NCBI GenBank assembly: GCA_002699145.1
Contig: PABK01000036.1
Location: forward strand, 13,598 to 77,597
DNA length: 64,000 nt
From: Halioglobus sp.
GTDB taxonomy: Bacteria; Pseudomonadota; Gammaproteobacteria; Pseudomonadales; Halieaceae
Direction of reading: 5' to 3'
The notes beneath the pieces are model-generated. The model searched no databases. It was not told the origin of the DNA and worked only from the letters and a program-made list of their open reading frames with translations. Within the stretch, counting starts at the first letter, position 1. The number at the start of each line of letters is the position of its first letter. This document shows, piece by piece, positions 1-64,000 of the stretch. A program made the position numbers and the translations under genes.

Positions 1-2189
<2,189 letters not shown>

Positions 2190-2223
2190 GCTGCGGCGGC
2201 GCGCGCTGCGACCGGGCGCGGCC

Positions 2224-3171
2224 TCAGTTGCCGTAGGACAGCAAGCGCTGGTAACGCTTGGCCAGCAGGTCGGCGACGGGCAACTGCGACAGGGTGTCGA
2301 GCTGTGCGACCAGGTGTTCGCGGATACGCTGCGCCGTCAGGTCGACGTCGCGGTGCGCGCCGCCCAGGGGTTCGGGAATGGTGGCGTCGACGATGCCCAG
2401 TTCCTGCAGCACCGAGGAGGTCACCCCCATGGCCTCGGCCGCGTCCGGCGCATTGTCCGTGGTCTTCCAGATGATGTTGGCGCAACCCTCCGGCGAGATG
2501 ACGAAGTAGGTGGAGTACTGCAGCATGACCAGGTGATCGCCGACACCGATACCCAGCGCGCCGCCGGAGCTGCCCTCGCCGATGACCACACAGACGATCG
2601 GCGTCGCCAGGCGCGACATGACGGCGAGGTTCTGCGCGATGGACTCGCTGATGCCGCGCTCTTCGGAGTCGATGCCGGGGTAGGCGCCGGGGGTGTCGAT
2701 CAGGGTGATGACCGGCAGCCGGAAGCGCTCGGCCATCTCCATCAACCGCAGGGCCTTGCGGTAGCCCTCGGGCTTGGGCATGCCGAAATTGCGCATGACC
2801 TTGTCCTTCACCGCCCTGCCCTTCTCCTGGCCGATCACCATGACCGGCCGGCCCTCCAGGCGCGCGATACCGCCGACGATGGCGTTGTCGTCGCCGAAGC
2901 GGCGGTCGCCGTGCAGCTCGTCGAAGTCGGTGAACACACGCGGGATGTAGTCCAGCGTATAGGGCCGCTGGGGGTGGCGGGCGACCTTGACGATGTCCCA
3001 GGCGGAAAGGTTGGAAAAAATCTTCTCGGTGAGCCTGGCGCTCTTCTCGCGCAGGGTCTCGATCTCTTCGCCGATGTTGACCTCCGCATCGGAGCCGACC
3101 AGCTGCAACTCCTCGATCTTGACCTCGAGCTCGGCGATCGGTTGCTCAAAATCCAAAAAATTGGGGTTCAT
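2224..3171 (-). CDS. accA: Acetyl-CoA carboxylase carboxyltransferase alpha subunit
   Basis: [55 protein letters not shown]. Confidence 0.98.
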
Positions 3172-3206
3172 TTACGTGTTTTTCCGGGGCGGCTACTCAG
3201 GCGCCT

Positions 3207-3212
3207 AGTGTA
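3207..3212 (-). promoter_or_regulatory. Possible sigma70 -10 element (TACACT) upstream of accA
   Basis: TACACT on the minus strand 35 nt upstream of the accA ATG; no convincing -35. Confidence 0.3.
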
Positions 3213-3244
3213 CCGTGTTCACCGGCGCCGAACCACACGGCGCG

Positions 3245-3898
3245 CTACCCGGCGCGGTAGAGACGCACGTCGCGAAACTCGGGGGACTCGTCCAGGTCGG
3301 GCACGGTGCAGCTGTCGAAGCGCCCCAGCGGGCGGTAGGCGGGGTGGGCGAAGTCCTTGACCCGGGAGTCCGCCACCAGCACCTGCGCTGCGCGCGCGCG
3401 CAGCGTGTCCAGCCAGGGCAGGTTGGCGCGGTCGTAGAGCACGTCGGCCGCCACGATGAGATCCAGCTCGCCGCGCGCGGCGTGAAAATCGCCGCACAGC
3501 GTCAGCTCGACCCCGTTGCGGCGGGCATTGAGGGCGGTGGCGGCCAGGGCGTCGGGGTCGTTGTCGCAGGCGATCACCTCGGCGGCGCCGGCGCGGGCGG
3601 CGGCAATGGCCACCACGCCGGAGCCGCAACCGAAGTCCAGTACGCGCCGCCCGGCGACCAGCCGCGGGTGATCCAGCAGGTAGCGCGCCAGCACCTGGCC
3701 CGCGGCCCAGCAGAACACCCAGTACAGGGGGTTGTCCATGACCCGGCGCACCTGCTCCGGGTCCAGCGCGCCCTGGGGGTAATCGGCGTTGAGTAGCAAC
3801 AGTTCGACGGCGCCACAGCCGGGCGGGCGCAGCGGCTCCAGCCGCGCCCCGGGAATGATTCGCTGCAGGCGTTGCTGTAAGCTGCGGGTCTGCGCCAT
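3245..3898 (-). CDS. Class I SAM-dependent methyltransferase, METTL20/ETFbeta lysine-methyltransferase-like
   Basis: [29 protein letters not shown] motif [10 protein letters not shown]; start taken at ATG 3898. Confidence 0.8.
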
Positions 3899-3954
3899 GG
3901 CGGGCAACCTTGCAGCATCGGCGCGGCGAGCACAAGCCCCGACGCGGACAGCAC

Positions 3955-4626
3955 ATGACCCCGACCAGCCAAGACCCTCCCTACCTGGTGCCCCACAGTC
4001 GCGAGCCCATCGTCGAGCTCTACGCGGACGAACACCTGCTGCTGGTGCGCAAGCCGCACCTGCTGCTGAGCATCCCGGGACGGCACCCGCGCAACCGCGA
4101 CTGCCTGATCGCGCGCCTGCGCCAGCGCTACCCGGGGGCGAGCATCGTGCACCGCCTGGACCTGGACACCTCGGGGATCATGGTCGTGCCGCTGGACAAG
4201 CCCAGCCACGCCCACCTGAGCCGGCAGTTCCAGCAGCGGCGCGTGGAAAAGAGCTACCACGCGGTGGTATACGGGGTGGTGGCGCGCGACAGCGGCGAGA
4301 TCGACCTGCCGATCGCCGCGGACTGGGCCAACCGCCCGCGCCAGGTGATCTGTCACCAGCGCGGCAAGTCCGCCCTGACGCGCTACCAGGTGCTGCGGCG
4401 CGAAGCGGACCGCACGCGGCTGTTGCTGCGGCCGGTGACAGGGCGCTCGCACCAGCTGCGCATTCACCTGGCGGCCATCGGCCACCCGATACTGGGCTGC
4501 GACCTGTACGCCCACGCCGAGGCGCTGGCGATGTCCGGGCGCCTGCTGCTGCACGCCAGCGCCCTGGGCTTCACACACCCGGCCAGCGGGCAGTGGCTGG
4601 CGCGGGAGTGCCCGCCGGACTTCTAG
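3955..4626 (+). CDS. RluA-family pseudouridine synthase
   Basis: [10 protein letters not shown] with catalytic Asp, [28 protein letters not shown]; start taken at ATG 3955. Confidence 0.93.
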
Positions 4627-4642
4627 CCGGCCGGGGCGGCGG

Positions 4643-4903
4643 CTAATTGCGCAGCGGGTGGTCCTCGGGCAGCTGCCGCGCCATCCACAGGGCCAGTTTG
4701 TGGCGCATGTTCGGCTCGTTTTCCTGCCCCCTGGCCAGCGGCTGCACCAGTTTGTCGTGCACCAGCAGGCGGTACAGGTAGGTGACCTTGTCGCGCGCCG
4801 AGTCGGTGTTCTCGAACTCGCCGACGCCGCGTTTCTTCGCGTAGACCGCGCCGACCTTGAGGGCGTGGCTGACCAGTTCCGCTTCGTGCTTGAGTTTATT
4901 CAC
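4643..4903 (-). CDS. Small conserved hypothetical protein (DUF5062-like)
   Basis: GTG start, KLKHEAELVSHALKVGAVYAKKRG...YLYRLLVHDKLVQPL; gene-like composition; family recalled from memory. Confidence 0.65.
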   Translation of the reverse strand: MNKLKHEAELVSHALKVGAVYAKKRGVGEFENTDSARDKVTYLYRLLVHDKLVQPLARGQENEPNMRHKLALWMARQLPEDHPLRN

Positions 4904-4904
4904 G

Positions 4905-5723
4905 CTACGCCTCCGGCGGGTCAAGGTGGGAGCACCAGTCGCTCCAGCTGCCGGCGTACAGGGTCGCGTCGCCGCGCCCGAGCAGCGCCAGCGAGAACAG
5001 GTTCACGCAGGCGGTGACGCCTGAACCACAGTAGACCACCAGCTCCGCGGCATCCAGGGCGTCGCCCCAGTACGCGCGCTGGCCGGCGGCGTCCAGCAGG
5101 CGGCCGTCCTCGCCGCTGAGCGCCTGCCAGGGGCGGTTGATGGCGCCGGGAATGTGCCCGGCCAGCGGGTCGATGGGCTCTTCCAGGCCCTGGTAGCGGC
5201 GCGGCTCGCGCGCATCCACCAGCAACGCACCGGCGGCCTGGGCAGCGCCCAGCGCGTGGATATCGCAGGCGCCGCGAAAATTGCCCGCCGGCGCCGGCGG
5301 CAGCGGCTCGGGTGCGGGCAGCGCGGTCTGCACCTGCCCGCCGGCGGCCAGGTAGGCGCGGTAGCCGCCGTTGAGCAGGCGCGGCGGCCGGTAGCCGAGA
5401 CTGCGCATCAGCCACCACAGCCGCGCGGCGAAGGCGAAGCGGCTGTCGTCGTAGGCGACCACCGGCGTGTCGGGGCCGACGCCGCAGGCCGCCAGCGTGG
5501 CCGCGAAGGCAGCCGGCGCGGGCAGCGGGTGGCGGCCACCGTGGCGCGCCACCGGGCCGGACAGGTCGCGCTCCAGGTCCAGGTAGTGGGCGCCCGGCAC
5601 GTGGCCGGCGCGGTACTGCGCCCGCCCCGCCGCGGGGTCGGCCAGGGAGAAGCGGCAATCGAACACGACCTGGTCCCCGCCAGCGGCCAGTTCGGCGGGC
5701 TCGATGAGCATCTGCCCGGTCAT
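4905..5723 (-). CDS. Tandem-rhodanese sulfurtransferase (SseA/MST-like)
   Basis: GHVPGA, GGRHPLP, VDAR...GHIPGAIN, catalytic YCGSGVTAC, LYAGSWSDW. Confidence 0.93.
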   Translation of the reverse strand: MTGQMLIEPAELAAGGDQVVFDCRFSLADPAAGRAQYRAGHVPGAHYLDLERDLSGPVARHGGRHPLPAPAAFAATLAACGVGPDTPVVAYDDSRFAFAARLWWLMRSLGYRPPRLLNGGYRAYLAAGGQVQTALPAPEPLPPAPAGNFRGACDIHALGAAQAAGALLVDAREPRRYQGLEEPIDPLAGHIPGAINRPWQALSGEDGRLLDAAGQRAYWGDALDAAELVVYCGSGVTACVNLFSLALLGRGDATLYAGSWSDWCSHLDPPEA

Positions 5724-5849
5724 GTTCGACCTCCTGCCGGCGCGCGCAAAAAGGCTGGGCGAGTCGGGCTGAATTCACTAGACTGCAAACTATAACAACG
5801 ATACGGGGGGTTCGCCCTGGTTACGAGCACCCGCAACGGTTCGCGCCTG

Positions 5850-6320
5850 ATGATCGTCGCGCGCCCCAACCAGTCCGCTACCTGGCGCGGCAACCTGCTG
5901 CTCCTGCTGGCCCTGGCCGTGCCCACCCTGGGCGTGGCCGTGGCCTTCGCCCTCGCCGGCGCCTGGCCGATCCTGCCGCTGGCGGGACTGGAGCTGGCGG
6001 CCCTGGGCTGCGCCCTGTACTGCAGCGTGCGCAAACAGCAGTACCGGCAGGTGATTACCCTCAGCGAAGACACCGTGGCCATCGACAAGGGTTTTTACGC
6101 CCCGGCGCAGAGCTGGCGCCTGCGCCGCGACGCTGCGGGGATAACGGTGCTGGGACAGGCGGACGACTGGCGCGGGCCGGAACTGGCGCTGCACGACCGC
6201 AACTGCAGCGTCACCCTGGGCGAATTCCTCGGCCGCGACGAGCAGCTGGCGCTGATCGAATTGCTGCGCGGCGAGCTGCGCTGCGCCGCCAGCGCGCCGC
6301 GCATGCGCGTCGGTTTCTGA
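5850..6320 (+). CDS. DUF2244-like membrane protein
   Basis: RPNQS, two hydrophobic segments, GAWPILPLAGLE, C-terminal GEFLGRDEQ. Confidence 0.75.
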   Translation: MIVARPNQSATWRGNLLLLLALAVPTLGVAVAFALAGAWPILPLAGLELAALGCALYCSVRKQQYRQVITLSEDTVAIDKGFYAPAQSWRLRRDAAGITVLGQADDWRGPELALHDRNCSVTLGEFLGRDEQLALIELLRGELRCAASAPRMRVGF

Positions 6321-6332
6321 CCCGCGGCGACG

Positions 6333-7109
6333 CTAGATATCGTCGAAGTCCCCGTGCCGCCCGCGCCCGGCGGCGAAGCGACTGGCCCCGTGCAGGGTCT
6401 CCATGGATTCCACCACCCCCAGGCCGAGCGCGTACTCGCGACCGATCGCCTCCGCCTCGGCCATGCCCCATTGCTGCAACGCGGACAGGCGATCCGAGCG
6501 CAGGCAATGCTGCGGGAAGTGCGACAGCTTCCGCGCCATCTCCAGCGCGCTGTCCAGCGCGGTACCGTCCTCCACCACGCGGTTGGCCAGGCCGATGGCC
6601 AGGGCCTCCTCGGCGTGCACCGCGCGCCCGGTGAGGATCATGTCCATGGCGCGGCTGTGGCCGACCAGGCGCGGCAGGCGCACCGTGCCGCCATCGATCA
6701 GCGGCACACCCCAGCGGCGGCAGTACACCCCGAATACGGCGCTGCGCTCGGCGACACGCAGGTCGCACCAGCAGGCCAGCTCCAGTCCGCCGGCCACCGC
6801 GTGGCCGGCCACCGCGGCGATCACCGGTTTTCCCAGCTGCATACGCGATGGCCCCATGGGCCCATCCCCCTCGGCGGAGAGCCGGTTGGCGCCGTCCGCG
6901 GCCGCCACCGCCTTGAGGTCCGCGCCGGCGCAAAAATGCCCCTGCGCGCCGTGCAACACCGCGACGTCCGCCGCTTCGTCCGCATCGAAGTCGCGAAACG
7001 CGTCGGCCAACAGCGCGGCGGTCTCCGCGTCCACCGCGTTGCGCACCTGCGGGCGATTGATGGTCACCACCGTGGTGCGCCCTTCCCGGGTCACTGTCAC
7101 CTTGCTCAT
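6333..7109 (-). CDS. Enoyl-CoA hydratase/isomerase (crotonase) family
   Basis: INRPQVRNA, FCAGADLK, KPVIAAVAGHAVAGGLELACWCDLR, RWGVPLIDGG; start ATG 7109. Confidence 0.93.
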   Translation of the reverse strand: MSKVTVTREGRTTVVTINRPQVRNAVDAETAALLADAFRDFDADEAADVAVLHGAQGHFCAGADLKAVAAADGANRLSAEGDGPMGPSRMQLGKPVIAAVAGHAVAGGLELACWCDLRVAERSAVFGVYCRRWGVPLIDGGTVRLPRLVGHSRAMDMILTGRAVHAEEALAIGLANRVVEDGTALDSALEMARKLSHFPQHCLRSDRLSALQQWGMAEAEAIGREYALGLGVVESMETLHGASRFAAGRGRHGDFDDI

Positions 7110-7228
7110 ATCTGCCTCTCCTGTTGCCATACCCGTCGGCGCCGGCCGTGGCCACCTGCCCGCGATCGCTGGACGGTCCTGCCGGCGCGCCCTATCATCT
7201 GCCGTCCGCGCCGCCGAGGAAACATACC

Positions 7229-9244
7229 ATGAACAAACCCTGCCCGACCGCCGCCCTGCTCTGCCTGTGCCTGGCCGCCTGCTCCGGCGATTCCCTGGAC
7301 TCGATGCAGAGCGACGAAAGCGTCGGCATCGCCGGCGCCGCACGGGCGCAAAACCAGCTGATGCCGGTGGACGGGGAAATTCTCGACCTGCGCACGCCCG
7401 CGAACCCGCTGCGCAACGCCTACTTCGGCGATCTCCACGTGCACACCGACTACTCCTTCGACGCCTATGTCTTTGGCAATACGAATACGCCCGACGACGC
7501 CTACCGCTACGCGAAGGGCCAGCCCCTGGACCATCCCAGCGGCTACCAGGTGCAGCTGCAGCGCCCGCTGGATTTCTACGCGGTCACCGATCACGCCATG
7601 CTGCTGGGCGTGGTGAAGGAGGCGGCAAATCCCGACAGCGAGTTTGCGCGCTACGACCTGACCGAGCCGTTGCACGATATCAATGCGCCCGACAACCTGA
7701 ACGACTGGACACTGGTGCAGCGCGGCTCAGCGTTCGGCACGTTCCTCCCCGCCGTGCTGGCCGGCATTCTCCACGGCGACATCGACGCGCAGTTGGTCAA
7801 CCGGATCGGCAGGTCGGCGTGGGCGGACACCATCCGCGCCGCCAACGACGCCTACGTGCCCGGCAGGTTCACCACCTTCGCGGCGTTCGAGTACACCTCC
7901 TCCACCGACGACCGCGGCAACCTGCACCGCAACGTGATTTTCCGCGACACGGACCGCCTGCCGGCCGTGCCCTTCTCGCGTTTCAATTCGCAAAATCCGG
8001 AGGGCCTGTGGCAGTGGATGGACGGATTGCGCGCGCAGGGCGTGGAGAGTCTCGCCATTCCCCACAACCCCAACGGCTCCAACGGCCAGATGTTCAAACT
8101 GACCGACTGGGCCGGGGACCCGCTGGACGACGACTACGCCGAACTGCGCCGGCGCAATGAACCGCTGGTGGAGATCACCCAGGTCAAGGGCACCTCCGAC
8201 ACCCACCCGCTGCTGTCGAAAAATGACGAGTGGGCGAATTTCGAGATCGCGCCCTACCGCGTGGCGACCAAGCTGTACTCGGAACCGCGCGGCGGCTATG
8301 TGCGCGATGCCTACCTGCGCGGCCTGCAGCTACAGGCAGGCGGCGTGGTCAATCCCTACAAGTTCGGCCTGGTGGGCTCCTCCGATACCCACGTCGCCGC
8401 CGCCTCTCTCGACGAGCAGACCTACTTCTCCAAGGTCGGCATGCTCGACGGCACGGCGCAGATGCGCGGTTCGGTCCCGGCGTCGTTCCTGTACGGTACG
8501 CTGATCCGCTTCGCAGCCCCGTCGATGCTGACGGAGGTCGACGGCAGGACCTACATGGCCACCTCCTCCTTCGAGTACTGGTCCGCCTCCGGCGTGGCGG
8601 CCGTGTGGGCCGAGGAAAACACCCGCGAGGCCATCTACGACGCCTTCCGCCGCAAGGAGACCTTCGCCACCAGCGGGCCGCGCATGCAAGTGCGCTTCTT
8701 CGCCGGCTATGACTACGCCGACTCGTTGATGACCAGCCCGGACCTGGTCGCCGCGGCCTACGCCGGCGGGGTGACCATGGGCAGCGACCTGGCCGCCGCC
8801 GACGGGCGCGCGCCGTCCTTCCTGGTATGGGCGACCGCGGACCCGGAGGGAGCGCCGCTGCAGCGCCTGCAGGTGATCAAGGGCTGGCTCGAGGACGGCG
8901 AGCACCGCGAGCAGGTCTACGACGTGGCCTGCTCCGGCGGCGCGGCGGTCGACCCGGCGACCTGGCGCTGCCCGGACAACGGCGCGCGGGTGAACCTGCA
9001 GGACTGCTCCACCGAACCCGGCGCCGGCGCGACCGAACTGAAGCGCCTGTGGCGCGACCCGCAGTTCGATCCCGCCCAGGAGGCCTTCTACTACGTGCGC
9101 GTGCTGGAAAACCCGACCTGCCGCTGGTCCACCTGGGACGCGGTCCGCGCCGGGGTGGAGCCGCGTTCCGACCTGCCGGCGACGCTGCAGGAGCGCGCCT
9201 GGTCGTCGCCGATCTGGTACCGGCCCGCCGCCGGGCAGGGATAG
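7229..9244 (+). CDS. DUF3604-family lipoprotein (PHP-like metal-dependent hydrolase fold)
   Basis: Lipobox LAAC, YFGDLHVHT, AVTDH, LHRNVIF, AIPHN, SSDTH, QERAWSSPIW; start ATG 7229 after AGGA. Confidence 0.85.
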   Translation: MNKPCPTAALLCLCLAACSGDSLDSMQSDESVGIAGAARAQNQLMPVDGEILDLRTPANPLRNAYFGDLHVHTDYSFDAYVFGNTNTPDDAYRYAKGQPLDHPSGYQVQLQRPLDFYAVTDHAMLLGVVKEAANPDSEFARYDLTEPLHDINAPDNLNDWTLVQRGSAFGTFLPAVLAGILHGDIDAQLVNRIGRSAWADTIRAANDAYVPGRFTTFAAFEYTSSTDDRGNLHRNVIFRDTDRLPAVPFSRFNSQNPEGLWQWMDGLRAQGVESLAIPHNPNGSNGQMFKLTDWAGDPLDDDYAELRRRNEPLVEITQVKGTSDTHPLLSKNDEWANFEIAPYRVATKLYSEPRGGYVRDAYLRGLQLQAGGVVNPYKFGLVGSSDTHVAAASLDEQTYFSKVGMLDGTAQMRGSVPASFLYGTLIRFAAPSMLTEVDGRTYMATSSFEYWSASGVAAVWAEENTREAIYDAFRRKETFATSGPRMQVRFFAGYDYADSLMTSPDLVAAAYAGGVTMGSDLAAADGRAPSFLVWATADPEGAPLQRLQVIKGWLEDGEHREQVYDVACSGGAAVDPATWRCPDNGARVNLQDCSTEPGAGATELKRLWRDPQFDPAQEAFYYVRVLENPTCRWSTWDAVRAGVEPRSDLPATLQERAWSSPIWYRPAAGQG

Positions 9245-9263
9245 ACGCCGCGGTGTACACAGC

Positions 9264-9953
9264 GTGAACAGGCCGCCCTTCCGCCGCCGCGACGGGCGCA
9301 GGAAGAAACCGCGCAGCGCGCGCGGCCGCTTCCCGCTGCGCACACTGGCCGTGCTGCTGCTGGGCTACAGCGTGCTGCAATACGCCAGTACCGGCACACT
9401 GTCCTGGCCCGCCGCACTCTACGACACGGCGCGTGCTGCGCTGGCCGACTTCGCCGGCGAGGACAACAGCGGCTGGCGCCGCGCCGCCGGCGTGGCCCAG
9501 GACCTCGGCGCCGCCCGCGAGGGAACGCCGCCGCCGGACTTCGACTTCAGCGGCCGCGTGGTGCGCGTCAGCGATGGCGATACCGTCTCGGTGCTGGACC
9601 GCAACAAACAACAGCACAAGGTGCGCCTGTACGGCATCGACACGCCGGAACGCGACCAGCCCCACGGCCAGGCGTCCCGCGCCGCCCTGGATGAACTGGT
9701 CGGGTCCCGCCAGGTCGGCGTGGTGGTGGTGGAGACCGACGATTACGGCCGCACCGTGGGCACCGTGTACGCCGGCGACGACAACGTCAACCTGGCCATG
9801 GTCGCGGCTGGGCACGCCTGGTGGTACCGCTATTATGCCCCCCACGAGCGCCACCTGCAGGCGGCGGAGCGCGCGGCGCGCGAGCGCCGTCTGGGCCTGT
9901 GGGCCGACAGCGACCCCGTGCCGCCCTGGGACTGGCGCCGGGGGCGGCGCTGA
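9264..9953 (+). CDS. Thermonuclease (SNase-like) family protein with N-terminal membrane segment
   Basis: VSDGDT, VRLYGIDTPE, DDYGRTVG, NLAMVAAGHAW, ERRLGLW. Confidence 0.9.
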   Translation: MNRPPFRRRDGRRKKPRSARGRFPLRTLAVLLLGYSVLQYASTGTLSWPAALYDTARAALADFAGEDNSGWRRAAGVAQDLGAAREGTPPPDFDFSGRVVRVSDGDTVSVLDRNKQQHKVRLYGIDTPERDQPHGQASRAALDELVGSRQVGVVVVETDDYGRTVGTVYAGDDNVNLAMVAAGHAWWYRYYAPHERHLQAAERAARERRLGLWADSDPVPPWDWRRGRR

Positions 9954-9988
9954 CTGTCACCTGCCCTGCGATTAGGGTACATTTACCT

Positions 9989-10033
9989 GCGCCCGGCCAG
10001 GGGCGCCCGGCCAGGGGCGCCCGGCCCGGGCGC
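9989..10033. repeat. 14-bp tandem repeat GCGCCCGGCCAGGG x2 plus a near-palindromic third copy
   Basis: Units at 9989-10002 and 10003-10016, then GCGCCCGGCCCGGGCGC. Confidence 0.7.
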
Positions 10034-10060
10034 ATTCCAGCCAAACAACAGGAGCAAAAC

Positions 10061-10360
10061 ATGATCGTGGTCATCGGCGTGGTGCGCAGCACCCAGGAAG
10101 ACATCAAGGCGCTGCACGCAGCCATCACTACCATGGAAGCCGCCAGCCGCGAGGAACCCGGCTGCCTGGACTACACTTTCAGCATCGAACTGAACGAGCC
10201 CGCGGTTATCCGCATCACCGAAAAATGGAAGACGGTGGAGGATCTCAAGGCGCACTTCGCCACACCGCACATGGCGGAATTCCAGGCCGCCATGGGCCAG
10301 CGCCCGCCTGAGGGGATGGAAGTGACCGTCTACGAGGCCAACGAGATCAACCCGTTCTAG
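10061..10360 (+). CDS. Putative quinol monooxygenase (ABM domain)
   Basis: SREEPGCLDY, ITEKW, HFATPHM; SD AGGAG upstream of ATG 10061. Confidence 0.85.
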   Translation: MIVVIGVVRSTQEDIKALHAAITTMEAASREEPGCLDYTFSIELNEPAVIRITEKWKTVEDLKAHFATPHMAEFQAAMGQRPPEGMEVTVYEANEINPF

Positions 10361-10399
10361 GGTACTGCGCGGCGGACTGGCGCCCGGCGGAGGCAGGCG

Positions 10400-12085
10400 A
10401 TGAACAGGCTGACAGCATTGCTCGCGGCGACGTGCCTGCTGCACTGCGCCGCGGCGCTGGCGCAGGAGGATGCCGCGCCCGGCGCCGGTGGGAACGCGGC
10501 CGCCACCCCCGCGACAGACGCGGCCGAGCGCCCTGCACCGGGCATGGACCTGGCGCAGGTGGTCGAGCTGCTGCAGGCGCAGCAGCAGGCGCTAGAGCAA
10601 CAGAAGGCACAACTGGCGGCGCAGCAACAGACGCTGCAACAGCAGAAGGCCGAGCTGGCGGCGCAACAGGCGCTGCTGGCGCAGCAGGAGAGCACGCTGG
10701 ACGCGCAGCGGCGCCGCATGGAGGCCCAGGACCAGAAAATCGCCACGCTGACCGGGGAACTGGATACCCTGCGCACCCCCGACGGTAGCCTGGCCGGCGG
10801 CGACGCCACCACGGTGCCGGTGGAGATACTGGATCAACCGGTGGCATCGCCCGGCGCGCAGGGCCCGCAACAGCGCCCGGAAAAGGCGGACGAGCAGGCG
10901 GACCAGACCAGCGAGGCCGTGGCCCAGGCACAGCAGGACGACCCCACGCGGGCGCTGCTGGAGGACTTCAAGGGCGCCTGGCGCCTGCCCGGCACCAACG
11001 CCGCGCTGGGGATCGGCGGCTACGTCAAATCCGCCATGGTCTACAATTTCGACCCCCTGGAAATTCCCGACCGCTTCATCGTCGGCTCGATACCCGTCAG
11101 CTCCACCTCCGTGCAGGATGCGGAGGCCCAGAGCAGCCTCACCGCGGACCAGTCGCGCATCAACTTCGACCTGCGCGAACCGACCGAGTACGGCGTGCTG
11201 CGCGCCTTCATCGAGGGCGACTTCGCCGAGGACAACGGCACCTTCCGCCTGCGTCACGCCTTCGGGCAGTGGAACAAGATCACCGCGGGCAAGACCTGGT
11301 CGGCCTTCGTCGACACCCAGGCCAGTCCCGAGGAGGTCGATTTCGAGGGCCTCAACGGGCGTATCAACGTGCGCCAGACACAGTTGCGCGTGATGCCCAC
11401 ACTGGGCCACGAGTACGAGTTCCAGTTCTCCATGGAGGACCCCAACCCGCAGGTGCAGAACGGCCGCGGCGTCACCCGCTTTCCCGACCTGGTCATGACC
11501 GGGCGCTTCAATCCGCGCGAGCGCCTGCACACCAAGGCCGCCCTGCTGTTGCGCCAGGTGCGCGCCCAGCGCCCGGCGGACGAGGGCGCCGGGGTGGAGA
11601 AGGACCACGGCTGGGGGCTGTCTCTCAGCGGCCGCTACCGTACACCGCAATTCAACGAGCAGGACAGCGTGCTGTTCCAGCTCAGTTACGGCAACGTGAT
11701 CGGCCGCTACGTCAACGACCTGTCCAGCGTCGGCAACTTCGACGGCATCTTCAATCCCGACAACGGCGAGCTGGAACTGTTCGACATCTTCGCCGGCTAC
11801 GTCTCGTACCAGCACTGGTGGGACCCGGACACCTGGGGCCTGAAATGGCTCACCCGCAACCAGATGCGCTCCAACTTCACCCTGGGTTTCGTCGATGTCG
11901 ACAACCCCGGCTTCGTGTCGGGCGACGCCTACAAACGCACCATCCGCCTGTCCGGCAACCTGTTCTGGTCGCCCACGCCGCGCATCGACATCGGCGGCGA
12001 GTACCTGTGGGGGTCGCGCGAGAACGAGGACGGCTCCGACGGCGATGCCAAGCAGGTGCAGTTCGCCGTGCGCTACCGGTTCTGA
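10400..12085 (+). CDS. DcaP-family trimeric outer-membrane porin with N-terminal coiled coil
   Basis: Signal peptide, Gln-rich heptads, GGYVK, QSRINFD, FIEGDF, RLRHAFG, GKTWSAF, C-terminal YRF. Confidence 0.85.
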   Translation: MNRLTALLAATCLLHCAAALAQEDAAPGAGGNAAATPATDAAERPAPGMDLAQVVELLQAQQQALEQQKAQLAAQQQTLQQQKAELAAQQALLAQQESTLDAQRRRMEAQDQKIATLTGELDTLRTPDGSLAGGDATTVPVEILDQPVASPGAQGPQQRPEKADEQADQTSEAVAQAQQDDPTRALLEDFKGAWRLPGTNAALGIGGYVKSAMVYNFDPLEIPDRFIVGSIPVSSTSVQDAEAQSSLTADQSRINFDLREPTEYGVLRAFIEGDFAEDNGTFRLRHAFGQWNKITAGKTWSAFVDTQASPEEVDFEGLNGRINVRQTQLRVMPTLGHEYEFQFSMEDPNPQVQNGRGVTRFPDLVMTGRFNPRERLHTKAALLLRQVRAQRPADEGAGVEKDHGWGLSLSGRYRTPQFNEQDSVLFQLSYGNVIGRYVNDLSSVGNFDGIFNPDNGELELFDIFAGYVSYQHWWDPDTWGLKWLTRNQMRSNFTLGFVDVDNPGFVSGDAYKRTIRLSGNLFWSPTPRIDIGGEYLWGSRENEDGSDGDAKQVQFAVRYRF

Positions 12086-12088
12086 ACA

Positions 12089-13414
12089 ATGAGCAATGAC
12101 ACCTCCAACAAGGTCGGTTTCGTCAGTCTTGGCTGTCCCAAGGCGCTGGTGGATTCCGAACGCATCCTCACCCAGTTGAAAATCGATGGCTACGACATCG
12201 TGCCGACCTACGAGGACGCCGACATCGTGGTGGTCAACACCTGCGGCTTCATCGACAGCGCCAAGCAGGAGTCCCTGGACGCCATCGGCGAGGCGCTGAG
12301 CGAGAACGGTCGCGTCATCGTCACCGGCTGCATGGGCAAGGGCGAGGACGCCCGGGCGATCCAGCAATTGCACCCCAAGGTGCTCAGCGTCAGCGGACCG
12401 GCGGCCTACGAGGAGGTGGTCGGCGCGGTGCACGAATACGTGCCGTATACGCCCGGCCACGACCCCTACACCGACCTGGTGCCGCCCCAGGGCGTAAAAC
12501 TCACCCCCAGGCACTACGCCTACCTGAAGATTTCCGAGGGCTGCAACCACCGCTGCAGTTTCTGCATCATCCCGGCCATGCGCGGCGACCTGGTGAGCCG
12601 GCCCATCGGCGACGTGATGGAGGAAGCGGAGCGCCTGGTGCGCGCCGGCGTGCGCGAGTTGCTGGTCATCTCCCAGGACACCAGCGCCTACGGCGTGGAC
12701 ACGAAATTCCGCACCGGCTTCTGGAACGGTCGGCCACTGAAAACACGCATGCAGGAGCTGTGCGAGGCGCTGGGCGAATTCGGCGTGTGGGTGCGCCTGC
12801 ACTACGTCTACCCCTACCCGCACGTCGACAAGGTCATCCCGCTGATGGCCGAGGGCAGGATCCTGCCCTACCTGGACGTGCCCCTGCAGCACGGCAGCCC
12901 GGAAGTGCTGGCGCGCATGAAGCGCCCGGCGGCGGCGGAGCGCTCCCTGGAGCGCATCCGCGCCTGGCGGGACATCTGCCCTGACATCACCCTGCGCTCG
13001 ACCTTCATCGTCGGCTTTCCCGGGGAAACCGAGGCCGACTTCGAGCTGCTGCTGGATTTCCTGCGCGAGGCGCAACTGGACCGCGTCGGTTGTTTCCAGT
13101 ACTCCCCGGTGGACGGCGCGGCGGCCAACGCCCTGCCGGACCACGTCCCCGAGGCGCTCAAGCAGGAGCGCTGGGAGCGCTTCATGGCCCTGCAACAGCA
13201 GATCAGCGCGCAGCGCCTGCAGGACAAGGTCGGCCGCACTATCGAGATACTCATCGACAGCGTCGACGAGCAGGGCGCCGTGGGACGCTCCGCCGCCGAC
13301 GCGCCGGAGATCGACGGCCGCGTTTTCCTCGACGGCGCCACGGACCTGGTGCCGGGGGATTTCGTCGAGGCGCAGGTGAGCGCCGCGGACGATTACGACC
13401 TCTGGGCGGGCTAG
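12089..13414 (+). CDS. rimO: Ribosomal protein S12 methylthiotransferase
   Basis: [49 protein letters not shown] domain. Confidence 0.97.
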
Positions 13415-13420
13415 CCCCCG

Positions 13421-14131
13421 GTGAACCTGCTGCTGTTCACCGCCCGGGACCGCGTTGACAACGACTGTATCGAGCTGCGCGGGCGGCGCCTGCGCCATCT
13501 GCTGCAGGTACACGGCGCGGGGCCGGGCGATACGCTGCGCGCGGGCGAGGTGGACGGCTTGATGGGCGAGGCCGAGGTGCTGTCCATCGATCGCGAGCGC
13601 GCACTGTTGCGCGTTTCCCTGCACGCCGAGCCGCCGCAGAAACTGCCGGTGGCGCTGGTGCTGGCCCTGCCGCGCCCAAAAATGCTGCGACGCATCCTGC
13701 GCAGCGCGGCGGAATTCGGCGTGCGCGAACTGCACCTTATCAACAGTTACCGCGTGGAGAAGAGCTACTGGCAAACCCCCGTACTGGCCGCCGCCACACT
13801 GCGCGAGTACCTGTTGCAGGGGCTGGAACAGGCGCGCGACACACGCCTGCCCACGGTGCACTGCCACCGCCGCTTCCGGCCCTGGGTCGAGGACGAACTG
13901 CCCGGATTGCTCGCCGGGCGCGACGCCCTGCTCGCCCACCCCGGCGAACACCCCCCCTGCCCGCCGACACTGCCCGGCGGGGAGCGCGTGCTGGTGGTGG
14001 GCCCAGAGGGCGGTTTCATCCCCTTTGAAGTGGAAAAAATGCAAGCTGCCGGCTGCGTCCCGGTCAGCCTCGGGCCGCGCATCCTGCGCGTGGAAAACGC
14101 GGTCAGTTCCCTGTTGGGCCGTTTCGTATAG
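13421..14131 (+). CDS. rsmE: 16S rRNA m3U1498 methyltransferase (SPOUT)
   Basis: LALPRPKML, VEKSYWQ, VVGPEGGFIPFE, SLGPRILRVENA. Confidence 0.85.
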   Translation: MNLLLFTARDRVDNDCIELRGRRLRHLLQVHGAGPGDTLRAGEVDGLMGEAEVLSIDRERALLRVSLHAEPPQKLPVALVLALPRPKMLRRILRSAAEFGVRELHLINSYRVEKSYWQTPVLAAATLREYLLQGLEQARDTRLPTVHCHRRFRPWVEDELPGLLAGRDALLAHPGEHPPCPPTLPGGERVLVVGPEGGFIPFEVEKMQAAGCVPVSLGPRILRVENAVSSLLGRFV

Positions 14132-14132
14132 A

Positions 14133-14170
14133 TAGTTGTAACAACTGCCTCTAGTTGCAACAACTGCCTC
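14133..14170. promoter_or_regulatory. Tandem 19-bp repeat, each copy with the palindrome AGTTG-N3-CAACT (putative double operator)
   Basis: TAGTTGTAACAACTGCCTC (14133-14151) and TAGTTGCAACAACTGCCTC (14152-14170), 18/19 identical. Confidence 0.6.
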
Positions 14171-14210
14171 TATTAGGTGGCCCACGGCGATGGCCAGCCT
14201 CCGGCCGAAG

Positions 14211-14219
14211 TGCTACTTT
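14211..14219 (+). promoter_or_regulatory. Possible extended -10 promoter (TGnTACTTT) of the TonB receptor gene
   Basis: TGCTACTTT about 115 nt upstream of ATG 14335. Confidence 0.35.
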
Positions 14220-14334
14220 TTCAAGGGTTGGCGCCTCCCAGCTTCACCCCGTGGCCGTTAAAAAAACACAACGAGGTGTCGCATTAAGCGGCCAGCCGTA
14301 CCTACGAATAACGACGACCCGCAGAGGATCCGCC

Positions 14335-16851
14335 ATGCGCAACCAACAACGCCTGATTGTCACCAGCCTGTCCGCCGTACTGGCCGCTGGCGCCACCGCC
14401 CTGTTTCCCCTCGCCGCCTCCGCACAGCTGGTGCTGGAAGAGGTGGTGGTCACCGCGCGCAAACGCGAGGAGACCCTGCAGGAGACGCCCATCGCGGTCA
14501 CCGCACTGACCGGGGAAAACCTGCAGGAACTGGGCCTGACCAATATCTCCGACCTGCGCAAGGTCGTGCCCAACGTGGACATGTACGAAGGCAATGGCGC
14601 CTCGGGCACGGGCAACGTGTTCATCCGCGGCGTCGGCGCGCGCAATACCGGCGTCAACTTCGACTCCGGCGTGGGCATCTACGTCGACGGCGTCTACGTG
14701 TCGCGCCCGGACGGCGCGGTGCTGGACAACGTCGACCTGCAAAGCGTACAGGTATTGCGCGGGCCGCAGGGCACGCTGTTCGGCAAGAACACCACCGGCG
14801 GCGCGATTCTCTATACCACCAACAAGCCGGTCGAGGAGTTCGAGGCGCATGTCGAGGGCCGCCTGGGCAACTACGACCGCATGGACGTACAGGCGACCGC
14901 CAACCTGCCACTGGTCGGCGATACCCTGCTGTCGCGCTTCTCCGTGTGGTCCACCGAGCGCGACGGCTACACCAAGGCGGTGTCCGGCGGCCTGCCGGGC
15001 CTGCAGGACGAGGAAGAGTACACCGATATCGGCCGCAAGGGTGCACAGGCACAGCTGCGCTGGGCGGCGGCCGACGCGCTGACCCTGGACCTGAACTACA
15101 CCTGGACCGATACCGACCAGGCCGCGCGCGGGCAGAACTGCGAGGTGGTCGAGGGTGTTCCGGGCGCGGGCTGGCAGGCGGAGCTGCAGGACCAGTTCAT
15201 TATCGTGCCCGCCACCGGCAAGACCATCAAGGAGTGGTGCCAGGAAAACCAGGACCTGGGCAAGGACAAGATCCAGGCGGAACTGGCGCCCAACCGCTAC
15301 AAGGCGGAAACCAACACCCTGTCGTTCACCGCCGACTGGGACCTGAACGACGAGCTGAACTTCAAGAGCATCAGCGCCTGGCGCAATACGCTGGGCGGAC
15401 AGACCGACGAGCTGGACGCCATGGGCATTCCCCTGCTGGGTCGCAACAACTACGGCTGGAGCGGCGCGGACGAGCGCGAGACCGACGCCTACAGCCAGGA
15501 ATTCCAGCTCGCCGGCGTCGCTTTCGACGACCGGCTGGACTACGTCGTCGGCGTGTACGGCTTCCACGAGGAGACCGACCCCAGCGGCCCGGCATCGCCG
15601 TCGGGGCCGTTTTTCGGCGCCATTTTCAACCCGAACAACGCGTTCTACACCAACACCGTCACCGAGATCGGCACGAAAAACTCATCGGCGTCGGCCTACT
15701 CCCAGGCAGACTGGAATTTCGATGAGAGCTGGCGCCTGACCGTGGGCGTGCGCTACACCTGGGAAGAACGCCAGCTCAAGCGCAACTTCCTGGTACCCGA
15801 CCTGGCGACCGTCGCCACCACCGGCGATGCCATGGCCGGCGTGACCGAACAGTTCATCCTCTTCCCGAGCGGACCCGACAGCTTCAACCCGGAGCACCTG
15901 TTCGTGCTGGACGACGGGCCGCTGGCGCGGCAGAGCATGAAGGTCGACAACGACGACGTCACGCCGATGGCCAGCCTGCAGTACACCTTCGACGAGTGGG
16001 GCTTCATCAACAGCGGCAGCGCCTACGCCACCGTCGCCAACGGTTTCCTCTCCGGCGGCATTACCGACACCGTGTCAGTGCAGACCGGCATGATCGAGGA
16101 ATACGACCCCGAGGAGGTGTGGAACTACGAGCTGGGCGTGAAACTGGACGCCTGGGAGCGCCGCCTGCGCCTGAACGTGGCGCTGTTCTACACCGACTAC
16201 GAGGATCGCCAGCTGACCACCGTGCGCATCAACCCGGAGACGGGGCGCATCGCCGGGGCGCTGATCAACGCCAAGTCCTCGTCCATCAGCGGCATCGAGA
16301 TCGAGTCCACGCTGCTGCCAGTGGAGAACCTGCAATTGATCGCCAACGTGACCTTCAACGAGGGCGATATCGACGAGTACGACGACGAGCGCATCCTCGG
16401 GCTGCCCGCGGATGGCAGCCCCATACCCGCGGAGTGCGACGCGGTGACCGTGGGCACCGGCGAGGTGATGAACTGCCCGGTGGACCGCTCCGACGAGAAC
16501 CTGCCGCGCCTGCCGGAGGAAATCTACTTCCTCGCTGCGCAATACAACTGGGAGACCGACTTCGGCCGCATCGTGCCCTTCGTGTCCTGGTCCTACCGCA
16601 CCAACGTGGACAACTGCTTCGACCGCGCCAGCTGCCTGTCAGGCCTGTACGAGGTCGACCAGGAGGACCTGTCGGCGCGCCTGACCTGGTACTCGCCCGA
16701 GGAGAACCTGCGCATCACCGCCTGGGGCGCCAACCTGACCGACGAGCGTTACATCACCGGCGGTACGCCGCTGGTGGACGTCACCGAGACGGCGGGCACG
16801 GTGTACAACCTGCCGCGCACCTACGGCGTGGAATTCGCCTACGATTTCTAG
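14335..16851 (+). CDS. TonB-dependent receptor
   Basis: Signal peptide, LEEVVVTARKRE TonB-box region, plug motifs VGIYVDGVY and VLRGPQGTLFGKNTTGGAI, C-terminal PRTYGVEFAYDF. Confidence 0.96.
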   Translation: MRNQQRLIVTSLSAVLAAGATALFPLAASAQLVLEEVVVTARKREETLQETPIAVTALTGENLQELGLTNISDLRKVVPNVDMYEGNGASGTGNVFIRGVGARNTGVNFDSGVGIYVDGVYVSRPDGAVLDNVDLQSVQVLRGPQGTLFGKNTTGGAILYTTNKPVEEFEAHVEGRLGNYDRMDVQATANLPLVGDTLLSRFSVWSTERDGYTKAVSGGLPGLQDEEEYTDIGRKGAQAQLRWAAADALTLDLNYTWTDTDQAARGQNCEVVEGVPGAGWQAELQDQFIIVPATGKTIKEWCQENQDLGKDKIQAELAPNRYKAETNTLSFTADWDLNDELNFKSISAWRNTLGGQTDELDAMGIPLLGRNNYGWSGADERETDAYSQEFQLAGVAFDDRLDYVVGVYGFHEETDPSGPASPSGPFFGAIFNPNNAFYTNTVTEIGTKNSSASAYSQADWNFDESWRLTVGVRYTWEERQLKRNFLVPDLATVATTGDAMAGVTEQFILFPSGPDSFNPEHLFVLDDGPLARQSMKVDNDDVTPMASLQYTFDEWGFINSGSAYATVANGFLSGGITDTVSVQTGMIEEYDPEEVWNYELGVKLDAWERRLRLNVALFYTDYEDRQLTTVRINPETGRIAGALINAKSSSISGIEIESTLLPVENLQLIANVTFNEGDIDEYDDERILGLPADGSPIPAECDAVTVGTGEVMNCPVDRSDENLPRLPEEIYFLAAQYNWETDFGRIVPFVSWSYRTNVDNCFDRASCLSGLYEVDQEDLSARLTWYSPEENLRITAWGANLTDERYITGGTPLVDVTETAGTVYNLPRTYGVEFAYDF

Positions 16852-16874
16852 GCGCCGCCGCAAGCCACTGTTGC

Positions 16875-16898
16875 AGCCGGCCCTGTGCCGGCTTTTTT
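16875..16898 (+). terminator. Rho-independent terminator after the TonB receptor
   Basis: AGCCGGC-CCTGT-GCCGGCT hairpin followed by a T tract. Confidence 0.8.
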
Positions 16899-16931
16899 CT
16901 GCGCGGGTAATGGTTGTGGCGACGACCAGGG

Positions 16932-17096
16932 CGCATTCTCTTGCGGGCGCGTGCCGCGCAGGCCCCTCGCTACGCGACCCGCGGCCCTCCGGGCTGCCCT
17001 CGGTCGGTCGCGAGCCCTGCGGTCTCGCTCCACTCCCTCGGCGCGGCCCAAAGCGTCCGCAAGGGGCCTGCGCGGCACGCACCCGCGGACAGTGCG
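16932..17096. repeat. ~165-bp inverted-repeat element (MITE- or REP-like)
   Basis: Arms 16943-16967 and 17062-17086 are 24/25 complementary; internal hairpins; lies between convergent genes. Confidence 0.65.
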
Positions 17097-17135
17097 TGGT
17101 ATCAGGGCATTGCAGCCTGGATTAAGCCAACTGGA

Positions 17136-17792
17136 TCAGTCCTGGACGGACAGGCCCTCGGGGCAGGCGACGCCGGTGCCGCCGAGGCCGCAGTAGCCGC
17201 CGGGGTTCCTGGCCAGGTACTGCTGGTGGTAGTCCTCGGCGAAGTAGAACGGCGGTGCGGGCAGTATCTCGGTGGTGATGGCGCCGAAGCCGGCGGCGTC
17301 CAGGGAGGCCTGGAAGGCCTCGCGCGAGCTCGCCGCGAGGGCGGCCTGCTCGTCGTCATAGGTATAGATACCCGAGCGGTACTGGGTGCCGACGTCATTG
17401 CCCTGGCGCAGGCCCTGGGTCGGGTCGTGGCCCTCCCAGAACACCCGCAACAATTGCGCGTAGCTGACCACGGCCGGGTCGAAGATCACGCGGACCACCT
17501 CGTTGTGCCCCGTGCGCCCGCTGCACACCTCGCGATAGGTCGGGTTGGGGGTGAAACCCGCGGCGTAGCCGGCGGCGGTGGTGAACACGCCCGGCAACTG
17601 CCAGAACATGCGCTCCACGCCCCAGAAGCAGCCCATGCCGAACATGGCCTGGGCCAGGTGATCGGCGAAGGGCCCCTGCATGGGGTTGCCGTTGACGAAA
17701 TGGGTGGCCGCCACCGGCATGGACTCGTCCCTGCCGGGCAGGGCCTCGTCGGCGGTCGGCATGCTTACAGCGGTTTTGCGCAACAGGCTCAT
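17136..17792 (-). CDS. msrA: Peptide-methionine (S)-S-oxide reductase
   Basis: [57 protein letters not shown]; true start ATG 17792 inside a longer shadow ORF. Confidence 0.97.
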
Positions 17793-17849
17793 GGGCTGCA
17801 AGTATAGCGCCGATTGGGCTACAGTAGCATCCCGATCAAGGAGGGACCC

Positions 17850-19853
17850 ATGGCCATCACTCGCCGTTCCCTGCTGGGCCTGATGTCCGGCAGCACCTTC
17901 GTACTGACCGCCGCGCCCGGCGCACTGGGAACGCTGAGCGCCCCGCCGCCACTGGACCCGGCGCGCTTCCCCCAGGGCGTGGCCTCGGGCGACCCGCGGC
18001 CGGACAGCGTGATGCTGTGGACCCGCGCCGAGCCGCTCGCGCCGGGAGCGCCGGCGGTGACCCTGCTGCTGGAGGTGAGCAGCGACCCGGACTTCACCGA
18101 GCTGGTACTGCAGTCGCCCCTGCGGGCGCCGGCGGAATCGGATTACACCGTGCGCGCCTTCGTCGACGGCCTCGCCGCCGACAGTATCTATTACTATCGC
18201 TTTCGCGGCGCGCGCGACTCGCGCTCGCGCACCGGGCGCACGCGCACGGCGCCGGCGGCGGACCAGGCGCGCAGGATCAACCTGGCGTTCACCAGTTGCC
18301 AGAGTTACGAACAGGCCCACTACGGCGCCTGGGCGCGCATGATCGCGCAGGACGAACAGGCCGCCGACGGAGAAGCGATCGATTTCGTGCTGCACCTGGG
18401 CGATTTCATCTACGAACGCTGCTGGCACACACGTATCGACGGCACGCCCCAGGCGCGCCGGGTGCCGGACTTCCCCGACGGCGTGGACAGCGAAAAGAAC
18501 CGCTACGCCGTCTCCCTGGCGGACTACCGCCACCTGTACAAGGTGTACCTCTCCGACCCTCACCTGCAGGCGGCCCGCGCGCGCTGGCCCTTCGTGTGCA
18601 CCTGGGACGACCACGAGTACGCCAACGATAACTACCAGTCCTACAGCACCTACAACGGCGAGCACGTGTGCGACCCGCAGCGCAAACTGCACGCGAACCA
18701 GGCCTGGTTCGAGTTCATACCGACGGTGCTGGACGAGCTGCAGCAAGCGGCCCACGACTTCCGCGCCACCGCGCTGGCCGGCCCGGCCGAGGCGCAGAAC
18801 GCCGCCGCGGTGGACAGCCTGCGCATCTACCGGCGGCTGTCCTGGGGCCGCCAGCTCGACCTGGTGCTCACCGACCTGCGCAGTTACCGCAGCCCGCCCT
18901 GCCTGGAAGAGGGCTTCGCCGACAGCCTGGGCCTGCCGCTGGACCCGGTGGAACTGGTGGAGATCGCCGACGCCGGTCGCGATTACGCCGGCGGGCATGC
19001 GCCGGCCACACTGCGCTGGGGCGATGGCAGCACGCCCAATCCCGCCCGCGACCGGGCCCCGGGCAGCATGCTCGGCGCCGCGCAGCGCGACTGGTTTCTG
19101 CGCACCCTGGGCGATTCCCCGGCGCGCTGGAAACTGTGGGGCAACTCGCTGCCCCTGCTGCCCATGCGGCTGGACCTGTCCAGCCTGCCCCTGACCGTGT
19201 ACGAGGACAGCATCTTCAACCTCGACGCCTGGGCGGGGTATCCCCACGAGGTGCGCCTGCTCATGGACGGCCTGCGCGAGCGCCAGGTGGGCGGCGTGGT
19301 GTCGCTGTCCGGTGACCACCACATGCACGGCGCAGGCAGTATCCGGCGCTCCCCCGCCGAGCCCGACGCCCCGGCGGTCACGGTGGATTTCACCGTCGCC
19401 GGCATCAGCTCCTCGCCCATCTTCGAGGACCTCATGGCGGTGGCGCGGCGCAACTACAACGCCTTTCGCACCCTGGTCTACCGCGAGGACGGCGACGGCC
19501 TCGACCCGGTGTGGAACATGTCCATGCTGGACGGGGTGCTACCGGCCTACCTGTACTCGAAAACGGGACTGAAGGGCCCGGCGCGCTGGCTGGGCCCGAA
19601 CGCCGCCAACCCGGGCCTGCGCTACGTCGACACCACCGCCAACGGCTACGGCCTGGCCAGTTTCGATGCGGATGCGCTGAGCGTGAGCATGGTCACGCTG
19701 GAGGACTGTCGCGAGGCGTTCAGCGAACCGCCGGCGATCGCCCACGTGGCGCATTTCCGCCTGCCCCACTGGCGCGGCGGCGAGGCGCCGCAACTGCAGG
19801 GGCCGGAATTCGAGGGCAGTGCGCCGTTTCCCTTTGAACCTAGCGCGGTGTAG
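17850..19853 (+). CDS. phoD: PhoD-family alkaline phosphatase/phosphodiesterase, Tat-exported
   Basis: Tat motif [43 protein letters not shown]. Confidence 0.9.
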
Positions 19854-19981
19854 GCTGTCTGAATACAGGGAACGCGGTAAAACGCCCACGCGGTTCATAC
19901 ACCTGTCATGAAGCGCTTTTACCCTGCTCCGGAACAAAAAATCACTGGAAAGCCATCGGCCCCGGAGAACGGGCCGGCAGG

Positions 19982-20191
19982 ATGAATCGAACAACGAATA
20001 CTATGAATACCGTCAAAATCAACGCCAGCGAACTGTGCAGCCGCAAACTGTGGCAGCTCATCAATGCCAGCGCCGCGGAGCGCATCAGCGAAACCGAACT
20101 GAGCGAGGTCGTCGAGGAACTGGCCAGGCGCCGCCACTACCTGGAGGATTTGCAGGAATTGGGTAAACTGGGGGACCATCGCGACAACTGA
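19982..20191 (+). CDS. Small hypothetical protein
   Basis: Helical gene-like sequence (CSRKLWQL...ELARRRHYLEDL); alternative start ATG 20003; directly precedes the VWA gene. Confidence 0.6.
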   Translation: MNRTTNTMNTVKINASELCSRKLWQLINASAAERISETELSEVVEELARRRHYLEDLQELGKLGDHRDN

Positions 20192-20210
20192 GGGCGCGCC
20201 CCGCAACGCC

Positions 20211-20897
20211 ATGCCCAAACCTCCCTCGCGCCGGTCCTCCTCCTCGGAGATCGCGCGGTTCCTGCACAAGAGCAAGGCCATCTCACAATTCGTCGAGCGG
20301 CAGCCGCGACTGCTGTTCGCCGTCGACGCCACCGCCAGCCGCCAGCCCACCTGGGATACCGCCAGCCATATCCAGCAGGAGATGTTCCGCGCCACCGCGA
20401 AGGTCGCGCAACTGTCGGTCCAGCTGTGCTACTACCGCGGCTTCCACGATTTCAGCGCCAGCCCCTGGCTGGACGACAGCGCGCGCTTGCGCCAGCTGAT
20501 GGGGGCGGTGCGCTGCGAGGGCGGGCACACCCAGATCGCCCGCCTGCTGCGCCACGCCCTGGCCGAGCACGGCGCGGCGCCGGTGCGCGCGGTGGTGTTT
20601 ATCGGTGACGCGCTGGAGGAAAATCCCGACACCCTGTGCGACCTCGCCGGGCAGTGCGGCATCCTGCGCCTGCCGCTGTTCCTGTTCCAGGAGGGCGACG
20701 AGCGCCGCGTGCGCGACACCTTCGAGCAGATGGCGCGCCTGTCCGGCGGCGCCTGGGCGCGCTTCGACAGCCGCAGCGCCGACACGCTCGCCGCCCTGCT
20801 GGGCGCCGTGGCCTGTTACGCCGCGGGCGGCCGGGCCGCCCTGGAAAACAATGCCAGCGAGGGTGCTAAACTGCTGCTGCGTCAACTGCCCAACTAG
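20211..20897 (+). CDS. VWA-domain protein
   Basis: MIDAS-like LFAVDATASR, GGHTQI, VVFIGDALEE. Confidence 0.85.
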   Translation: MPKPPSRRSSSSEIARFLHKSKAISQFVERQPRLLFAVDATASRQPTWDTASHIQQEMFRATAKVAQLSVQLCYYRGFHDFSASPWLDDSARLRQLMGAVRCEGGHTQIARLLRHALAEHGAAPVRAVVFIGDALEENPDTLCDLAGQCGILRLPLFLFQEGDERRVRDTFEQMARLSGGAWARFDSRSADTLAALLGAVACYAAGGRAALENNASEGAKLLLRQLPN

Positions 20898-20916
20898 AAC
20901 CCGGGAAGCGAGCTCC

Positions 20917-21618
20917 TTGCCAAGACTCATACTGCTGCTGGCGATCATCGCCGTCGTCTACCTGCTGGTGCGCCGCGCGCGCGCCCTGCCGCCACAACAG
21001 CGCCGTGGAGCGTACCTCAAGCTGGCGCTGGGCGCCGCGCTGGTGGCCGCGCTGGGCCTGACGCTCACCGGGCGCATGCACTGGGTCGGGGCGGCACTCA
21101 CCGGACTGCTGGTGGCGGCGCGGCAGTTGCTGCCCGTGCTGGTGCGACTGTTTCCCATGCTGTCCAGCCTGCGTAGCCAGGGGGCAACCGGCGGACGCGG
21201 CTCCACGGTAGAGAGCGACATCCTGCGCATGCACCTGGATCACGACAGCGGCGACCTGCAGGGCGAGGTGCTGCGCGGCGAGTTCAAGGGTTGGCGCCTG
21301 GCGGATATGGACCGCGCACAGCTGGAATCCCTGCTGGCCTATTGCCGCCGCGAAGACAGCGACTCGGCGCAATTGTTGAGCAGCTACCTGCAGCGCCGCT
21401 TTCCCGGCGAGGACAACTTCGACAGCGGTCCCGCCCACGGCGGCGGCGCCATGTCCCGGCGCGAGGCCCTGGCGGTGCTGGGACTGGAGGAAGACGCCAC
21501 GGAGGAGGATATCGTCGCGGCACACCGCTCGCTGATGCAAAAGCTGCACCCGGACCGGGGCGGCAACGACTACCTGGCGGCCAAGCTGAACCAGGCCAAG
21601 GACCTGTTGCTGGGGTGA
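20917..21618 (+). CDS. Membrane-anchored protein with C-terminal DnaJ (J) domain
   Basis: TTG start at 20917, N-terminal TM segments, MSRREALAVLGL...HRSLMQKLHPDRGG with HPD motif. Confidence 0.85.
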   Translation: MPRLILLLAIIAVVYLLVRRARALPPQQRRGAYLKLALGAALVAALGLTLTGRMHWVGAALTGLLVAARQLLPVLVRLFPMLSSLRSQGATGGRGSTVESDILRMHLDHDSGDLQGEVLRGEFKGWRLADMDRAQLESLLAYCRREDSDSAQLLSSYLQRRFPGEDNFDSGPAHGGGAMSRREALAVLGLEEDATEEDIVAAHRSLMQKLHPDRGGNDYLAAKLNQAKDLLLG

Positions 21619-21692
21619 AGCGCCTCGCCGGCGTGGGCAAAGCGCCGCGCTTGGCTTAAAATTGCGCGCGGGACAACACGGGGAAACGACAC

Positions 21693-21992
21693 ATGACTGA
21701 CGTGTACGTGGTGCGCAATCAACTGGGTCATTACTGGGGCAAGGGCAAGGCGTGGGCGGACGGCTCCGACCCGCGCAGCGTGGCCCGCTTCAGGCACGAG
21801 GACGAGGCGGTCAATACGCTGTTCGAGCTGAGCTCCAGGGACATCGAACTGCGCGGCGAGGTGCTCGCCGTGACCCTGTCCGAGCGCGGCGAGCCCCAGG
21901 TCACGCCCAGCGACCACCCCCTGCCGCAGGAGCCGGAAGAGGACGACGAGGACGCGGCCGCCGCGAGCGGCGAGGACGCGCTGAGCTCTTGA
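21693..21992 (+). CDS. Hypothetical protein with acidic C-terminus
   Basis: ATG after GGGGAA; [11 protein letters not shown]...[14 protein letters not shown]; TAAAAT -10-like element at 21657-21662. Confidence 0.7.
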
Positions 21993-22014
21993 AAATCGCG
22001 CGCCACGCCCCCAT
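21988..22014 (+). promoter_or_regulatory. Sigma32 (RpoH) promoter of htpX
   Basis: CTTGAA (21988-21993)-N15-CCCCAT (22009-22014), matching the RpoH consensus; htpX is a known RpoH target in E. coli. Confidence 0.8.
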
Positions 22015-22116
22015 TCCCGGCTGGAGTGGGCGGCCGGCGCGGGACCCCCGCTTCGAGCCGCGGGTCGAAGCACAGCGGACACGAAACCACGCGACAGCCA
22101 AGTAGCGGAGGCAAGC

Positions 22117-23001
22117 ATGCGTATCCTGTTGTTCCTGGGCACCAACCTGGCGGTGATGATCCTGGCTGGCGTCATTTTCAACCTGCTCGGCCTGCAGGGC
22201 ATTCTCGCCGCCAACGGGGTGGACCTGAACCTCACCGGGCTGCTGGTGTACTGTGGCCTGTTCGGTTTCGGCGGCGCCTTCGTCTCGCTGTTCCTGTCGA
22301 AGTGGATGGCGAAGCGCTCCACCGGCACCCATATCATCGAGCAGCCGCGCAACCGCGAGGAGCAGTGGCTGCTGGACACCGTCGGGGAGCTGGCCCAGGA
22401 AGCCGGTATCGGCATGCCCGAGGTCGGCATCTTCCCCTCGCAGGCGTCCAACGCCTTCGCCACCGGCTGGAATCGCAACGCCGCGCTGGTCGCGGTCAGC
22501 TCAGGCCTGCTGCAGCGCTTCCGCCCGGAAGAGGTGCGCGCGGTCATGGCCCACGAGATCGGCCACGTCGCCAACGGCGACATGGTGACCCTCACCCTGA
22601 TCCAGGGCGTGCTCAATACCTTCGTCCTGTTCCTGGCGCGCGTCATCGGGCATACGGTTGACCGGGTGGTGTTCAAGAACGAACGCGGCTTCGGTATCGG
22701 CGCCTTCGCTGTCACCATGGTGGCGCAGGTCGTGCTGGGCCTGCTGGCCAGCATGATCGTGGCCTGGTTCTCGCGCTGGCGCGAATACCGCGCGGACCAT
22801 GCGGGAGCCACACTGACGCAGCCGGCGCACATGGTGGCCGCCCTGCAGCGGCTGCAGATGGAGCAGAACCAGCCCCAGGACCTGCCCGACGAACTGACCG
22901 CCTTCGGCATCAGCGAAAAGCTGAAACAGGGCATCGGCGCGCTGATGGCCACCCACCCGCCGCTGGACGAGCGCATCCGCGCCCTGCAGGCGGCGGCCTG
23001 A
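22117..23001 (+). CDS. htpX: Membrane zinc protease HtpX
   Basis: [24 protein letters not shown] zinc motif, [25 protein letters not shown]. Confidence 0.97.
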
Positions 23002-23020
23002 GTGCGCCGCGCCCGCTCGT

Positions 23021-24361
23021 TCAGGGCGCGGCCAACAGGTTGTCCAGTTCCCCGGGGTCCGCCACCAGGTCATAGCTCGCCCGGTCGCCGGGCCCCGCCG
23101 CCGACAGGTCGTAGTCGATCGTCTTGATGCCGCCCTGCACCGTGGCGCGCCCGCCCTCCAGGTAGATTTCCACGGCGCGGTCCGCGCTGGCCTCGCGCAG
23201 CGGCAGGCCCTCGAAGCCCGCGAACGGCGGCAGCCCCGCGAGGTCCAGCACCGTGGGCGCCAGGTCCAGCAGGCTCACCGGGTGCGTGACATCTGCAACC
23301 GGGTAGGCGGGATTGCCCGGCGCACTCACCAGCAGGGGCACCCTGACCGCGGGTTCCCAGAACGTGCTCTTCTGCCAGTGGAATTTTTCGCCCAGGTGAA
23401 AACCGTGGTCCGACCACAGGATGATGTCGGTGTTGGCCGCGTGCGCGCTCTCGGCCAGCGCCGCCAGCACCTGGCCGAGCATCGCGTCGGTGTGGGTGAG
23501 CGCCGCCAGGTAGGCGCGGGTGTACGCCGCCGCCATGCCCGCCCGGTCAACCGCCTCGTACTGTGGGGCCAGGCCGTAAAGCAGGGGTTTCATGGCGAGC
23601 GTCACCGCCTGCGCCGGCTCGTCATCCAGGTCGCCGGCGGGCGGGCGGTGCACCCTGACCTCCTCCCCGCGGTAGAGGTCGTAGGCCCACTGGGGCACCC
23701 GCCAGGGCAGGTGCGGCTGGTAAAAGCCCACGGCGAGAAAAAACGGCCGCGCCGCGTCGTAGCGCTGGAGAAATCCACGCGCCCAGGACGCGACGACCTG
23801 GTCCGGGTGGGCCGCACCCGGCGCCAGCACCCCATGGTTGATATTGGTACCGTCCGGTCCCGGCCCACTGGCGTCGGGCAGCCTGCTGATAATGACCGCC
23901 GGACCCTGCTCGTCCCAGCGTGCAGGCTCGGGACTGTGGAACACCTTGCCGCTGCCGGCCGTGTAGTAACCCTGCCGCGCGAGCACCTCGGGCAGGGAGA
24001 CGGTTGCAGGATCGCGGTAGATCTCGCGGTAACGGCCGTCAAGGATCGCCATGCGGTCGACGCGGTGCGTGGCCGGGCTCTGCCCAAGCAGCACCGTGGT
24101 GCGCGAACCGGCGCATAACGGTACCGCGGCGTAGGCGTTCAGGTAGCGCGTGGAGCGGGCCGCCAGGGCGTCGATATTGGGTGTGTGCAACGTGCCGGGG
24201 TAGTCGCCGGCATAGCCGGTCCAGTTGCGCAAATCGTCGATGGCGATAAACAGGATATTGCGCTGCGCCCCGGGTGCCGCCGCCTGTGCGCCGGCCTGGG
24301 CGCAGAGCAGCAGGCAGAAAAGAAAGAGCAGGCTGTAGGGGAAATGGTGCCGAAGCAGAAC
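23021..24361 (-). CDS. Exported sulfatase-family hydrolase (iduronate-2-sulfatase-like); start codon apparently non-canonical
   Basis: NILFIAIDDLR, CAGSR, GYYTAGSGKVFH, QPHLPW, SDHG, EKFHWQK; the frame extends upstream of the ORF-track TTG (24232) through a signal peptide to GTT/CTG behind GGGAGG. Confidence 0.85.
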   Translation of the reverse strand, partial: VLLRHHFPYSLLFLFCLLLCAQAGAQAAAPGAQRNILFIAIDDLRNWTGYAGDYPGTLHTPNIDALAARSTRYLNAYAAVPLCAGSRTTVLLGQSPATHRVDRMAILDGRYREIYRDPATVSLPEVLARQGYYTAGSGKVFHSPEPARWDEQGPAVIISRLPDASGPGPDGTNINHGVLAPGAAHPDQVVASWARGFLQRYDAARPFFLAVGFYQPHLPWRVPQWAYDLYRGEEVRVHRPPAGDLDDEPAQAVTLAMKPLLYGLAPQYEAVDRAGMAAAYTRAYLAALTHTDAMLGQVLAALAESAHAANTDIILWSDHGFHLGEKFHWQKSTFWEPAVRVPLLVSAPGNPAYPVADVTHPVSLLDLAPTVLDLAGLPPFAGFEGLPLREASADRAVEIYLEGGRATVQGGIKTIDYDLSAAGPGDRASYDLVADPGELDNLLAAP

Positions 24362-24388
24362 GTTTTCCCTCCCTGGAAAGTCCTCGTA

Positions 24389-25099
24389 TTACAATGCCTT
24401 GAACAGGTACTCGCTCATCGGGATGACGTCGATACGCGCCAGGTCGATAAAGCGCTCGCAGCTCTGGAACATCGCGGTGGCGTGCTCACGCAGGACTTCG
24501 TCGTCGCCGCCGCTGGCGTAGAAAGCGTGGTCGTCCTGCATCGCCTCGGGCGGAAAGTTCTCCTCGACGATCGCGTGACAGGGGCGCGTATCCTCACCCA
24601 GGGCGCGCACCACCAGGTTCTGACGATAGCCGAAGGTCGACTGCGTGTCGATGGCGACACGCGTGTGGCTATCCTTCCACAGCGCCAGCCACTGCTCCCG
24701 TTCCAGACCCGCGGGCGGATCCATGAACACCACGTGGCACATGCCGTACACGCGCTCGCCGGGGGCGCTGGGGTGGGCCTGCTGGTTTACCAGCGGCTCG
24801 GCCTCCGCCACCAGGTAACAGGTCCGGCGGCTGACCGCCGCGTCGATGGCAGGCTCCCAGCGCGCACAGTCACCGGCGCTGTCCACCCACAGGGACAGCA
24901 CGGCGTCCGGCAGCGGCGGGTTGTTCTCCATGCGCCGGCCCGCGGCGGGCTCGACGGCGCTGTCGGCCACGCACAGGCGCAGGCCGTGGATGTCGTCGCG
25001 CGCGGCCAGTTGCGGGCAGAGACCGGCCAGCAGGGCATCGCGAAAGGCGTCCACCTGCTGCGCGGCGGGTCGCCAGAGTGGGTACAGCAGTTTTTCCAT
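24389..25099 (-). CDS. EthD-like dimeric alpha-beta barrel protein
   Basis: Two-repeat architecture, WKDSHTRVAIDTQSTFGYRQNLVVR, IVEENFP. Confidence 0.75.
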   Translation of the reverse strand: MEKLLYPLWRPAAQQVDAFRDALLAGLCPQLAARDDIHGLRLCVADSAVEPAAGRRMENNPPLPDAVLSLWVDSAGDCARWEPAIDAAVSRRTCYLVAEAEPLVNQQAHPSAPGERVYGMCHVVFMDPPAGLEREQWLALWKDSHTRVAIDTQSTFGYRQNLVVRALGEDTRPCHAIVEENFPPEAMQDDHAFYASGGDDEVLREHATAMFQSCERFIDLARIDVIPMSEYLFKAL

Positions 25100-25117
25100 G
25101 TCGCCCCGCCCCCCCTG

Positions 25118-25891
25118 TTACTGGATGCCCACCGGCGGGGTGATGGTCGCGGCGTTGTCTATGACCATCTCCGCGCCGTTGATGAAGCGCGATTCCTCCG
25201 AGGCCAGGAACAATACCAGGTTGGCGACGTCCTCCGGCTCACACATATTGGTGAACTCCCCGAGCTTGTCGATCTGCTCCTGGGAGGCGCTGTCCTGGCC
25301 CGTGGCCACCTTCACCACCATGGGGGTCTTCACGCCGTCCGGGTGGATGGAATTGCAGCGCACGCCGTTTTTCTGTTCCTTGCAGTACATCGCCACGCTC
25401 TTGGTCAGCGCGCGCACCGCGCCCTTGCTCGCACTGTAGGCGGCGACAAAGGACTGGCCATGCAGGGCGGCGACCGAGGACATGTTGACAATGGAGCCGC
25501 CGCCTGAGGCCGCCATGGCCGGGATGGCGTGCTTGCAGCCGAGGAACACGCCGTCGCTGTTCACCCCGTTGACCCTGCGCCAGGTGTCCAGGTCGGTGTC
25601 GACCACACTGCCCAGGGCAATCATGCCGGCGTTGTTGACCAGGATGTCGAGCTGGCCGAAGCGCTCCACGGTCTGCGCCACCACCGCCGCCCAGTTCTGC
25701 TCGTCGCTGACGTCCAGGCGCATGAACACGGCGGCGTCGCCGATACCTTCGGCCACCGCCTGGCCATCCGCCTCGTTCAGGTCCGCCACCACCACCCTGG
25801 CGCCCTGCGCCGCGAGCAGCTGCGCATCGGCCCTGCCCATACCACTGGCGCCACCGGTAACGATCGCCACCTTGCCCTCAACCCTGCCCAT
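25118..25891 (-). CDS. Short-chain dehydrogenase (3alpha,20beta-HSD/FabG-like)
   Basis: TGGASGMG, NNAG, NMSS, YSASK, CNSIHPDG. Confidence 0.93.
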   Translation of the reverse strand: MGRVEGKVAIVTGGASGMGRADAQLLAAQGARVVVADLNEADGQAVAEGIGDAAVFMRLDVSDEQNWAAVVAQTVERFGQLDILVNNAGMIALGSVVDTDLDTWRRVNGVNSDGVFLGCKHAIPAMAASGGGSIVNMSSVAALHGQSFVAAYSASKGAVRALTKSVAMYCKEQKNGVRCNSIHPDGVKTPMVVKVATGQDSASQEQIDKLGEFTNMCEPEDVANLVLFLASEESRFINGAEMVIDNAATITPPVGIQ

Positions 25892-26101
25892 CGACACTCT
25901 CCTCACTCGTGCAAGCGCAAACGCCGGCGCGCCCGGGGCGCACCGGCCGACTGCGCGCCAGTTAAACAGAAGCCCCGGGGCATCTCAATCCGGCGCCGGC
26001 CAAACGCGCCGCGGGGCTGGCCAGTTGAACCGCTGCCGGGCCTCGCCAGCGGCCGCCGCCGGTAGTATTCTGGGCGCCCTGGAAAGTGGGGGGCAATCGC
26101 C

Positions 26102-26830
26102 ATGAACACACAAGACAAGCTGCCCGGCCTGATCACCTGGGCGGGCTATTTCGCCATCACCCTGTTGCTCATCCTGCCGTTGTCGGTGCTCACCGTGCGC
26201 TCGGGCGCCTGGCAGCAGGGCCTGCTGCTGTACGCCCTTGCCTGTCTCGGCAGCGTGGTACTGCTGATCCTTTTCGTGGTGCAGCTGATGCTGCCGCGGC
26301 TGTCGCGCTGGCGCCCCCAGGTGCGCCGCCGCGCACTGCTCACGCTGCCGGGCACCCTGGCGCTGATGTCGCTGACCCTGGGCGGCGGCGATTACCCGGC
26401 CATCCACGACATCACCACGGATACCGACGACCCGCCGCGCTTCGTCACCGCGGCCGAGGTGCGCGGCGAGGGCAGCAACTCCCTGGACATCGCCCCAGGG
26501 AAGTTCGACGCACAACGCGCGGCCTACCCGGACCTGCAGACACTGCGCACGGACATGAGTATCGACGACGCCTACACGCGGGCGCTGGAGGTGGCCGCCG
26601 CACTGGGCTGGGATATCTACCACCAGGACCGTGCCGCGGGCGTCATCGAAGCGGTGGATACAACACGCATCATGGCCTTCAAGGACGACGTGGTCATCCG
26701 CGTGCGCGGCAACGCCGCGGGCGCCTACCTGGACCTGCGCTCGGTGTCCCGGGTGGGCCGCGGCGATATCGGCGCCAACGCCAGGCGTATCCGCACCTTC
26801 GTCGACGCCTTCGCGGCGCGGGGCGCCTGA
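26102..26830 (+). CDS. DUF1499-family membrane protein
   Basis: Three TM segments, IHDITTD..DPP, IEAVDTT..MAFKDDVVIRV, DLRSVSRVGRGDIGANARRI. Confidence 0.88.
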   Translation: MNTQDKLPGLITWAGYFAITLLLILPLSVLTVRSGAWQQGLLLYALACLGSVVLLILFVVQLMLPRLSRWRPQVRRRALLTLPGTLALMSLTLGGGDYPAIHDITTDTDDPPRFVTAAEVRGEGSNSLDIAPGKFDAQRAAYPDLQTLRTDMSIDDAYTRALEVAAALGWDIYHQDRAAGVIEAVDTTRIMAFKDDVVIRVRGNAAGAYLDLRSVSRVGRGDIGANARRIRTFVDAFAARGA

Positions 26831-26831
26831 G

Positions 26832-27902
26832 GTGGCCCTGGGCCTGCGCGCGGCGGGCGTCGCCCTGCTGTCCCTGCTGTGCGGCGTACTGCTCGCGGCG
26901 CGCGCCGGGGCGGAGGTCGACTACCTCAGTTTCGCCACCGAGGACGAGGCCAATACCACCGAGGTCTTTGGCAAGGCCAGCCCCGCGGTCGTCTACGTCA
27001 CCAACACCGCGCTGCGGCGCAGCCTGTTCAGCCTGGACGTGCGCGAGATCCCGCGCGGCAGCGGCACCGGCTTCGTGTGGAACGAGCAGGGGCTGATCGT
27101 CACCAACTACCACGTCATCGCCGGCGCCCATCGCCTCACCGTGACCCTCGCCGACCGCAGCGTGCACGACGCCGAGATCATCGGCGTGGCGCCGGAGAAG
27201 GACCTGGCGGTGTTGCGCATCGAGGACCCGCCCGACGACCTGGCCACCCTGCCCCTGGGCGACTCGTCGGAGCTCACGGTCGGGCGCAAGGTGCTGGCCA
27301 TCGGCAACCCCTTCGGCCTCGACACCACACTGACCACGGGGGTGGTCAGCGCGCTGGGACGCGAGATACAGGCGCCCTCGAACCGGCGCATCCGCGGCGT
27401 CATCCAGACCGATGCCGCTATCAACCCCGGTAACTCCGGGGGGCCGCTGCTCAATTCACTGGGCCAGTTGATCGGCGTGAACACCGCCATCTACAGCCCC
27501 TCGGGGGCCAGCGCCGGCATCGGCTTCGCCATCCCGGTGAACACGGTGAAGGAAGTGGTGCCGCAGTTGATCAGCTACGGCCGCATGCTGCGCCCGATCA
27601 TCGGCGTGGAACTGGCCAGCGACCGCTGGGTGCGACGCTACCGCATCGAGGGCGTGCCGGTGGTACAGGTCTACCCCGGCCTGCCCGCCGCCGAGGCGGG
27701 CATGAGCGGGGCCTGGCGCAATGCGCGCGGCGAGGTGGTGCTGGGCGACATTATCACGGCCATCGACGGCAGGCCGATTCGCTCACAGGACGATTACTTC
27801 AGCGCGCTGGAAGCGCACAAACCCGGCGACGAGGTGACCATCGAGACACGGCTGGGCGAGCGCGAGCGCTCCTACCGGGTCAGGCTGATCGAGTCACAGT
27901 AG
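26832..27902 (+). CDS. S1C (HtrA/DegP-like) serine protease with PDZ domain
   Basis: GSGTGF, VTNYHV (His), DLAVL (Asp), TDAAINPGNSGGPL (Ser), C-terminal PDZ; GTG start at 26832 is uncertain. Confidence 0.92.
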   Translation: MALGLRAAGVALLSLLCGVLLAARAGAEVDYLSFATEDEANTTEVFGKASPAVVYVTNTALRRSLFSLDVREIPRGSGTGFVWNEQGLIVTNYHVIAGAHRLTVTLADRSVHDAEIIGVAPEKDLAVLRIEDPPDDLATLPLGDSSELTVGRKVLAIGNPFGLDTTLTTGVVSALGREIQAPSNRRIRGVIQTDAAINPGNSGGPLLNSLGQLIGVNTAIYSPSGASAGIGFAIPVNTVKEVVPQLISYGRMLRPIIGVELASDRWVRRYRIEGVPVVQVYPGLPAAEAGMSGAWRNARGEVVLGDIITAIDGRPIRSQDDYFSALEAHKPGDEVTIETRLGERERSYRVRLIESQ

Positions 27903-27936
27903 CCACGGGCCAGGCCACAGCGGGCCCGGCGCGAAC

Positions 27937-30465
27937 TCAGGAGACGGCGCCCAGGCTGGGTCGCGCCACCGAGGAATCCATCTCCCAGTTGCGCATGGCG
28001 TAGGCCATCACGCCCATGGGCTTGCCCAGGTCAACGCGACAGACCTCGTTGGGATCCTTCACGGTAAGGGTGGCCGGGCCGAATTCGGAGAGACTGGGCA
28101 CGTGCTTTTCCCAGTCGCCCTTGTGGCCCCCTTCCCTGGCGGCAAAGATCAGGTTCTGCCACGCCGCGAAGTCGTGTTCGAGTTGCAGCACTTCCGGGAA
28201 GCGCCGCGCCGGGGCAGGCAGGTGCGCCAGTTGCACGGCCAGCGTGGTGCGCAGCGCGGAGTCGTCGGCGATGGACAGCTTGTCCACCAGGAAACGTCGC
28301 ACCTCGTTGATGAACAGGCCCCAGGAGCCGGGCGGCGCCATGTTCTGCTCGAGCGTCTTCAGCGTGGTGGCGACAAACGGCCAGTTCTCCGGGTCGCGCA
28401 GCGCCTCGCGACGCAGCGCGTCGTAGAAGGCGACCTCGCCCATGCCGGTCACACTGCGCACGAAACGGCCGACGTAACGCAGTACCCCCCAGTTGTCGAA
28501 CAGGTTGAAGGCGACGCGCAATTCGTTCATGTCGTCCCACTCCTGCCGCGTGTAGCTGGCGGTTTCCTGGACGATGTCACCGGGGCGCGCAACGATGCCG
28601 TACTTTTTCCGGTACTCCGGATCGTTCATGGGGCTGTTGGTGAGCAACAGCGTGGGGTTGGCGCGTACACGCACGTCGCGGTCGGTACATTCCTGCAGGT
28701 CGTTGAAGAAACTGCGCGGCGTCGAACCCGGCAGCCCCATCATGATATCGGCCGCCAGTGGCAGGTGCGCCTGGCGGAACTCGGTGGTCAGGTCGTTGTA
28801 CTTGTCCAGCTTGATGTTGGAGCGATCGATGACCTTCAGGGTGGTCTCGTCCATGGACTGCAGCGATACCACACCCTCGGTCAGGATCTCCACGTCGGCG
28901 AGGATCTCGATGATCTTGCGCAGGTGCTTGACATTGTTCTTGGCGTAGTTGGTGGCGACCGTCTTGGGATAGCCGTAGGTGCGCTTCATCTCGGCGATTT
29001 TCTCGGCGATGGAGACATCGCGCTCGAGCATGCCGAAGTTCGCGTCGGCGAAGGACGCCGTCTGGATCTTGTTCTTCGCACACCACTCGATCTCCGCGAA
29101 CACGCGGTCGATATCGAAGCGGCGCACCCGCGACAGGGTCGCCGAGCCCCAGTCGCAGAAGGTACAACCGAAGGGACAGCCGCGGTTCGACTCGAGGATC
29201 GCCCCGGCCCGACTGGCGCCGAAGGGATCGAACATGCCGGTGAGATACGGCGAGGGAATAGTGTTGAGATCGGCAATGCGGTCGCGGTTGCCGGTGCGCA
29301 CCACACCCTGGCCACTGCGGTAGATGACGCCCTCGACATCCCGCAGCCGCTCCAGGTCGCCCAGGTTGTCCGGGTCCAGGGCCTTGAGCACTTCCGCGAA
29401 AGTGAGTTCGCCCTCACCCTTCACGGTGATATCGACATGGGGATTGTCGGCGAAGAACTCGTCGGAGTCCCTGTCGTATTTCGGTGTGCTCGGCCCGCCG
29501 TGAATGGTGATGCTGGCGGGGCTGACGGCCTTGATGGCGGCGGACAGCCGGAGGTTCTCCTCCACCGTCCACAGGTAGTTGGAAAAGAGGAATATACCGG
29601 GGCGTGCAGCGCGCTCGATGAGTCGCGCCTCGTCCGCCAGGAACAGCGGTACGAAACTGTACTTGTCCAGCAGTGCGCCACCTTCGTATTCCATGGCGTA
29701 GGCCATGACAAAGCCCAGCCCTGCAGGAGTGGTGTTGGCGCTGACGTTGACCGGCACGACCTCGGTGCGTTTGGCGTCGCCCTGCTGCTCGTCGTGCTCG
29801 GCAACCCGCTCGTCGACACTCGCCTGTACCATGGCGCGCCGGTCGTACGGGTCAACCACCGGCGTCTCGGCGACATCCTCGCGGTACGCCTCGGGCGGCG
29901 CGGGCAGCAGTGCCCCGGCGCCGACCAGGCGCGACAGCAGCGCATCGAAGGCATCGCGCGCAAGGCGCTCGCCGGGGATATTCTCGACATAGCGCGCCCA
30001 GGCCTCGTCGGCGGTCGCCGGCCTGCAGAACTGCACGGCGGCATGCGTCTCGGCGAGGCTGAGCACGGCCAGCAGTTCACCACCGTGGCTGTACCACAGG
30101 TAGTGGCCTGCGCTGGCCATCACGCTGGTGGGCGTGGGCAGGTACAGGGCCTCGTCACCCACCTGCGCCGCACTGGTTGGCGGCGCGTCCACCGGCTGCG
30201 GCGCGGCGCCGCTACACAGGTAACCCGCGGCCTCGAGCCCCTCGATAAAGCGCATGACCCGGTTGTGCGGCGCATCGAAGCGGGCGCTGATAGCCTCGGC
30301 CAGCTCCGCGTTGCTGCCGCTGTAGCCGGCGCAGAACTCATCGATGATCGCCAGTCGCTCGGGCAACGGCCGCCTGATGTGCTTGGGCAACTGCGGCAGG
30401 CTGACCTTGCCGTGTGCCGCCAGGGTCAGGAGAAATCCAGGAATGAGGTATCGGGTGGCCGTCAT
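27937..30465 (-). CDS. Cobalamin-binding (class B) radical SAM protein with ~200-aa N-terminal extension
   Basis: FSNYLW...IHGGPS...ITVKGEGE B12-binding domain, ESNRGCPFGCTFCDWG CxxxCxxC, ADANFG, SLQSMD, MMGLPG; SD AAGGA. Confidence 0.92.
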   Translation of the reverse strand: MTATRYLIPGFLLTLAAHGKVSLPQLPKHIRRPLPERLAIIDEFCAGYSGSNAELAEAISARFDAPHNRVMRFIEGLEAAGYLCSGAAPQPVDAPPTSAAQVGDEALYLPTPTSVMASAGHYLWYSHGGELLAVLSLAETHAAVQFCRPATADEAWARYVENIPGERLARDAFDALLSRLVGAGALLPAPPEAYREDVAETPVVDPYDRRAMVQASVDERVAEHDEQQGDAKRTEVVPVNVSANTTPAGLGFVMAYAMEYEGGALLDKYSFVPLFLADEARLIERAARPGIFLFSNYLWTVEENLRLSAAIKAVSPASITIHGGPSTPKYDRDSDEFFADNPHVDITVKGEGELTFAEVLKALDPDNLGDLERLRDVEGVIYRSGQGVVRTGNRDRIADLNTIPSPYLTGMFDPFGASRAGAILESNRGCPFGCTFCDWGSATLSRVRRFDIDRVFAEIEWCAKNKIQTASFADANFGMLERDVSIAEKIAEMKRTYGYPKTVATNYAKNNVKHLRKIIEILADVEILTEGVVSLQSMDETTLKVIDRSNIKLDKYNDLTTEFRQAHLPLAADIMMGLPGSTPRSFFNDLQECTDRDVRVRANPTLLLTNSPMNDPEYRKKYGIVARPGDIVQETASYTRQEWDDMNELRVAFNLFDNWGVLRYVGRFVRSVTGMGEVAFYDALRREALRDPENWPFVATTLKTLEQNMAPPGSWGLFINEVRRFLVDKLSIADDSALRTTLAVQLAHLPAPARRFPEVLQLEHDFAAWQNLIFAAREGGHKGDWEKHVPSLSEFGPATLTVKDPNEVCRVDLGKPMGVMAYAMRNWEMDSSVARPSLGAVS

Positions 30466-30850
30466 GGTCGGGTTCCTTGGGCCGCGGTTGCCAGGGCGCG
30501 CGCCACCGGCCCGTCGGCCGCTGCGGTCGCCGCGTACTCTGCCGCTGCGCTAAAAATTATGCTCATATCAATACCGGAGATGCCGGGCAATGGCAAATGG
30601 ACGGCTCGCAATTATAAGCACCTTTCTTATCCATCGGGTATCTCGTTCGCGCCGCGCTGCGCCACGGCGCAACCCGGGCGCGGGGTCCCGTGGCGCTCCA
30701 GTATAAAAGAATGCCGTTGAAAAGCAGCAACCTGTCCTGTGATGGGTTGCACAGTTTGGGGGGATTTGGCCGCGCCGGCAAAGACCACCAAACCAGTGCG
30801 GTTACTGCTGCGTTACCGGCGCCGCGCCGGTGCGGCACGGGCTCACCTGC

Positions 30851-32479
30851 CTATTGCGGCGGCGGGTCGGGCAGGCACAGCAGGAAAGACTCGGTATCGC
30901 CGGCCAGGCCCAGGCGCACCTCCAGCGCATCTACCTGGACGCGAAACAGCCCACCGGAGCTGGGGTGACGCATCTGCGGACGGCCCACGGGTTTGCCGTT
31001 GCGCAACAGGCGCAGCGTGAACGACTGGTTGGCGAACCAGCCCGGCTTGGGCCTGGTCCACGGCCCCTCGGCGACGCCGAATTCATCGCCGCGGCGCAGG
31101 GACAGGTCCAGCGGTTCGCGGATGACACTGCAGTTGTCGTAGGGATTGTCCGCGCGCAGTTGCGCGAGGCCGAACAACAACGGGTCCAGGGGGTTGGCGC
31201 GCGGCTCCAGCGGCGGCAGCGTACCCTCCGCGCGCCGCTGCAGAATCCAGCCGATAGGCACGTTGAGCTGCAGCGGGTCGGGCCGCGTCTCGGGCGGCAC
31301 ACGCTGCGCGTACGGGGAATACGCCAGGGAAACGAAATTCTGCTGGCGCTTGTGAAAATAATTCTCGTGGAACAGCGCCTGCTTGCCAAACCTGTCCACG
31401 TTCGGCGGGATTGCGGCGATGATCAGCAGCACCGCCAGCCACACCGCCGCACGCCAGTTGCGCGTCAGCGCGTCGACGGCGACACCCAGCGCGGGCAGGG
31501 TCATGGCGGCGCCCAGGTGCAGGTAGCGACTCTGCGTCGCCGCCTCCTCACCCAGCCACCAGCGGCCGTAGCCGGTTACCGCCAGGAATACCAGGCCGGC
31601 GCCGAACAAGCCCAGGGGCATAGCGGCGTCGCGCGCGAACGCCAGCGGGGAGCGGCCCGCGCAGGCCACCACCAGGCCCGCCGGCAACACCAGGGCGTAG
31701 AGCGCGGCCAGCCACTGGTGCGGCGCCAGGCTGGTGAACACCCCGGAGTAACCGGTGACCACGAAATGCAGCACCTCGGCCACACCCGCCTCGCGACCAT
31801 AGGGGTCGCTGATGGTCGCCGGTCCCACCGCCAGCCACCAGCCGAGGAAGACAACAGCCAGCGGCACGGTGTGGAACAGCGCCACCTTGAGCCCGCGGCG
31901 CAGCAGCGTCACCGCCCCGGTCACGGCGACGAGCACCGGGGCAAAACCGGCGCTGAGTATCGCCACCAGGCCCAACAGCAGGCCGAGCACGTCGCGCCGC
32001 GACAGGCCGCCCGGGTGATTGGCCAGCAGCAATTGCGCCAGCCCCATGGCCAGCGCGCCGGTAAACCCCACCTGGAAGGCCCAGATGATGTTCTCCTCGC
32101 CCGGCCCGAAGTACACGAACACCGCGGCGAGCGCTGTGGCAATCCACGCATTCACCTGGCTCCGGCGCATGATCAGCCACAGCAGCACGGCCGTCAGCAG
32201 GTGCATGCACAACACGGGCACCTGGTAGGGCGTGTAGCTGCCGAAGCCGACGCTGTGAAAAAGCAGGCGGTAGATGAGGATAGGGACGGTCGCCACATGC
32301 TCGTTGTGCGGCGCAAACAGGCTGCCGCTCATGCGCTGCGTGAGGAATACCCACTCGTCGCCATGAAACCAGTAGAAATCTCCCAGCCGCAGGAGAATGA
32401 TGAAAAATGCGCTCGCGACCAGCAGGGCGAGAACCAGTGCGGGTGCGCTGGCGCGCGGCAGTGAGGTCAGGTCGTTCAA
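30851..32479 (-). CDS. Polytopic membrane protein, probable GT-C-fold glycosyltransferase
   Basis: First TM followed by a loop with WFHGDEW acidic pair, many further hydrophobic segments, SRY near the end of the TM region, soluble C-terminal domain; TTG start. Confidence 0.6.
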   Translation of the reverse strand: MNDLTSLPRASAPALVLALLVASAFFIILLRLGDFYWFHGDEWVFLTQRMSGSLFAPHNEHVATVPILIYRLLFHSVGFGSYTPYQVPVLCMHLLTAVLLWLIMRRSQVNAWIATALAAVFVYFGPGEENIIWAFQVGFTGALAMGLAQLLLANHPGGLSRRDVLGLLLGLVAILSAGFAPVLVAVTGAVTLLRRGLKVALFHTVPLAVVFLGWWLAVGPATISDPYGREAGVAEVLHFVVTGYSGVFTSLAPHQWLAALYALVLPAGLVVACAGRSPLAFARDAAMPLGLFGAGLVFLAVTGYGRWWLGEEAATQSRYLHLGAAMTLPALGVAVDALTRNWRAAVWLAVLLIIAAIPPNVDRFGKQALFHENYFHKRQQNFVSLAYSPYAQRVPPETRPDPLQLNVPIGWILQRRAEGTLPPLEPRANPLDPLLFGLAQLRADNPYDNCSVIREPLDLSLRRGDEFGVAEGPWTRPKPGWFANQSFTLRLLRNGKPVGRPQMRHPSSGGLFRVQVDALEVRLGLAGDTESFLLCLPDPPPQ

Positions 32480-32552
32480 GGCAAGCGCAGGCGATCAGGT
32501 ATCTCGGGGGTACGGCTGATTATGCGTTCCCGCGTCCGCCAATGCCAGGTCT

Positions 32553-33929
32553 TCAACAGCCGGGGGCATTGATGTCGATAAGGTTCACCAGCTCCGCCGG
32601 GTCAGCCGTCAGGTCATAGGACTCGCGATCGGCAAGGCCAGGCTGGCTGAGGTCGTAATCGACGCTCTTCATGCCGTCGCTGCCCACCGTGGCCCGGCCG
32701 CCGTTCAGGTAGATGACCGCGGGGCTGCGCTGGTTCGCATCGTGCAGCGGCCCGCCCTCAAACTGGCTGTAGGCCGGCAAACCCGCCAGGTCCAGCACGG
32801 TTGGCGCGAGATCCACCAGGCTGACCGCTGCGCTCACATCACCCACCGGGTAATCGGGATTACCCGGTGCACTGACCAGCAGGGGCACCTTCACCGCCTG
32901 CTCCCAGAACGTCAACTTGCGCCAGTGGAACTTCTCCCCCAGGTGGAAGCCGTGGTCCGACCACAGGATCACATCGGTATGCGCCGCGTAGGGGCTGGCG
33001 GCCAGGGCGGCGAGCACCTGCCCGACCATGTCGTCGGTGTGCGAGATGGCCGCGAGGTAGGCGCGGGTGTAGTCCTGCGCCTTGCCGGCAGCCTCCACCG
33101 CCTCGTAGGTGGTCACCCCATTGAAGACCAGCGGCTGGGCCGCGTACTGCCGGCCCTTGACCGGCACATCGTCGAGATCGCCCGGGACGGGGACATGCGC
33201 GGCGACCTGCTGCAGGGGGTAGAGGTCGTAATAGGACTGGTGCACCCGCCACGGCAGGTGCGGCTGGTAGAAGCCGACGGCGAGGAAAAACGGCATGCCG
33301 TTGATGCCCGGTTGCGACGCCGCATAATCGGCGAGGAAATCACTGGCCCAGTCGGCGACCACCTGGTCCGGGTGCTGCTCCTCCTCGTCCAGCACCTGGG
33401 GATTGATAAAGGTGTTGTCCGGCCCGGGGTCGAAGGCGTTGTAGAATTCCGAGTAGGTGATGGGCGGCCCGGAACTGTCCCAGCGCGCGGGCAGGGGCGT
33501 ATTGAACACCTTGCCCGTGACGGCGGTGTAGTAGCCGCCGTCGGCCATGACCTCGGGCAGGGAAATCATACCCGGGTCAGCGTAAATCGCATCGTAGTCC
33601 GGATCACCGGGACCGAAGGAGACGCGATCGAGACCGTGAGTCGCCGGGGTCTGACCAAACATTACCGAGGTGCGCGCCGCCACGCACTGGGGCATGGACG
33701 TGTAGGCGCTGAGGTAGCGGGTGGACACCGCCGCCAGGGCGTCGATGTTCGGGGTGTGCACGGTGCCGGGGTAATCCCCCGCATAGCCCACCCAGTTGCG
33801 CAGGTCGTCGATCGCGATGAAGACGATATTGCGTGTGGGAACCTGTGCGCCGGCAAAGGGCGCACAGCCTAGCGCCAGCAGGAACACAAAAAGGCGCAGC
33901 AATCCCCTGGAATCCCGGTTGATCAACAT
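32553..33929 (-). CDS. Exported sulfatase-family hydrolase, paralogue of 23021-24361
   Basis: Signal peptide, NIVFIAIDDLRNW, CVAAR, GYYTAVTGKVFN, QPHLPW, SDHG, EKFHWRK. Confidence 0.9.
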   Translation of the reverse strand: MLINRDSRGLLRLFVFLLALGCAPFAGAQVPTRNIVFIAIDDLRNWVGYAGDYPGTVHTPNIDALAAVSTRYLSAYTSMPQCVAARTSVMFGQTPATHGLDRVSFGPGDPDYDAIYADPGMISLPEVMADGGYYTAVTGKVFNTPLPARWDSSGPPITYSEFYNAFDPGPDNTFINPQVLDEEEQHPDQVVADWASDFLADYAASQPGINGMPFFLAVGFYQPHLPWRVHQSYYDLYPLQQVAAHVPVPGDLDDVPVKGRQYAAQPLVFNGVTTYEAVEAAGKAQDYTRAYLAAISHTDDMVGQVLAALAASPYAAHTDVILWSDHGFHLGEKFHWRKLTFWEQAVKVPLLVSAPGNPDYPVGDVSAAVSLVDLAPTVLDLAGLPAYSQFEGGPLHDANQRSPAVIYLNGGRATVGSDGMKSVDYDLSQPGLADRESYDLTADPAELVNLIDINAPGC

Positions 33930-34370
33930 GGTCAGAGCCCTCGCAGGTAGACGGGCGGCCCGGCGGGTCAGCGGTCTGCAGTTTCCGTGGAGGCGTCCGC
34001 GCCAGCATGGGCGGCGGTCGCGTAATCCTTTGCAGGTCGCGCGTCAAGGGCGCAATACTTACATGAAAAATGCGCTCGGGGAAACGGTTTTGCGCAGACT
34101 GTGAACGCGACGGCATTTTGTCATAATCTGTCGGAATGTCTTAATCGACAACCGATAATCAAACGGTATTTCAAGCGGCGATTACGCCACGGCGGCGCAC
34201 AGGTACACGGCACTCGCCGAGCGGGAGAAAGCACAACCTGGATCACAGTTTCACCACCTGCGGTACGCGGCCAGTTTATAGGGGTCGGCATAATCCTTTA
34301 AGATGAGCCGGTGACAACAGCAGGCGATGCCCCGGCCGCGCTTCCGACAATAACGAAGACACATACACAT

Positions 34371-35294
34371 ATGAAAATAGTCATCACCGGCGGCGCGGGG
34401 CTGGTCGGTCAGAACCTGTTGATCAGACTGCTCGCCCGCGGCTTCGACGATGTCCACGTACTGGACAAGGCGGCGCACAACCTGGCGCTCGCCAGCAAGA
34501 CGCACCCCGGCGCGAATTTCCTGCAGACAGACCTGTCCCGGCGCGGCCCCTGGGAAAACATCGTGGCGGCGGCGGACGTGGTCGTCATGCTGCACGCACA
34601 GATCGGCGGCAATGTGCGCGCCGAATTCCACAACAACAACGTCGTGGCCACCCAGAACGTGTTGCGCGTGATGTCACCCGACGCGTCCCTGGTGCACGTC
34701 AGCTCCTCCGTGCTGGAGTCCTCGGCGACCGATGACTACAAACTGACCAAGGAGCGGCAGGAGGAACTGGTCACCTCCTGCGGTCGCCCCTACACGGTAC
34801 TGCGACCGACGCTCATGTTCGGCTGGTTCGACCGCAAGCACTTCGGCTGGCTGGCGCGTTTCATGTCAAAGACGCCGATCTTCCCCATTCCCGGTAACGG
34901 CAAGTACGTGCGCCAGCCACTGTACGCGGGGGATTTTTGCGACATTATCCTGGCCTGCATCAGCGGCGGACCACGCAATACCGCGTACAACATCTCCGGC
35001 AAGGAAAAAATTACCTACGTCGACATCATACGCGCGATCCGGCGCGTGCAGGGCAGCCGCTCGCTGCTGCTGCACCTGCCCTACGGCGTGTTCTACGCGC
35101 TGCTGTGGTGCTACGCGCTGTTCGACAGGAACCCCCCGTTCACCACCGCCCAGTTGCAGGCCCTCGTCCTGGACGAGGTGTTCGAGGACATGGACTGGGA
35201 GGGCGAATTCGATGTCGAGGCGACACCGTTCGAGACGGCGATAAGCGATACCTTCACCCATCCCGAGTACAGCAAGCTGAGGCTGGAATTCTGA
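34371..35294 (+). CDS. NAD-dependent epimerase/dehydratase (extended SDR)
   Basis: ITGGAGLVG, HVSSS, YKLTK (YxxxK), LRPTLMFG; start ATG 34371. Confidence 0.9.
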   Translation: MKIVITGGAGLVGQNLLIRLLARGFDDVHVLDKAAHNLALASKTHPGANFLQTDLSRRGPWENIVAAADVVVMLHAQIGGNVRAEFHNNNVVATQNVLRVMSPDASLVHVSSSVLESSATDDYKLTKERQEELVTSCGRPYTVLRPTLMFGWFDRKHFGWLARFMSKTPIFPIPGNGKYVRQPLYAGDFCDIILACISGGPRNTAYNISGKEKITYVDIIRAIRRVQGSRSLLLHLPYGVFYALLWCYALFDRNPPFTTAQLQALVLDEVFEDMDWEGEFDVEATPFETAISDTFTHPEYSKLRLEF

Positions 35295-35295
35295 C

Positions 35296-36579
35296 ATGGC
35301 GACGATAGCAGTCATCGGGGGCGGACCGATGGGCCTGGCCGCCGCCTACCAGTTGCTCAAGCTGGGACACGAGGTGGAGTTGTTCGAGGCGGACCGGCAG
35401 CTCGGCGGCATGAGCGCGTCGTTCATGTTCGACGGCATCAAGATAGAGCGCTACTACCACTTTATCTGCAAGGCGGACCAGCCGCTGTTCGACATGCTGC
35501 AGGAACTGGGCATTGCCGACACGCTGCGCTGGACGCCGACGCGCATGGGCTACTACCACAATGGCAGGATGTCAGACTGGGGCGAGCCGCTGGCCCTGCT
35601 GAAGTTTCCCGGCCTGGACCTGCTCAGCAAGATCCGCTACGGACTGCTGGCGTTCACCTCGACCAAACGCAGCAACTGGCGGGGCCTGGACAAGATCGAC
35701 GCGGTGACCTGGCTGCAGCGCTGGGTCGGCAAGCGCGCTTACGACGTGCTCTGGCGACCGCTGTTCGAACTCAAGTTTCACCACTTCACCCCGAACCTGT
35801 CCGCCGCGTGGATATGGTCCCGACTGAAACGGGTCGGCACCTCACGCAGCAGCATTTTCCAGGAGGAACTGGGTTACCTCGCGGGCGGGTCGGACACCTT
35901 CCTGGATTCCATCGCCGCGCATATCGTGGACATGGGCGGCAAGATCCACCTGGACAGGAAGGTAGAGGAGGTCCTGTGCCGCGACGGCGCGGTGCAAGGC
36001 GTGGTGACGGGCGCGGGCATCCAGCACTTCGACCGGGTCGTCAGCACGATTCCCATGCCCTATGTCGCGGACATGGTGCCCGCACTGCCAACGACGGTGC
36101 GGGACGCCTACGACTCGGTCAACAACATCGCCGTGGTCTGTGTGCTGGCCCACCTGGATCGACCGCTCAGCCCCTATTTCTGGCTCAATATCAGCGATCC
36201 GGACATCGATATCCCGGGAGTGATCGAGTATACCAACCTCAATCCCGTCGGCGACCATATCGTCTACGCGCCCTTTTATATCCCCGGTGACCACCCGGAC
36301 TACCAGCGCGACGACGCGTTCTTCATCGACAAGGTGCGCCGCTATATCCGCGCGATCCAGCCGCAGATGCCTGACAGCGCCATCCTGAAGATCGCTGCCG
36401 GCAGGTACCGTTACGCACAGCCCATCTGCGAGCCACAGTTCCCGGCGAGACTGCCGGCGATCAACCCCGGGGTGGAGGGGCTATACATTGCCGACACCTG
36501 CTTTTACTATCCCGAGGACCGTTCGATCTCCGAGAGCATCAGGCTGGGACGGGAACTGGCGCGCATGGCATCGACCTGA
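35296..36579 (+). CDS. FAD-dependent oxidoreductase (protoporphyrinogen/amine oxidase-like family)
   Basis: VIGGGPMGLAAAY, EADRQLGG, IERYYHF, YAQP, YYPEDRSISES. Confidence 0.88.
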   Translation: MATIAVIGGGPMGLAAAYQLLKLGHEVELFEADRQLGGMSASFMFDGIKIERYYHFICKADQPLFDMLQELGIADTLRWTPTRMGYYHNGRMSDWGEPLALLKFPGLDLLSKIRYGLLAFTSTKRSNWRGLDKIDAVTWLQRWVGKRAYDVLWRPLFELKFHHFTPNLSAAWIWSRLKRVGTSRSSIFQEELGYLAGGSDTFLDSIAAHIVDMGGKIHLDRKVEEVLCRDGAVQGVVTGAGIQHFDRVVSTIPMPYVADMVPALPTTVRDAYDSVNNIAVVCVLAHLDRPLSPYFWLNISDPDIDIPGVIEYTNLNPVGDHIVYAPFYIPGDHPDYQRDDAFFIDKVRRYIRAIQPQMPDSAILKIAAGRYRYAQPICEPQFPARLPAINPGVEGLYIADTCFYYPEDRSISESIRLGRELARMAST

Positions 36580-36637
36580 AGGGCACGGCGACAGCGCGCG
36601 CCACAGCGACGCAACAGCGCAATGAGTTGAGAATAAT

Positions 36638-38083
36638 ATGAATGACAGCGCATCACAGGTTGCACCCGCGAAGATCCCGCTCTGCGTCGATCTCGACGGC
36701 ACGCTGGTGCACAGTGATACGCTGGTCGAGTCCATACTCATGCTGGTCAAGCGTAACCCCTTGAACCTGATCGCCCTGCTCTACTGGTTGCTCAACGACC
36801 GCGCCCGCTTCAAGGAAAAGGTGGCGGCCCGTGTGCGTCCGGATGTCGACGCCCTGCCCTATAACCAGGTGTTCGTCGACTGGCTGCGCGGGCAGCGCCA
36901 GGAAGGCCGCGAGCTGGTGCTGGTGACCGCGGCGAACTACCGCATCGCGCAGGACGTTGCGCAACACCTGCAGTTGTTCGATGAGGTCATCGCCAGCAGC
37001 GCCTCGCACAACCTGAAAGCGGCCGACAAGCGCGACGAACTGCTGCAACGTTACGGCGCCGGCGGCTACGACTACGCCGGCAACAGCGAGGCCGACCTGC
37101 CGGTCTGGTCGACCTGTCGCCGGACGATCCTGGTCAACACACCGGCCAGGGTCGCCGACCGGGCGCGTGCCGGCGGCGAGATCGAGCGCAATTTTCCCGG
37201 CCACGGCAACCCCGTCAAGGCACTGTTGCGCGCGATGCGCCCGCACCAGTGGGTGAAAAACCTGTTGCTGTTCGTCAATATCATCCTCGCCCACCAGTAT
37301 TTCAACGCGACGCTGCTGGGCGAAACCGTACTCGCGTTCGTGGCGTTCTGCATCTGCTCTTCCAGCGTCTACCTGACCAACGACCTGATGGACCTGCAGG
37401 TCGACCGGCGTAACTCGGAAAAGAAACACAGGCCGTTCGCCAGCGGCCAGGCCTCGTTACAGGCCGGCATCATCGCCATACCATTGCTGCTACTGCTGGC
37501 TTTTACCCTGGCTGCATGCGTATCGCCGCTGTTTTTCGCCGTGCTGCTGTCCTATTTCGCCACCACGCTGGCCTACTCTTTTTACCTGAAGAAACACGTA
37601 CTGTTCGATGTACTCACACTGGCCGGGCTGTATACCATCCGTATCATCGCCGGCGCGTCGGTGGCGCAGCAGTTCCCCTCCGTCTGGCTGATCTCGTTTT
37701 CCATGTTCGTTTTCACCAGCCTGGCGATGGCCAAGCGTTATGCGGAGCTGAGAATGCTCGAGGCCGAGTCCGGCAGCTGGATTGGTGGTCGCGGCTACCA
37801 CGTCAATGACCTCGCCGTCATTTCCCAACTCGGCGCCGCGTCGGGCTATCTTTCCACGCTGGTACTGGCGCTGTACATCGACAGCCCGGAAGTGGCCGAG
37901 CTGTACAGCTACCCCCTGGCCCTGTGGTTGCTCTGCCCCATGCTGATGTACTGGATCGGCAGGATCTGGCTGGTGGCGAACCGCGGCGAATTGCGCCAGG
38001 ACCCGGTGATCTACGCCACCCAGGACCTGGTGAGCTACATCGCGGTGTTCGCGGGCGGGGCGATTCTGTGGCTGGCGCGCTGA
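36638..38083 (+). CDS. HAD-phosphatase/UbiA-family polyprenyl-phosphate phosphoribosyltransferase fusion
   Basis: N-terminal HAD motifs CVDLDGTL, LVTAA, GNSEAD; C-terminal MRPHQWVKN, NDLMD...KKHRPFASG, KRYAEL, DPVIYA. Confidence 0.9.
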   Translation: MNDSASQVAPAKIPLCVDLDGTLVHSDTLVESILMLVKRNPLNLIALLYWLLNDRARFKEKVAARVRPDVDALPYNQVFVDWLRGQRQEGRELVLVTAANYRIAQDVAQHLQLFDEVIASSASHNLKAADKRDELLQRYGAGGYDYAGNSEADLPVWSTCRRTILVNTPARVADRARAGGEIERNFPGHGNPVKALLRAMRPHQWVKNLLLFVNIILAHQYFNATLLGETVLAFVAFCICSSSVYLTNDLMDLQVDRRNSEKKHRPFASGQASLQAGIIAIPLLLLLAFTLAACVSPLFFAVLLSYFATTLAYSFYLKKHVLFDVLTLAGLYTIRIIAGASVAQQFPSVWLISFSMFVFTSLAMAKRYAELRMLEAESGSWIGGRGYHVNDLAVISQLGAASGYLSTLVLALYIDSPEVAELYSYPLALWLLCPMLMYWIGRIWLVANRGELRQDPVIYATQDLVSYIAVFAGGAILWLAR

Positions 38084-39390
38084 GCGCGCGCAGCTGGGGA
38101 CGGCTGCCCCTGGCCGCCGCGGCAACCACGGTGGCGGCGGACTGGCGCTTCCAGGCGCTACCCGGCCGCGACGAGGTCACCACCCTGCTCGCCCACGGCG
38201 CCCGGCGCAGCTACGGCGACAGTTGCATCAACAGCGGCGGTACAGAGCTGGACACGCGCCAGCTGGACCGTTTCATCGCACTCGACAGCAACGCCGGCAC
38301 GCTGCGCTGTGACGCGGGCGTCACCTTGCAGGAAATCCTGCGGCTGGTGGTACCGCGTGGCTGGTTCCTGCCGGTGCTGCCGGGCACGCAGTTCGTGACC
38401 GTCGGCGGGGCCATCGCCAACGACATACACGGCAAGAATCACCACGTCAGCGGCTCCTTTGGCTGCCACGTCGATGCGCTGACCCTGTTGCGCAGCGACG
38501 GCGAGCGCCGCGTGTGTAGCGAGAGCGACAACGCCGGGCTGTTCGCCGCCACCATCGGCGGCCTGGGCCTGACCGGCCTGATCACCGAGGCCACCCTCAG
38601 GCTGCGTCCCATCGCCTGCGACAGGCTGGTCGTCGAGAACCTGGTATTCAATTCGGCGCAGGAGTTCAGCCAACTCAGCGGCGAATCGATGGACTGGGAA
38701 TACACCGTGTCCTGGGTCGATGTCTTCGCTCGCGCCGGACGCGCCGGACGCGGCATCTTTTCCCGCGCCCGGCATGTCGACGAGCCCGGCGAGCTGACCG
38801 CGGGAGGCGGGCGCATGCGCATGTCACTGCCTTTCGCCCCGCCCCTGCCGCTGGTCAACAGCACGACAGTAGACCTTTTCAACCGCGCCTATTTCCTGCG
38901 CGGAAGCCGGGGCCTGGGAGTACGCGAACAACACTTCCAGCCGTTCTTCTTTCCACTGGACGCCATCGCCCACTGGAACAGGCTCTACGGTCGGCAGGGG
39001 TTCTACCAGTACCAGTGCGTGATTCCCAGGGACGGCGGGGTGGCGATACTGGAGAGTCTGCTGCGGCGTATCGCCGACAGTCGGGAGGCGTCGTTCCTCG
39101 CCGTGCTCAAGGAGTTCGGCGAACGCCGTTCACCCGGCCTGCTGTCCTTTCCCAGGCCGGGCTTCACCCTGGCGCTGGACTTTCCCAACCGCGGCGCGAA
39201 AACCCTCACGCTGTTCCAGTCGCTGGACGATATCGTCATGTCGGCGGGCGGCGCGCTCTACCCCGCCAAGGACGCGCGCATGTCGGCGCAAACCTTCGCG
39301 CGCAGTTTTCCCGGCAGCGAGGTCTTCAGCCAGTACGTGGACCCGCGGTTTTGCTCGAATTTCTGGCGCCGCGTCAGGACAGGCCTATGA
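38068..39390 (+). CDS. DprE1-like FAD-binding oxidase (polyprenyl-P-ribofuranose 2'-oxidase)
   Basis: SWGR, GARRSYGD, PGTQFVTVGGAIANDIHGKNHH, SFLAVLKEFG, PGFTLALDF, LYPAKD align with M. tuberculosis DprE1; start is GTG 38068 or CTG 38080 (uncertain). Confidence 0.88.
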   Translation: MAGALSARSWGRLPLAAAATTVAADWRFQALPGRDEVTTLLAHGARRSYGDSCINSGGTELDTRQLDRFIALDSNAGTLRCDAGVTLQEILRLVVPRGWFLPVLPGTQFVTVGGAIANDIHGKNHHVSGSFGCHVDALTLLRSDGERRVCSESDNAGLFAATIGGLGLTGLITEATLRLRPIACDRLVVENLVFNSAQEFSQLSGESMDWEYTVSWVDVFARAGRAGRGIFSRARHVDEPGELTAGGGRMRMSLPFAPPLPLVNSTTVDLFNRAYFLRGSRGLGVREQHFQPFFFPLDAIAHWNRLYGRQGFYQYQCVIPRDGGVAILESLLRRIADSREASFLAVLKEFGERRSPGLLSFPRPGFTLALDFPNRGAKTLTLFQSLDDIVMSAGGALYPAKDARMSAQTFARSFPGSEVFSQYVDPRFCSNFWRRVRTGL

Positions 39391-40127
39391 AGCAGAACAT
39401 TGTCGTCTTCGGCGCCACCTCGGCCATTTGTACGGCGCTGCTGCGACTGTACGCCAAGGAGGGCGCCAGCCTCTTCCTCGCCGCGCGCAACAATGAAAAG
39501 CTCGCCGCGCTGGGCGAGGACCTCGTCGTGCGCGGCGCCACCGTCGCCGGCATGCGCGCCTACGACTTCAATGACTGGCCACAACACGAGGGATGCCTGG
39601 AGGAGGCGGCGACAGCCCTGGGGGAAGTCGACCTGGTTATCGTCGCCCACGGCAGCCTGCCACAGCAGGCCGACTGCGACGCCTCCGGCGAGGTCACCTG
39701 GAACACGCTGCAGGACAACTTCAGCAGCACTGCGATCATACTGCAGCAGAGCGCGCGGCTGCTTGCGGCACAGGGTCGCGGCACGCTCGCCGCGTTCACC
39801 TCGGTGGCCGGGGATCGCGGCCGCAAGAGCAACTACACCTACGGGTCGACCAAGGCCGGCCTGGACGCCATGCTCGAGGGCTTGCGCGGCCGCTTCTACG
39901 GCAGCCCCGTCGCGGTCGTGACCATCAAGCCCGGCATGATCGTCTCGCCGATGACCGCGGACATGGAGCACGGCCCGCTGTGGTCCACACCGGAGGCCAT
40001 CGCCCCGACCATCAAGACGGCGATCTCGCGCGGTCGCGCGCTGTGTTACGCGCCGGGGTACTGGCGCCTCATCATGTGGGTGATCCGCGCCCTGCCCCTG
40101 GCGGTACTGGCGCGCCTGCCCATCTAG
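39387..40127 (+). CDS. DprE2-like SDR reductase
   Basis: FGATSAI, SVAGDRGRKSNYTYGSTKAG, IKPGMIVSPMT; ATGA overlap with the DprE1-like gene. Confidence 0.88.
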   Translation: MKQNIVVFGATSAICTALLRLYAKEGASLFLAARNNEKLAALGEDLVVRGATVAGMRAYDFNDWPQHEGCLEEAATALGEVDLVIVAHGSLPQQADCDASGEVTWNTLQDNFSSTAIILQQSARLLAAQGRGTLAAFTSVAGDRGRKSNYTYGSTKAGLDAMLEGLRGRFYGSPVAVVTIKPGMIVSPMTADMEHGPLWSTPEAIAPTIKTAISRGRALCYAPGYWRLIMWVIRALPLAVLARLPI

Positions 40128-40134
40128 CCCCGCT

Positions 40135-40884
40135 TCACGCCAGGGTGCCGCCCTCGACGCGAATATCCTCGCCGGTAATGTGGATGCCGTCCTCGGAGGC
40201 GAGCATCGCGATGACCCCTGCCACCACCTCGGGCCCCTTAGCCCCCGACAGCGACTGGATGCGCCCCATCAGGTCGAAATCCATGGCTTGCGGGAAGGCG
40301 ATGCCGGTGACCATGTCGGTATTGATATCGCCGGGGCAGACGCAGTTGGCGCGCACCCCGCGCTTGGCGTACTCCACGGCGATGCTGCGCGTCATGGCCA
40401 GCACCCCGCCCTTGCTGGCAGAGTAGGCGACGCCACAGGGCAGGCCCGCCAGGGCCGCGGTGGAGGCGGCATTGACGATGCTGCCGCCGCTGTCGAGCAG
40501 GTGCGGCAGCGCGGCGCGGCACAGCAGCATGGTGCCGGTGAGATTGACGTCGATAATCTTCTGCCAGTGGTCGGTCTGCAGGTCCCCGGTGTCGTCAAAG
40601 CGCAGGATACCCGCCATGTTGACCAGCGCGTAGAGGCTGCCGTAGCGCTCGATGCAGGCCTGCACACAGGCATTGACGCTGTCCTCGTCGCTGACATCGC
40701 AGCCATGCGCGCTGGCCTCGCCGCCCGCGCCGCTGATCGTTGCCACGGTGGCGGCCACCGCCTCCTGGTTCAGGTCGACGCAAAACACCGCGCCGCCCTC
40801 GCTGGCGATGCGCAGGGCGCTGGCGCGGCCGATACCGCTGCCCGCCCCCGTGACCAGTACCACCTTGTCCTGAAATCGTTGCAT
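40135..40884 (-). CDS. Short-chain dehydrogenase/reductase
   Basis: TGAGSGIG, NMAGI, NAAS, YSASK, NCVCPG. Confidence 0.93.
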   Translation of the reverse strand: MQRFQDKVVLVTGAGSGIGRASALRIASEGGAVFCVDLNQEAVAATVATISGAGGEASAHGCDVSDEDSVNACVQACIERYGSLYALVNMAGILRFDDTGDLQTDHWQKIIDVNLTGTMLLCRAALPHLLDSGGSIVNAASTAALAGLPCGVAYSASKGGVLAMTRSIAVEYAKRGVRANCVCPGDINTDMVTGIAFPQAMDFDLMGRIQSLSGAKGPEVVAGVIAMLASEDGIHITGEDIRVEGGTLA

Positions 40885-40987
40885 GGAAATCCTCCTCAAT
40901 CGCGGCCGCTAGCATGCCGCCCGCCACGCCGGCGGGTCAAACACACTGGTACGGGGCAGTGAACCGCGCGGCGAACTCTGTAGACCC

Positions 40988-41001
40988 TGTGAAATGTCAC
41001 A
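40988..41001. promoter_or_regulatory. Palindrome TGTGA-N4-TCACA in the divergent SDR/ACAD promoter region
   Basis: TGTGAAATGTCACA in an AT-rich intergenic stretch. Confidence 0.45.
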
Positions 41002-41145
41002 ATTTTTTATGGCAGAATGGGCTGATTTGTTGAGCCAGTATCGGACACGCCCGGGACGGTGCCTTTCACCGGGTACCCCGCGCCCTTAGAATAATCGCCG
41101 CGCGCCCCGAACCGTGTACGGCGTCGACCTGACTAGGAGTACGCA

Positions 41146-42357
41146 GTGACAGCACCCGCCAGGAGTGAAACCTTGGAAGACCTGGAACAGTTCCGCCTGG
41201 AAGTACGGCAGTGGCTGGAAGCCAACTGCCCGGAGTCCCAGCGCCAGCCGATGCCCCCCGAGGAGCAGTACTGGGGTGGCCGCCGGGGGAAATTCGCCAG
41301 TGAGGATGCACGCCTGTGGTTCGAGCGCATGCGTGACAAGGGCTGGGTCGCCCCCGAATGGCCTACCGAGTACGGCGGTGGTGGATTGAGCCCGCAACAG
41401 GGCAAGATTCTCGCGGAGGAGATGAAGGCGCTGCGCTGCCGCAAGCCGATCTTCGGCCTCGGCCTGTGGATGCTGGGACCCGCGCTGCTGGAGTACGGGA
41501 ACGAGGAACAGAAGCAGCGCCACCTGCGCGCCATCGTCAATGGTGAGGCGCGCTGGTGCCAGGGCTATTCCGAGCCGGGTTCAGGTTCGGACCTGGCCTC
41601 CCTGCAGTGCAAGGCCGAGGACAAGGGTGACCACTTCCTGGTCAATGGCAGCAAGATCTGGACGACCAAGGCGGACCAGTGCGACTGGATATTCTGCCTG
41701 GTGCGCACCGACCCGGACGCGAAAAAGCAGGAGGGCATCAGCTTCCTGCTCATCGACATGGACGACCCGGGCATCAGCACGACACCGATCGAGCTCATTT
41801 CCGGCGAGTCCGAGTTCTGCCAGACCTTTTTTGACAACGTCAAGGTGCCGAAGGAAAACCTGGTGGGAGAACTCAACCAGGGCTGGAGCGTGGCCAAGGC
41901 GCTGCTGGTACACGAACGCAAACTGATGTCCGAGATCGGCAGCGATTCGCCGCGCCAGGTGCTGGTGCCCAATGCCGCGGCGCGGGAGTACGCCGAGTTC
42001 GTCGACGGCCGCCTGGCGGACCCGGAACTCCGTCGCCGCCTGGCGGAGTACGACATGCGCATGCAGGCCATCGGCCTGACGCATTTCCGCACCTTTGAAG
42101 AGAAGGTCGCGGGGCAGCGCAGCGCAGCGCCGCTGATCATGAAGTACGCCGGCACAGAGGCGGAAAAACAGAAGAGCGAGCTGCTGCTGGCCATCATGGG
42201 CAGCCGCGGCCTCGGCTGGGAAGGCAAGGAGTTTTCCGAGGCTGAAATCGACACCGTGCGCAACTGGGCCATGAGCTACGCCATGACTATCGCCGGCGGC
42301 ACCTCGGAAATCCAGCTCAATGTGATCGCCAAGAACGTACTGCAACTGCCGCAATAG
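41146..42357 (+). CDS. Acyl-CoA dehydrogenase, PimC/FadE-type large subunit
   Basis: WCQGYSEPGSGSDLASL, VNGSKIWT, KQEGISFLLIDM, TIAGGTSEIQ. Confidence 0.93.
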   Translation: MTAPARSETLEDLEQFRLEVRQWLEANCPESQRQPMPPEEQYWGGRRGKFASEDARLWFERMRDKGWVAPEWPTEYGGGGLSPQQGKILAEEMKALRCRKPIFGLGLWMLGPALLEYGNEEQKQRHLRAIVNGEARWCQGYSEPGSGSDLASLQCKAEDKGDHFLVNGSKIWTTKADQCDWIFCLVRTDPDAKKQEGISFLLIDMDDPGISTTPIELISGESEFCQTFFDNVKVPKENLVGELNQGWSVAKALLVHERKLMSEIGSDSPRQVLVPNAAAREYAEFVDGRLADPELRRRLAEYDMRMQAIGLTHFRTFEEKVAGQRSAAPLIMKYAGTEAEKQKSELLLAIMGSRGLGWEGKEFSEAEIDTVRNWAMSYAMTIAGGTSEIQLNVIAKNVLQLPQ

Positions 42358-42369
42358 GATATCTGCACC

Positions 42370-43509
42370 ATGGCTCTGGTACTGAACGAAGAACAGCGCG
42401 CACTGCGCGATGCCGCACACGACTTTCTCGCCAGCGAAGCACCGGTCGAGGCCCTGCGCAAGCTGCGCGACGACCGGGATCCGCTGGGTTACGCACCCGG
42501 CCTGTGGCAACAGATGGCGCAGATGGGCTGGGCCAGTATTATCCTGCCGGAGAGCTACGGCGGTCTCGACTTCGGCTTCCAGGGCCTGGGCGTGGTGCTG
42601 GAGGAAACCGGGCGCACGCTGGCCGCCTCACCCCTGTTCGCCTCCGCCGTGGTCGGCGCGTCCGCCGTTCTGCTGGGCGGTAGCGAGGCGCAGAAAGAGG
42701 CCCTGCTGCCGGCGATTGCCGCCGGCGAACTGACCCTGGCGCTGGCGCTGGAAGAATCCAACCACCACCGTCCGACGCGCATCGCCACCACCGCCGTGGC
42801 CAGCGCTGACAGCTTTATCCTCAACGGCGACAAGTGTTTCGTCCTGGACGGGCACAGCGCCGACAAACTGCTCGTGGTCGCGCGCAGCGCGGGCGAGCAA
42901 GACGACAGCGAAGGCCTCTCCCTGTTCCTGGTGGACCGGCAGGCCAGCGGCGTTACCTGCACCCGCACCCACCTAATGGACAGCCGCAACGCCGCCAGCC
43001 TGAGCCTGGACAACGTCAGCGTTGCCGCCGCGGATGTGATCGGCGAGGTCGGCAATGCGTGGCCGGTACTGGAACAGGTACTGGACCGCGGCCGTGTGGC
43101 TATCGCGGCGGAAATGATGGGCTGTGCGCTGGAGTGTTTCGAGCGCACCGTGGCCTACCTGAAGGAGCGCGAACAGTTCGGCGCCCTCATCGGCAGCTTC
43201 CAGGCCCTGCAGCACCGCGCCTCGCACATGCAGGCGGAACTCGAACTGGCGCGCTCGGTGATAATGCAGGCGCTGTCGGTGGTCGATGACTCGCCCGAGG
43301 AACTGCCGCGCATGGCCAGCCTGGCCAAGGCGCAGCTCAACGAACTGGTGAAACTGGTCAGCAACGAGGCGGTGCAGATGCACGGCGGCATCGGCGTCAC
43401 CGACGAACTGGAGATCGGTTTGTTTCTCAAGCGCGCGCGTGTGACGATGCAGATCTTCGGCGATAGCGGTTTCCACAAGGACCGCTACGCCACCCTGTGC
43501 GGTTACTAG
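42370..43509 (+). CDS. Acyl-CoA dehydrogenase, PimD/FadE-type partner subunit
   Basis: LNEEQ, LKEREQFGALIGSFQALQHR, VQMHGGIGVTDE; lacks the C-terminal GGT motif. Confidence 0.92.
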   Translation: MALVLNEEQRALRDAAHDFLASEAPVEALRKLRDDRDPLGYAPGLWQQMAQMGWASIILPESYGGLDFGFQGLGVVLEETGRTLAASPLFASAVVGASAVLLGGSEAQKEALLPAIAAGELTLALALEESNHHRPTRIATTAVASADSFILNGDKCFVLDGHSADKLLVVARSAGEQDDSEGLSLFLVDRQASGVTCTRTHLMDSRNAASLSLDNVSVAAADVIGEVGNAWPVLEQVLDRGRVAIAAEMMGCALECFERTVAYLKEREQFGALIGSFQALQHRASHMQAELELARSVIMQALSVVDDSPEELPRMASLAKAQLNELVKLVSNEAVQMHGGIGVTDELEIGLFLKRARVTMQIFGDSGFHKDRYATLCGY

Positions 43510-43521
43510 GAGAAAAGAACA

Positions 43522-43878
43522 ATGGAAGCAGCAGACAAGATCGCGGTAGTACACAAGTACGTGGAGGCCTTCGACAAACAGGACATGGACATCATCCGCG
43601 AGATCTACGCCGCTGATGGTGTGGTCGAGGACCCGGTCGGCACCGACCGCCACGAAGGCCTGGAGGCCATTTGCGAATTTTACGCGGCCAGTCTGCACTC
43701 CGGCGCCAAGCTTCGGCTTACCGGGGAGCCCCGCTGCGCGGGCAACGCCGTCGCCTTTCCCTTCCAGGCCCTGGCGGGCGATATGGTCATCGATATCGTC
43801 GACGTGTTCGAATTCAACGACGACGGCAAGATCGCCAGTATGAAAGCCTACTGGGGTCCGGAAAACATGGCGTCCTGA
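43522..43878 (+). CDS. Ketosteroid (delta5-3-ketosteroid) isomerase-like NTF2/SnoaL protein
   Basis: KYVEAF (Tyr), VEDPVG (Asp38 equivalent), VDVFEF (Asp99 equivalent), MKAYWG resemble Comamonas KSI. Confidence 0.8.
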   Translation: MEAADKIAVVHKYVEAFDKQDMDIIREIYAADGVVEDPVGTDRHEGLEAICEFYAASLHSGAKLRLTGEPRCAGNAVAFPFQALAGDMVIDIVDVFEFNDDGKIASMKAYWGPENMAS

Positions 43879-43893
43879 GCCGGCAGGGCAGCG

Positions 43894-44991
43894 CTAGAAA
43901 TCAAAGGCCTTTTGTTCAGCCACCGCGGCCTCCGGCGCGGCGGCCTGCTCCAGGCCGGACAGGCTCAGCCCGAGCAGGCGCACACCCTGCGGCAGCGGTA
44001 ACTGGCGCGCCAGCAAACCCTGTGCGATGGCGGCGAACTGCGCCTTGTCGGCCAGCGTGTCGGCACTGGTGCTGCTGCGGGTGATCTGGCGGAAGTCCGC
44101 AAATTTTACCTTCAGGGTCACGGTACGGCCGGTGACCCCGTTGTCCTGTATGCGCTGCCATACGCTGTCGATGATCCCCGCCAGCGCCTCGCGCAGCGCC
44201 GCCTCCTCGACCAGGTCCTGGGCGTAGGTACGCTCGCGGCCGACGGATTTGCGCAGGCGGTCGGCACGCACCGGTCGCTCGTCAATGCCCCGGGCCGCCT
44301 GGTACAGGTAGGCGGCGAAACTGCCGAAGTGCTCGACCATGAAATCCATGTCGCAACGACGCAGGTCCGCGCCGGTGTGGATTCCCAGCCGCGCCATACG
44401 CTCCGCCGTGCGCGGCCCGACGCCGTGGAAACGCCGCACCGGCAACGTCGCGACAAAATCCGCTCCCTGGTGGGGCAGGATGACGAACAGTCCGTCGGGC
44501 TTGTCCTGGTCCGAGGCGATCTTCGCCAGGAACTTGTTGTAGCTGACCCCCGCGCTGGCGGTCAGCCCGGTCTCCTGGCGGATCGCGGCGCGGATAAGCC
44601 GGGCGATACGGGTGGCGCTGCCTATCCCCTGTTTGTCGTCGGTGACGTCGAGGTAGGCCTCGTCCAGGGACAGCGGCTCGATCCACCGGGAGTGGCGCGC
44701 GAAGATATCCCGGACCTGGCGCGAGACGGCGCGGTAGACCTCGAAACGCGGTGGCACGAAAACCAGTTCCGGGCAGCGCCTGGCAGCGGTGACCGAGGGC
44801 ATGGCCGAGCGCACGCCGAAGCGGCGCGCCTCGTAACTGGCGGCGGCGACCACGCCGCGCCTGGCCGAACCGCCGACCGCCACCGGCCTGCCGCGCAAGT
44901 CCGGGTCATCGCGCTGTTCCACGCTGGCGAAGAACGCGTCCATGTCCACGTGGATGATCTTGCGCGTCGCGCTGTCGCTGTCTGCGGGCAT
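43894..44991 (-). CDS. dinB: DNA polymerase IV
   Basis: RKIIHVDMDAFFASVE, SYEARRFGVRSAM, IEPLSLDEAYLD, KIASDQDKPDG, RKSVGRERT. Confidence 0.97.
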   Translation of the reverse strand: MPADSDSATRKIIHVDMDAFFASVEQRDDPDLRGRPVAVGGSARRGVVAAASYEARRFGVRSAMPSVTAARRCPELVFVPPRFEVYRAVSRQVRDIFARHSRWIEPLSLDEAYLDVTDDKQGIGSATRIARLIRAAIRQETGLTASAGVSYNKFLAKIASDQDKPDGLFVILPHQGADFVATLPVRRFHGVGPRTAERMARLGIHTGADLRRCDMDFMVEHFGSFAAYLYQAARGIDERPVRADRLRKSVGRERTYAQDLVEEAALREALAGIIDSVWQRIQDNGVTGRTVTLKVKFADFRQITRSSTSADTLADKAQFAAIAQGLLARQLPLPQGVRLLGLSLSGLEQAAAPEAAVAEQKAFDF

Positions 44992-45054
44992 GAGCGGATG
45001 GTAGAGTCCCGGCGCGCGCCGGACAACCGCGCCGAGGCGGGGGATGGCGGGCGG

Positions 45055-45267
45055 TTAGTCGAGGTAGATTGTGTAGTTACGGGCAAAGTCGGCGGCGAAG
45101 CGCTCGATCCATTCCACCGCCGCCTCGTCCAGGGTCAGGTTGCGCCCGCCGCGGCTGTTTTCCTCGAGGCGGTAGCGTTCAATTTCCCGGCACTGGTTTT
45201 CCATGCGGGTGCGGAACGCCTCCTGGCGGGAGGGAATGGTGACGCTGTCGTTCCAGGCGCTCGACAC
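45055..45267 (-). CDS. Small hypothetical protein (stand-alone helical domain)
   Basis: FRTRMENQCREIERYR...GRNLTLDEAAVEWIERFAADF; GTG start after GGAG. Confidence 0.7.
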   Translation of the reverse strand: MSSAWNDSVTIPSRQEAFRTRMENQCREIERYRLEENSRGGRNLTLDEAAVEWIERFAADFARNYTIYLD

Positions 45268-45451
45268 TAGGCGACTCCGTGGTGCTGCTTTGTCATGTCA
45301 TTGATAACAGTTGTACGCGCGAAACACAGCGCCCGGCCGGGGATTTGTGCAACAAGACACAAAATAAATCGGTATTGCAGTGGGTTTTGTGCATTATTAC
45401 CAGGCCCGCAAGCTGTCGCCATTGCCGCCCGGCAACCGCGTGAGGCGCTCG

Positions 45452-45907
45452 CTACAGCAATGTCATGATGACGCGCTGGGTCATGGGTTCGAGATCCAGC
45501 GCAAACGCGGCGTCCTCGTATTTGGGCGGGCCAAAACGCGCCTTGGCGTTGTTCGACAGGGCGATGGGCTCCTTTGGCATGCCGATAAAATTGGTGTCCA
45601 GTTCGCCGTTGCCGTTGGCGTCGTAAAAAATCGAGAAGGCGTAGCTGCCCAGCGGCAGTTGTAGTTCAGTGGTCACCACTTCCCCCTGCAGCGCGCCGGC
45701 GATATCGACCTCGCGGCTGGTCACCGTCTCCTCACCCAGCCAGCGGGACTCGCTGTCGTAGACCGCGACATAGACGCTGCCGGTGACATCCTTCAGGCCG
45801 GTTATCTCGATCTTCAGCAGGCCCGCCGCGCCGTCTTCGGCCTGCGCGGCTGTGGTGGAAAACAACAGGGCCAGGGCCAGCAGGCGGGCAGTACGGCATG
45901 TCTTCAT
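45452..45907 (-). CDS. DUF2141-family exported protein
   Basis: Signal peptide, GSYAFSIFYDANGNGELDTNFIGMPKEPIALSNN...FGPPKYEDA; SD GGAG, start ATG 45907. Confidence 0.88.
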   Translation of the reverse strand: MKTCRTARLLALALLFSTTAAQAEDGAAGLLKIEITGLKDVTGSVYVAVYDSESRWLGEETVTSREVDIAGALQGEVVTTELQLPLGSYAFSIFYDANGNGELDTNFIGMPKEPIALSNNAKARFGPPKYEDAAFALDLEPMTQRVIMTLL

Positions 45908-46044
45908 GGTGAGTCTCCCGGAAAAATGTCGAGCATAGCCCAATCCGGCGCCGGCCGCAGCGTGACGGGAAACCCGCAATGTTACCGCGATTTCGTCGAG
46001 CGGGACGTTGCCTTGTCATCCTGGTCCGCTATGCTGCGCACCGC

Positions 46045-46060
46045 TGGCATGGCACTTGCT
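46045..46060 (+). promoter_or_regulatory. Sigma54 (RpoN) -24/-12 promoter
   Basis: TGGCAT-GGCAC-TTGCT matches TGGCAC-N5-TTGCW with correct spacing. Confidence 0.7.
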
Positions 46061-46185
46061 TCATTTTCACGCAATAGCCGCGGGGGCGCAAAAGCGCGGA
46101 CCTCTGCACGCTGTCGGGGCAGCCCGCCCCCGGCGCAAGCACCAGGGTGGTGCACGCACACGCAACACCAAAGGGAGGAACAGGG

Positions 46186-46452
46186 ATGCAACAGCAAAAC
46201 CTACAGGACGGCCGGGTACGGCGTACCGTCAATGACGTCGTCATGGCGGAAATGTTCCTGGTCCAGGCGACCATCGAGAGCGCCACCGCCATCGGCGAGG
46301 GCATCAACGCACTGGGCAGGCAGATCGCCGGCGCAGGGAATGCCGGTGAAGACTCGCTGCAGGACACCCTGCAGCGTATCCGCAGCAGGGCGCTGGAGCC
46401 CTACACCAGCCGCTTCGGCTACCTGCTCGAGCTGCGCAGGGGCGAGGACTGA
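46186..46452 (+). CDS. Small hypothetical protein
   Basis: Strong SD GGGAGGAA before ATG 46186; predicted helical. Confidence 0.7.
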   Translation: MQQQNLQDGRVRRTVNDVVMAEMFLVQATIESATAIGEGINALGRQIAGAGNAGEDSLQDTLQRIRSRALEPYTSRFGYLLELRRGED

Positions 46453-46461
46453 GACCCGCGC

Positions 46462-46489
46462 TTGCACGCGCGAGTGAGTGCTTTACACT
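46462..46489 (+). promoter_or_regulatory. Sigma70-type promoter TTGCAC-N16-TACACT
   Basis: About 30 nt upstream of ATG 46521. Confidence 0.5.
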
Positions 46490-46520
46490 GTCGCCACCAT
46501 TGGTTCAGGGCGCACTCGCC

Positions 46521-46925
46521 ATGTCTCTCGGCACCTGGGACCCGCAAGCGGGCCCGGCAGACACACCCATAACACTTGAACCGGCGCTGCTGCAGCGCCT
46601 GGCTGACTACAGCCGCGACGGACAGCTGGAACGGCTGGCCCACACCCTGCCCGCCGCGGAGCAACAGCGCCTGGCAGGGCTCATGGCCGTGGACCACGAC
46701 ACCTGGCGCGCCGCCGTCACGGACCTGCCCGACGCCGACATCGAACACCTGGTGCGCTTCTTCGCCGTGGCGGAAAACCTGCCCGGCTGGGAAGCCGGGG
46801 CGGCATCGCCGGCCATCCCGCTGGCCAGGGTGCTGCGCGAACGAGGCGTCAAGCTGCAGCGCCCTTTCCTGCTCTGGCTGCGCGAGGTCAGCGACAACCG
46901 CTTTCTCCCGTACGGCCCTCTGTAA
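46521..46925 (+). CDS. Conserved hypothetical protein
   Basis: MSLGTWDP...LVRFFAVAENLPGWEAGAASPAIPLAR...SDNRFLPYGPL; preceded by a promoter. Confidence 0.75.
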   Translation: MSLGTWDPQAGPADTPITLEPALLQRLADYSRDGQLERLAHTLPAAEQQRLAGLMAVDHDTWRAAVTDLPDADIEHLVRFFAVAENLPGWEAGAASPAIPLARVLRERGVKLQRPFLLWLREVSDNRFLPYGPL

Positions 46926-46957
46926 GCGTCAGCGCGGCAAGCCCGCGGCTGCCGCGC

Positions 46958-47248
46958 TCAGGATTTCCCGCCCGCCTCGAACGCGGCCTGCTGCTCCGGC
47001 GTCGCGGGTGTCTGGTACTTCTCCTTCCAATGCGCATAGGGCATGCCGTAGACGCGTTCACGCGCGGCGTCGTAATCGATCTCGACGCCCTCCTCCTGCG
47101 CGGCGGCCATGTACCACTTGGACAGGCAGTTGCGACAGAATCCCGCCAGGTTCATCAGGTCGATATTCTGCACGTCCTTGCGTTCGTCCAGGTGCTGCAA
47201 CAGGCGGCGGAACGCCGCCGCCTCGATTTTCTCTGTCTCGGACATCAT
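46958..47248 (-). CDS. DUF1244-family protein
   Basis: AAAFRRLLQHL..RKDVQNIDLMNLAGFCRNCLSKWY...VYGMPY. Confidence 0.9.
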   Translation of the reverse strand: MMSETEKIEAAAFRRLLQHLDERKDVQNIDLMNLAGFCRNCLSKWYMAAAQEEGVEIDYDAARERVYGMPYAHWKEKYQTPATPEQQAAFEAGGKS

Positions 47249-47254
47249 CAACTC

Positions 47255-48043
47255 CTATATCGGCATGTACTCGCCGCCGTTCACGTCCAGGGCGGCGCCG
47301 GTGACCACGCTGGAGTAATCTGAACCGAAGAACAGCGCGGCCCTGGCGCAGTCGCCGTCGTCCGGGATCACACCCAGGGGAATACTGGCCGCGACCTCGG
47401 CGATCAGTTCCTCCTCGCTCCTGCCCGAGGACTGGGCCTGCCACTGGAAATACATCTCCACGTTGGGGCCCCACATCCAGCCCATGTGCACGCTGTTGAC
47501 GCGGATATTGTACTTGCCCAGCTCCAGCGCCAGGTGCTTGGTCGCGGCGCGCAGGGCCATCTTGGAGGCGCCGTAGCCGCCCTGGGTCGCCATGGGCTTG
47601 TGCTCCACCATGGTGGCGATCATGACGATGGAGCCCCCCGCGGCCTTCATGTGGGGAATGCAGGCCTGGGTCAGGTGCATGGTGCCGAACAGGTTCACGT
47701 CCATCGCCTGGCGCCAGCCGTCCATGTCGGCGTTTTCGATAGGTTCGAAGGCGCCGGGGTTGTAGGCGGAATTGAACAGGACATCGACGCGGCCGAAGGC
47801 CTCGGCCGTGGCATCCGCCAGGGCCTGGCACTGCGCCTGGTCGGCGATGTCAGTGGCCATTTTCAGGGTCTTGGTACCCAGGCCGAGGTCGTTGATTTCC
47901 TGCTCGGCGGCGTCGAGTTTTTCCTGGGTACGCGCCGCCAGCACCACCGCCGCGGCGCCCTCCTGCGCGGCCAGCGTCGACAGCTCCTGGCCCAGGCCCG
48001 GGCCAATACCGGATACGATCACTACCTTGTCCTTGAGTAACAT
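47255..48043 (-). CDS. Short-chain dehydrogenase/reductase
   Basis: VSGIGPGLG, YGASK, RVNSVHMGWMWGP. Confidence 0.92.
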   Translation of the reverse strand: MLLKDKVVIVSGIGPGLGQELSTLAAQEGAAAVVLAARTQEKLDAAEQEINDLGLGTKTLKMATDIADQAQCQALADATAEAFGRVDVLFNSAYNPGAFEPIENADMDGWRQAMDVNLFGTMHLTQACIPHMKAAGGSIVMIATMVEHKPMATQGGYGASKMALRAATKHLALELGKYNIRVNSVHMGWMWGPNVEMYFQWQAQSSGRSEEELIAEVAASIPLGVIPDDGDCARAALFFGSDYSSVVTGAALDVNGGEYMPI

Positions 48044-48109
48044 GCTGCATTTTCTCCTGTGTGTTATGGGTGTCGGTGTATCAGAGGTGTGCGCGCACCG
48101 GGCGCCATG

Positions 48110-51592
<3,483 letters not shown>

Positions 51593-51712
51593 CGGCACAG
51601 TGTACTGCGGAACCCTCCAGGGCGGCAGAGCCTGCCGCAAATTTTCCCCCGCGGGTTCAGATTTGCACCTGCCGCGCGCTTTTTTCCCCGCCGGCCGCGC
51701 GGCGCGCGGCCG

Positions 51713-52303
51713 CTAGAGCAAGGCACGCACCGGGGCGAAGGAACGGCGGTGCACCGGGGTGACGCCGAGGGTGCGCAGGGCGTCGAGGTGCGCGCGGGTG
51801 GGATAGCCCTTGTGCGCGGCGAAGCCATACCCCGGGTACTGCTGGTCGAGGGCGACCAGTTCCGCGTCGCGCTGTACCTTGGCCAGGATCGAGGCCGCGG
51901 CGATGGCCGGCACCCGGTCGTCGCCACCGACCACCGGTTCCGAGGGATAGGGCCAGTGCGGCAGCCGGTTGCCGTCCACCAGCACGTAGTCCGGTTGCGG
52001 CGCCAGTCCCTCCACCGCGCGGCGCATGGCCAGCAGGGACGCCTGCAGGATGTTCAATTCATCGATCTCCGCCACGCTGGCGCGGCCCAGGGACCAGGCC
52101 AGCGCATGCGTACGGATTTCCCCGGCGAGCGCCTCGCGGCGCCGCGCGGGAATCTTTTTCGAGTCGCGCAAGCCAGCGACGGGAGCCGCCGGATCCAGGA
52201 TAACCGCGGCGGCGACCACATCGCCGGCCAGCGGCCCACGGCCCACCTCGTCCACGCCGGCCAGCCCCCGCGCCGTGTAATCGACTTCAAACAGGTCCTG
52301 CAC
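51713..52303 (-). CDS. rnhB: Ribonuclease HII
   Basis: [42 protein letters not shown]; GTG 52303 after GGAGG. Confidence 0.97.
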
Positions 52304-53447
52304 CAACGTCCTCCATTGCGACCAGTTGCAGCAATTCATGCGCACAGCGCGCGGCGAAATCCGTCTCCAGGGCGTCACGCAGCTGTGTATAACCCGCCAG
52401 CATGGCGGCGTTGTCGTGTTTGAGCACCTGGCGCACCGCCGCGGCCAGCGCGTCGACGCTGGCGTCGTCCTGCAACAGTTCCGGCACCAGGCCCCTGCCG
52501 GCGAGAATATTCGGCAGGGCGACGTGCCGCGTGCGTACCAGTCGCGACAGCACGAACCAGGACAGCGCGCCCATACGGTAGGTCACGACCTGGGGGCGGC
52601 GCAACAGCGCGGCTTCCAGGGTGGCGGTGCCGGAGGCGGTGAGCACGGCGTCGGCGGCCGCCATGACCTCGCGCGAGCGGCCCGGCAATACGGTCAGCGG
52701 CAGGCCCGCCGCAGCCGCCAGCGACGGCTGCAGGGCCGCGCGGCAATCCTCCCCCGCCAGCGGCAGTGTGCAGTGCAGCCCGGGAACCTCCGCGGCCACG
52801 CGCCGCGCCGCCGCCAGCATGCGCGGCGCCAGTGCGCGCACCTCCCCCGGACGACTGCCGGGCAGCAGCGCCAGGTGCGTCCCCTGCGGCGGCAGCCCCA
52901 GGGCGCGGCGCGCCGCCAGCCGGTCCGGGTCCTGCGGCAACTCGCGCGCCAGCGGGTGGCCTACGAAGCGCGCGGTAATGCCGTGTGCGTCGTACAGCGC
53001 CGGCTCGAACGGGAACAGGCACAGCACCCGGTCCACCGCGCGGCCGATGCCGTGTACACGGCGCGCACGCCAGGCCCAGATCGACGGGCTGACCAGTTGC
53101 GCCGTGGGCACGCCGTGCAGGCGCAGGCGACGCGCCAGCGGCAGGTTGAAATCCGGCGAGTCCACACCCAGGAACAGGTCCGGTGGGCTGGCAAGGAAGT
53201 GGCGCCGCAAGCGCCGCCTGATACGCAGCAGTTCGGGCAGACGCGCCAGCGGTTCGGTCACGCCCATTACCGACAGGCGCTCCATGGGATAGAGGCTGCG
53301 CAGGCCCCGGGCCTGCATCTGCGCGCCGCCGATGCCCTCGGCCTGCAGTCCCGGCCAGCGGCGCGCCAGCGCGTCCATCACGGCCGCGGCCAGCGCATCG
53401 CCGGAGGCTTCGCCGGCGACCACGGCCAGGCGCAGCGGGCGTGCCAA
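52287..53447 (-). CDS. lpxB: Lipid-A-disaccharide synthase
   Basis: [46 protein letters not shown]. Confidence 0.97.
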
Positions 53448-53455
53448 GGCCCGGC

Positions 53456-54226
53456 TCAGCGCACGATACCGCGCTCGGAGGCCTTGATGGACTCGAGAAA
53501 CACGGTCAGTTCCGGGGTTTTCTCGAACATCGACTCCAGGCGCGTCAGGGCCAGGTCCAGGGTCAGCCCCTGGCGGTAGACAACGCGGAAGGCGCGGCGC
53601 AGTTCGCCGATGGCGTCGGCGGAGAAGCCGCGGCGGCGCAGACCCTCCATATTGATGGACTTGGCCTGGGCCGGGGCGCCGCTGACCGTGACGAAGGCCG
53701 GCACGTCCTTGCCGATAGCGCTGCCCATGCCGGAGAAACTGTGCGCGCCGATCTGGCAGAACTGGTGCACCAGCGTGTACCCGCTGAGAATCGCCCAGTC
53801 ACCCACTTTCACATGGCCGGCCAGGGCACAGTTGTTGACCAGCACAGTACGGTTGCCGATGACGCTGTCATGGCCCACATGCACGTAGGCCATCACCAGG
53901 TTGTGGTCGCCTATCGTGGTCTCGGCGCGGCCCTGCACCGTGCCGCGGTGAATGGTGACGTTTTCCCGGATGACGTTGTGATCGCCGATGACCAGCCGGG
54001 TGGGCTCGCCGCGGTACTTGAGATCCGGCGTGCTCTCGCCGATGGAGGAGAACTGGTAGATGTGGTTACCGGCGCCGATGCGGGTGGGACCGCGGATCAC
54101 CACGTGGGGTTCGATGATGCAGCCCGGCCCGATGTCCACATCGGCACCGATCATCGTCCACGGGCCGACCTGCACGTCATCTGCCAGCCTGGCGCCCGGG
54201 TCGACGATCGCCTGGCCGTGGATCAT
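53456..54226 (-). CDS. lpxA: UDP-N-acetylglucosamine acyltransferase
   Basis: Hexapeptide repeats, PDLKYRGE, TIHRGT, HVGHD, VHQFC. Confidence 0.97.
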   Translation of the reverse strand: MIHGQAIVDPGARLADDVQVGPWTMIGADVDIGPGCIIEPHVVIRGPTRIGAGNHIYQFSSIGESTPDLKYRGEPTRLVIGDHNVIRENVTIHRGTVQGRAETTIGDHNLVMAYVHVGHDSVIGNRTVLVNNCALAGHVKVGDWAILSGYTLVHQFCQIGAHSFSGMGSAIGKDVPAFVTVSGAPAQAKSINMEGLRRRGFSADAIGELRRAFRVVYRQGLTLDLALTRLESMFEKTPELTVFLESIKASERGIVR

Positions 54227-54657
54227 CAGCGATCCGCGCAGAGAATGCTGGCGCTGGCCGCCAGTTCGCCGTCGACATCAGCGCTGACATCGAATTTCCA
54301 GATTCCGCGACGGTTGGACAACACCTGCGCGCGCAGCATGACGCGGTCACCGGGAATACAGGGGCGCTTGTAGCGCACGTGGTCGGCGCCGGCGAGGTAG
54401 TAGCTGGAACCATCCTCCACGGTCTTGCCCTGGCTGTAGAATCCGAGAATACCGGCCGCCTGGGCCATCGCCTCCAGCAGCAACACCCCCGGAAAAATCG
54501 GCTGCTGCGGGAAGTGCCCGTTGAAAAACTCCTCGTTGGCGCTGAGGTTCTTGTAGGCGAGGATGGATTCGCCAGCCTCGATCTCGAGAACGCGGTCCAC
54601 CAGCAGGAAAGGGTAACGGTGTGGCAGGTAACGGTGAATTTCCGCGACGTCCATCAT
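54226..54657 (-). CDS. fabZ: 3-hydroxyacyl-ACP dehydratase
   Basis: [30 protein letters not shown]; ATG 54657 overlaps the lpxD stop. Confidence 0.97.
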
Positions 54658-55691
54658 GACTCCCCACTCCCCTCTTCTCGTGCCTGCGGCGGCTGCTCCA
54701 GCGCCGCCAGTCTGCGCTGCATGGACTCCAGTTGGGAAAAGCGCACCGCACTGCGCTTCCACTGTCGCGTCTCGGCCATGGGCGTACCCGAGGAATAGGA
54801 ACCCGGCCGGGTAATGGAGCGCGTCACCATGGTCATCCCGGTCACGTGGACATTATCACAGATTTCCACATGGCCAACGACACCGACGCCACCGGCGAGG
54901 GTGCAGTCCGCCCCGATGATGCTGCTGCCGGCGAGGCCGCAACAACCGGCAATGGCGCTGCGCGCGCCGATGCGGCAGTTGTGCCCCACCTGTACCTGGT
55001 TGTCGATGATCACACCGTCGCCGATACAGGTGTCCTCGAGGGTGCCGCGGTCCACGCTGGTACAGGCGCCGATCTCCACGCCGTCGCCGATGCGCACACC
55101 GCCGAGCTGGTGGATTTTTTCCCAGCCCGCAGGGCCGCGCGCAAAACCGAAGCCGTCCGCGCCGATGACCGCCTGGGCGTGAATGACGCAGTCCCGACCG
55201 ATGTGCACGTCGTGGTAGATCACCGCCCCGGGATAGACACGGGTAGCGCGGCCGAGACGGCTGTCACGACCGACGAAGACGTTCGCCCCGAGGACGACCG
55301 AGGCGCCGATCTCCGCGCCCGCCTCGACCACGGCGCCGGGCCCGATGCAGGCGCTGGCGTCCACCACGGCGCCCGGGTCGATGACCGCGCCGGGGGCAAT
55401 GCCGGCCGGGGGCGGCGCAGCGCCGCGAAACAGTTGTGAGGCCCTGGCAAAGGCCAGGTAGGGATCGTCGGCGAGCAGGCAATCCCCGTGGCGGGCGACG
55501 GCGTGCTCCGGGGTCAGGATGACCGCCCCGGCGCGGGTATCGCGCAGTTGCGCCAGGTGGCGTTCGCCGTGCAGAAAGCTCAGTTGATCGGGCGCGGCGC
55601 TGTGCAGGGGCGCCAGGCCGCGCAGGGGCCGTTGTCCATCACCGGTGTAGGCCAGGCCAAGGCGCCCGGCCAGTTCACCCAGTGTGAACAC
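54654..55691 (-). CDS. lpxD: UDP-3-O-acylglucosamine N-acyltransferase
   Basis: DPYLAFA, hexapeptide repeats, GADGFGF, DRGTLEDT, DNQVQVGHNC. Confidence 0.97.
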   Translation of the reverse strand: MFTLGELAGRLGLAYTGDGQRPLRGLAPLHSAAPDQLSFLHGERHLAQLRDTRAGAVILTPEHAVARHGDCLLADDPYLAFARASQLFRGAAPPPAGIAPGAVIDPGAVVDASACIGPGAVVEAGAEIGASVVLGANVFVGRDSRLGRATRVYPGAVIYHDVHIGRDCVIHAQAVIGADGFGFARGPAGWEKIHQLGGVRIGDGVEIGACTSVDRGTLEDTCIGDGVIIDNQVQVGHNCRIGARSAIAGCCGLAGSSIIGADCTLAGGVGVVGHVEICDNVHVTGMTMVTRSITRPGSYSSGTPMAETRQWKRSAVRFSQLESMQRRLAALEQPPQAREEGSGES

Positions 55692-55697
55692 GGCGGT

Positions 55698-56216
55698 TCA
55701 CTCCGCCGCGGTCTGGTTCAGCTTGTCAGTAACCTTGGCGGTAATGCTGTAGCCGGCGTCCGCGTGTATCACGGACTGCCGTTGCAACAGCAGCCCGATG
55801 CCGTCCTGGGCGATGATTTCCTTGAGCACCGTCTGTACCCGCGGCGCCATCTCCTGCAACAGGGCCTGGCCCGCCGACTGCTCCGCCTGTTGCAGCTTGC
55901 CGGTGACATGCTCGAGATCGGCCTGTTTGCTGGCGAGTTTCTGCCGCGCCGCCACCTGCTGTTCCTGGCTCATCACCGCCGCGTCTTTCTGGAACTTGCG
56001 CATCAGTTCCTCGAACTCGGTCTTCAGCCGGTCGAACTCGGCCTTGTCCGACTTGTAGTCTTCCTGCCCCCTGACCTCACCCAGCCGCTTTTGCGCCAGG
56101 TCGGTTTGCAGGATGGCCTCCTGCAGGTCGACGACAGCGATCTTGCCCTGGGCCCAGCCCAGCGCCGGCGCGCTGAACGCTACGATGAACAGGGCCAGTT
56201 TTACGAATCTAGACAC
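55698..56216 (-). CDS. skp: Periplasmic chaperone Skp/OmpH
   Basis: Signal peptide, KIAVVD, long helical body; bamA-skp-lpxD synteny; GTG 56216 after GGAG. Confidence 0.93.
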   Translation of the reverse strand: MSRFVKLALFIVAFSAPALGWAQGKIAVVDLQEAILQTDLAQKRLGEVRGQEDYKSDKAEFDRLKTEFEELMRKFQKDAAVMSQEQQVAARQKLASKQADLEHVTGKLQQAEQSAGQALLQEMAPRVQTVLKEIIAQDGIGLLLQRQSVIHADAGYSITAKVTDKLNQTAAE

Positions 56217-56243
56217 AGTTATCTCCACTCTTGGATAGTCAGA

Positions 56244-58853
56244 CTAAAAACCCCGGCCCAAAGTAAACTGGAACACCTCTTCCTCGTCAAACTCGCCGGA
56301 ATTCAGCGGCTTGGCGAGGCTGAAGGTCATGGGTCCGAAGCCGGTATACCAGGTGACGCCCACGCCCACTGAGTAACGCAGCTCGTCCAGGTCGATATCG
56401 AAACAGTTTTGCTGCGAGGCGCGGCAGTTGTCGTCGAAGACGTTGCCCCAGTCGAAGAAGAACGCGGAGCGCAACTGGCTGCTGTCCTTGACGAACGGCA
56501 GCGGGAAGATCAGCTCGGCGCCGCCCTCGACCAGGATGTTGCCGCCGAAGGGGTCGGGGTTGTCGCGCACGTCGTCGACGATCAGCTTGCCGTCGCTGGC
56601 GACATAGCCGAAACCATCGCCGTCGTCGCCACCGACCTGCGTCGGGTTGCCGTCCTCGTCGATTGCGGTAACGGGCGCGTCGACGCGGTATTCGTCCGCC
56701 GGCGTACTGCGCGGCCCCAGCGTATTGCTCTCGTAACCGCGCACGGAGCCAAAGCCGCCGGCGAAGAAATGCTCGTAGAACGGCAGTTCGGTGGTGTCGC
56801 CGTAGCCGTCGCCATAACCCAGTTCCGTGCGCAGGCGCAGGGTCCAGGACTCGATCAGTGGCACCGGGTAGTAGATCTCGCCGCGGTAGGTGAGTTTGAA
56901 GAACTCCAGGTCCGAGCTGGGCACCGCGACCTCCAGCGCCACCGACTGGGCGGCGCCGCGCGTCGCCAGGCGGCCGCGGTTCAGGGTGGACTGTGTCCAG
57001 CTCGTGGTTATGGTCCAATTGAGGAATTCGTCGCCGTTCTCGTCCAGGAAACCTGTCTGGTCGGAGGGGCTGAGGTAGTCATCCGGCAGGTCATCGACAT
57101 CGACCAGCACTTCGGGCGCGCTGTAGAGACCGGTCAGGTTGCCATCGTCGTCGAACAGCGCGGTACTGTCATAGTAGAAGTCCACCCCGTCGAGCAGGCG
57201 CGGGCTGGCCTTGATCTCCTGCACCGCGAACCGCCCGGTGTTGATCTTGGTGTTGGACACGCCGAAGCTGAAACCGAGTCGCTCGGTCTCCTTGATCGGG
57301 TAGCCGAAGTTGATCGCGCCGCCGAGGGTGTCGGTGGAGTAACTGGCGACGTTGACCTCGTCCAGGTCCGTGGCGCGGTAGAAGATATTGAAGCCGCGGC
57401 TGACACCGTCCTCGGTGTAGTAAGGGTTGGTGTAGCTGAAGTTGTACACGTCCTGGTAGCGCGAGGAATTGAGGCCGATGCCGACGCGCTTGCCGCTGCC
57501 GAGGAAGTTGTCCTGCTGCAGGTTCACACCGAGGATGAGACCGGCGTCCTGGGCAAAGCCGAAGCTGGCGCCGATGCTGCCCGAGGACTGCTCCTCGACG
57601 GTGTACTCCACGTCGATCAGGTCGTCGTGCCCGGGCACCTCCGGCGTCTCGACCGTCGCCCTGCTGAAGAACCCGAGACGCTCCAGGCGCACGCGCGACT
57701 GCTCGATCGCCGCCGCCGAGGCCGGCGCGCTCTCCATCTGGCGCATCTCCCGGCGCAGTACGTCATCGACGGTCTTCAGGTTGCCCTTGAAGTTGATGCG
57801 CCGCACGTAGGTGCGCTTGCCCGGGTCGACGAAGAACTTCAGCGACACCGTCTTGTCTTCCTCGCTGATCTCCGGGATGCCGGTGACCTTGGCGAAGTTG
57901 TAGCCCTCGTTGCCCAGGCGCCGGGTCAGGTACTCCTCGGTGGAGGTGACCATGCGCTGGGAAAAGGTCTGGCCCTCGGAAACCAGCAGGAAGCGCTGCA
58001 GGTCGGACTCCGGCAACACCAGGTCGCCGGACAGTCCCACCGTGCTCACGGTGTACTTCTCACCCTCGCTGACGTTGGCGGTGATGTACACGGCCTCCTT
58101 GTTCGGCGACACGGAGACCTGGGTGGAATCGATACGGAACTGCAGGTAACCGCGGTCCATGTAGTAGGAGCTCAACGTCTCCAGGTCGCCGGTGAGTTTC
58201 TCCCGCGAATACTTGTCATCGCTGGTGAAGAACGAGAACCAGCCCGTTGTCTGCAACTCGAACAGGTCGGTCAGGTCCTCGTCATCGAACACCCGGTTGC
58301 CGACGATGTTGATGTGCTTGATCGACGCCACGGTGCCCTCGTCCACGTCGATATTCACCGACACGCGGTTGCGCGGCTCGGGAATCACCTCGGTTTCGAT
58401 GTTGGCGTCGTAGCGGCCCTGCTGCACGTACTGGCGCTGCAGTTCGAGTTGCATGCCTTCCAGCGTGGAGCGCTGGAACACCTGGCCCACGGCCAGCCCC
58501 GCGCCCTTCAGGCCGTCCAGCAGCGCCTCGGTCTCGATGGCCTTGTTGCCCTCGATATTGATCTCGCTGATGCTCGGGCGCTCGGTGACGATGACCACCA
58601 GCACGTTGCCGTCGCGGCCGATACGGAGGTCATCGAAATTGCCGGTAGCGAACAGGCTGCGCGCGGCCTCGCGCACCACCCGGCCGTCGACGATGTCGCC
58701 CACGCCCACCGGCAGGGCGGTGAAGACGCTGCCGGCGGAGATACGCTGCAGTCCCTCGACCCGAATATCGGAAATGATAAACGATTGGGCCAGGGCCCCC
58801 GGGGCAAGTAGCAGCAGCACCAGGGCCAGCCATTTGGGCATGTGTTTAATCAA
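56244..58853 (-). CDS. bamA: Outer-membrane protein assembly factor BamA
   Basis: IRVEGLQRIS, five POTRA domains, VRGY motif, C-terminal FQFTLGRGF; alternative start ATG 58841. Confidence 0.98.
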   Translation of the reverse strand: MIKHMPKWLALVLLLLAPGALAQSFIISDIRVEGLQRISAGSVFTALPVGVGDIVDGRVVREAARSLFATGNFDDLRIGRDGNVLVVIVTERPSISEINIEGNKAIETEALLDGLKGAGLAVGQVFQRSTLEGMQLELQRQYVQQGRYDANIETEVIPEPRNRVSVNIDVDEGTVASIKHINIVGNRVFDDEDLTDLFELQTTGWFSFFTSDDKYSREKLTGDLETLSSYYMDRGYLQFRIDSTQVSVSPNKEAVYITANVSEGEKYTVSTVGLSGDLVLPESDLQRFLLVSEGQTFSQRMVTSTEEYLTRRLGNEGYNFAKVTGIPEISEEDKTVSLKFFVDPGKRTYVRRINFKGNLKTVDDVLRREMRQMESAPASAAAIEQSRVRLERLGFFSRATVETPEVPGHDDLIDVEYTVEEQSSGSIGASFGFAQDAGLILGVNLQQDNFLGSGKRVGIGLNSSRYQDVYNFSYTNPYYTEDGVSRGFNIFYRATDLDEVNVASYSTDTLGGAINFGYPIKETERLGFSFGVSNTKINTGRFAVQEIKASPRLLDGVDFYYDSTALFDDDGNLTGLYSAPEVLVDVDDLPDDYLSPSDQTGFLDENGDEFLNWTITTSWTQSTLNRGRLATRGAAQSVALEVAVPSSDLEFFKLTYRGEIYYPVPLIESWTLRLRTELGYGDGYGDTTELPFYEHFFAGGFGSVRGYESNTLGPRSTPADEYRVDAPVTAIDEDGNPTQVGGDDGDGFGYVASDGKLIVDDVRDNPDPFGGNILVEGGAELIFPLPFVKDSSQLRSAFFFDWGNVFDDNCRASQQNCFDIDLDELRYSVGVGVTWYTGFGPMTFSLAKPLNSGEFDEEEVFQFTLGRGF

Positions 58854-59017
58854 GTCACTGGTCCGCCTGCGGAGGGCGGGGTCTCTCCATTGTCAGATTA
58901 TTGTCCGCCGCCAGGGCCGCGGCGGGCCCACGCACGGTAGCGGACCACGCGTCCCCCGTCCAGCGCCTGCGCAGGCCGTCGACGTCTTGCACTGTCGCGG
59001 GGGCGTCGCCATCCGGT

Positions 59018-60373
59018 CTACAGACGCAGGATGTCGTTGTACAGGGCCAGCAGCATGATACCCAGCACCATGACCAGGCCCAGCTGGTAGCCGAGGGCCT
59101 GTATTTTCTCAGGTACCGGGCGTCCCGCCAATAGCTCTATCGTATAAAACAGCAGGTGCCCGCCATCCAGCACCGGGATCGGCAGCAGGTTGAGCACGCC
59201 GAGGCTGACGCTGAGCAGGGCCAGGAAGCTGATATAGGATTCCAGCCCGGACTTGGCCGACGCCGTGGCCACCTTGGCGATGGTGATGGGGCCGCCCAGG
59301 TTTTTCGGCGAGATCAGGCCGGTGATCATTTTCTGGATGGATTTCAGCGTGAACAGGGTCAGCTCGCCGGTGCGGTTCACTGCCGCGCCCAGGGCCTCCA
59401 CTGGCCCGCGCTGAAAGCGGCGCACCAGCTCCGGCGGCATCTCCGGCACCTGCACCGCGACGCCGACCCGGCCGAAAACCTCGCCGTCATCACCCTGCAC
59501 ACGCTCGGGCACAACCTGCGCGCGCAGGCGCTCGCCGCCGCGCTCCAACAGCAGGTCGATGCGTTCACCGGGACGGGAACGGACGTGGTCCACCCAGTCC
59601 ATCCAGCGAGCCATGTCGACGCCATCCGCCTGCAGGACCCGGTCGCCCTGCTGCAGCCCCGCGGCCGCCGCCGGGCTGTCGGCAACCACCTCGCCCACCA
59701 CCGGCGGCACTTCCGGTGTGTACAGCGTGATTCCCAGCCCGCCATACAGGTCCGGCTGCTCCTGTTCCGAGAGCCAGCGCTCGATCACCGCGTCTCCCTC
59801 GTACACGGCGCCGGAGCGGGGGTCGCGCGCCGCGATGCGGATCGTGCCAGTGTCGCCGATGCGCTCCAGCAGACGGAAATTCAGGGCCTGCCAGGTCGGG
59901 GTCTCACGACCGTCCACGGCGACGATTTCCCGGCCCGGCTGCAGCCCCGCCGCGGCTGCCGCGGAGCCGGGCTCCACCGCCTCGACCAGCGGCACATAGC
60001 CGGATTCGCCCGCCAGGTACAGGCCCCAGAAAGCCACGACCGCCAGGCCGAGGTTGGCCAGGGGACCGGCGCTGACCACCGCGATGCGCTGTAGCGCCGG
60101 CTTGCGGTTGAAGGCCTGGTGCGCGCGTTCCGGCGGCACATCGCCGTCCTGTTCCCCGAGCATCTTGACGTAACCGCCCAGGGGTATGGCGGCGATGCTG
60201 TACTCGGTCCCCTGGCGGTCCTTCCAGCGCAGCAGGGAGGTGCCGAAACCGATGGAGAAGCGGATGACATGCACGCCGCAGCGCCGCGCCACCCAGAAGT
60301 GCCCGTACTCGTGTATGGCCACCAGCAGCGCCAGCGTGGCCAGGAAAAGCAGGATTGTGTACAGCAGGTCCAT
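59018..60373 (-). CDS. rseP: RIP metalloprotease RseP
   Basis: HEYGH, PLGGYVKM, two PDZ domains, NLLPIPVLDGGH; start ATG 60373. Confidence 0.97.
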   Translation of the reverse strand: MDLLYTILLFLATLALLVAIHEYGHFWVARRCGVHVIRFSIGFGTSLLRWKDRQGTEYSIAAIPLGGYVKMLGEQDGDVPPERAHQAFNRKPALQRIAVVSAGPLANLGLAVVAFWGLYLAGESGYVPLVEAVEPGSAAAAAGLQPGREIVAVDGRETPTWQALNFRLLERIGDTGTIRIAARDPRSGAVYEGDAVIERWLSEQEQPDLYGGLGITLYTPEVPPVVGEVVADSPAAAAGLQQGDRVLQADGVDMARWMDWVDHVRSRPGERIDLLLERGGERLRAQVVPERVQGDDGEVFGRVGVAVQVPEMPPELVRRFQRGPVEALGAAVNRTGELTLFTLKSIQKMITGLISPKNLGGPITIAKVATASAKSGLESYISFLALLSVSLGVLNLLPIPVLDGGHLLFYTIELLAGRPVPEKIQALGYQLGLVMVLGIMLLALYNDILRL

Positions 60374-60389
60374 ATCCAGGGTTCCGCCC

Positions 60390-61586
60390 TCAGCCGCGCA
60401 GGTCCGCCAGCAGGCTGCCAGCGATCTCGCGAGCGCCCAGATCTGCAGCTTCGACCACTGCCAGGTCGGTCGGTTCAACCGGGCTCACACGTTCCATTGT
60501 ACCCTCGATGAGCCGCGGAATATCGGTAAAGCGGATGGCGCCGTCCAGGAACGCGGCCACGGCGACCTCGTTGGCGGCGTTGCACACCGCCATGGCCGTG
60601 CCCCCCGCCGCCACCGCCTCGCGCGCCAGGCGCAGGCAGGGAAACCGCGCCTCGTCGGGCGCCTCGAAATCCAGCCGCGCCGCGGCCACCAGGTCCAGCG
60701 GCTCGACGCCGGCATCGAGCCGCTCGGGCCAGCCCAGGCCGTAGGCGATAGGGGTGCGCATATCGGGATTTCCCAGCTGCGCCAGGACCGAGCCGTCAAG
60801 GTACTGCACCATGGAGTGGACGATGCTCTGCGGGTGCACCACGACCTCCACCTGCCGCGGCTGCAGGTCGAAGATCCAGCAGGCCTCGATGAACTCCAGT
60901 CCCTTGTTCATCAGGCTGGCCGAGTCGACGGAAATCTTGCGGCCCATGTCCCAGTTCGGGTGCGCGCAGGCCTGCTCCGGCGTGGCGTCGCGCATGCGCT
61001 CGAAACTCCACTGCCTGAACGGGCCGCCGGAGGCGGTGAGCAGCACCCGGCTGACCCCGCGCAGCGATGGCGTGCCGTCCGGCGCCACCGGCATGCACTG
61101 GAAAATGGCATTGTGCTCGCTGTCGATGGGCAGCAGCACCGCGCCGCACTCGCGCACCGCCGCCATCAGCAGGTGCCCGCCCATGACCAGCGATTCCTTG
61201 TTCGCCAGCAACACGGTTTTGCCGGCGCGCGCCGCCGCCAGGGTCGAGGGCAGTCCGGCAGCGCCGACGATAGACGCCATCACCGCGTCCACCGCCTGCG
61301 CCGAGGCCACCTGGCAGAGGGCCTGCTCACCCTGCAACACCTCGGTGGGGCAGTCCCCGGGAAGGCGTTGCGCCAGCTGATCGGCGGCGCGCTCCCCGGT
61401 CAACACGGCGAAACGCGGGCGAAACTCCAGGCACTGCTCGAGCAGGGTGTCGACGGAGTCCCGGGCGGTCAGCGCGTAGACGGCGTAGCGGTCCGCGTGT
61501 CGGCGCAGCACGTCCAGCGTGTTGACACCGATAGAGCCGGTGGAGCCGAGCACGCTGACCTGGCGGCGTTGGTCGGGCACGCTCAC
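60390..61586 (-). CDS. dxr: 1-deoxy-D-xylulose-5-phosphate reductoisomerase
   Basis: [52 protein letters not shown]. Confidence 0.98.
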
Positions 61587-62419
61587 CAGCCCGCCAGCAG
61601 CAAACCCAGGGCGAACACCGGGGCGGCGCCGCACAGGCTGTCCAGCCGGTCCAGCACGCCGCCGTGTCCGGGCAGCAGCGTGCCGCTGTCCTTCACCCCG
61701 CTCTCGCGCTTGACCATGCTCACCGTAAGGTCACCCAGCACCGAGGCCAGGGCGGTACTGATGGTCACGGCCGCCACCGAGGGCAGGCCGACATGGGACA
61801 CCTGGTCCGGCAACAGGTAGTGCAGCAGGACCGCCAGCGCGGCACAGGCGGCGATACCGCCCCAGAATCCCTCCCAGGTTTTTTTCGGGCTCACCGCCGC
61901 GGCCAGCTGGTGCCGCCCGAACGTGACGCCGGCAAAATAGGCGCCGATGTCCGCGGCCGCCACCACCAGCACCATGACCACCAGCAGGATGCCGCCGCGG
62001 GGAAAGCTCAGCAGGTACACCGCGGCGAGCCAGGCCGGGGCGAGTACCAGCAGGCCCATCAGGCTGCGCATGGGCACGCCGCGCCACATCAGCGCACTGC
62101 CCGGGTAGCTCTTCACCCACAACAGGGCGAAACACCACCACAGGCAGGCCAGGCCGAGAAACGGCTGCACCCATTCGCGTTGCGGCGCGTCCCACAGGCG
62201 GCAGTACAGGTACAGCGCGCCCAGCGCGGCGACAATCACCGCGACGTAGAGCGCGCGCGCAGGCACGGCGTTGAAGCCCGCCAGGCGCGACCACTCCCAG
62301 GCGCCGAGCGCGATCAGCAGCGCAAACAGCAGCGCCAGCAGCGGCAGCGACAACAGGGCCAGGGCGGCGAGAAACAGGCCCGCCATGACCAGGGCCGTGA
62401 TCACGCGCTGCCTAAGCAT
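61583..62419 (-). CDS. cdsA: Phosphatidate cytidylyltransferase
   Basis: [58 protein letters not shown]. Confidence 0.97.
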
Positions 62420-63188
62420 TCGGTTCCCCGGCGGCGACCAGCCCGTCCGGCTCACGCAGGCCGAAGCGCCGCTCGCGCTGGCTGTAATCGTCCAGCGCCC
62501 TGGCGAATTCCAGCTCGCCGAAATCGGGCCACAGGGTCTCGGTGAAATACAGTTCGCTGTAGGCAAAGTGCCACAGCATGAAATTGCTGATGCGCGCATC
62601 GCCGCCGGTGCGGATACACAGGTCGGGGCGCGGCAGGTCACTGATGGAAACGTTCTGGTCGATGAGTTGCGCGTCGATGTCCGCGGGCTGCAGGCGCCCC
62701 GCCTGGACCTCGCCGGCAAGTTTGCGCGCCGCCTGGGCGATATCCCACTGACCGCCGTAATCGACGGCGATCACCACCGTGGCCTGCGTGTTATTGCGCG
62801 TGAGATGCTCGGACTGGCGCATCAGGCGCTGCAGGCGGTCGCTGAAGTGGCCGCGTTCGCCGATGAAGCGCAGGCGGATACCGTCCTTGTGCAGTTCCCT
62901 GACCTCGTTGCGCAGGTAGCGCGAGAGCAGCGCCAGCAGGGCGCGCACTTCCGGCAGCGGCCTGCCCCAGTTTTCACTGCTGAAGGCGAACAGCGTCAGC
63001 ACCTCGACGCCGTGGTCCCGGCAGGCGCGCAGCACGCCGCGCACGGCCTCGACACCGGCGCGGTGCCCCGCCGGGCCGGGTACGCCATTGCGCCTGGCCC
63101 AGCGATTATTGCCATCCATGATGATGGCGACATGCCGGGGCACTACTTTATCCACTTTATTCTCCACGCCCGGGGAACGGCCTGACAT
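62412..63188 (-). CDS. uppS: Polyprenyl (undecaprenyl) diphosphate synthase
   Basis: PRHVAIIMDGNNRWA, FAFSSENW, IRTGGDARISNFMLW, RERRFG. Confidence 0.97.
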   Translation of the reverse strand: MSGRSPGVENKVDKVVPRHVAIIMDGNNRWARRNGVPGPAGHRAGVEAVRGVLRACRDHGVEVLTLFAFSSENWGRPLPEVRALLALLSRYLRNEVRELHKDGIRLRFIGERGHFSDRLQRLMRQSEHLTRNNTQATVVIAVDYGGQWDIAQAARKLAGEVQAGRLQPADIDAQLIDQNVSISDLPRPDLCIRTGGDARISNFMLWHFAYSELYFTETLWPDFGELEFARALDDYSQRERRFGLREPDGLVAAGEPNA

Positions 63189-63195
63189 GGATGTG

Positions 63196-63753
63196 TCAGA
63201 TTTCCATGAGGTCGGCTTCTTTTTCCGCCAGCAGCTTTTCTACCCTGGCGACATAGCCGTCGGTAAGCTTCTGTACTTCTTCCTGCCCCCGACGCTCGTC
63301 GTCCTCACTGATTTCCTTTTCCTTGACCAGTTCCTTGAGCATTGCCATGGCGTCGCGTCGCGCGTTGCGCACGGAGACACGGGCCGACTCCGCCTCGGTG
63401 CGAGCCTGGCGCGAGAAGCCGCGGCGCGTCTCCTCGGTCAGCATGGGCATGGGTATGCGAATCACCTCGCCTGCAGTGGCGGGATTGAGCCCGAGGTCGG
63501 ACTTGAGAATGGCTTTTTCCACCTGCGGAATCATCGACTTGTCCCACACCGTCAACGACAGCGTGCGGGCATCCTCGACATTGATATTGGCCACCTGGTT
63601 GAGCGGCGTGTCGGCACCGTAGTACTCCACCTTGAGCCCGTCGAGCAGGCTCGGGTGTGCGCGCCCGGTGCGAATCTTGTTGAAATTGTGCGCCAGGGCT
63701 TCCAGGCTTTTTTCCATGCGCTGGACGGCCTCGGCTTTTACGTCATCTATCAT
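63196..63753 (-). CDS. frr: Ribosome recycling factor
   Basis: [35 protein letters not shown]. Confidence 0.98.
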
Positions 63754-63777
63754 CTGGTTCCTCCCACGCCGCGCGGG

Positions 63778-64000
63778 CTACTCGATCAACGTGCCCTCTT
63801 CGCCACCCCGGACGATACTGAGCAGCGCTCCCTGTTTTTCCATTTCGAACACGCGCACCGGCATGTTGTGGTCGCGACACAGGCAAATCGCCGTCAGGTC
63901 CATTACCTCGAGCTTTTTGTCCAGCACCTCGTCGTAGGTGAGGCGCTCGTACTTCACCGCGTCGGCGACTTTCATCGGGTCGGCGGAATACACGCCGTCC
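63778..64000 (-). CDS. pyrH: UMP kinase, 3' part (runs off the window end)
   Basis: DGVYSADP...[22 protein letters not shown]...GTLI; pyrH-frr synteny. Confidence 0.95.

Follow-up and report, generated by a model that had tools for sequence, protein, structure and literature searches.

The closest described counterparts of this locus are three-component systems that transfer pentofuranoses outside the cytoplasm. In C. youngae O1/O2, such systems consist of the PRP-PPPRS ORF15, the MATE flippase ORF14, and the GT-C enzyme ORF12 (GT136), accompanied by the epimerase ORF13 (Kelly et al., 2024, PMC11127046). P. aeruginosa glycosylates its pilin with D-arabinofuranose by means of a PPPRS, DprE1/E2 homologues, and the GT-C enzyme TfpW (cited in PMC11127046). 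The mycobacterial decaprenyl-phospho-arabinose pathway comprises Rv3806c, Rv3807c, DprE1, DprE2, and Rv3789, with GT-C enzymes of the Aft/Emb families. Enzymes of the TokK/ThnK/CysS/KedN5 type perform iterative methylation of unactivated carbons, and to our knowledge this class B radical SAM methylase clade (TokK/CysS-like) has to date come only from antibiotic pathways.

Here we analyzed a divergent locus of the marine bacterium Halioglobus sp. in which a predicted pentofuranose donor operon adjoins genes for a GT-C-fold protein and a cobalamin-type radical SAM enzyme. The window is the whole 64,000-nucleotide stretch of DNA analyzed. A first-pass annotation had called the locus a candidate undescribed system; this does not hold for its sugar pathway, as three-component pentofuranose systems with DprE1/E2 were already published in 2024 (PMC11127046). 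The donor pathway, one more case of that class, is ordinary alone. What is new is the transferase/radical SAM pair, which has no earlier description.

Layout and base composition of the locus

We found all eight genes where the first-pass annotation had placed them, in a divergent layout and in the order it gave outward from the central gap. By window position, the features are as follows.

27937 to 30465, minus strand: cobalamin-type radical SAM enzyme, 842 aa (Pfam Radical_SAM plus a weak B12-binding match)
30466 to 30850: non-coding spacer of 385 bp between the GT-C and radical SAM genes (no plausible ORF, no Rfam match)
30851 to 32479, minus strand: polytopic membrane protein, 542 aa, predicted GT-C fold (AF2 and Foldseek)
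32553 to 33929, minus strand: exported type I sulfatase-family enzyme, 458 aa (PF00884, 2e-34)
33930 to 34370: divergent intergenic region, 441 bp, 58% GC
34371 to 35294, plus strand: extended SDR of the NAD-dependent epimerase/dehydratase family, 307 aa (PF01370, 1.8e-20)
35296 to 36579, plus strand: FAD flavoprotein PRK07233, 427 aa (NF005560, 523.7 bits against a cut-off of 252)
36638 to 38083, plus strand: HAD-UbiA fusion, 481 aa (NF006088, 616.5 bits against a cut-off of 351)
38068 to 39390, plus strand: DprE1-like FAD oxidase, 440 aa (NF053785, 347 bits against a cut-off of 500)
39387 to 40127, plus strand: DprE2-like classical SDR, 246 aa (NF053786, 169 bits against a cut-off of 250)

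The divergent gap, described earlier as AT-rich and 440 bp long, is real, at 441 bp, but only mildly AT-rich (58% GC versus a genome mean of 64.8%). It contains a single weak sigma-70-like site, on the minus strand, and no terminator was found between 33930 and 34370. The left block of sulfatase, GT-C, and radical SAM genes may form more than one transcript; the 385-bp non-coding spacer parts the GT-C and radical SAM genes. The radical SAM gene probably has its own promoter within this spacer (30466 to 30850), where we detected neither a cobalamin riboswitch nor any other Rfam match.

Three GC spot counts from the first-pass annotation (33/60, 35/60, and 42/60) proved exact on recomputation. 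They had been read as a hint of foreign origin for the rightward operon, and this reading is not supported: the operon has 64.4% GC, the 31st percentile among 4-kb genome windows, and GC3 of the eight genes is 0.84 to 0.90 against a genome median of 0.857. The low spot values are no sign of foreign origin.

The predicted donor operon, the GT-C-fold protein, and the radical SAM enzyme

Sequence homologies and motifs in the HAD-UbiA, DprE1-like, and DprE2-like proteins support the earlier proposal that the rightward operon encodes a donor pathway, predicted to be a PRPP-dependent route to polyprenyl-phospho-pentofuranose. The HAD-UbiA protein combines an N-terminal HAD phosphoribose phosphatase with a C-terminal UbiA-type polyprenyl-phosphate phosphoribosyltransferase. 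Its phosphatase part (PF12710 over residues 18-155) carries the motif D18-L-D-G-T, matching D18 of ORF15, and its transferase part carries N248-D-L-M-D-L-Q-V-D, an NDxxDxxxD motif. The HAD D18xD and UbiA NDxxDxxxD motifs lie where mutations were introduced in ORF15 of C. youngae, a validated enzyme (PMC11127046). The fusion also matches M. tuberculosis DPPRS (8j8j, 2.2e-24), and its PRK08238 match exceeds the cut-off.

The DprE1-like oxidase matches M. tuberculosis DprE1 at 1.1e-70 across 387 residues and conserves the equivalent of K418, with C387 replaced by Ala. Its gene has a GTG start and a 16-nt overlap with the UbiA gene. The DprE2-like SDR has an intact Y152xxxK and scores 242 bits against PRK07102 (cut-off 267); the ATG of its gene overlaps the stop codon of the DprE1-like gene, to which it is translationally coupled.

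At the start of the operon, the extended SDR has both G7xxGxxG and Y123xxxK, and the flavoprotein gene begins 1 nt past the SDR gene. In the Halieaceae operons examined, this SDR was always paired with the flavoprotein, a member of a conserved uncharacterized family in the amine oxidase/phytoene desaturase superfamily with remote PDB matches only. The window operon is a cut-down copy of a seven-gene operon widespread in Halieaceae, with the GtrA and methyltransferase genes missing. In the relatives, GtrA is encoded inside the donor operon; we found no GtrA or MATE flippase gene in 27937-40127, and the sole GtrA ortholog of the genome lies on another contig (C3), with a paralog of the radical SAM gene 3.5 kb away.

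The 542-aa membrane protein had no match in Pfam or NCBIfam, nor in the PDB by sequence. It is a GT-C protein by predicted fold, based on an AF2 model (pLDDT 92.2, pTM 0.92) whose best Foldseek matches were ArnT, AftB, STT3, AftD, ALG3, AftA, and PMT. Probability was 1.00 for ArnT, AftB, and STT3, and significant fold matches were to GT-C enzymes only. The model places a beta-rich periplasmic domain at the C terminus. W37, F38, and D41 are invariant directly after TM1, and in the C-terminal domain C535 is invariant and C450 nearly so (at least 90%). At E<=1e-3, the family comprises 5,518 representatives of 50% clusters. The modeled fold and the invariant Asp directly after TM1 agree with the earlier description of the protein as GT-C-like.

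The core of the radical SAM enzyme, at approximately residues 235-800, is similar to TokK/CysS/KedN5 and contains the cluster motif C430xxxC434xxC437. Profile searches of the PDB matched TokK (1.9e-90) and CysS (2.1e-83), Foldseek aligned the AF2 model (pLDDT 81.8) to TokK at a TM(target) of 0.70, and the score against NF033712 (KedN5) was 266 bits, under the cut-off of 700. The enzyme is most likely cytoplasmic and most likely methylates an unactivated carbon. Preceding the core is an extension of about 230 residues with a predicted topology of two beta3-alpha3 repeats; these 230 aa had no match in Pfam, NCBIfam, or the PDB, PqqD/RRE included. The closest relatives of the enzyme (64-66% identity) are solitary, in genomes without the GT-C and without HAD-UbiA.

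Distribution and proposed roles of the two modules

Survey of 200 Halieaceae genomes placed the donor operon in 41 and the GT-C in only 4, and about 37 of the sampled genomes have the operon without a window-type GT-C. The eight genes are not one conserved system. Within Halioglobus, the full HAD-UbiA gene was present in 5/5 GT-C-positive versus 4/17 GT-C-negative genomes (hypergeometric estimate p ~0.005, from relatives that are not independent), and a second genome (L028/G186) has the identical divergent layout. The donor operon of G015 is directly preceded, on its own strand, by a PhyH gene and an ortholog of the radical SAM gene, and in G001/G004 and G150/G160 donor operons are bordered by different B12 radical SAM genes. 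The G150/G160 operon also has two different unannotated polytopic proteins at its flanks, which suggests that the transferase is exchanged in cassette-like fashion.

The GT-C is tightly linked to the TokK/CysS-like radical SAM enzyme, near-obligately so in Acidimicrobiia, where the pair mainly occurs. Its partners at Actinomycetota loci are B12 radical SAM paralogs, a SPASM radical SAM, PhyH-type oxygenases, and methyltransferases. The pair spans two distant phyla, and the GT-C and radical SAM trees give the window sequence different sisters. Of the expectation that the left-hand genes accompany the donor operon elsewhere, the part concerning the GT-C in Halioglobus stands, and the Acidimicrobiia pair, the sulfatase, and the closest radical SAM relatives depart from it.

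We tentatively favor, as a possible reading, that the two adjoining modules work together to decorate a glycan of the cell envelope on the outer side of the cytoplasmic membrane, with the GT-C using the donor of the rightward operon. We infer this donor because AftB, which uses polyprenyl-P-arabinofuranose, is among the fold matches, and because of the 5/5 co-occurrence in Halioglobus and the conserved layout in L028/G186. The DprE1-like oxidase and DprE2-like reductase would invert C2 to give polyprenyl-P-D-arabinofuranose, and the tightly coupled SDR/flavoprotein pair might change the pentose further. Once flipped, the lipid-linked pentose would be transferred by the GT-C to some periplasmic acceptor, probably bound by the C-terminal beta domain. 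The radical SAM enzyme may methylate the lipid-linked sugar, or else a different precursor that ends up in the same glycoconjugate, and the sulfatase most likely stands outside the pathway as a neighbor. The B12 radical SAM genes beside donor operons in G015, G001/G004, and G150/G160 and the GtrA ortholog near a radical SAM paralog in this genome also favor cooperation. Counting against it are the lack of a flippase in the locus, the different sisters that the GT-C and radical SAM trees give the window sequence, and the solitary occurrence of the closest radical SAM relatives.

The modules could instead be functionally independent, the GT-C and radical SAM enzyme forming an Actinomycetota-type module that uses another lipid-linked donor, such as a GT2-made polyprenyl-P-hexose, with the donor operon serving a GT-C encoded elsewhere, as with TfpW in P. 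aeruginosa. This is consistent with the 41/200 versus 4/200 distribution, with the lack of any donor gene within 10 kb of the pair at Acidimicrobiia loci, and with one Acidimicrobiia genome (G042) in which neither PPPRS nor DprE1 was detected despite seven GT-C paralogs; a UbiA-DprE1 pair does occur elsewhere in the genome in 3/4 Acidimicrobiia genomes with the window GT-C family. The GT-C/radical SAM module does not adjoin donor genes in Halioglobus G113, G234, and G006, and the compact island of G113 holds GT-C and radical SAM paralogs alone. Small GT2 genes, which could make polyprenyl-P-hexose, adjoin the GT-C in Actinomycetota loci L004 and JGI. GT87 enzymes use polyprenyl-P-mannose, and PF09594 (GT87) matched 3/50 family members weakly (E=0.001) and the window GT-C not at all. 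We nonetheless consider independence somewhat unlikely, given the 5/5 co-occurrence in Halioglobus genomes, the juxtaposition kept in G186, the radical SAM gene immediately upstream of the operon in G015, and the lack of a candidate polyprenyl-P-hexose synthase beside the GT-C in the window. Very unlikely indeed is action on a protein or peptide, in which the N-terminal domains of the radical SAM enzyme would recognize a polypeptide in RRE-like fashion for cytoplasmic methylation, followed by GT-C glycosylation after export. The two predicted beta-beta-beta-alpha-alpha-alpha units, the likeness of the Actinomycetota partner set to heavily tailored peptide pathways, and the existence of GT-C enzymes that glycosylate proteins (PMT, PglB, TfpW) fit such a scheme. 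It is opposed by the lack of a conserved small ORF beside the pair in the window or the G113 island and of any PqqD/RRE or other family match in the N-terminal domain, by the solved structures closest to the enzyme, TokK and CysS, whose PDB entry titles name bound pantetheinylated small-molecule substrates rather than peptides, and by the GT2, UDP-glucose dehydrogenase, and carbamoyltransferase neighbors at Actinomycetota loci, which indicate glycan chemistry.

The sulfatase has a signal-peptide-like N terminus, reads C82-V-A-A-R where the C/S-x-P-x-R maturation motif is expected (Pro to Ala), and matches arylsulfatase and choline-sulfatase models far under their cut-offs. As an integral tailoring enzyme, it would act in the periplasm on the modified glycan, stripping or altering its sulfate or phosphate esters. 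Pointing this way are the position of its gene, 73 bp upstream of the GT-C gene and in the same orientation, the identical gene order in G186 with aryl sulfotransferase genes close by, the sulfatase paralogs that contig C3 carries close to GtrA and the radical SAM paralog, and a 678-aa sulfatase-family gene on contig C23 near PhyH, FkbM-type methyltransferase, SPASM, and sulfotransferase genes. We judge the role quite improbable, and the claim that the sulfatase belongs to the system finds no backing, since it tracks neither the donor operon nor the GT-C/radical SAM pair. Its subfamily, present in G022, G186, G194, G224, and G076, is missing from 3/4 other GT-C-positive genomes, and the Acidimicrobiia loci lack such a sulfatase apart from a 32%-identity match in L025. 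Marine heterotrophs are rich in catabolic sulfatases; three paralogs occur elsewhere in this genome, and the C3 copy sits beside a GH106 rhamnosidase and a sugar dehydrogenase, a catabolic context. The sulfatase is thus probably an incidental neighbor with its own, possibly catabolic, role.

A broader extension of cooperation between the modules, which we regard as unlikely, would make the GT-C family and the double-N-domain radical SAM enzyme a conserved two-enzyme module, of which a single Acidimicrobiia island can hold as many as seven GT-C and three radical SAM paralogs, and which would have been exchanged with Halioglobus several times. Its product would be an extracytoplasmic glycan, built or decorated with sugars that are radically C-methylated (alkyl-branched) and come from lipid-linked donors; in this Halioglobus lineage the module would be plugged into an arabinofuranose, or doubly epimerized lyxofuranose-type, donor operon. 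Three points are new: the GT-C family is large (~5,500 cluster representatives) yet without Pfam or NCBIfam annotation, it is near-obligately linked in Acidimicrobiia to the class B radical SAM methylase clade, and Halieaceae repeatedly have B12 radical SAM genes next to their pentofuranose donor operons. Should lipid-linked sugars prove to be substrates of the radical SAM enzymes, envelope glycans would gain C-alkylated sugars by a new route, and thousands of "hypothetical" membrane proteins of marine and soil bacteria would receive functions open to testing.

Comparison with known systems

Like C. youngae, the window locus has a HAD phosphatase fused N-terminally to a UbiA-type transferase, with catalytic motifs at near-equal positions, auxiliary epimerizing enzymes, and a predicted GT-C fold of about 11 helices, in which TM1 is followed by a small helical loop domain and the C-terminal domain is rich in beta structure. 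Of the components of a three-component system, the phosphoribosyltransferase, phosphatase, and GT-C fold are thus present, and a flippase is not encoded with them. The window locus further differs in having DprE1/DprE2 and the SDR/flavoprotein pair where C. youngae has one SDR, in a GT-C without a detectable sequence family, in its position outside any O-antigen cluster, and in the added cobalamin radical SAM enzyme and sulfatase.

Likeness to the mycobacterial pathway lies in the matches to DPPRS (2e-24) and DprE1 (1e-70, with K418), the DprE2-type SDR, and the high rank of AftB in the structural comparison with the GT-C. Unlike in mycobacteria, this Gram-negative host has a fused HAD domain as its phosphatase in place of a PAP2 enzyme, C387 is Ala, DprE1 and DprE2 scores fall under NCBIfam equivalog cut-offs, and the GT-C lies outside the Aft/Emb sequence families. 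With P. aeruginosa, the locus shares a proteobacterial operon for a predicted polyprenyl-P-Araf donor, whose GT-C may be encoded elsewhere in the genome; it differs in synthase/phosphatase domain organization and in having no pilin gene beside the GT-C.

The radical SAM enzyme resembles TokK/ThnK/CysS/KedN5 in core homology (1.9e-90 and 2.1e-83), modeled fold (TM 0.70), CxxxCxxC motif, and a weakly matched cobalamin domain, at about 25% identity. It is set apart by its unique 230-residue N-terminal double domain, and window-type enzymes, often encoded as two or three tandem paralogs, occur among GT-C, PhyH, and FkbM-type genes rather than in antibiotic clusters.

Gene layout and base composition

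The window lies on contig C52 of a 5.2-Mb genome of 64.7% GC, which named MAG relatives assign to Halioglobus (family Halieaceae). Gene calls and domain searches recovered all eight genes in the order reported by the first-pass annotation: three leftward genes divergent from a five-gene operon predicted to supply a lipid-linked pentofuranose (the donor operon).

Genes and spacings of the locus
27937-30465, minus strand: radical SAM gene
385-bp spacer between the radical SAM and GT-C genes: no open reading frame, no Rfam match
30851-32479, minus strand: GT-C gene (542 aa)
73 bp from the end of the sulfatase gene to the GT-C gene
32553-33929, minus strand: sulfatase gene
441-bp gap between the divergent blocks, 58% GC
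34371-40127, plus strand: donor operon (extended SDR, PRK07233 flavoprotein, HAD-UbiA, DprE1-like, DprE2-like), with 1 nt between SDR and flavoprotein, a 16-nt overlap of HAD-UbiA and DprE1-like, and a 4-nt overlap of DprE1-like and DprE2-like

A cobalamin riboswitch or small open reading frame was sought in the 385-bp and 441-bp gaps and not found. Three GC spot counts had hinted at a foreign origin of the rightward operon. The counts were exact on recount, but the hint did not survive: GC3 of all eight genes is 0.84-0.90, against a genome median of 0.857, and the GC of the donor operon falls at the 31st percentile of the genome's 4-kb windows. Composition therefore offers no hint of foreign origin.

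The donor operon and its variants

HAD-UbiA (481 aa) matches NCBIfam PRK08238 at 616 bits (cut-off, 351), with a D18-x-D motif in its N-terminal HAD domain and N248-D-xx-D-xxx-D in its C-terminal UbiA domain, which matches M. tuberculosis DPPRS at 2e-24. It shares its architecture, with nearly identical motif positions, with C. youngae ORF15, which has been biochemically demonstrated to produce polyprenyl-P-ribofuranose from PRPP (PMC11127046). The DprE1-like protein matches M. tuberculosis DprE1 at 1e-70 and keeps the equivalent of the catalytic Lys418, with Cys387 replaced by Ala; the DprE2-like protein is a DprE2-type SDR with Y152xxxK. We use the "-like" names because both score below the NCBIfam equivalog cut-offs. 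Of the two leading genes, the extended SDR has intact GxxGxxG and YxxxK motifs, and the flavoprotein belongs to the conserved uncharacterized family PRK07233 (523 bits; cut-off, 252). Both have only remote relatives in the PDB, and together this extra pair could carry out a putative second epimerization.

Of 200 sampled Halieaceae genomes, 41 have a HAD-UbiA homologue, and these span 20 of 40 genera. Two or more genera share a conserved order: SDR, flavoprotein, GtrA, class I methyltransferase, HAD-UbiA, DprE1, and DprE2. The copy in the window lacks GtrA and the methyltransferase, and the sole GtrA gene of its genome, on contig C3, is 59% identical to a relative's operon-borne GtrA. A minimal operon in other families of the order (loci L041, L042, and L043) carries LPG_synthase_TM directly 5' of HAD-UbiA-DprE1-DprE2; this MprF flippase-like protein may be an alternative flippase acting on the lipid-linked pentose. 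In three Halioglobus genomes, a conserved MATE transporter gene lies about 2 kb from the donor operon (L036 2476-3843, L038 2589-3959, and L054 15775-17142); MATE is the flippase type proposed for the C. youngae prototype (PMC11127046).

The surroundings of the operon also vary. In genomes G001 and G004, a different B12 radical SAM gene (500 aa) sits 3' of DprE2 (L036 13291-14814 and L038 13331-14821), followed by a convergent sigma-54 activator gene. In the window's genome, the activator orthologue maps to contig C51; the donor operon thus occupies a different chromosomal site here. Two paralogs of about 590 aa, both polytopic and without a Pfam family, flank the operon in genus g51. GT2 genes occur in its neighborhood too, as does a KedN5/TokK-type radical SAM gene. 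The approximately 590-aa paralogs of G160 (L049) and G150 (L050, e.g., 2214-4019 and 15742-17505) share 32% identity, carry HPHxPWRD and EPHYxAHR motifs, and match no Pfam or NCBIfam family. They may represent a further unannotated GT-C family; hhalign gave no significant match to the window's GT-C family, and the window's genome has no homologue of them.

The GT-C protein, radical SAM enzyme, and sulfatase

Neither Pfam nor NCBIfam has a match to the GT-C protein, and searching PDB sequences with a profile built from 50 homologues also found nothing. An AlphaFold2 model from the 50-homologue alignment (pLDDT 92.2, pTM 0.92) gave significant Foldseek matches exclusively to GT-C enzymes (ArnT, AftB, STT3, AftD, ALG3, AftA, and PMT). 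W37, F38, and D41, just past the first helix, are invariant across the family, as is Cys535 in the beta-rich C-terminal domain, where Cys450 is nearly invariant (at least 90%). This pattern fits a first periplasmic loop that holds a catalytic acid, and a periplasmic domain that is oxidized. The family had appeared tiny in a word-indexed search (76 matches), a picture overturned by an exhaustive profile search, which returned 5,518 cluster representatives at E ≤ 1e-3. The only Pfam signal within it is GT87, weak and in 3 of 50 members.

In profile searches, the radical SAM core matches TokK (1.9e-90) and CysS (2.1e-83) at about 25% identity; it also matches by fold (TM 0.70) and contains the cluster motif C430xxxCxxC. 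TokK and CysS depend on cobalamin and methylate unactivated carbons iteratively, and by their entry titles both were crystallized with pantetheinylated substrates bound. The first approximately 230 residues are predicted to form two beta3-alpha3 units; this domain has no match in Pfam, NCBIfam, or PDB sequences, and Foldseek matches of the whole model are dominated by the core. The full-length type occurs in 14 of 22 Halioglobus genomes, often in multiple copies. The closest relatives of the window's enzyme (64-66% identity) either stand alone or neighbor another B12 radical SAM gene, and their genomes lack both GT-C and HAD-UbiA. Two further copies are on contig C3 of the window's genome, one of them co-oriented with a GH106 rhamnosidase gene and near GtrA, a sugar dehydrogenase, and a sulfatase paralog.

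The window's sulfatase belongs to PF00884, is exported, and carries a C-V-A-A-R motif. Its subfamily is found in five sampled Halieaceae genomes, just one of which has GT-C, and is absent from the GT-C loci of Acidimicrobiia. On this distribution, the sulfatase was rejected as a core component. An apparent third sulfatase/donor adjacency, in G076, was also rejected, as 8.6 kb and unrelated genes separate the two. The window's genome has three paralogs of this sulfatase:

Sulfatase paralogs in the window's genome
Window 23021-24388: 61% identical to the sulfatase at 32553-33929, 8 kb to its left
Contig C3: beside the GH106 rhamnosidase and sugar dehydrogenase genes
Contig C28: third paralog

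The paralog at 23021-24388 is an open reading frame without an obvious start upstream of its signal peptide and is preceded by an EthD-domain gene (24389-25099). The contig C3 locus (9403-20367; L044/L045) comprises the sulfatase paralog, a cytochrome-c-fused sugar dehydrogenase, a 472-aa epimerase-family protein, the genome's sole GtrA, the GH106 rhamnosidase, and a radical SAM paralog (56% identical) whose gene overlaps that of GH106 by 14 nt; the sulfatase context there looks catabolic. On contig C23 (35389-43758; L047), a PhyH oxygenase, two FkbM-type methyltransferases, a sulfotransferase, and two SPASM radical SAM genes accompany a different sulfatase-family gene (678 aa); its PhyH, FkbM-type, and SPASM families are those found around GT-C in Acidimicrobiia. 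Despite this recurrent proximity, the window's sulfatase is probably incidental.

Linkage of the modules and comparison with known systems

Linkage between GT-C and this radical SAM clade is strong. Radical SAM homologues (42-71% identity over the full length) lie within 10 kb of GT-C at no fewer than 11 distinct loci in Acidimicrobiia and Halioglobus, frequently in tandem sets of two or three. Four long-read Acidimicrobiia genomes each carry 3-7 GT-C paralogs, which share one island of about 50 kb with all detected radical SAM copies, and one Halioglobus island consists of just two GT-C and three radical SAM genes between housekeeping genes. Neighbors in Acidimicrobiia include PhyH-type oxygenases, FkbM-type methyltransferases, SPASM radical SAM proteins, GT2, a carbamoyltransferase, and UDP-glucose dehydrogenase. 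Halioglobus sequences are scattered among Actinomycetota in the GT-C tree, at four or more positions, and the window groups there as sister to a marine Acidimicrobiales MAG (100/99). The radical SAM tree puts the window in a clade of Halioglobus sequences outside the Actinomycetota clade. The differing sisters therefore do not support simple co-transfer of the two genes as one unit into the window's lineage, and the pair has either stayed adjacent or become so again.

The first-pass annotation had proposed the eight genes as a candidate surface-modification system, a reading under which the leftward genes should co-occur with the donor operon. GT-C occurs in 4 of 200 Halieaceae genomes, all within the window's genus, and all four, like the window's own genome, carry the full donor operon, which is present in 4 of 17 GT-C-negative genomes of the genus (hypergeometric estimate, ~0.005, from related genomes that are not independent). 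The sulfatase distribution does not follow the operon. The most likely mechanism, which we advance tentatively, is that the neighboring GT-C uses the operon's lipid-linked pentofuranose.

The main rival, that the donor operon and the GT-C module function independently, we judge somewhat less likely. Most donor operons have no GT-C gene beside them. The two modules adjoin each other in the window and in G186 alone, the latter sharing the divergent layout but with 5.6 kb of extra genes; in G113, G234, and G006, the two are on separate contigs. No Acidimicrobiia locus has UbiA, DprE1, or DprE2 within 10 kb of GT-C. An adjacent UbiA-DprE1 pair is found elsewhere in three of the four Acidimicrobiia genomes, and none was found in the fourth, which has seven GT-C paralogs. 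The donor operon of G015, a genome lacking a GT-C of the window's family, is immediately preceded by a radical SAM orthologue and a PhyH gene in the same orientation. As a separate observation, the G186 locus (L002/L028) is interspersed with VapBC and AbiEi/AbiEii toxin-antitoxin and aryl sulfotransferase genes (14688-15277 and 20269-21212), and many of its genes are frameshift-split, possibly through assembly errors.

Overall, use of the operon's pentofuranose by GT-C remains our preferred reading; the gene-level observation in the first-pass annotation is confirmed, and its interpretation holds in part. No relevant paper on cobalamin radical SAM enzymes acting together with GT-C enzymes or polyprenyl sugars turned up in a literature search. 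The system itself cannot be called undescribed, as that annotation had suggested: a PRPP-dependent lipid-linked pentofuranose donor combined with a flippase and a GT-C transferase is a published concept, in which DprE1/E2 are already named as auxiliary epimerases for arabinofuranose (PMC11127046). Unlike the published systems (PMC11127046), the window's locus has no in-locus flippase and includes the additional SDR/flavoprotein pair, and its GT-C belongs to an unannotated family and is linked to a TokK/CysS-type radical SAM enzyme.
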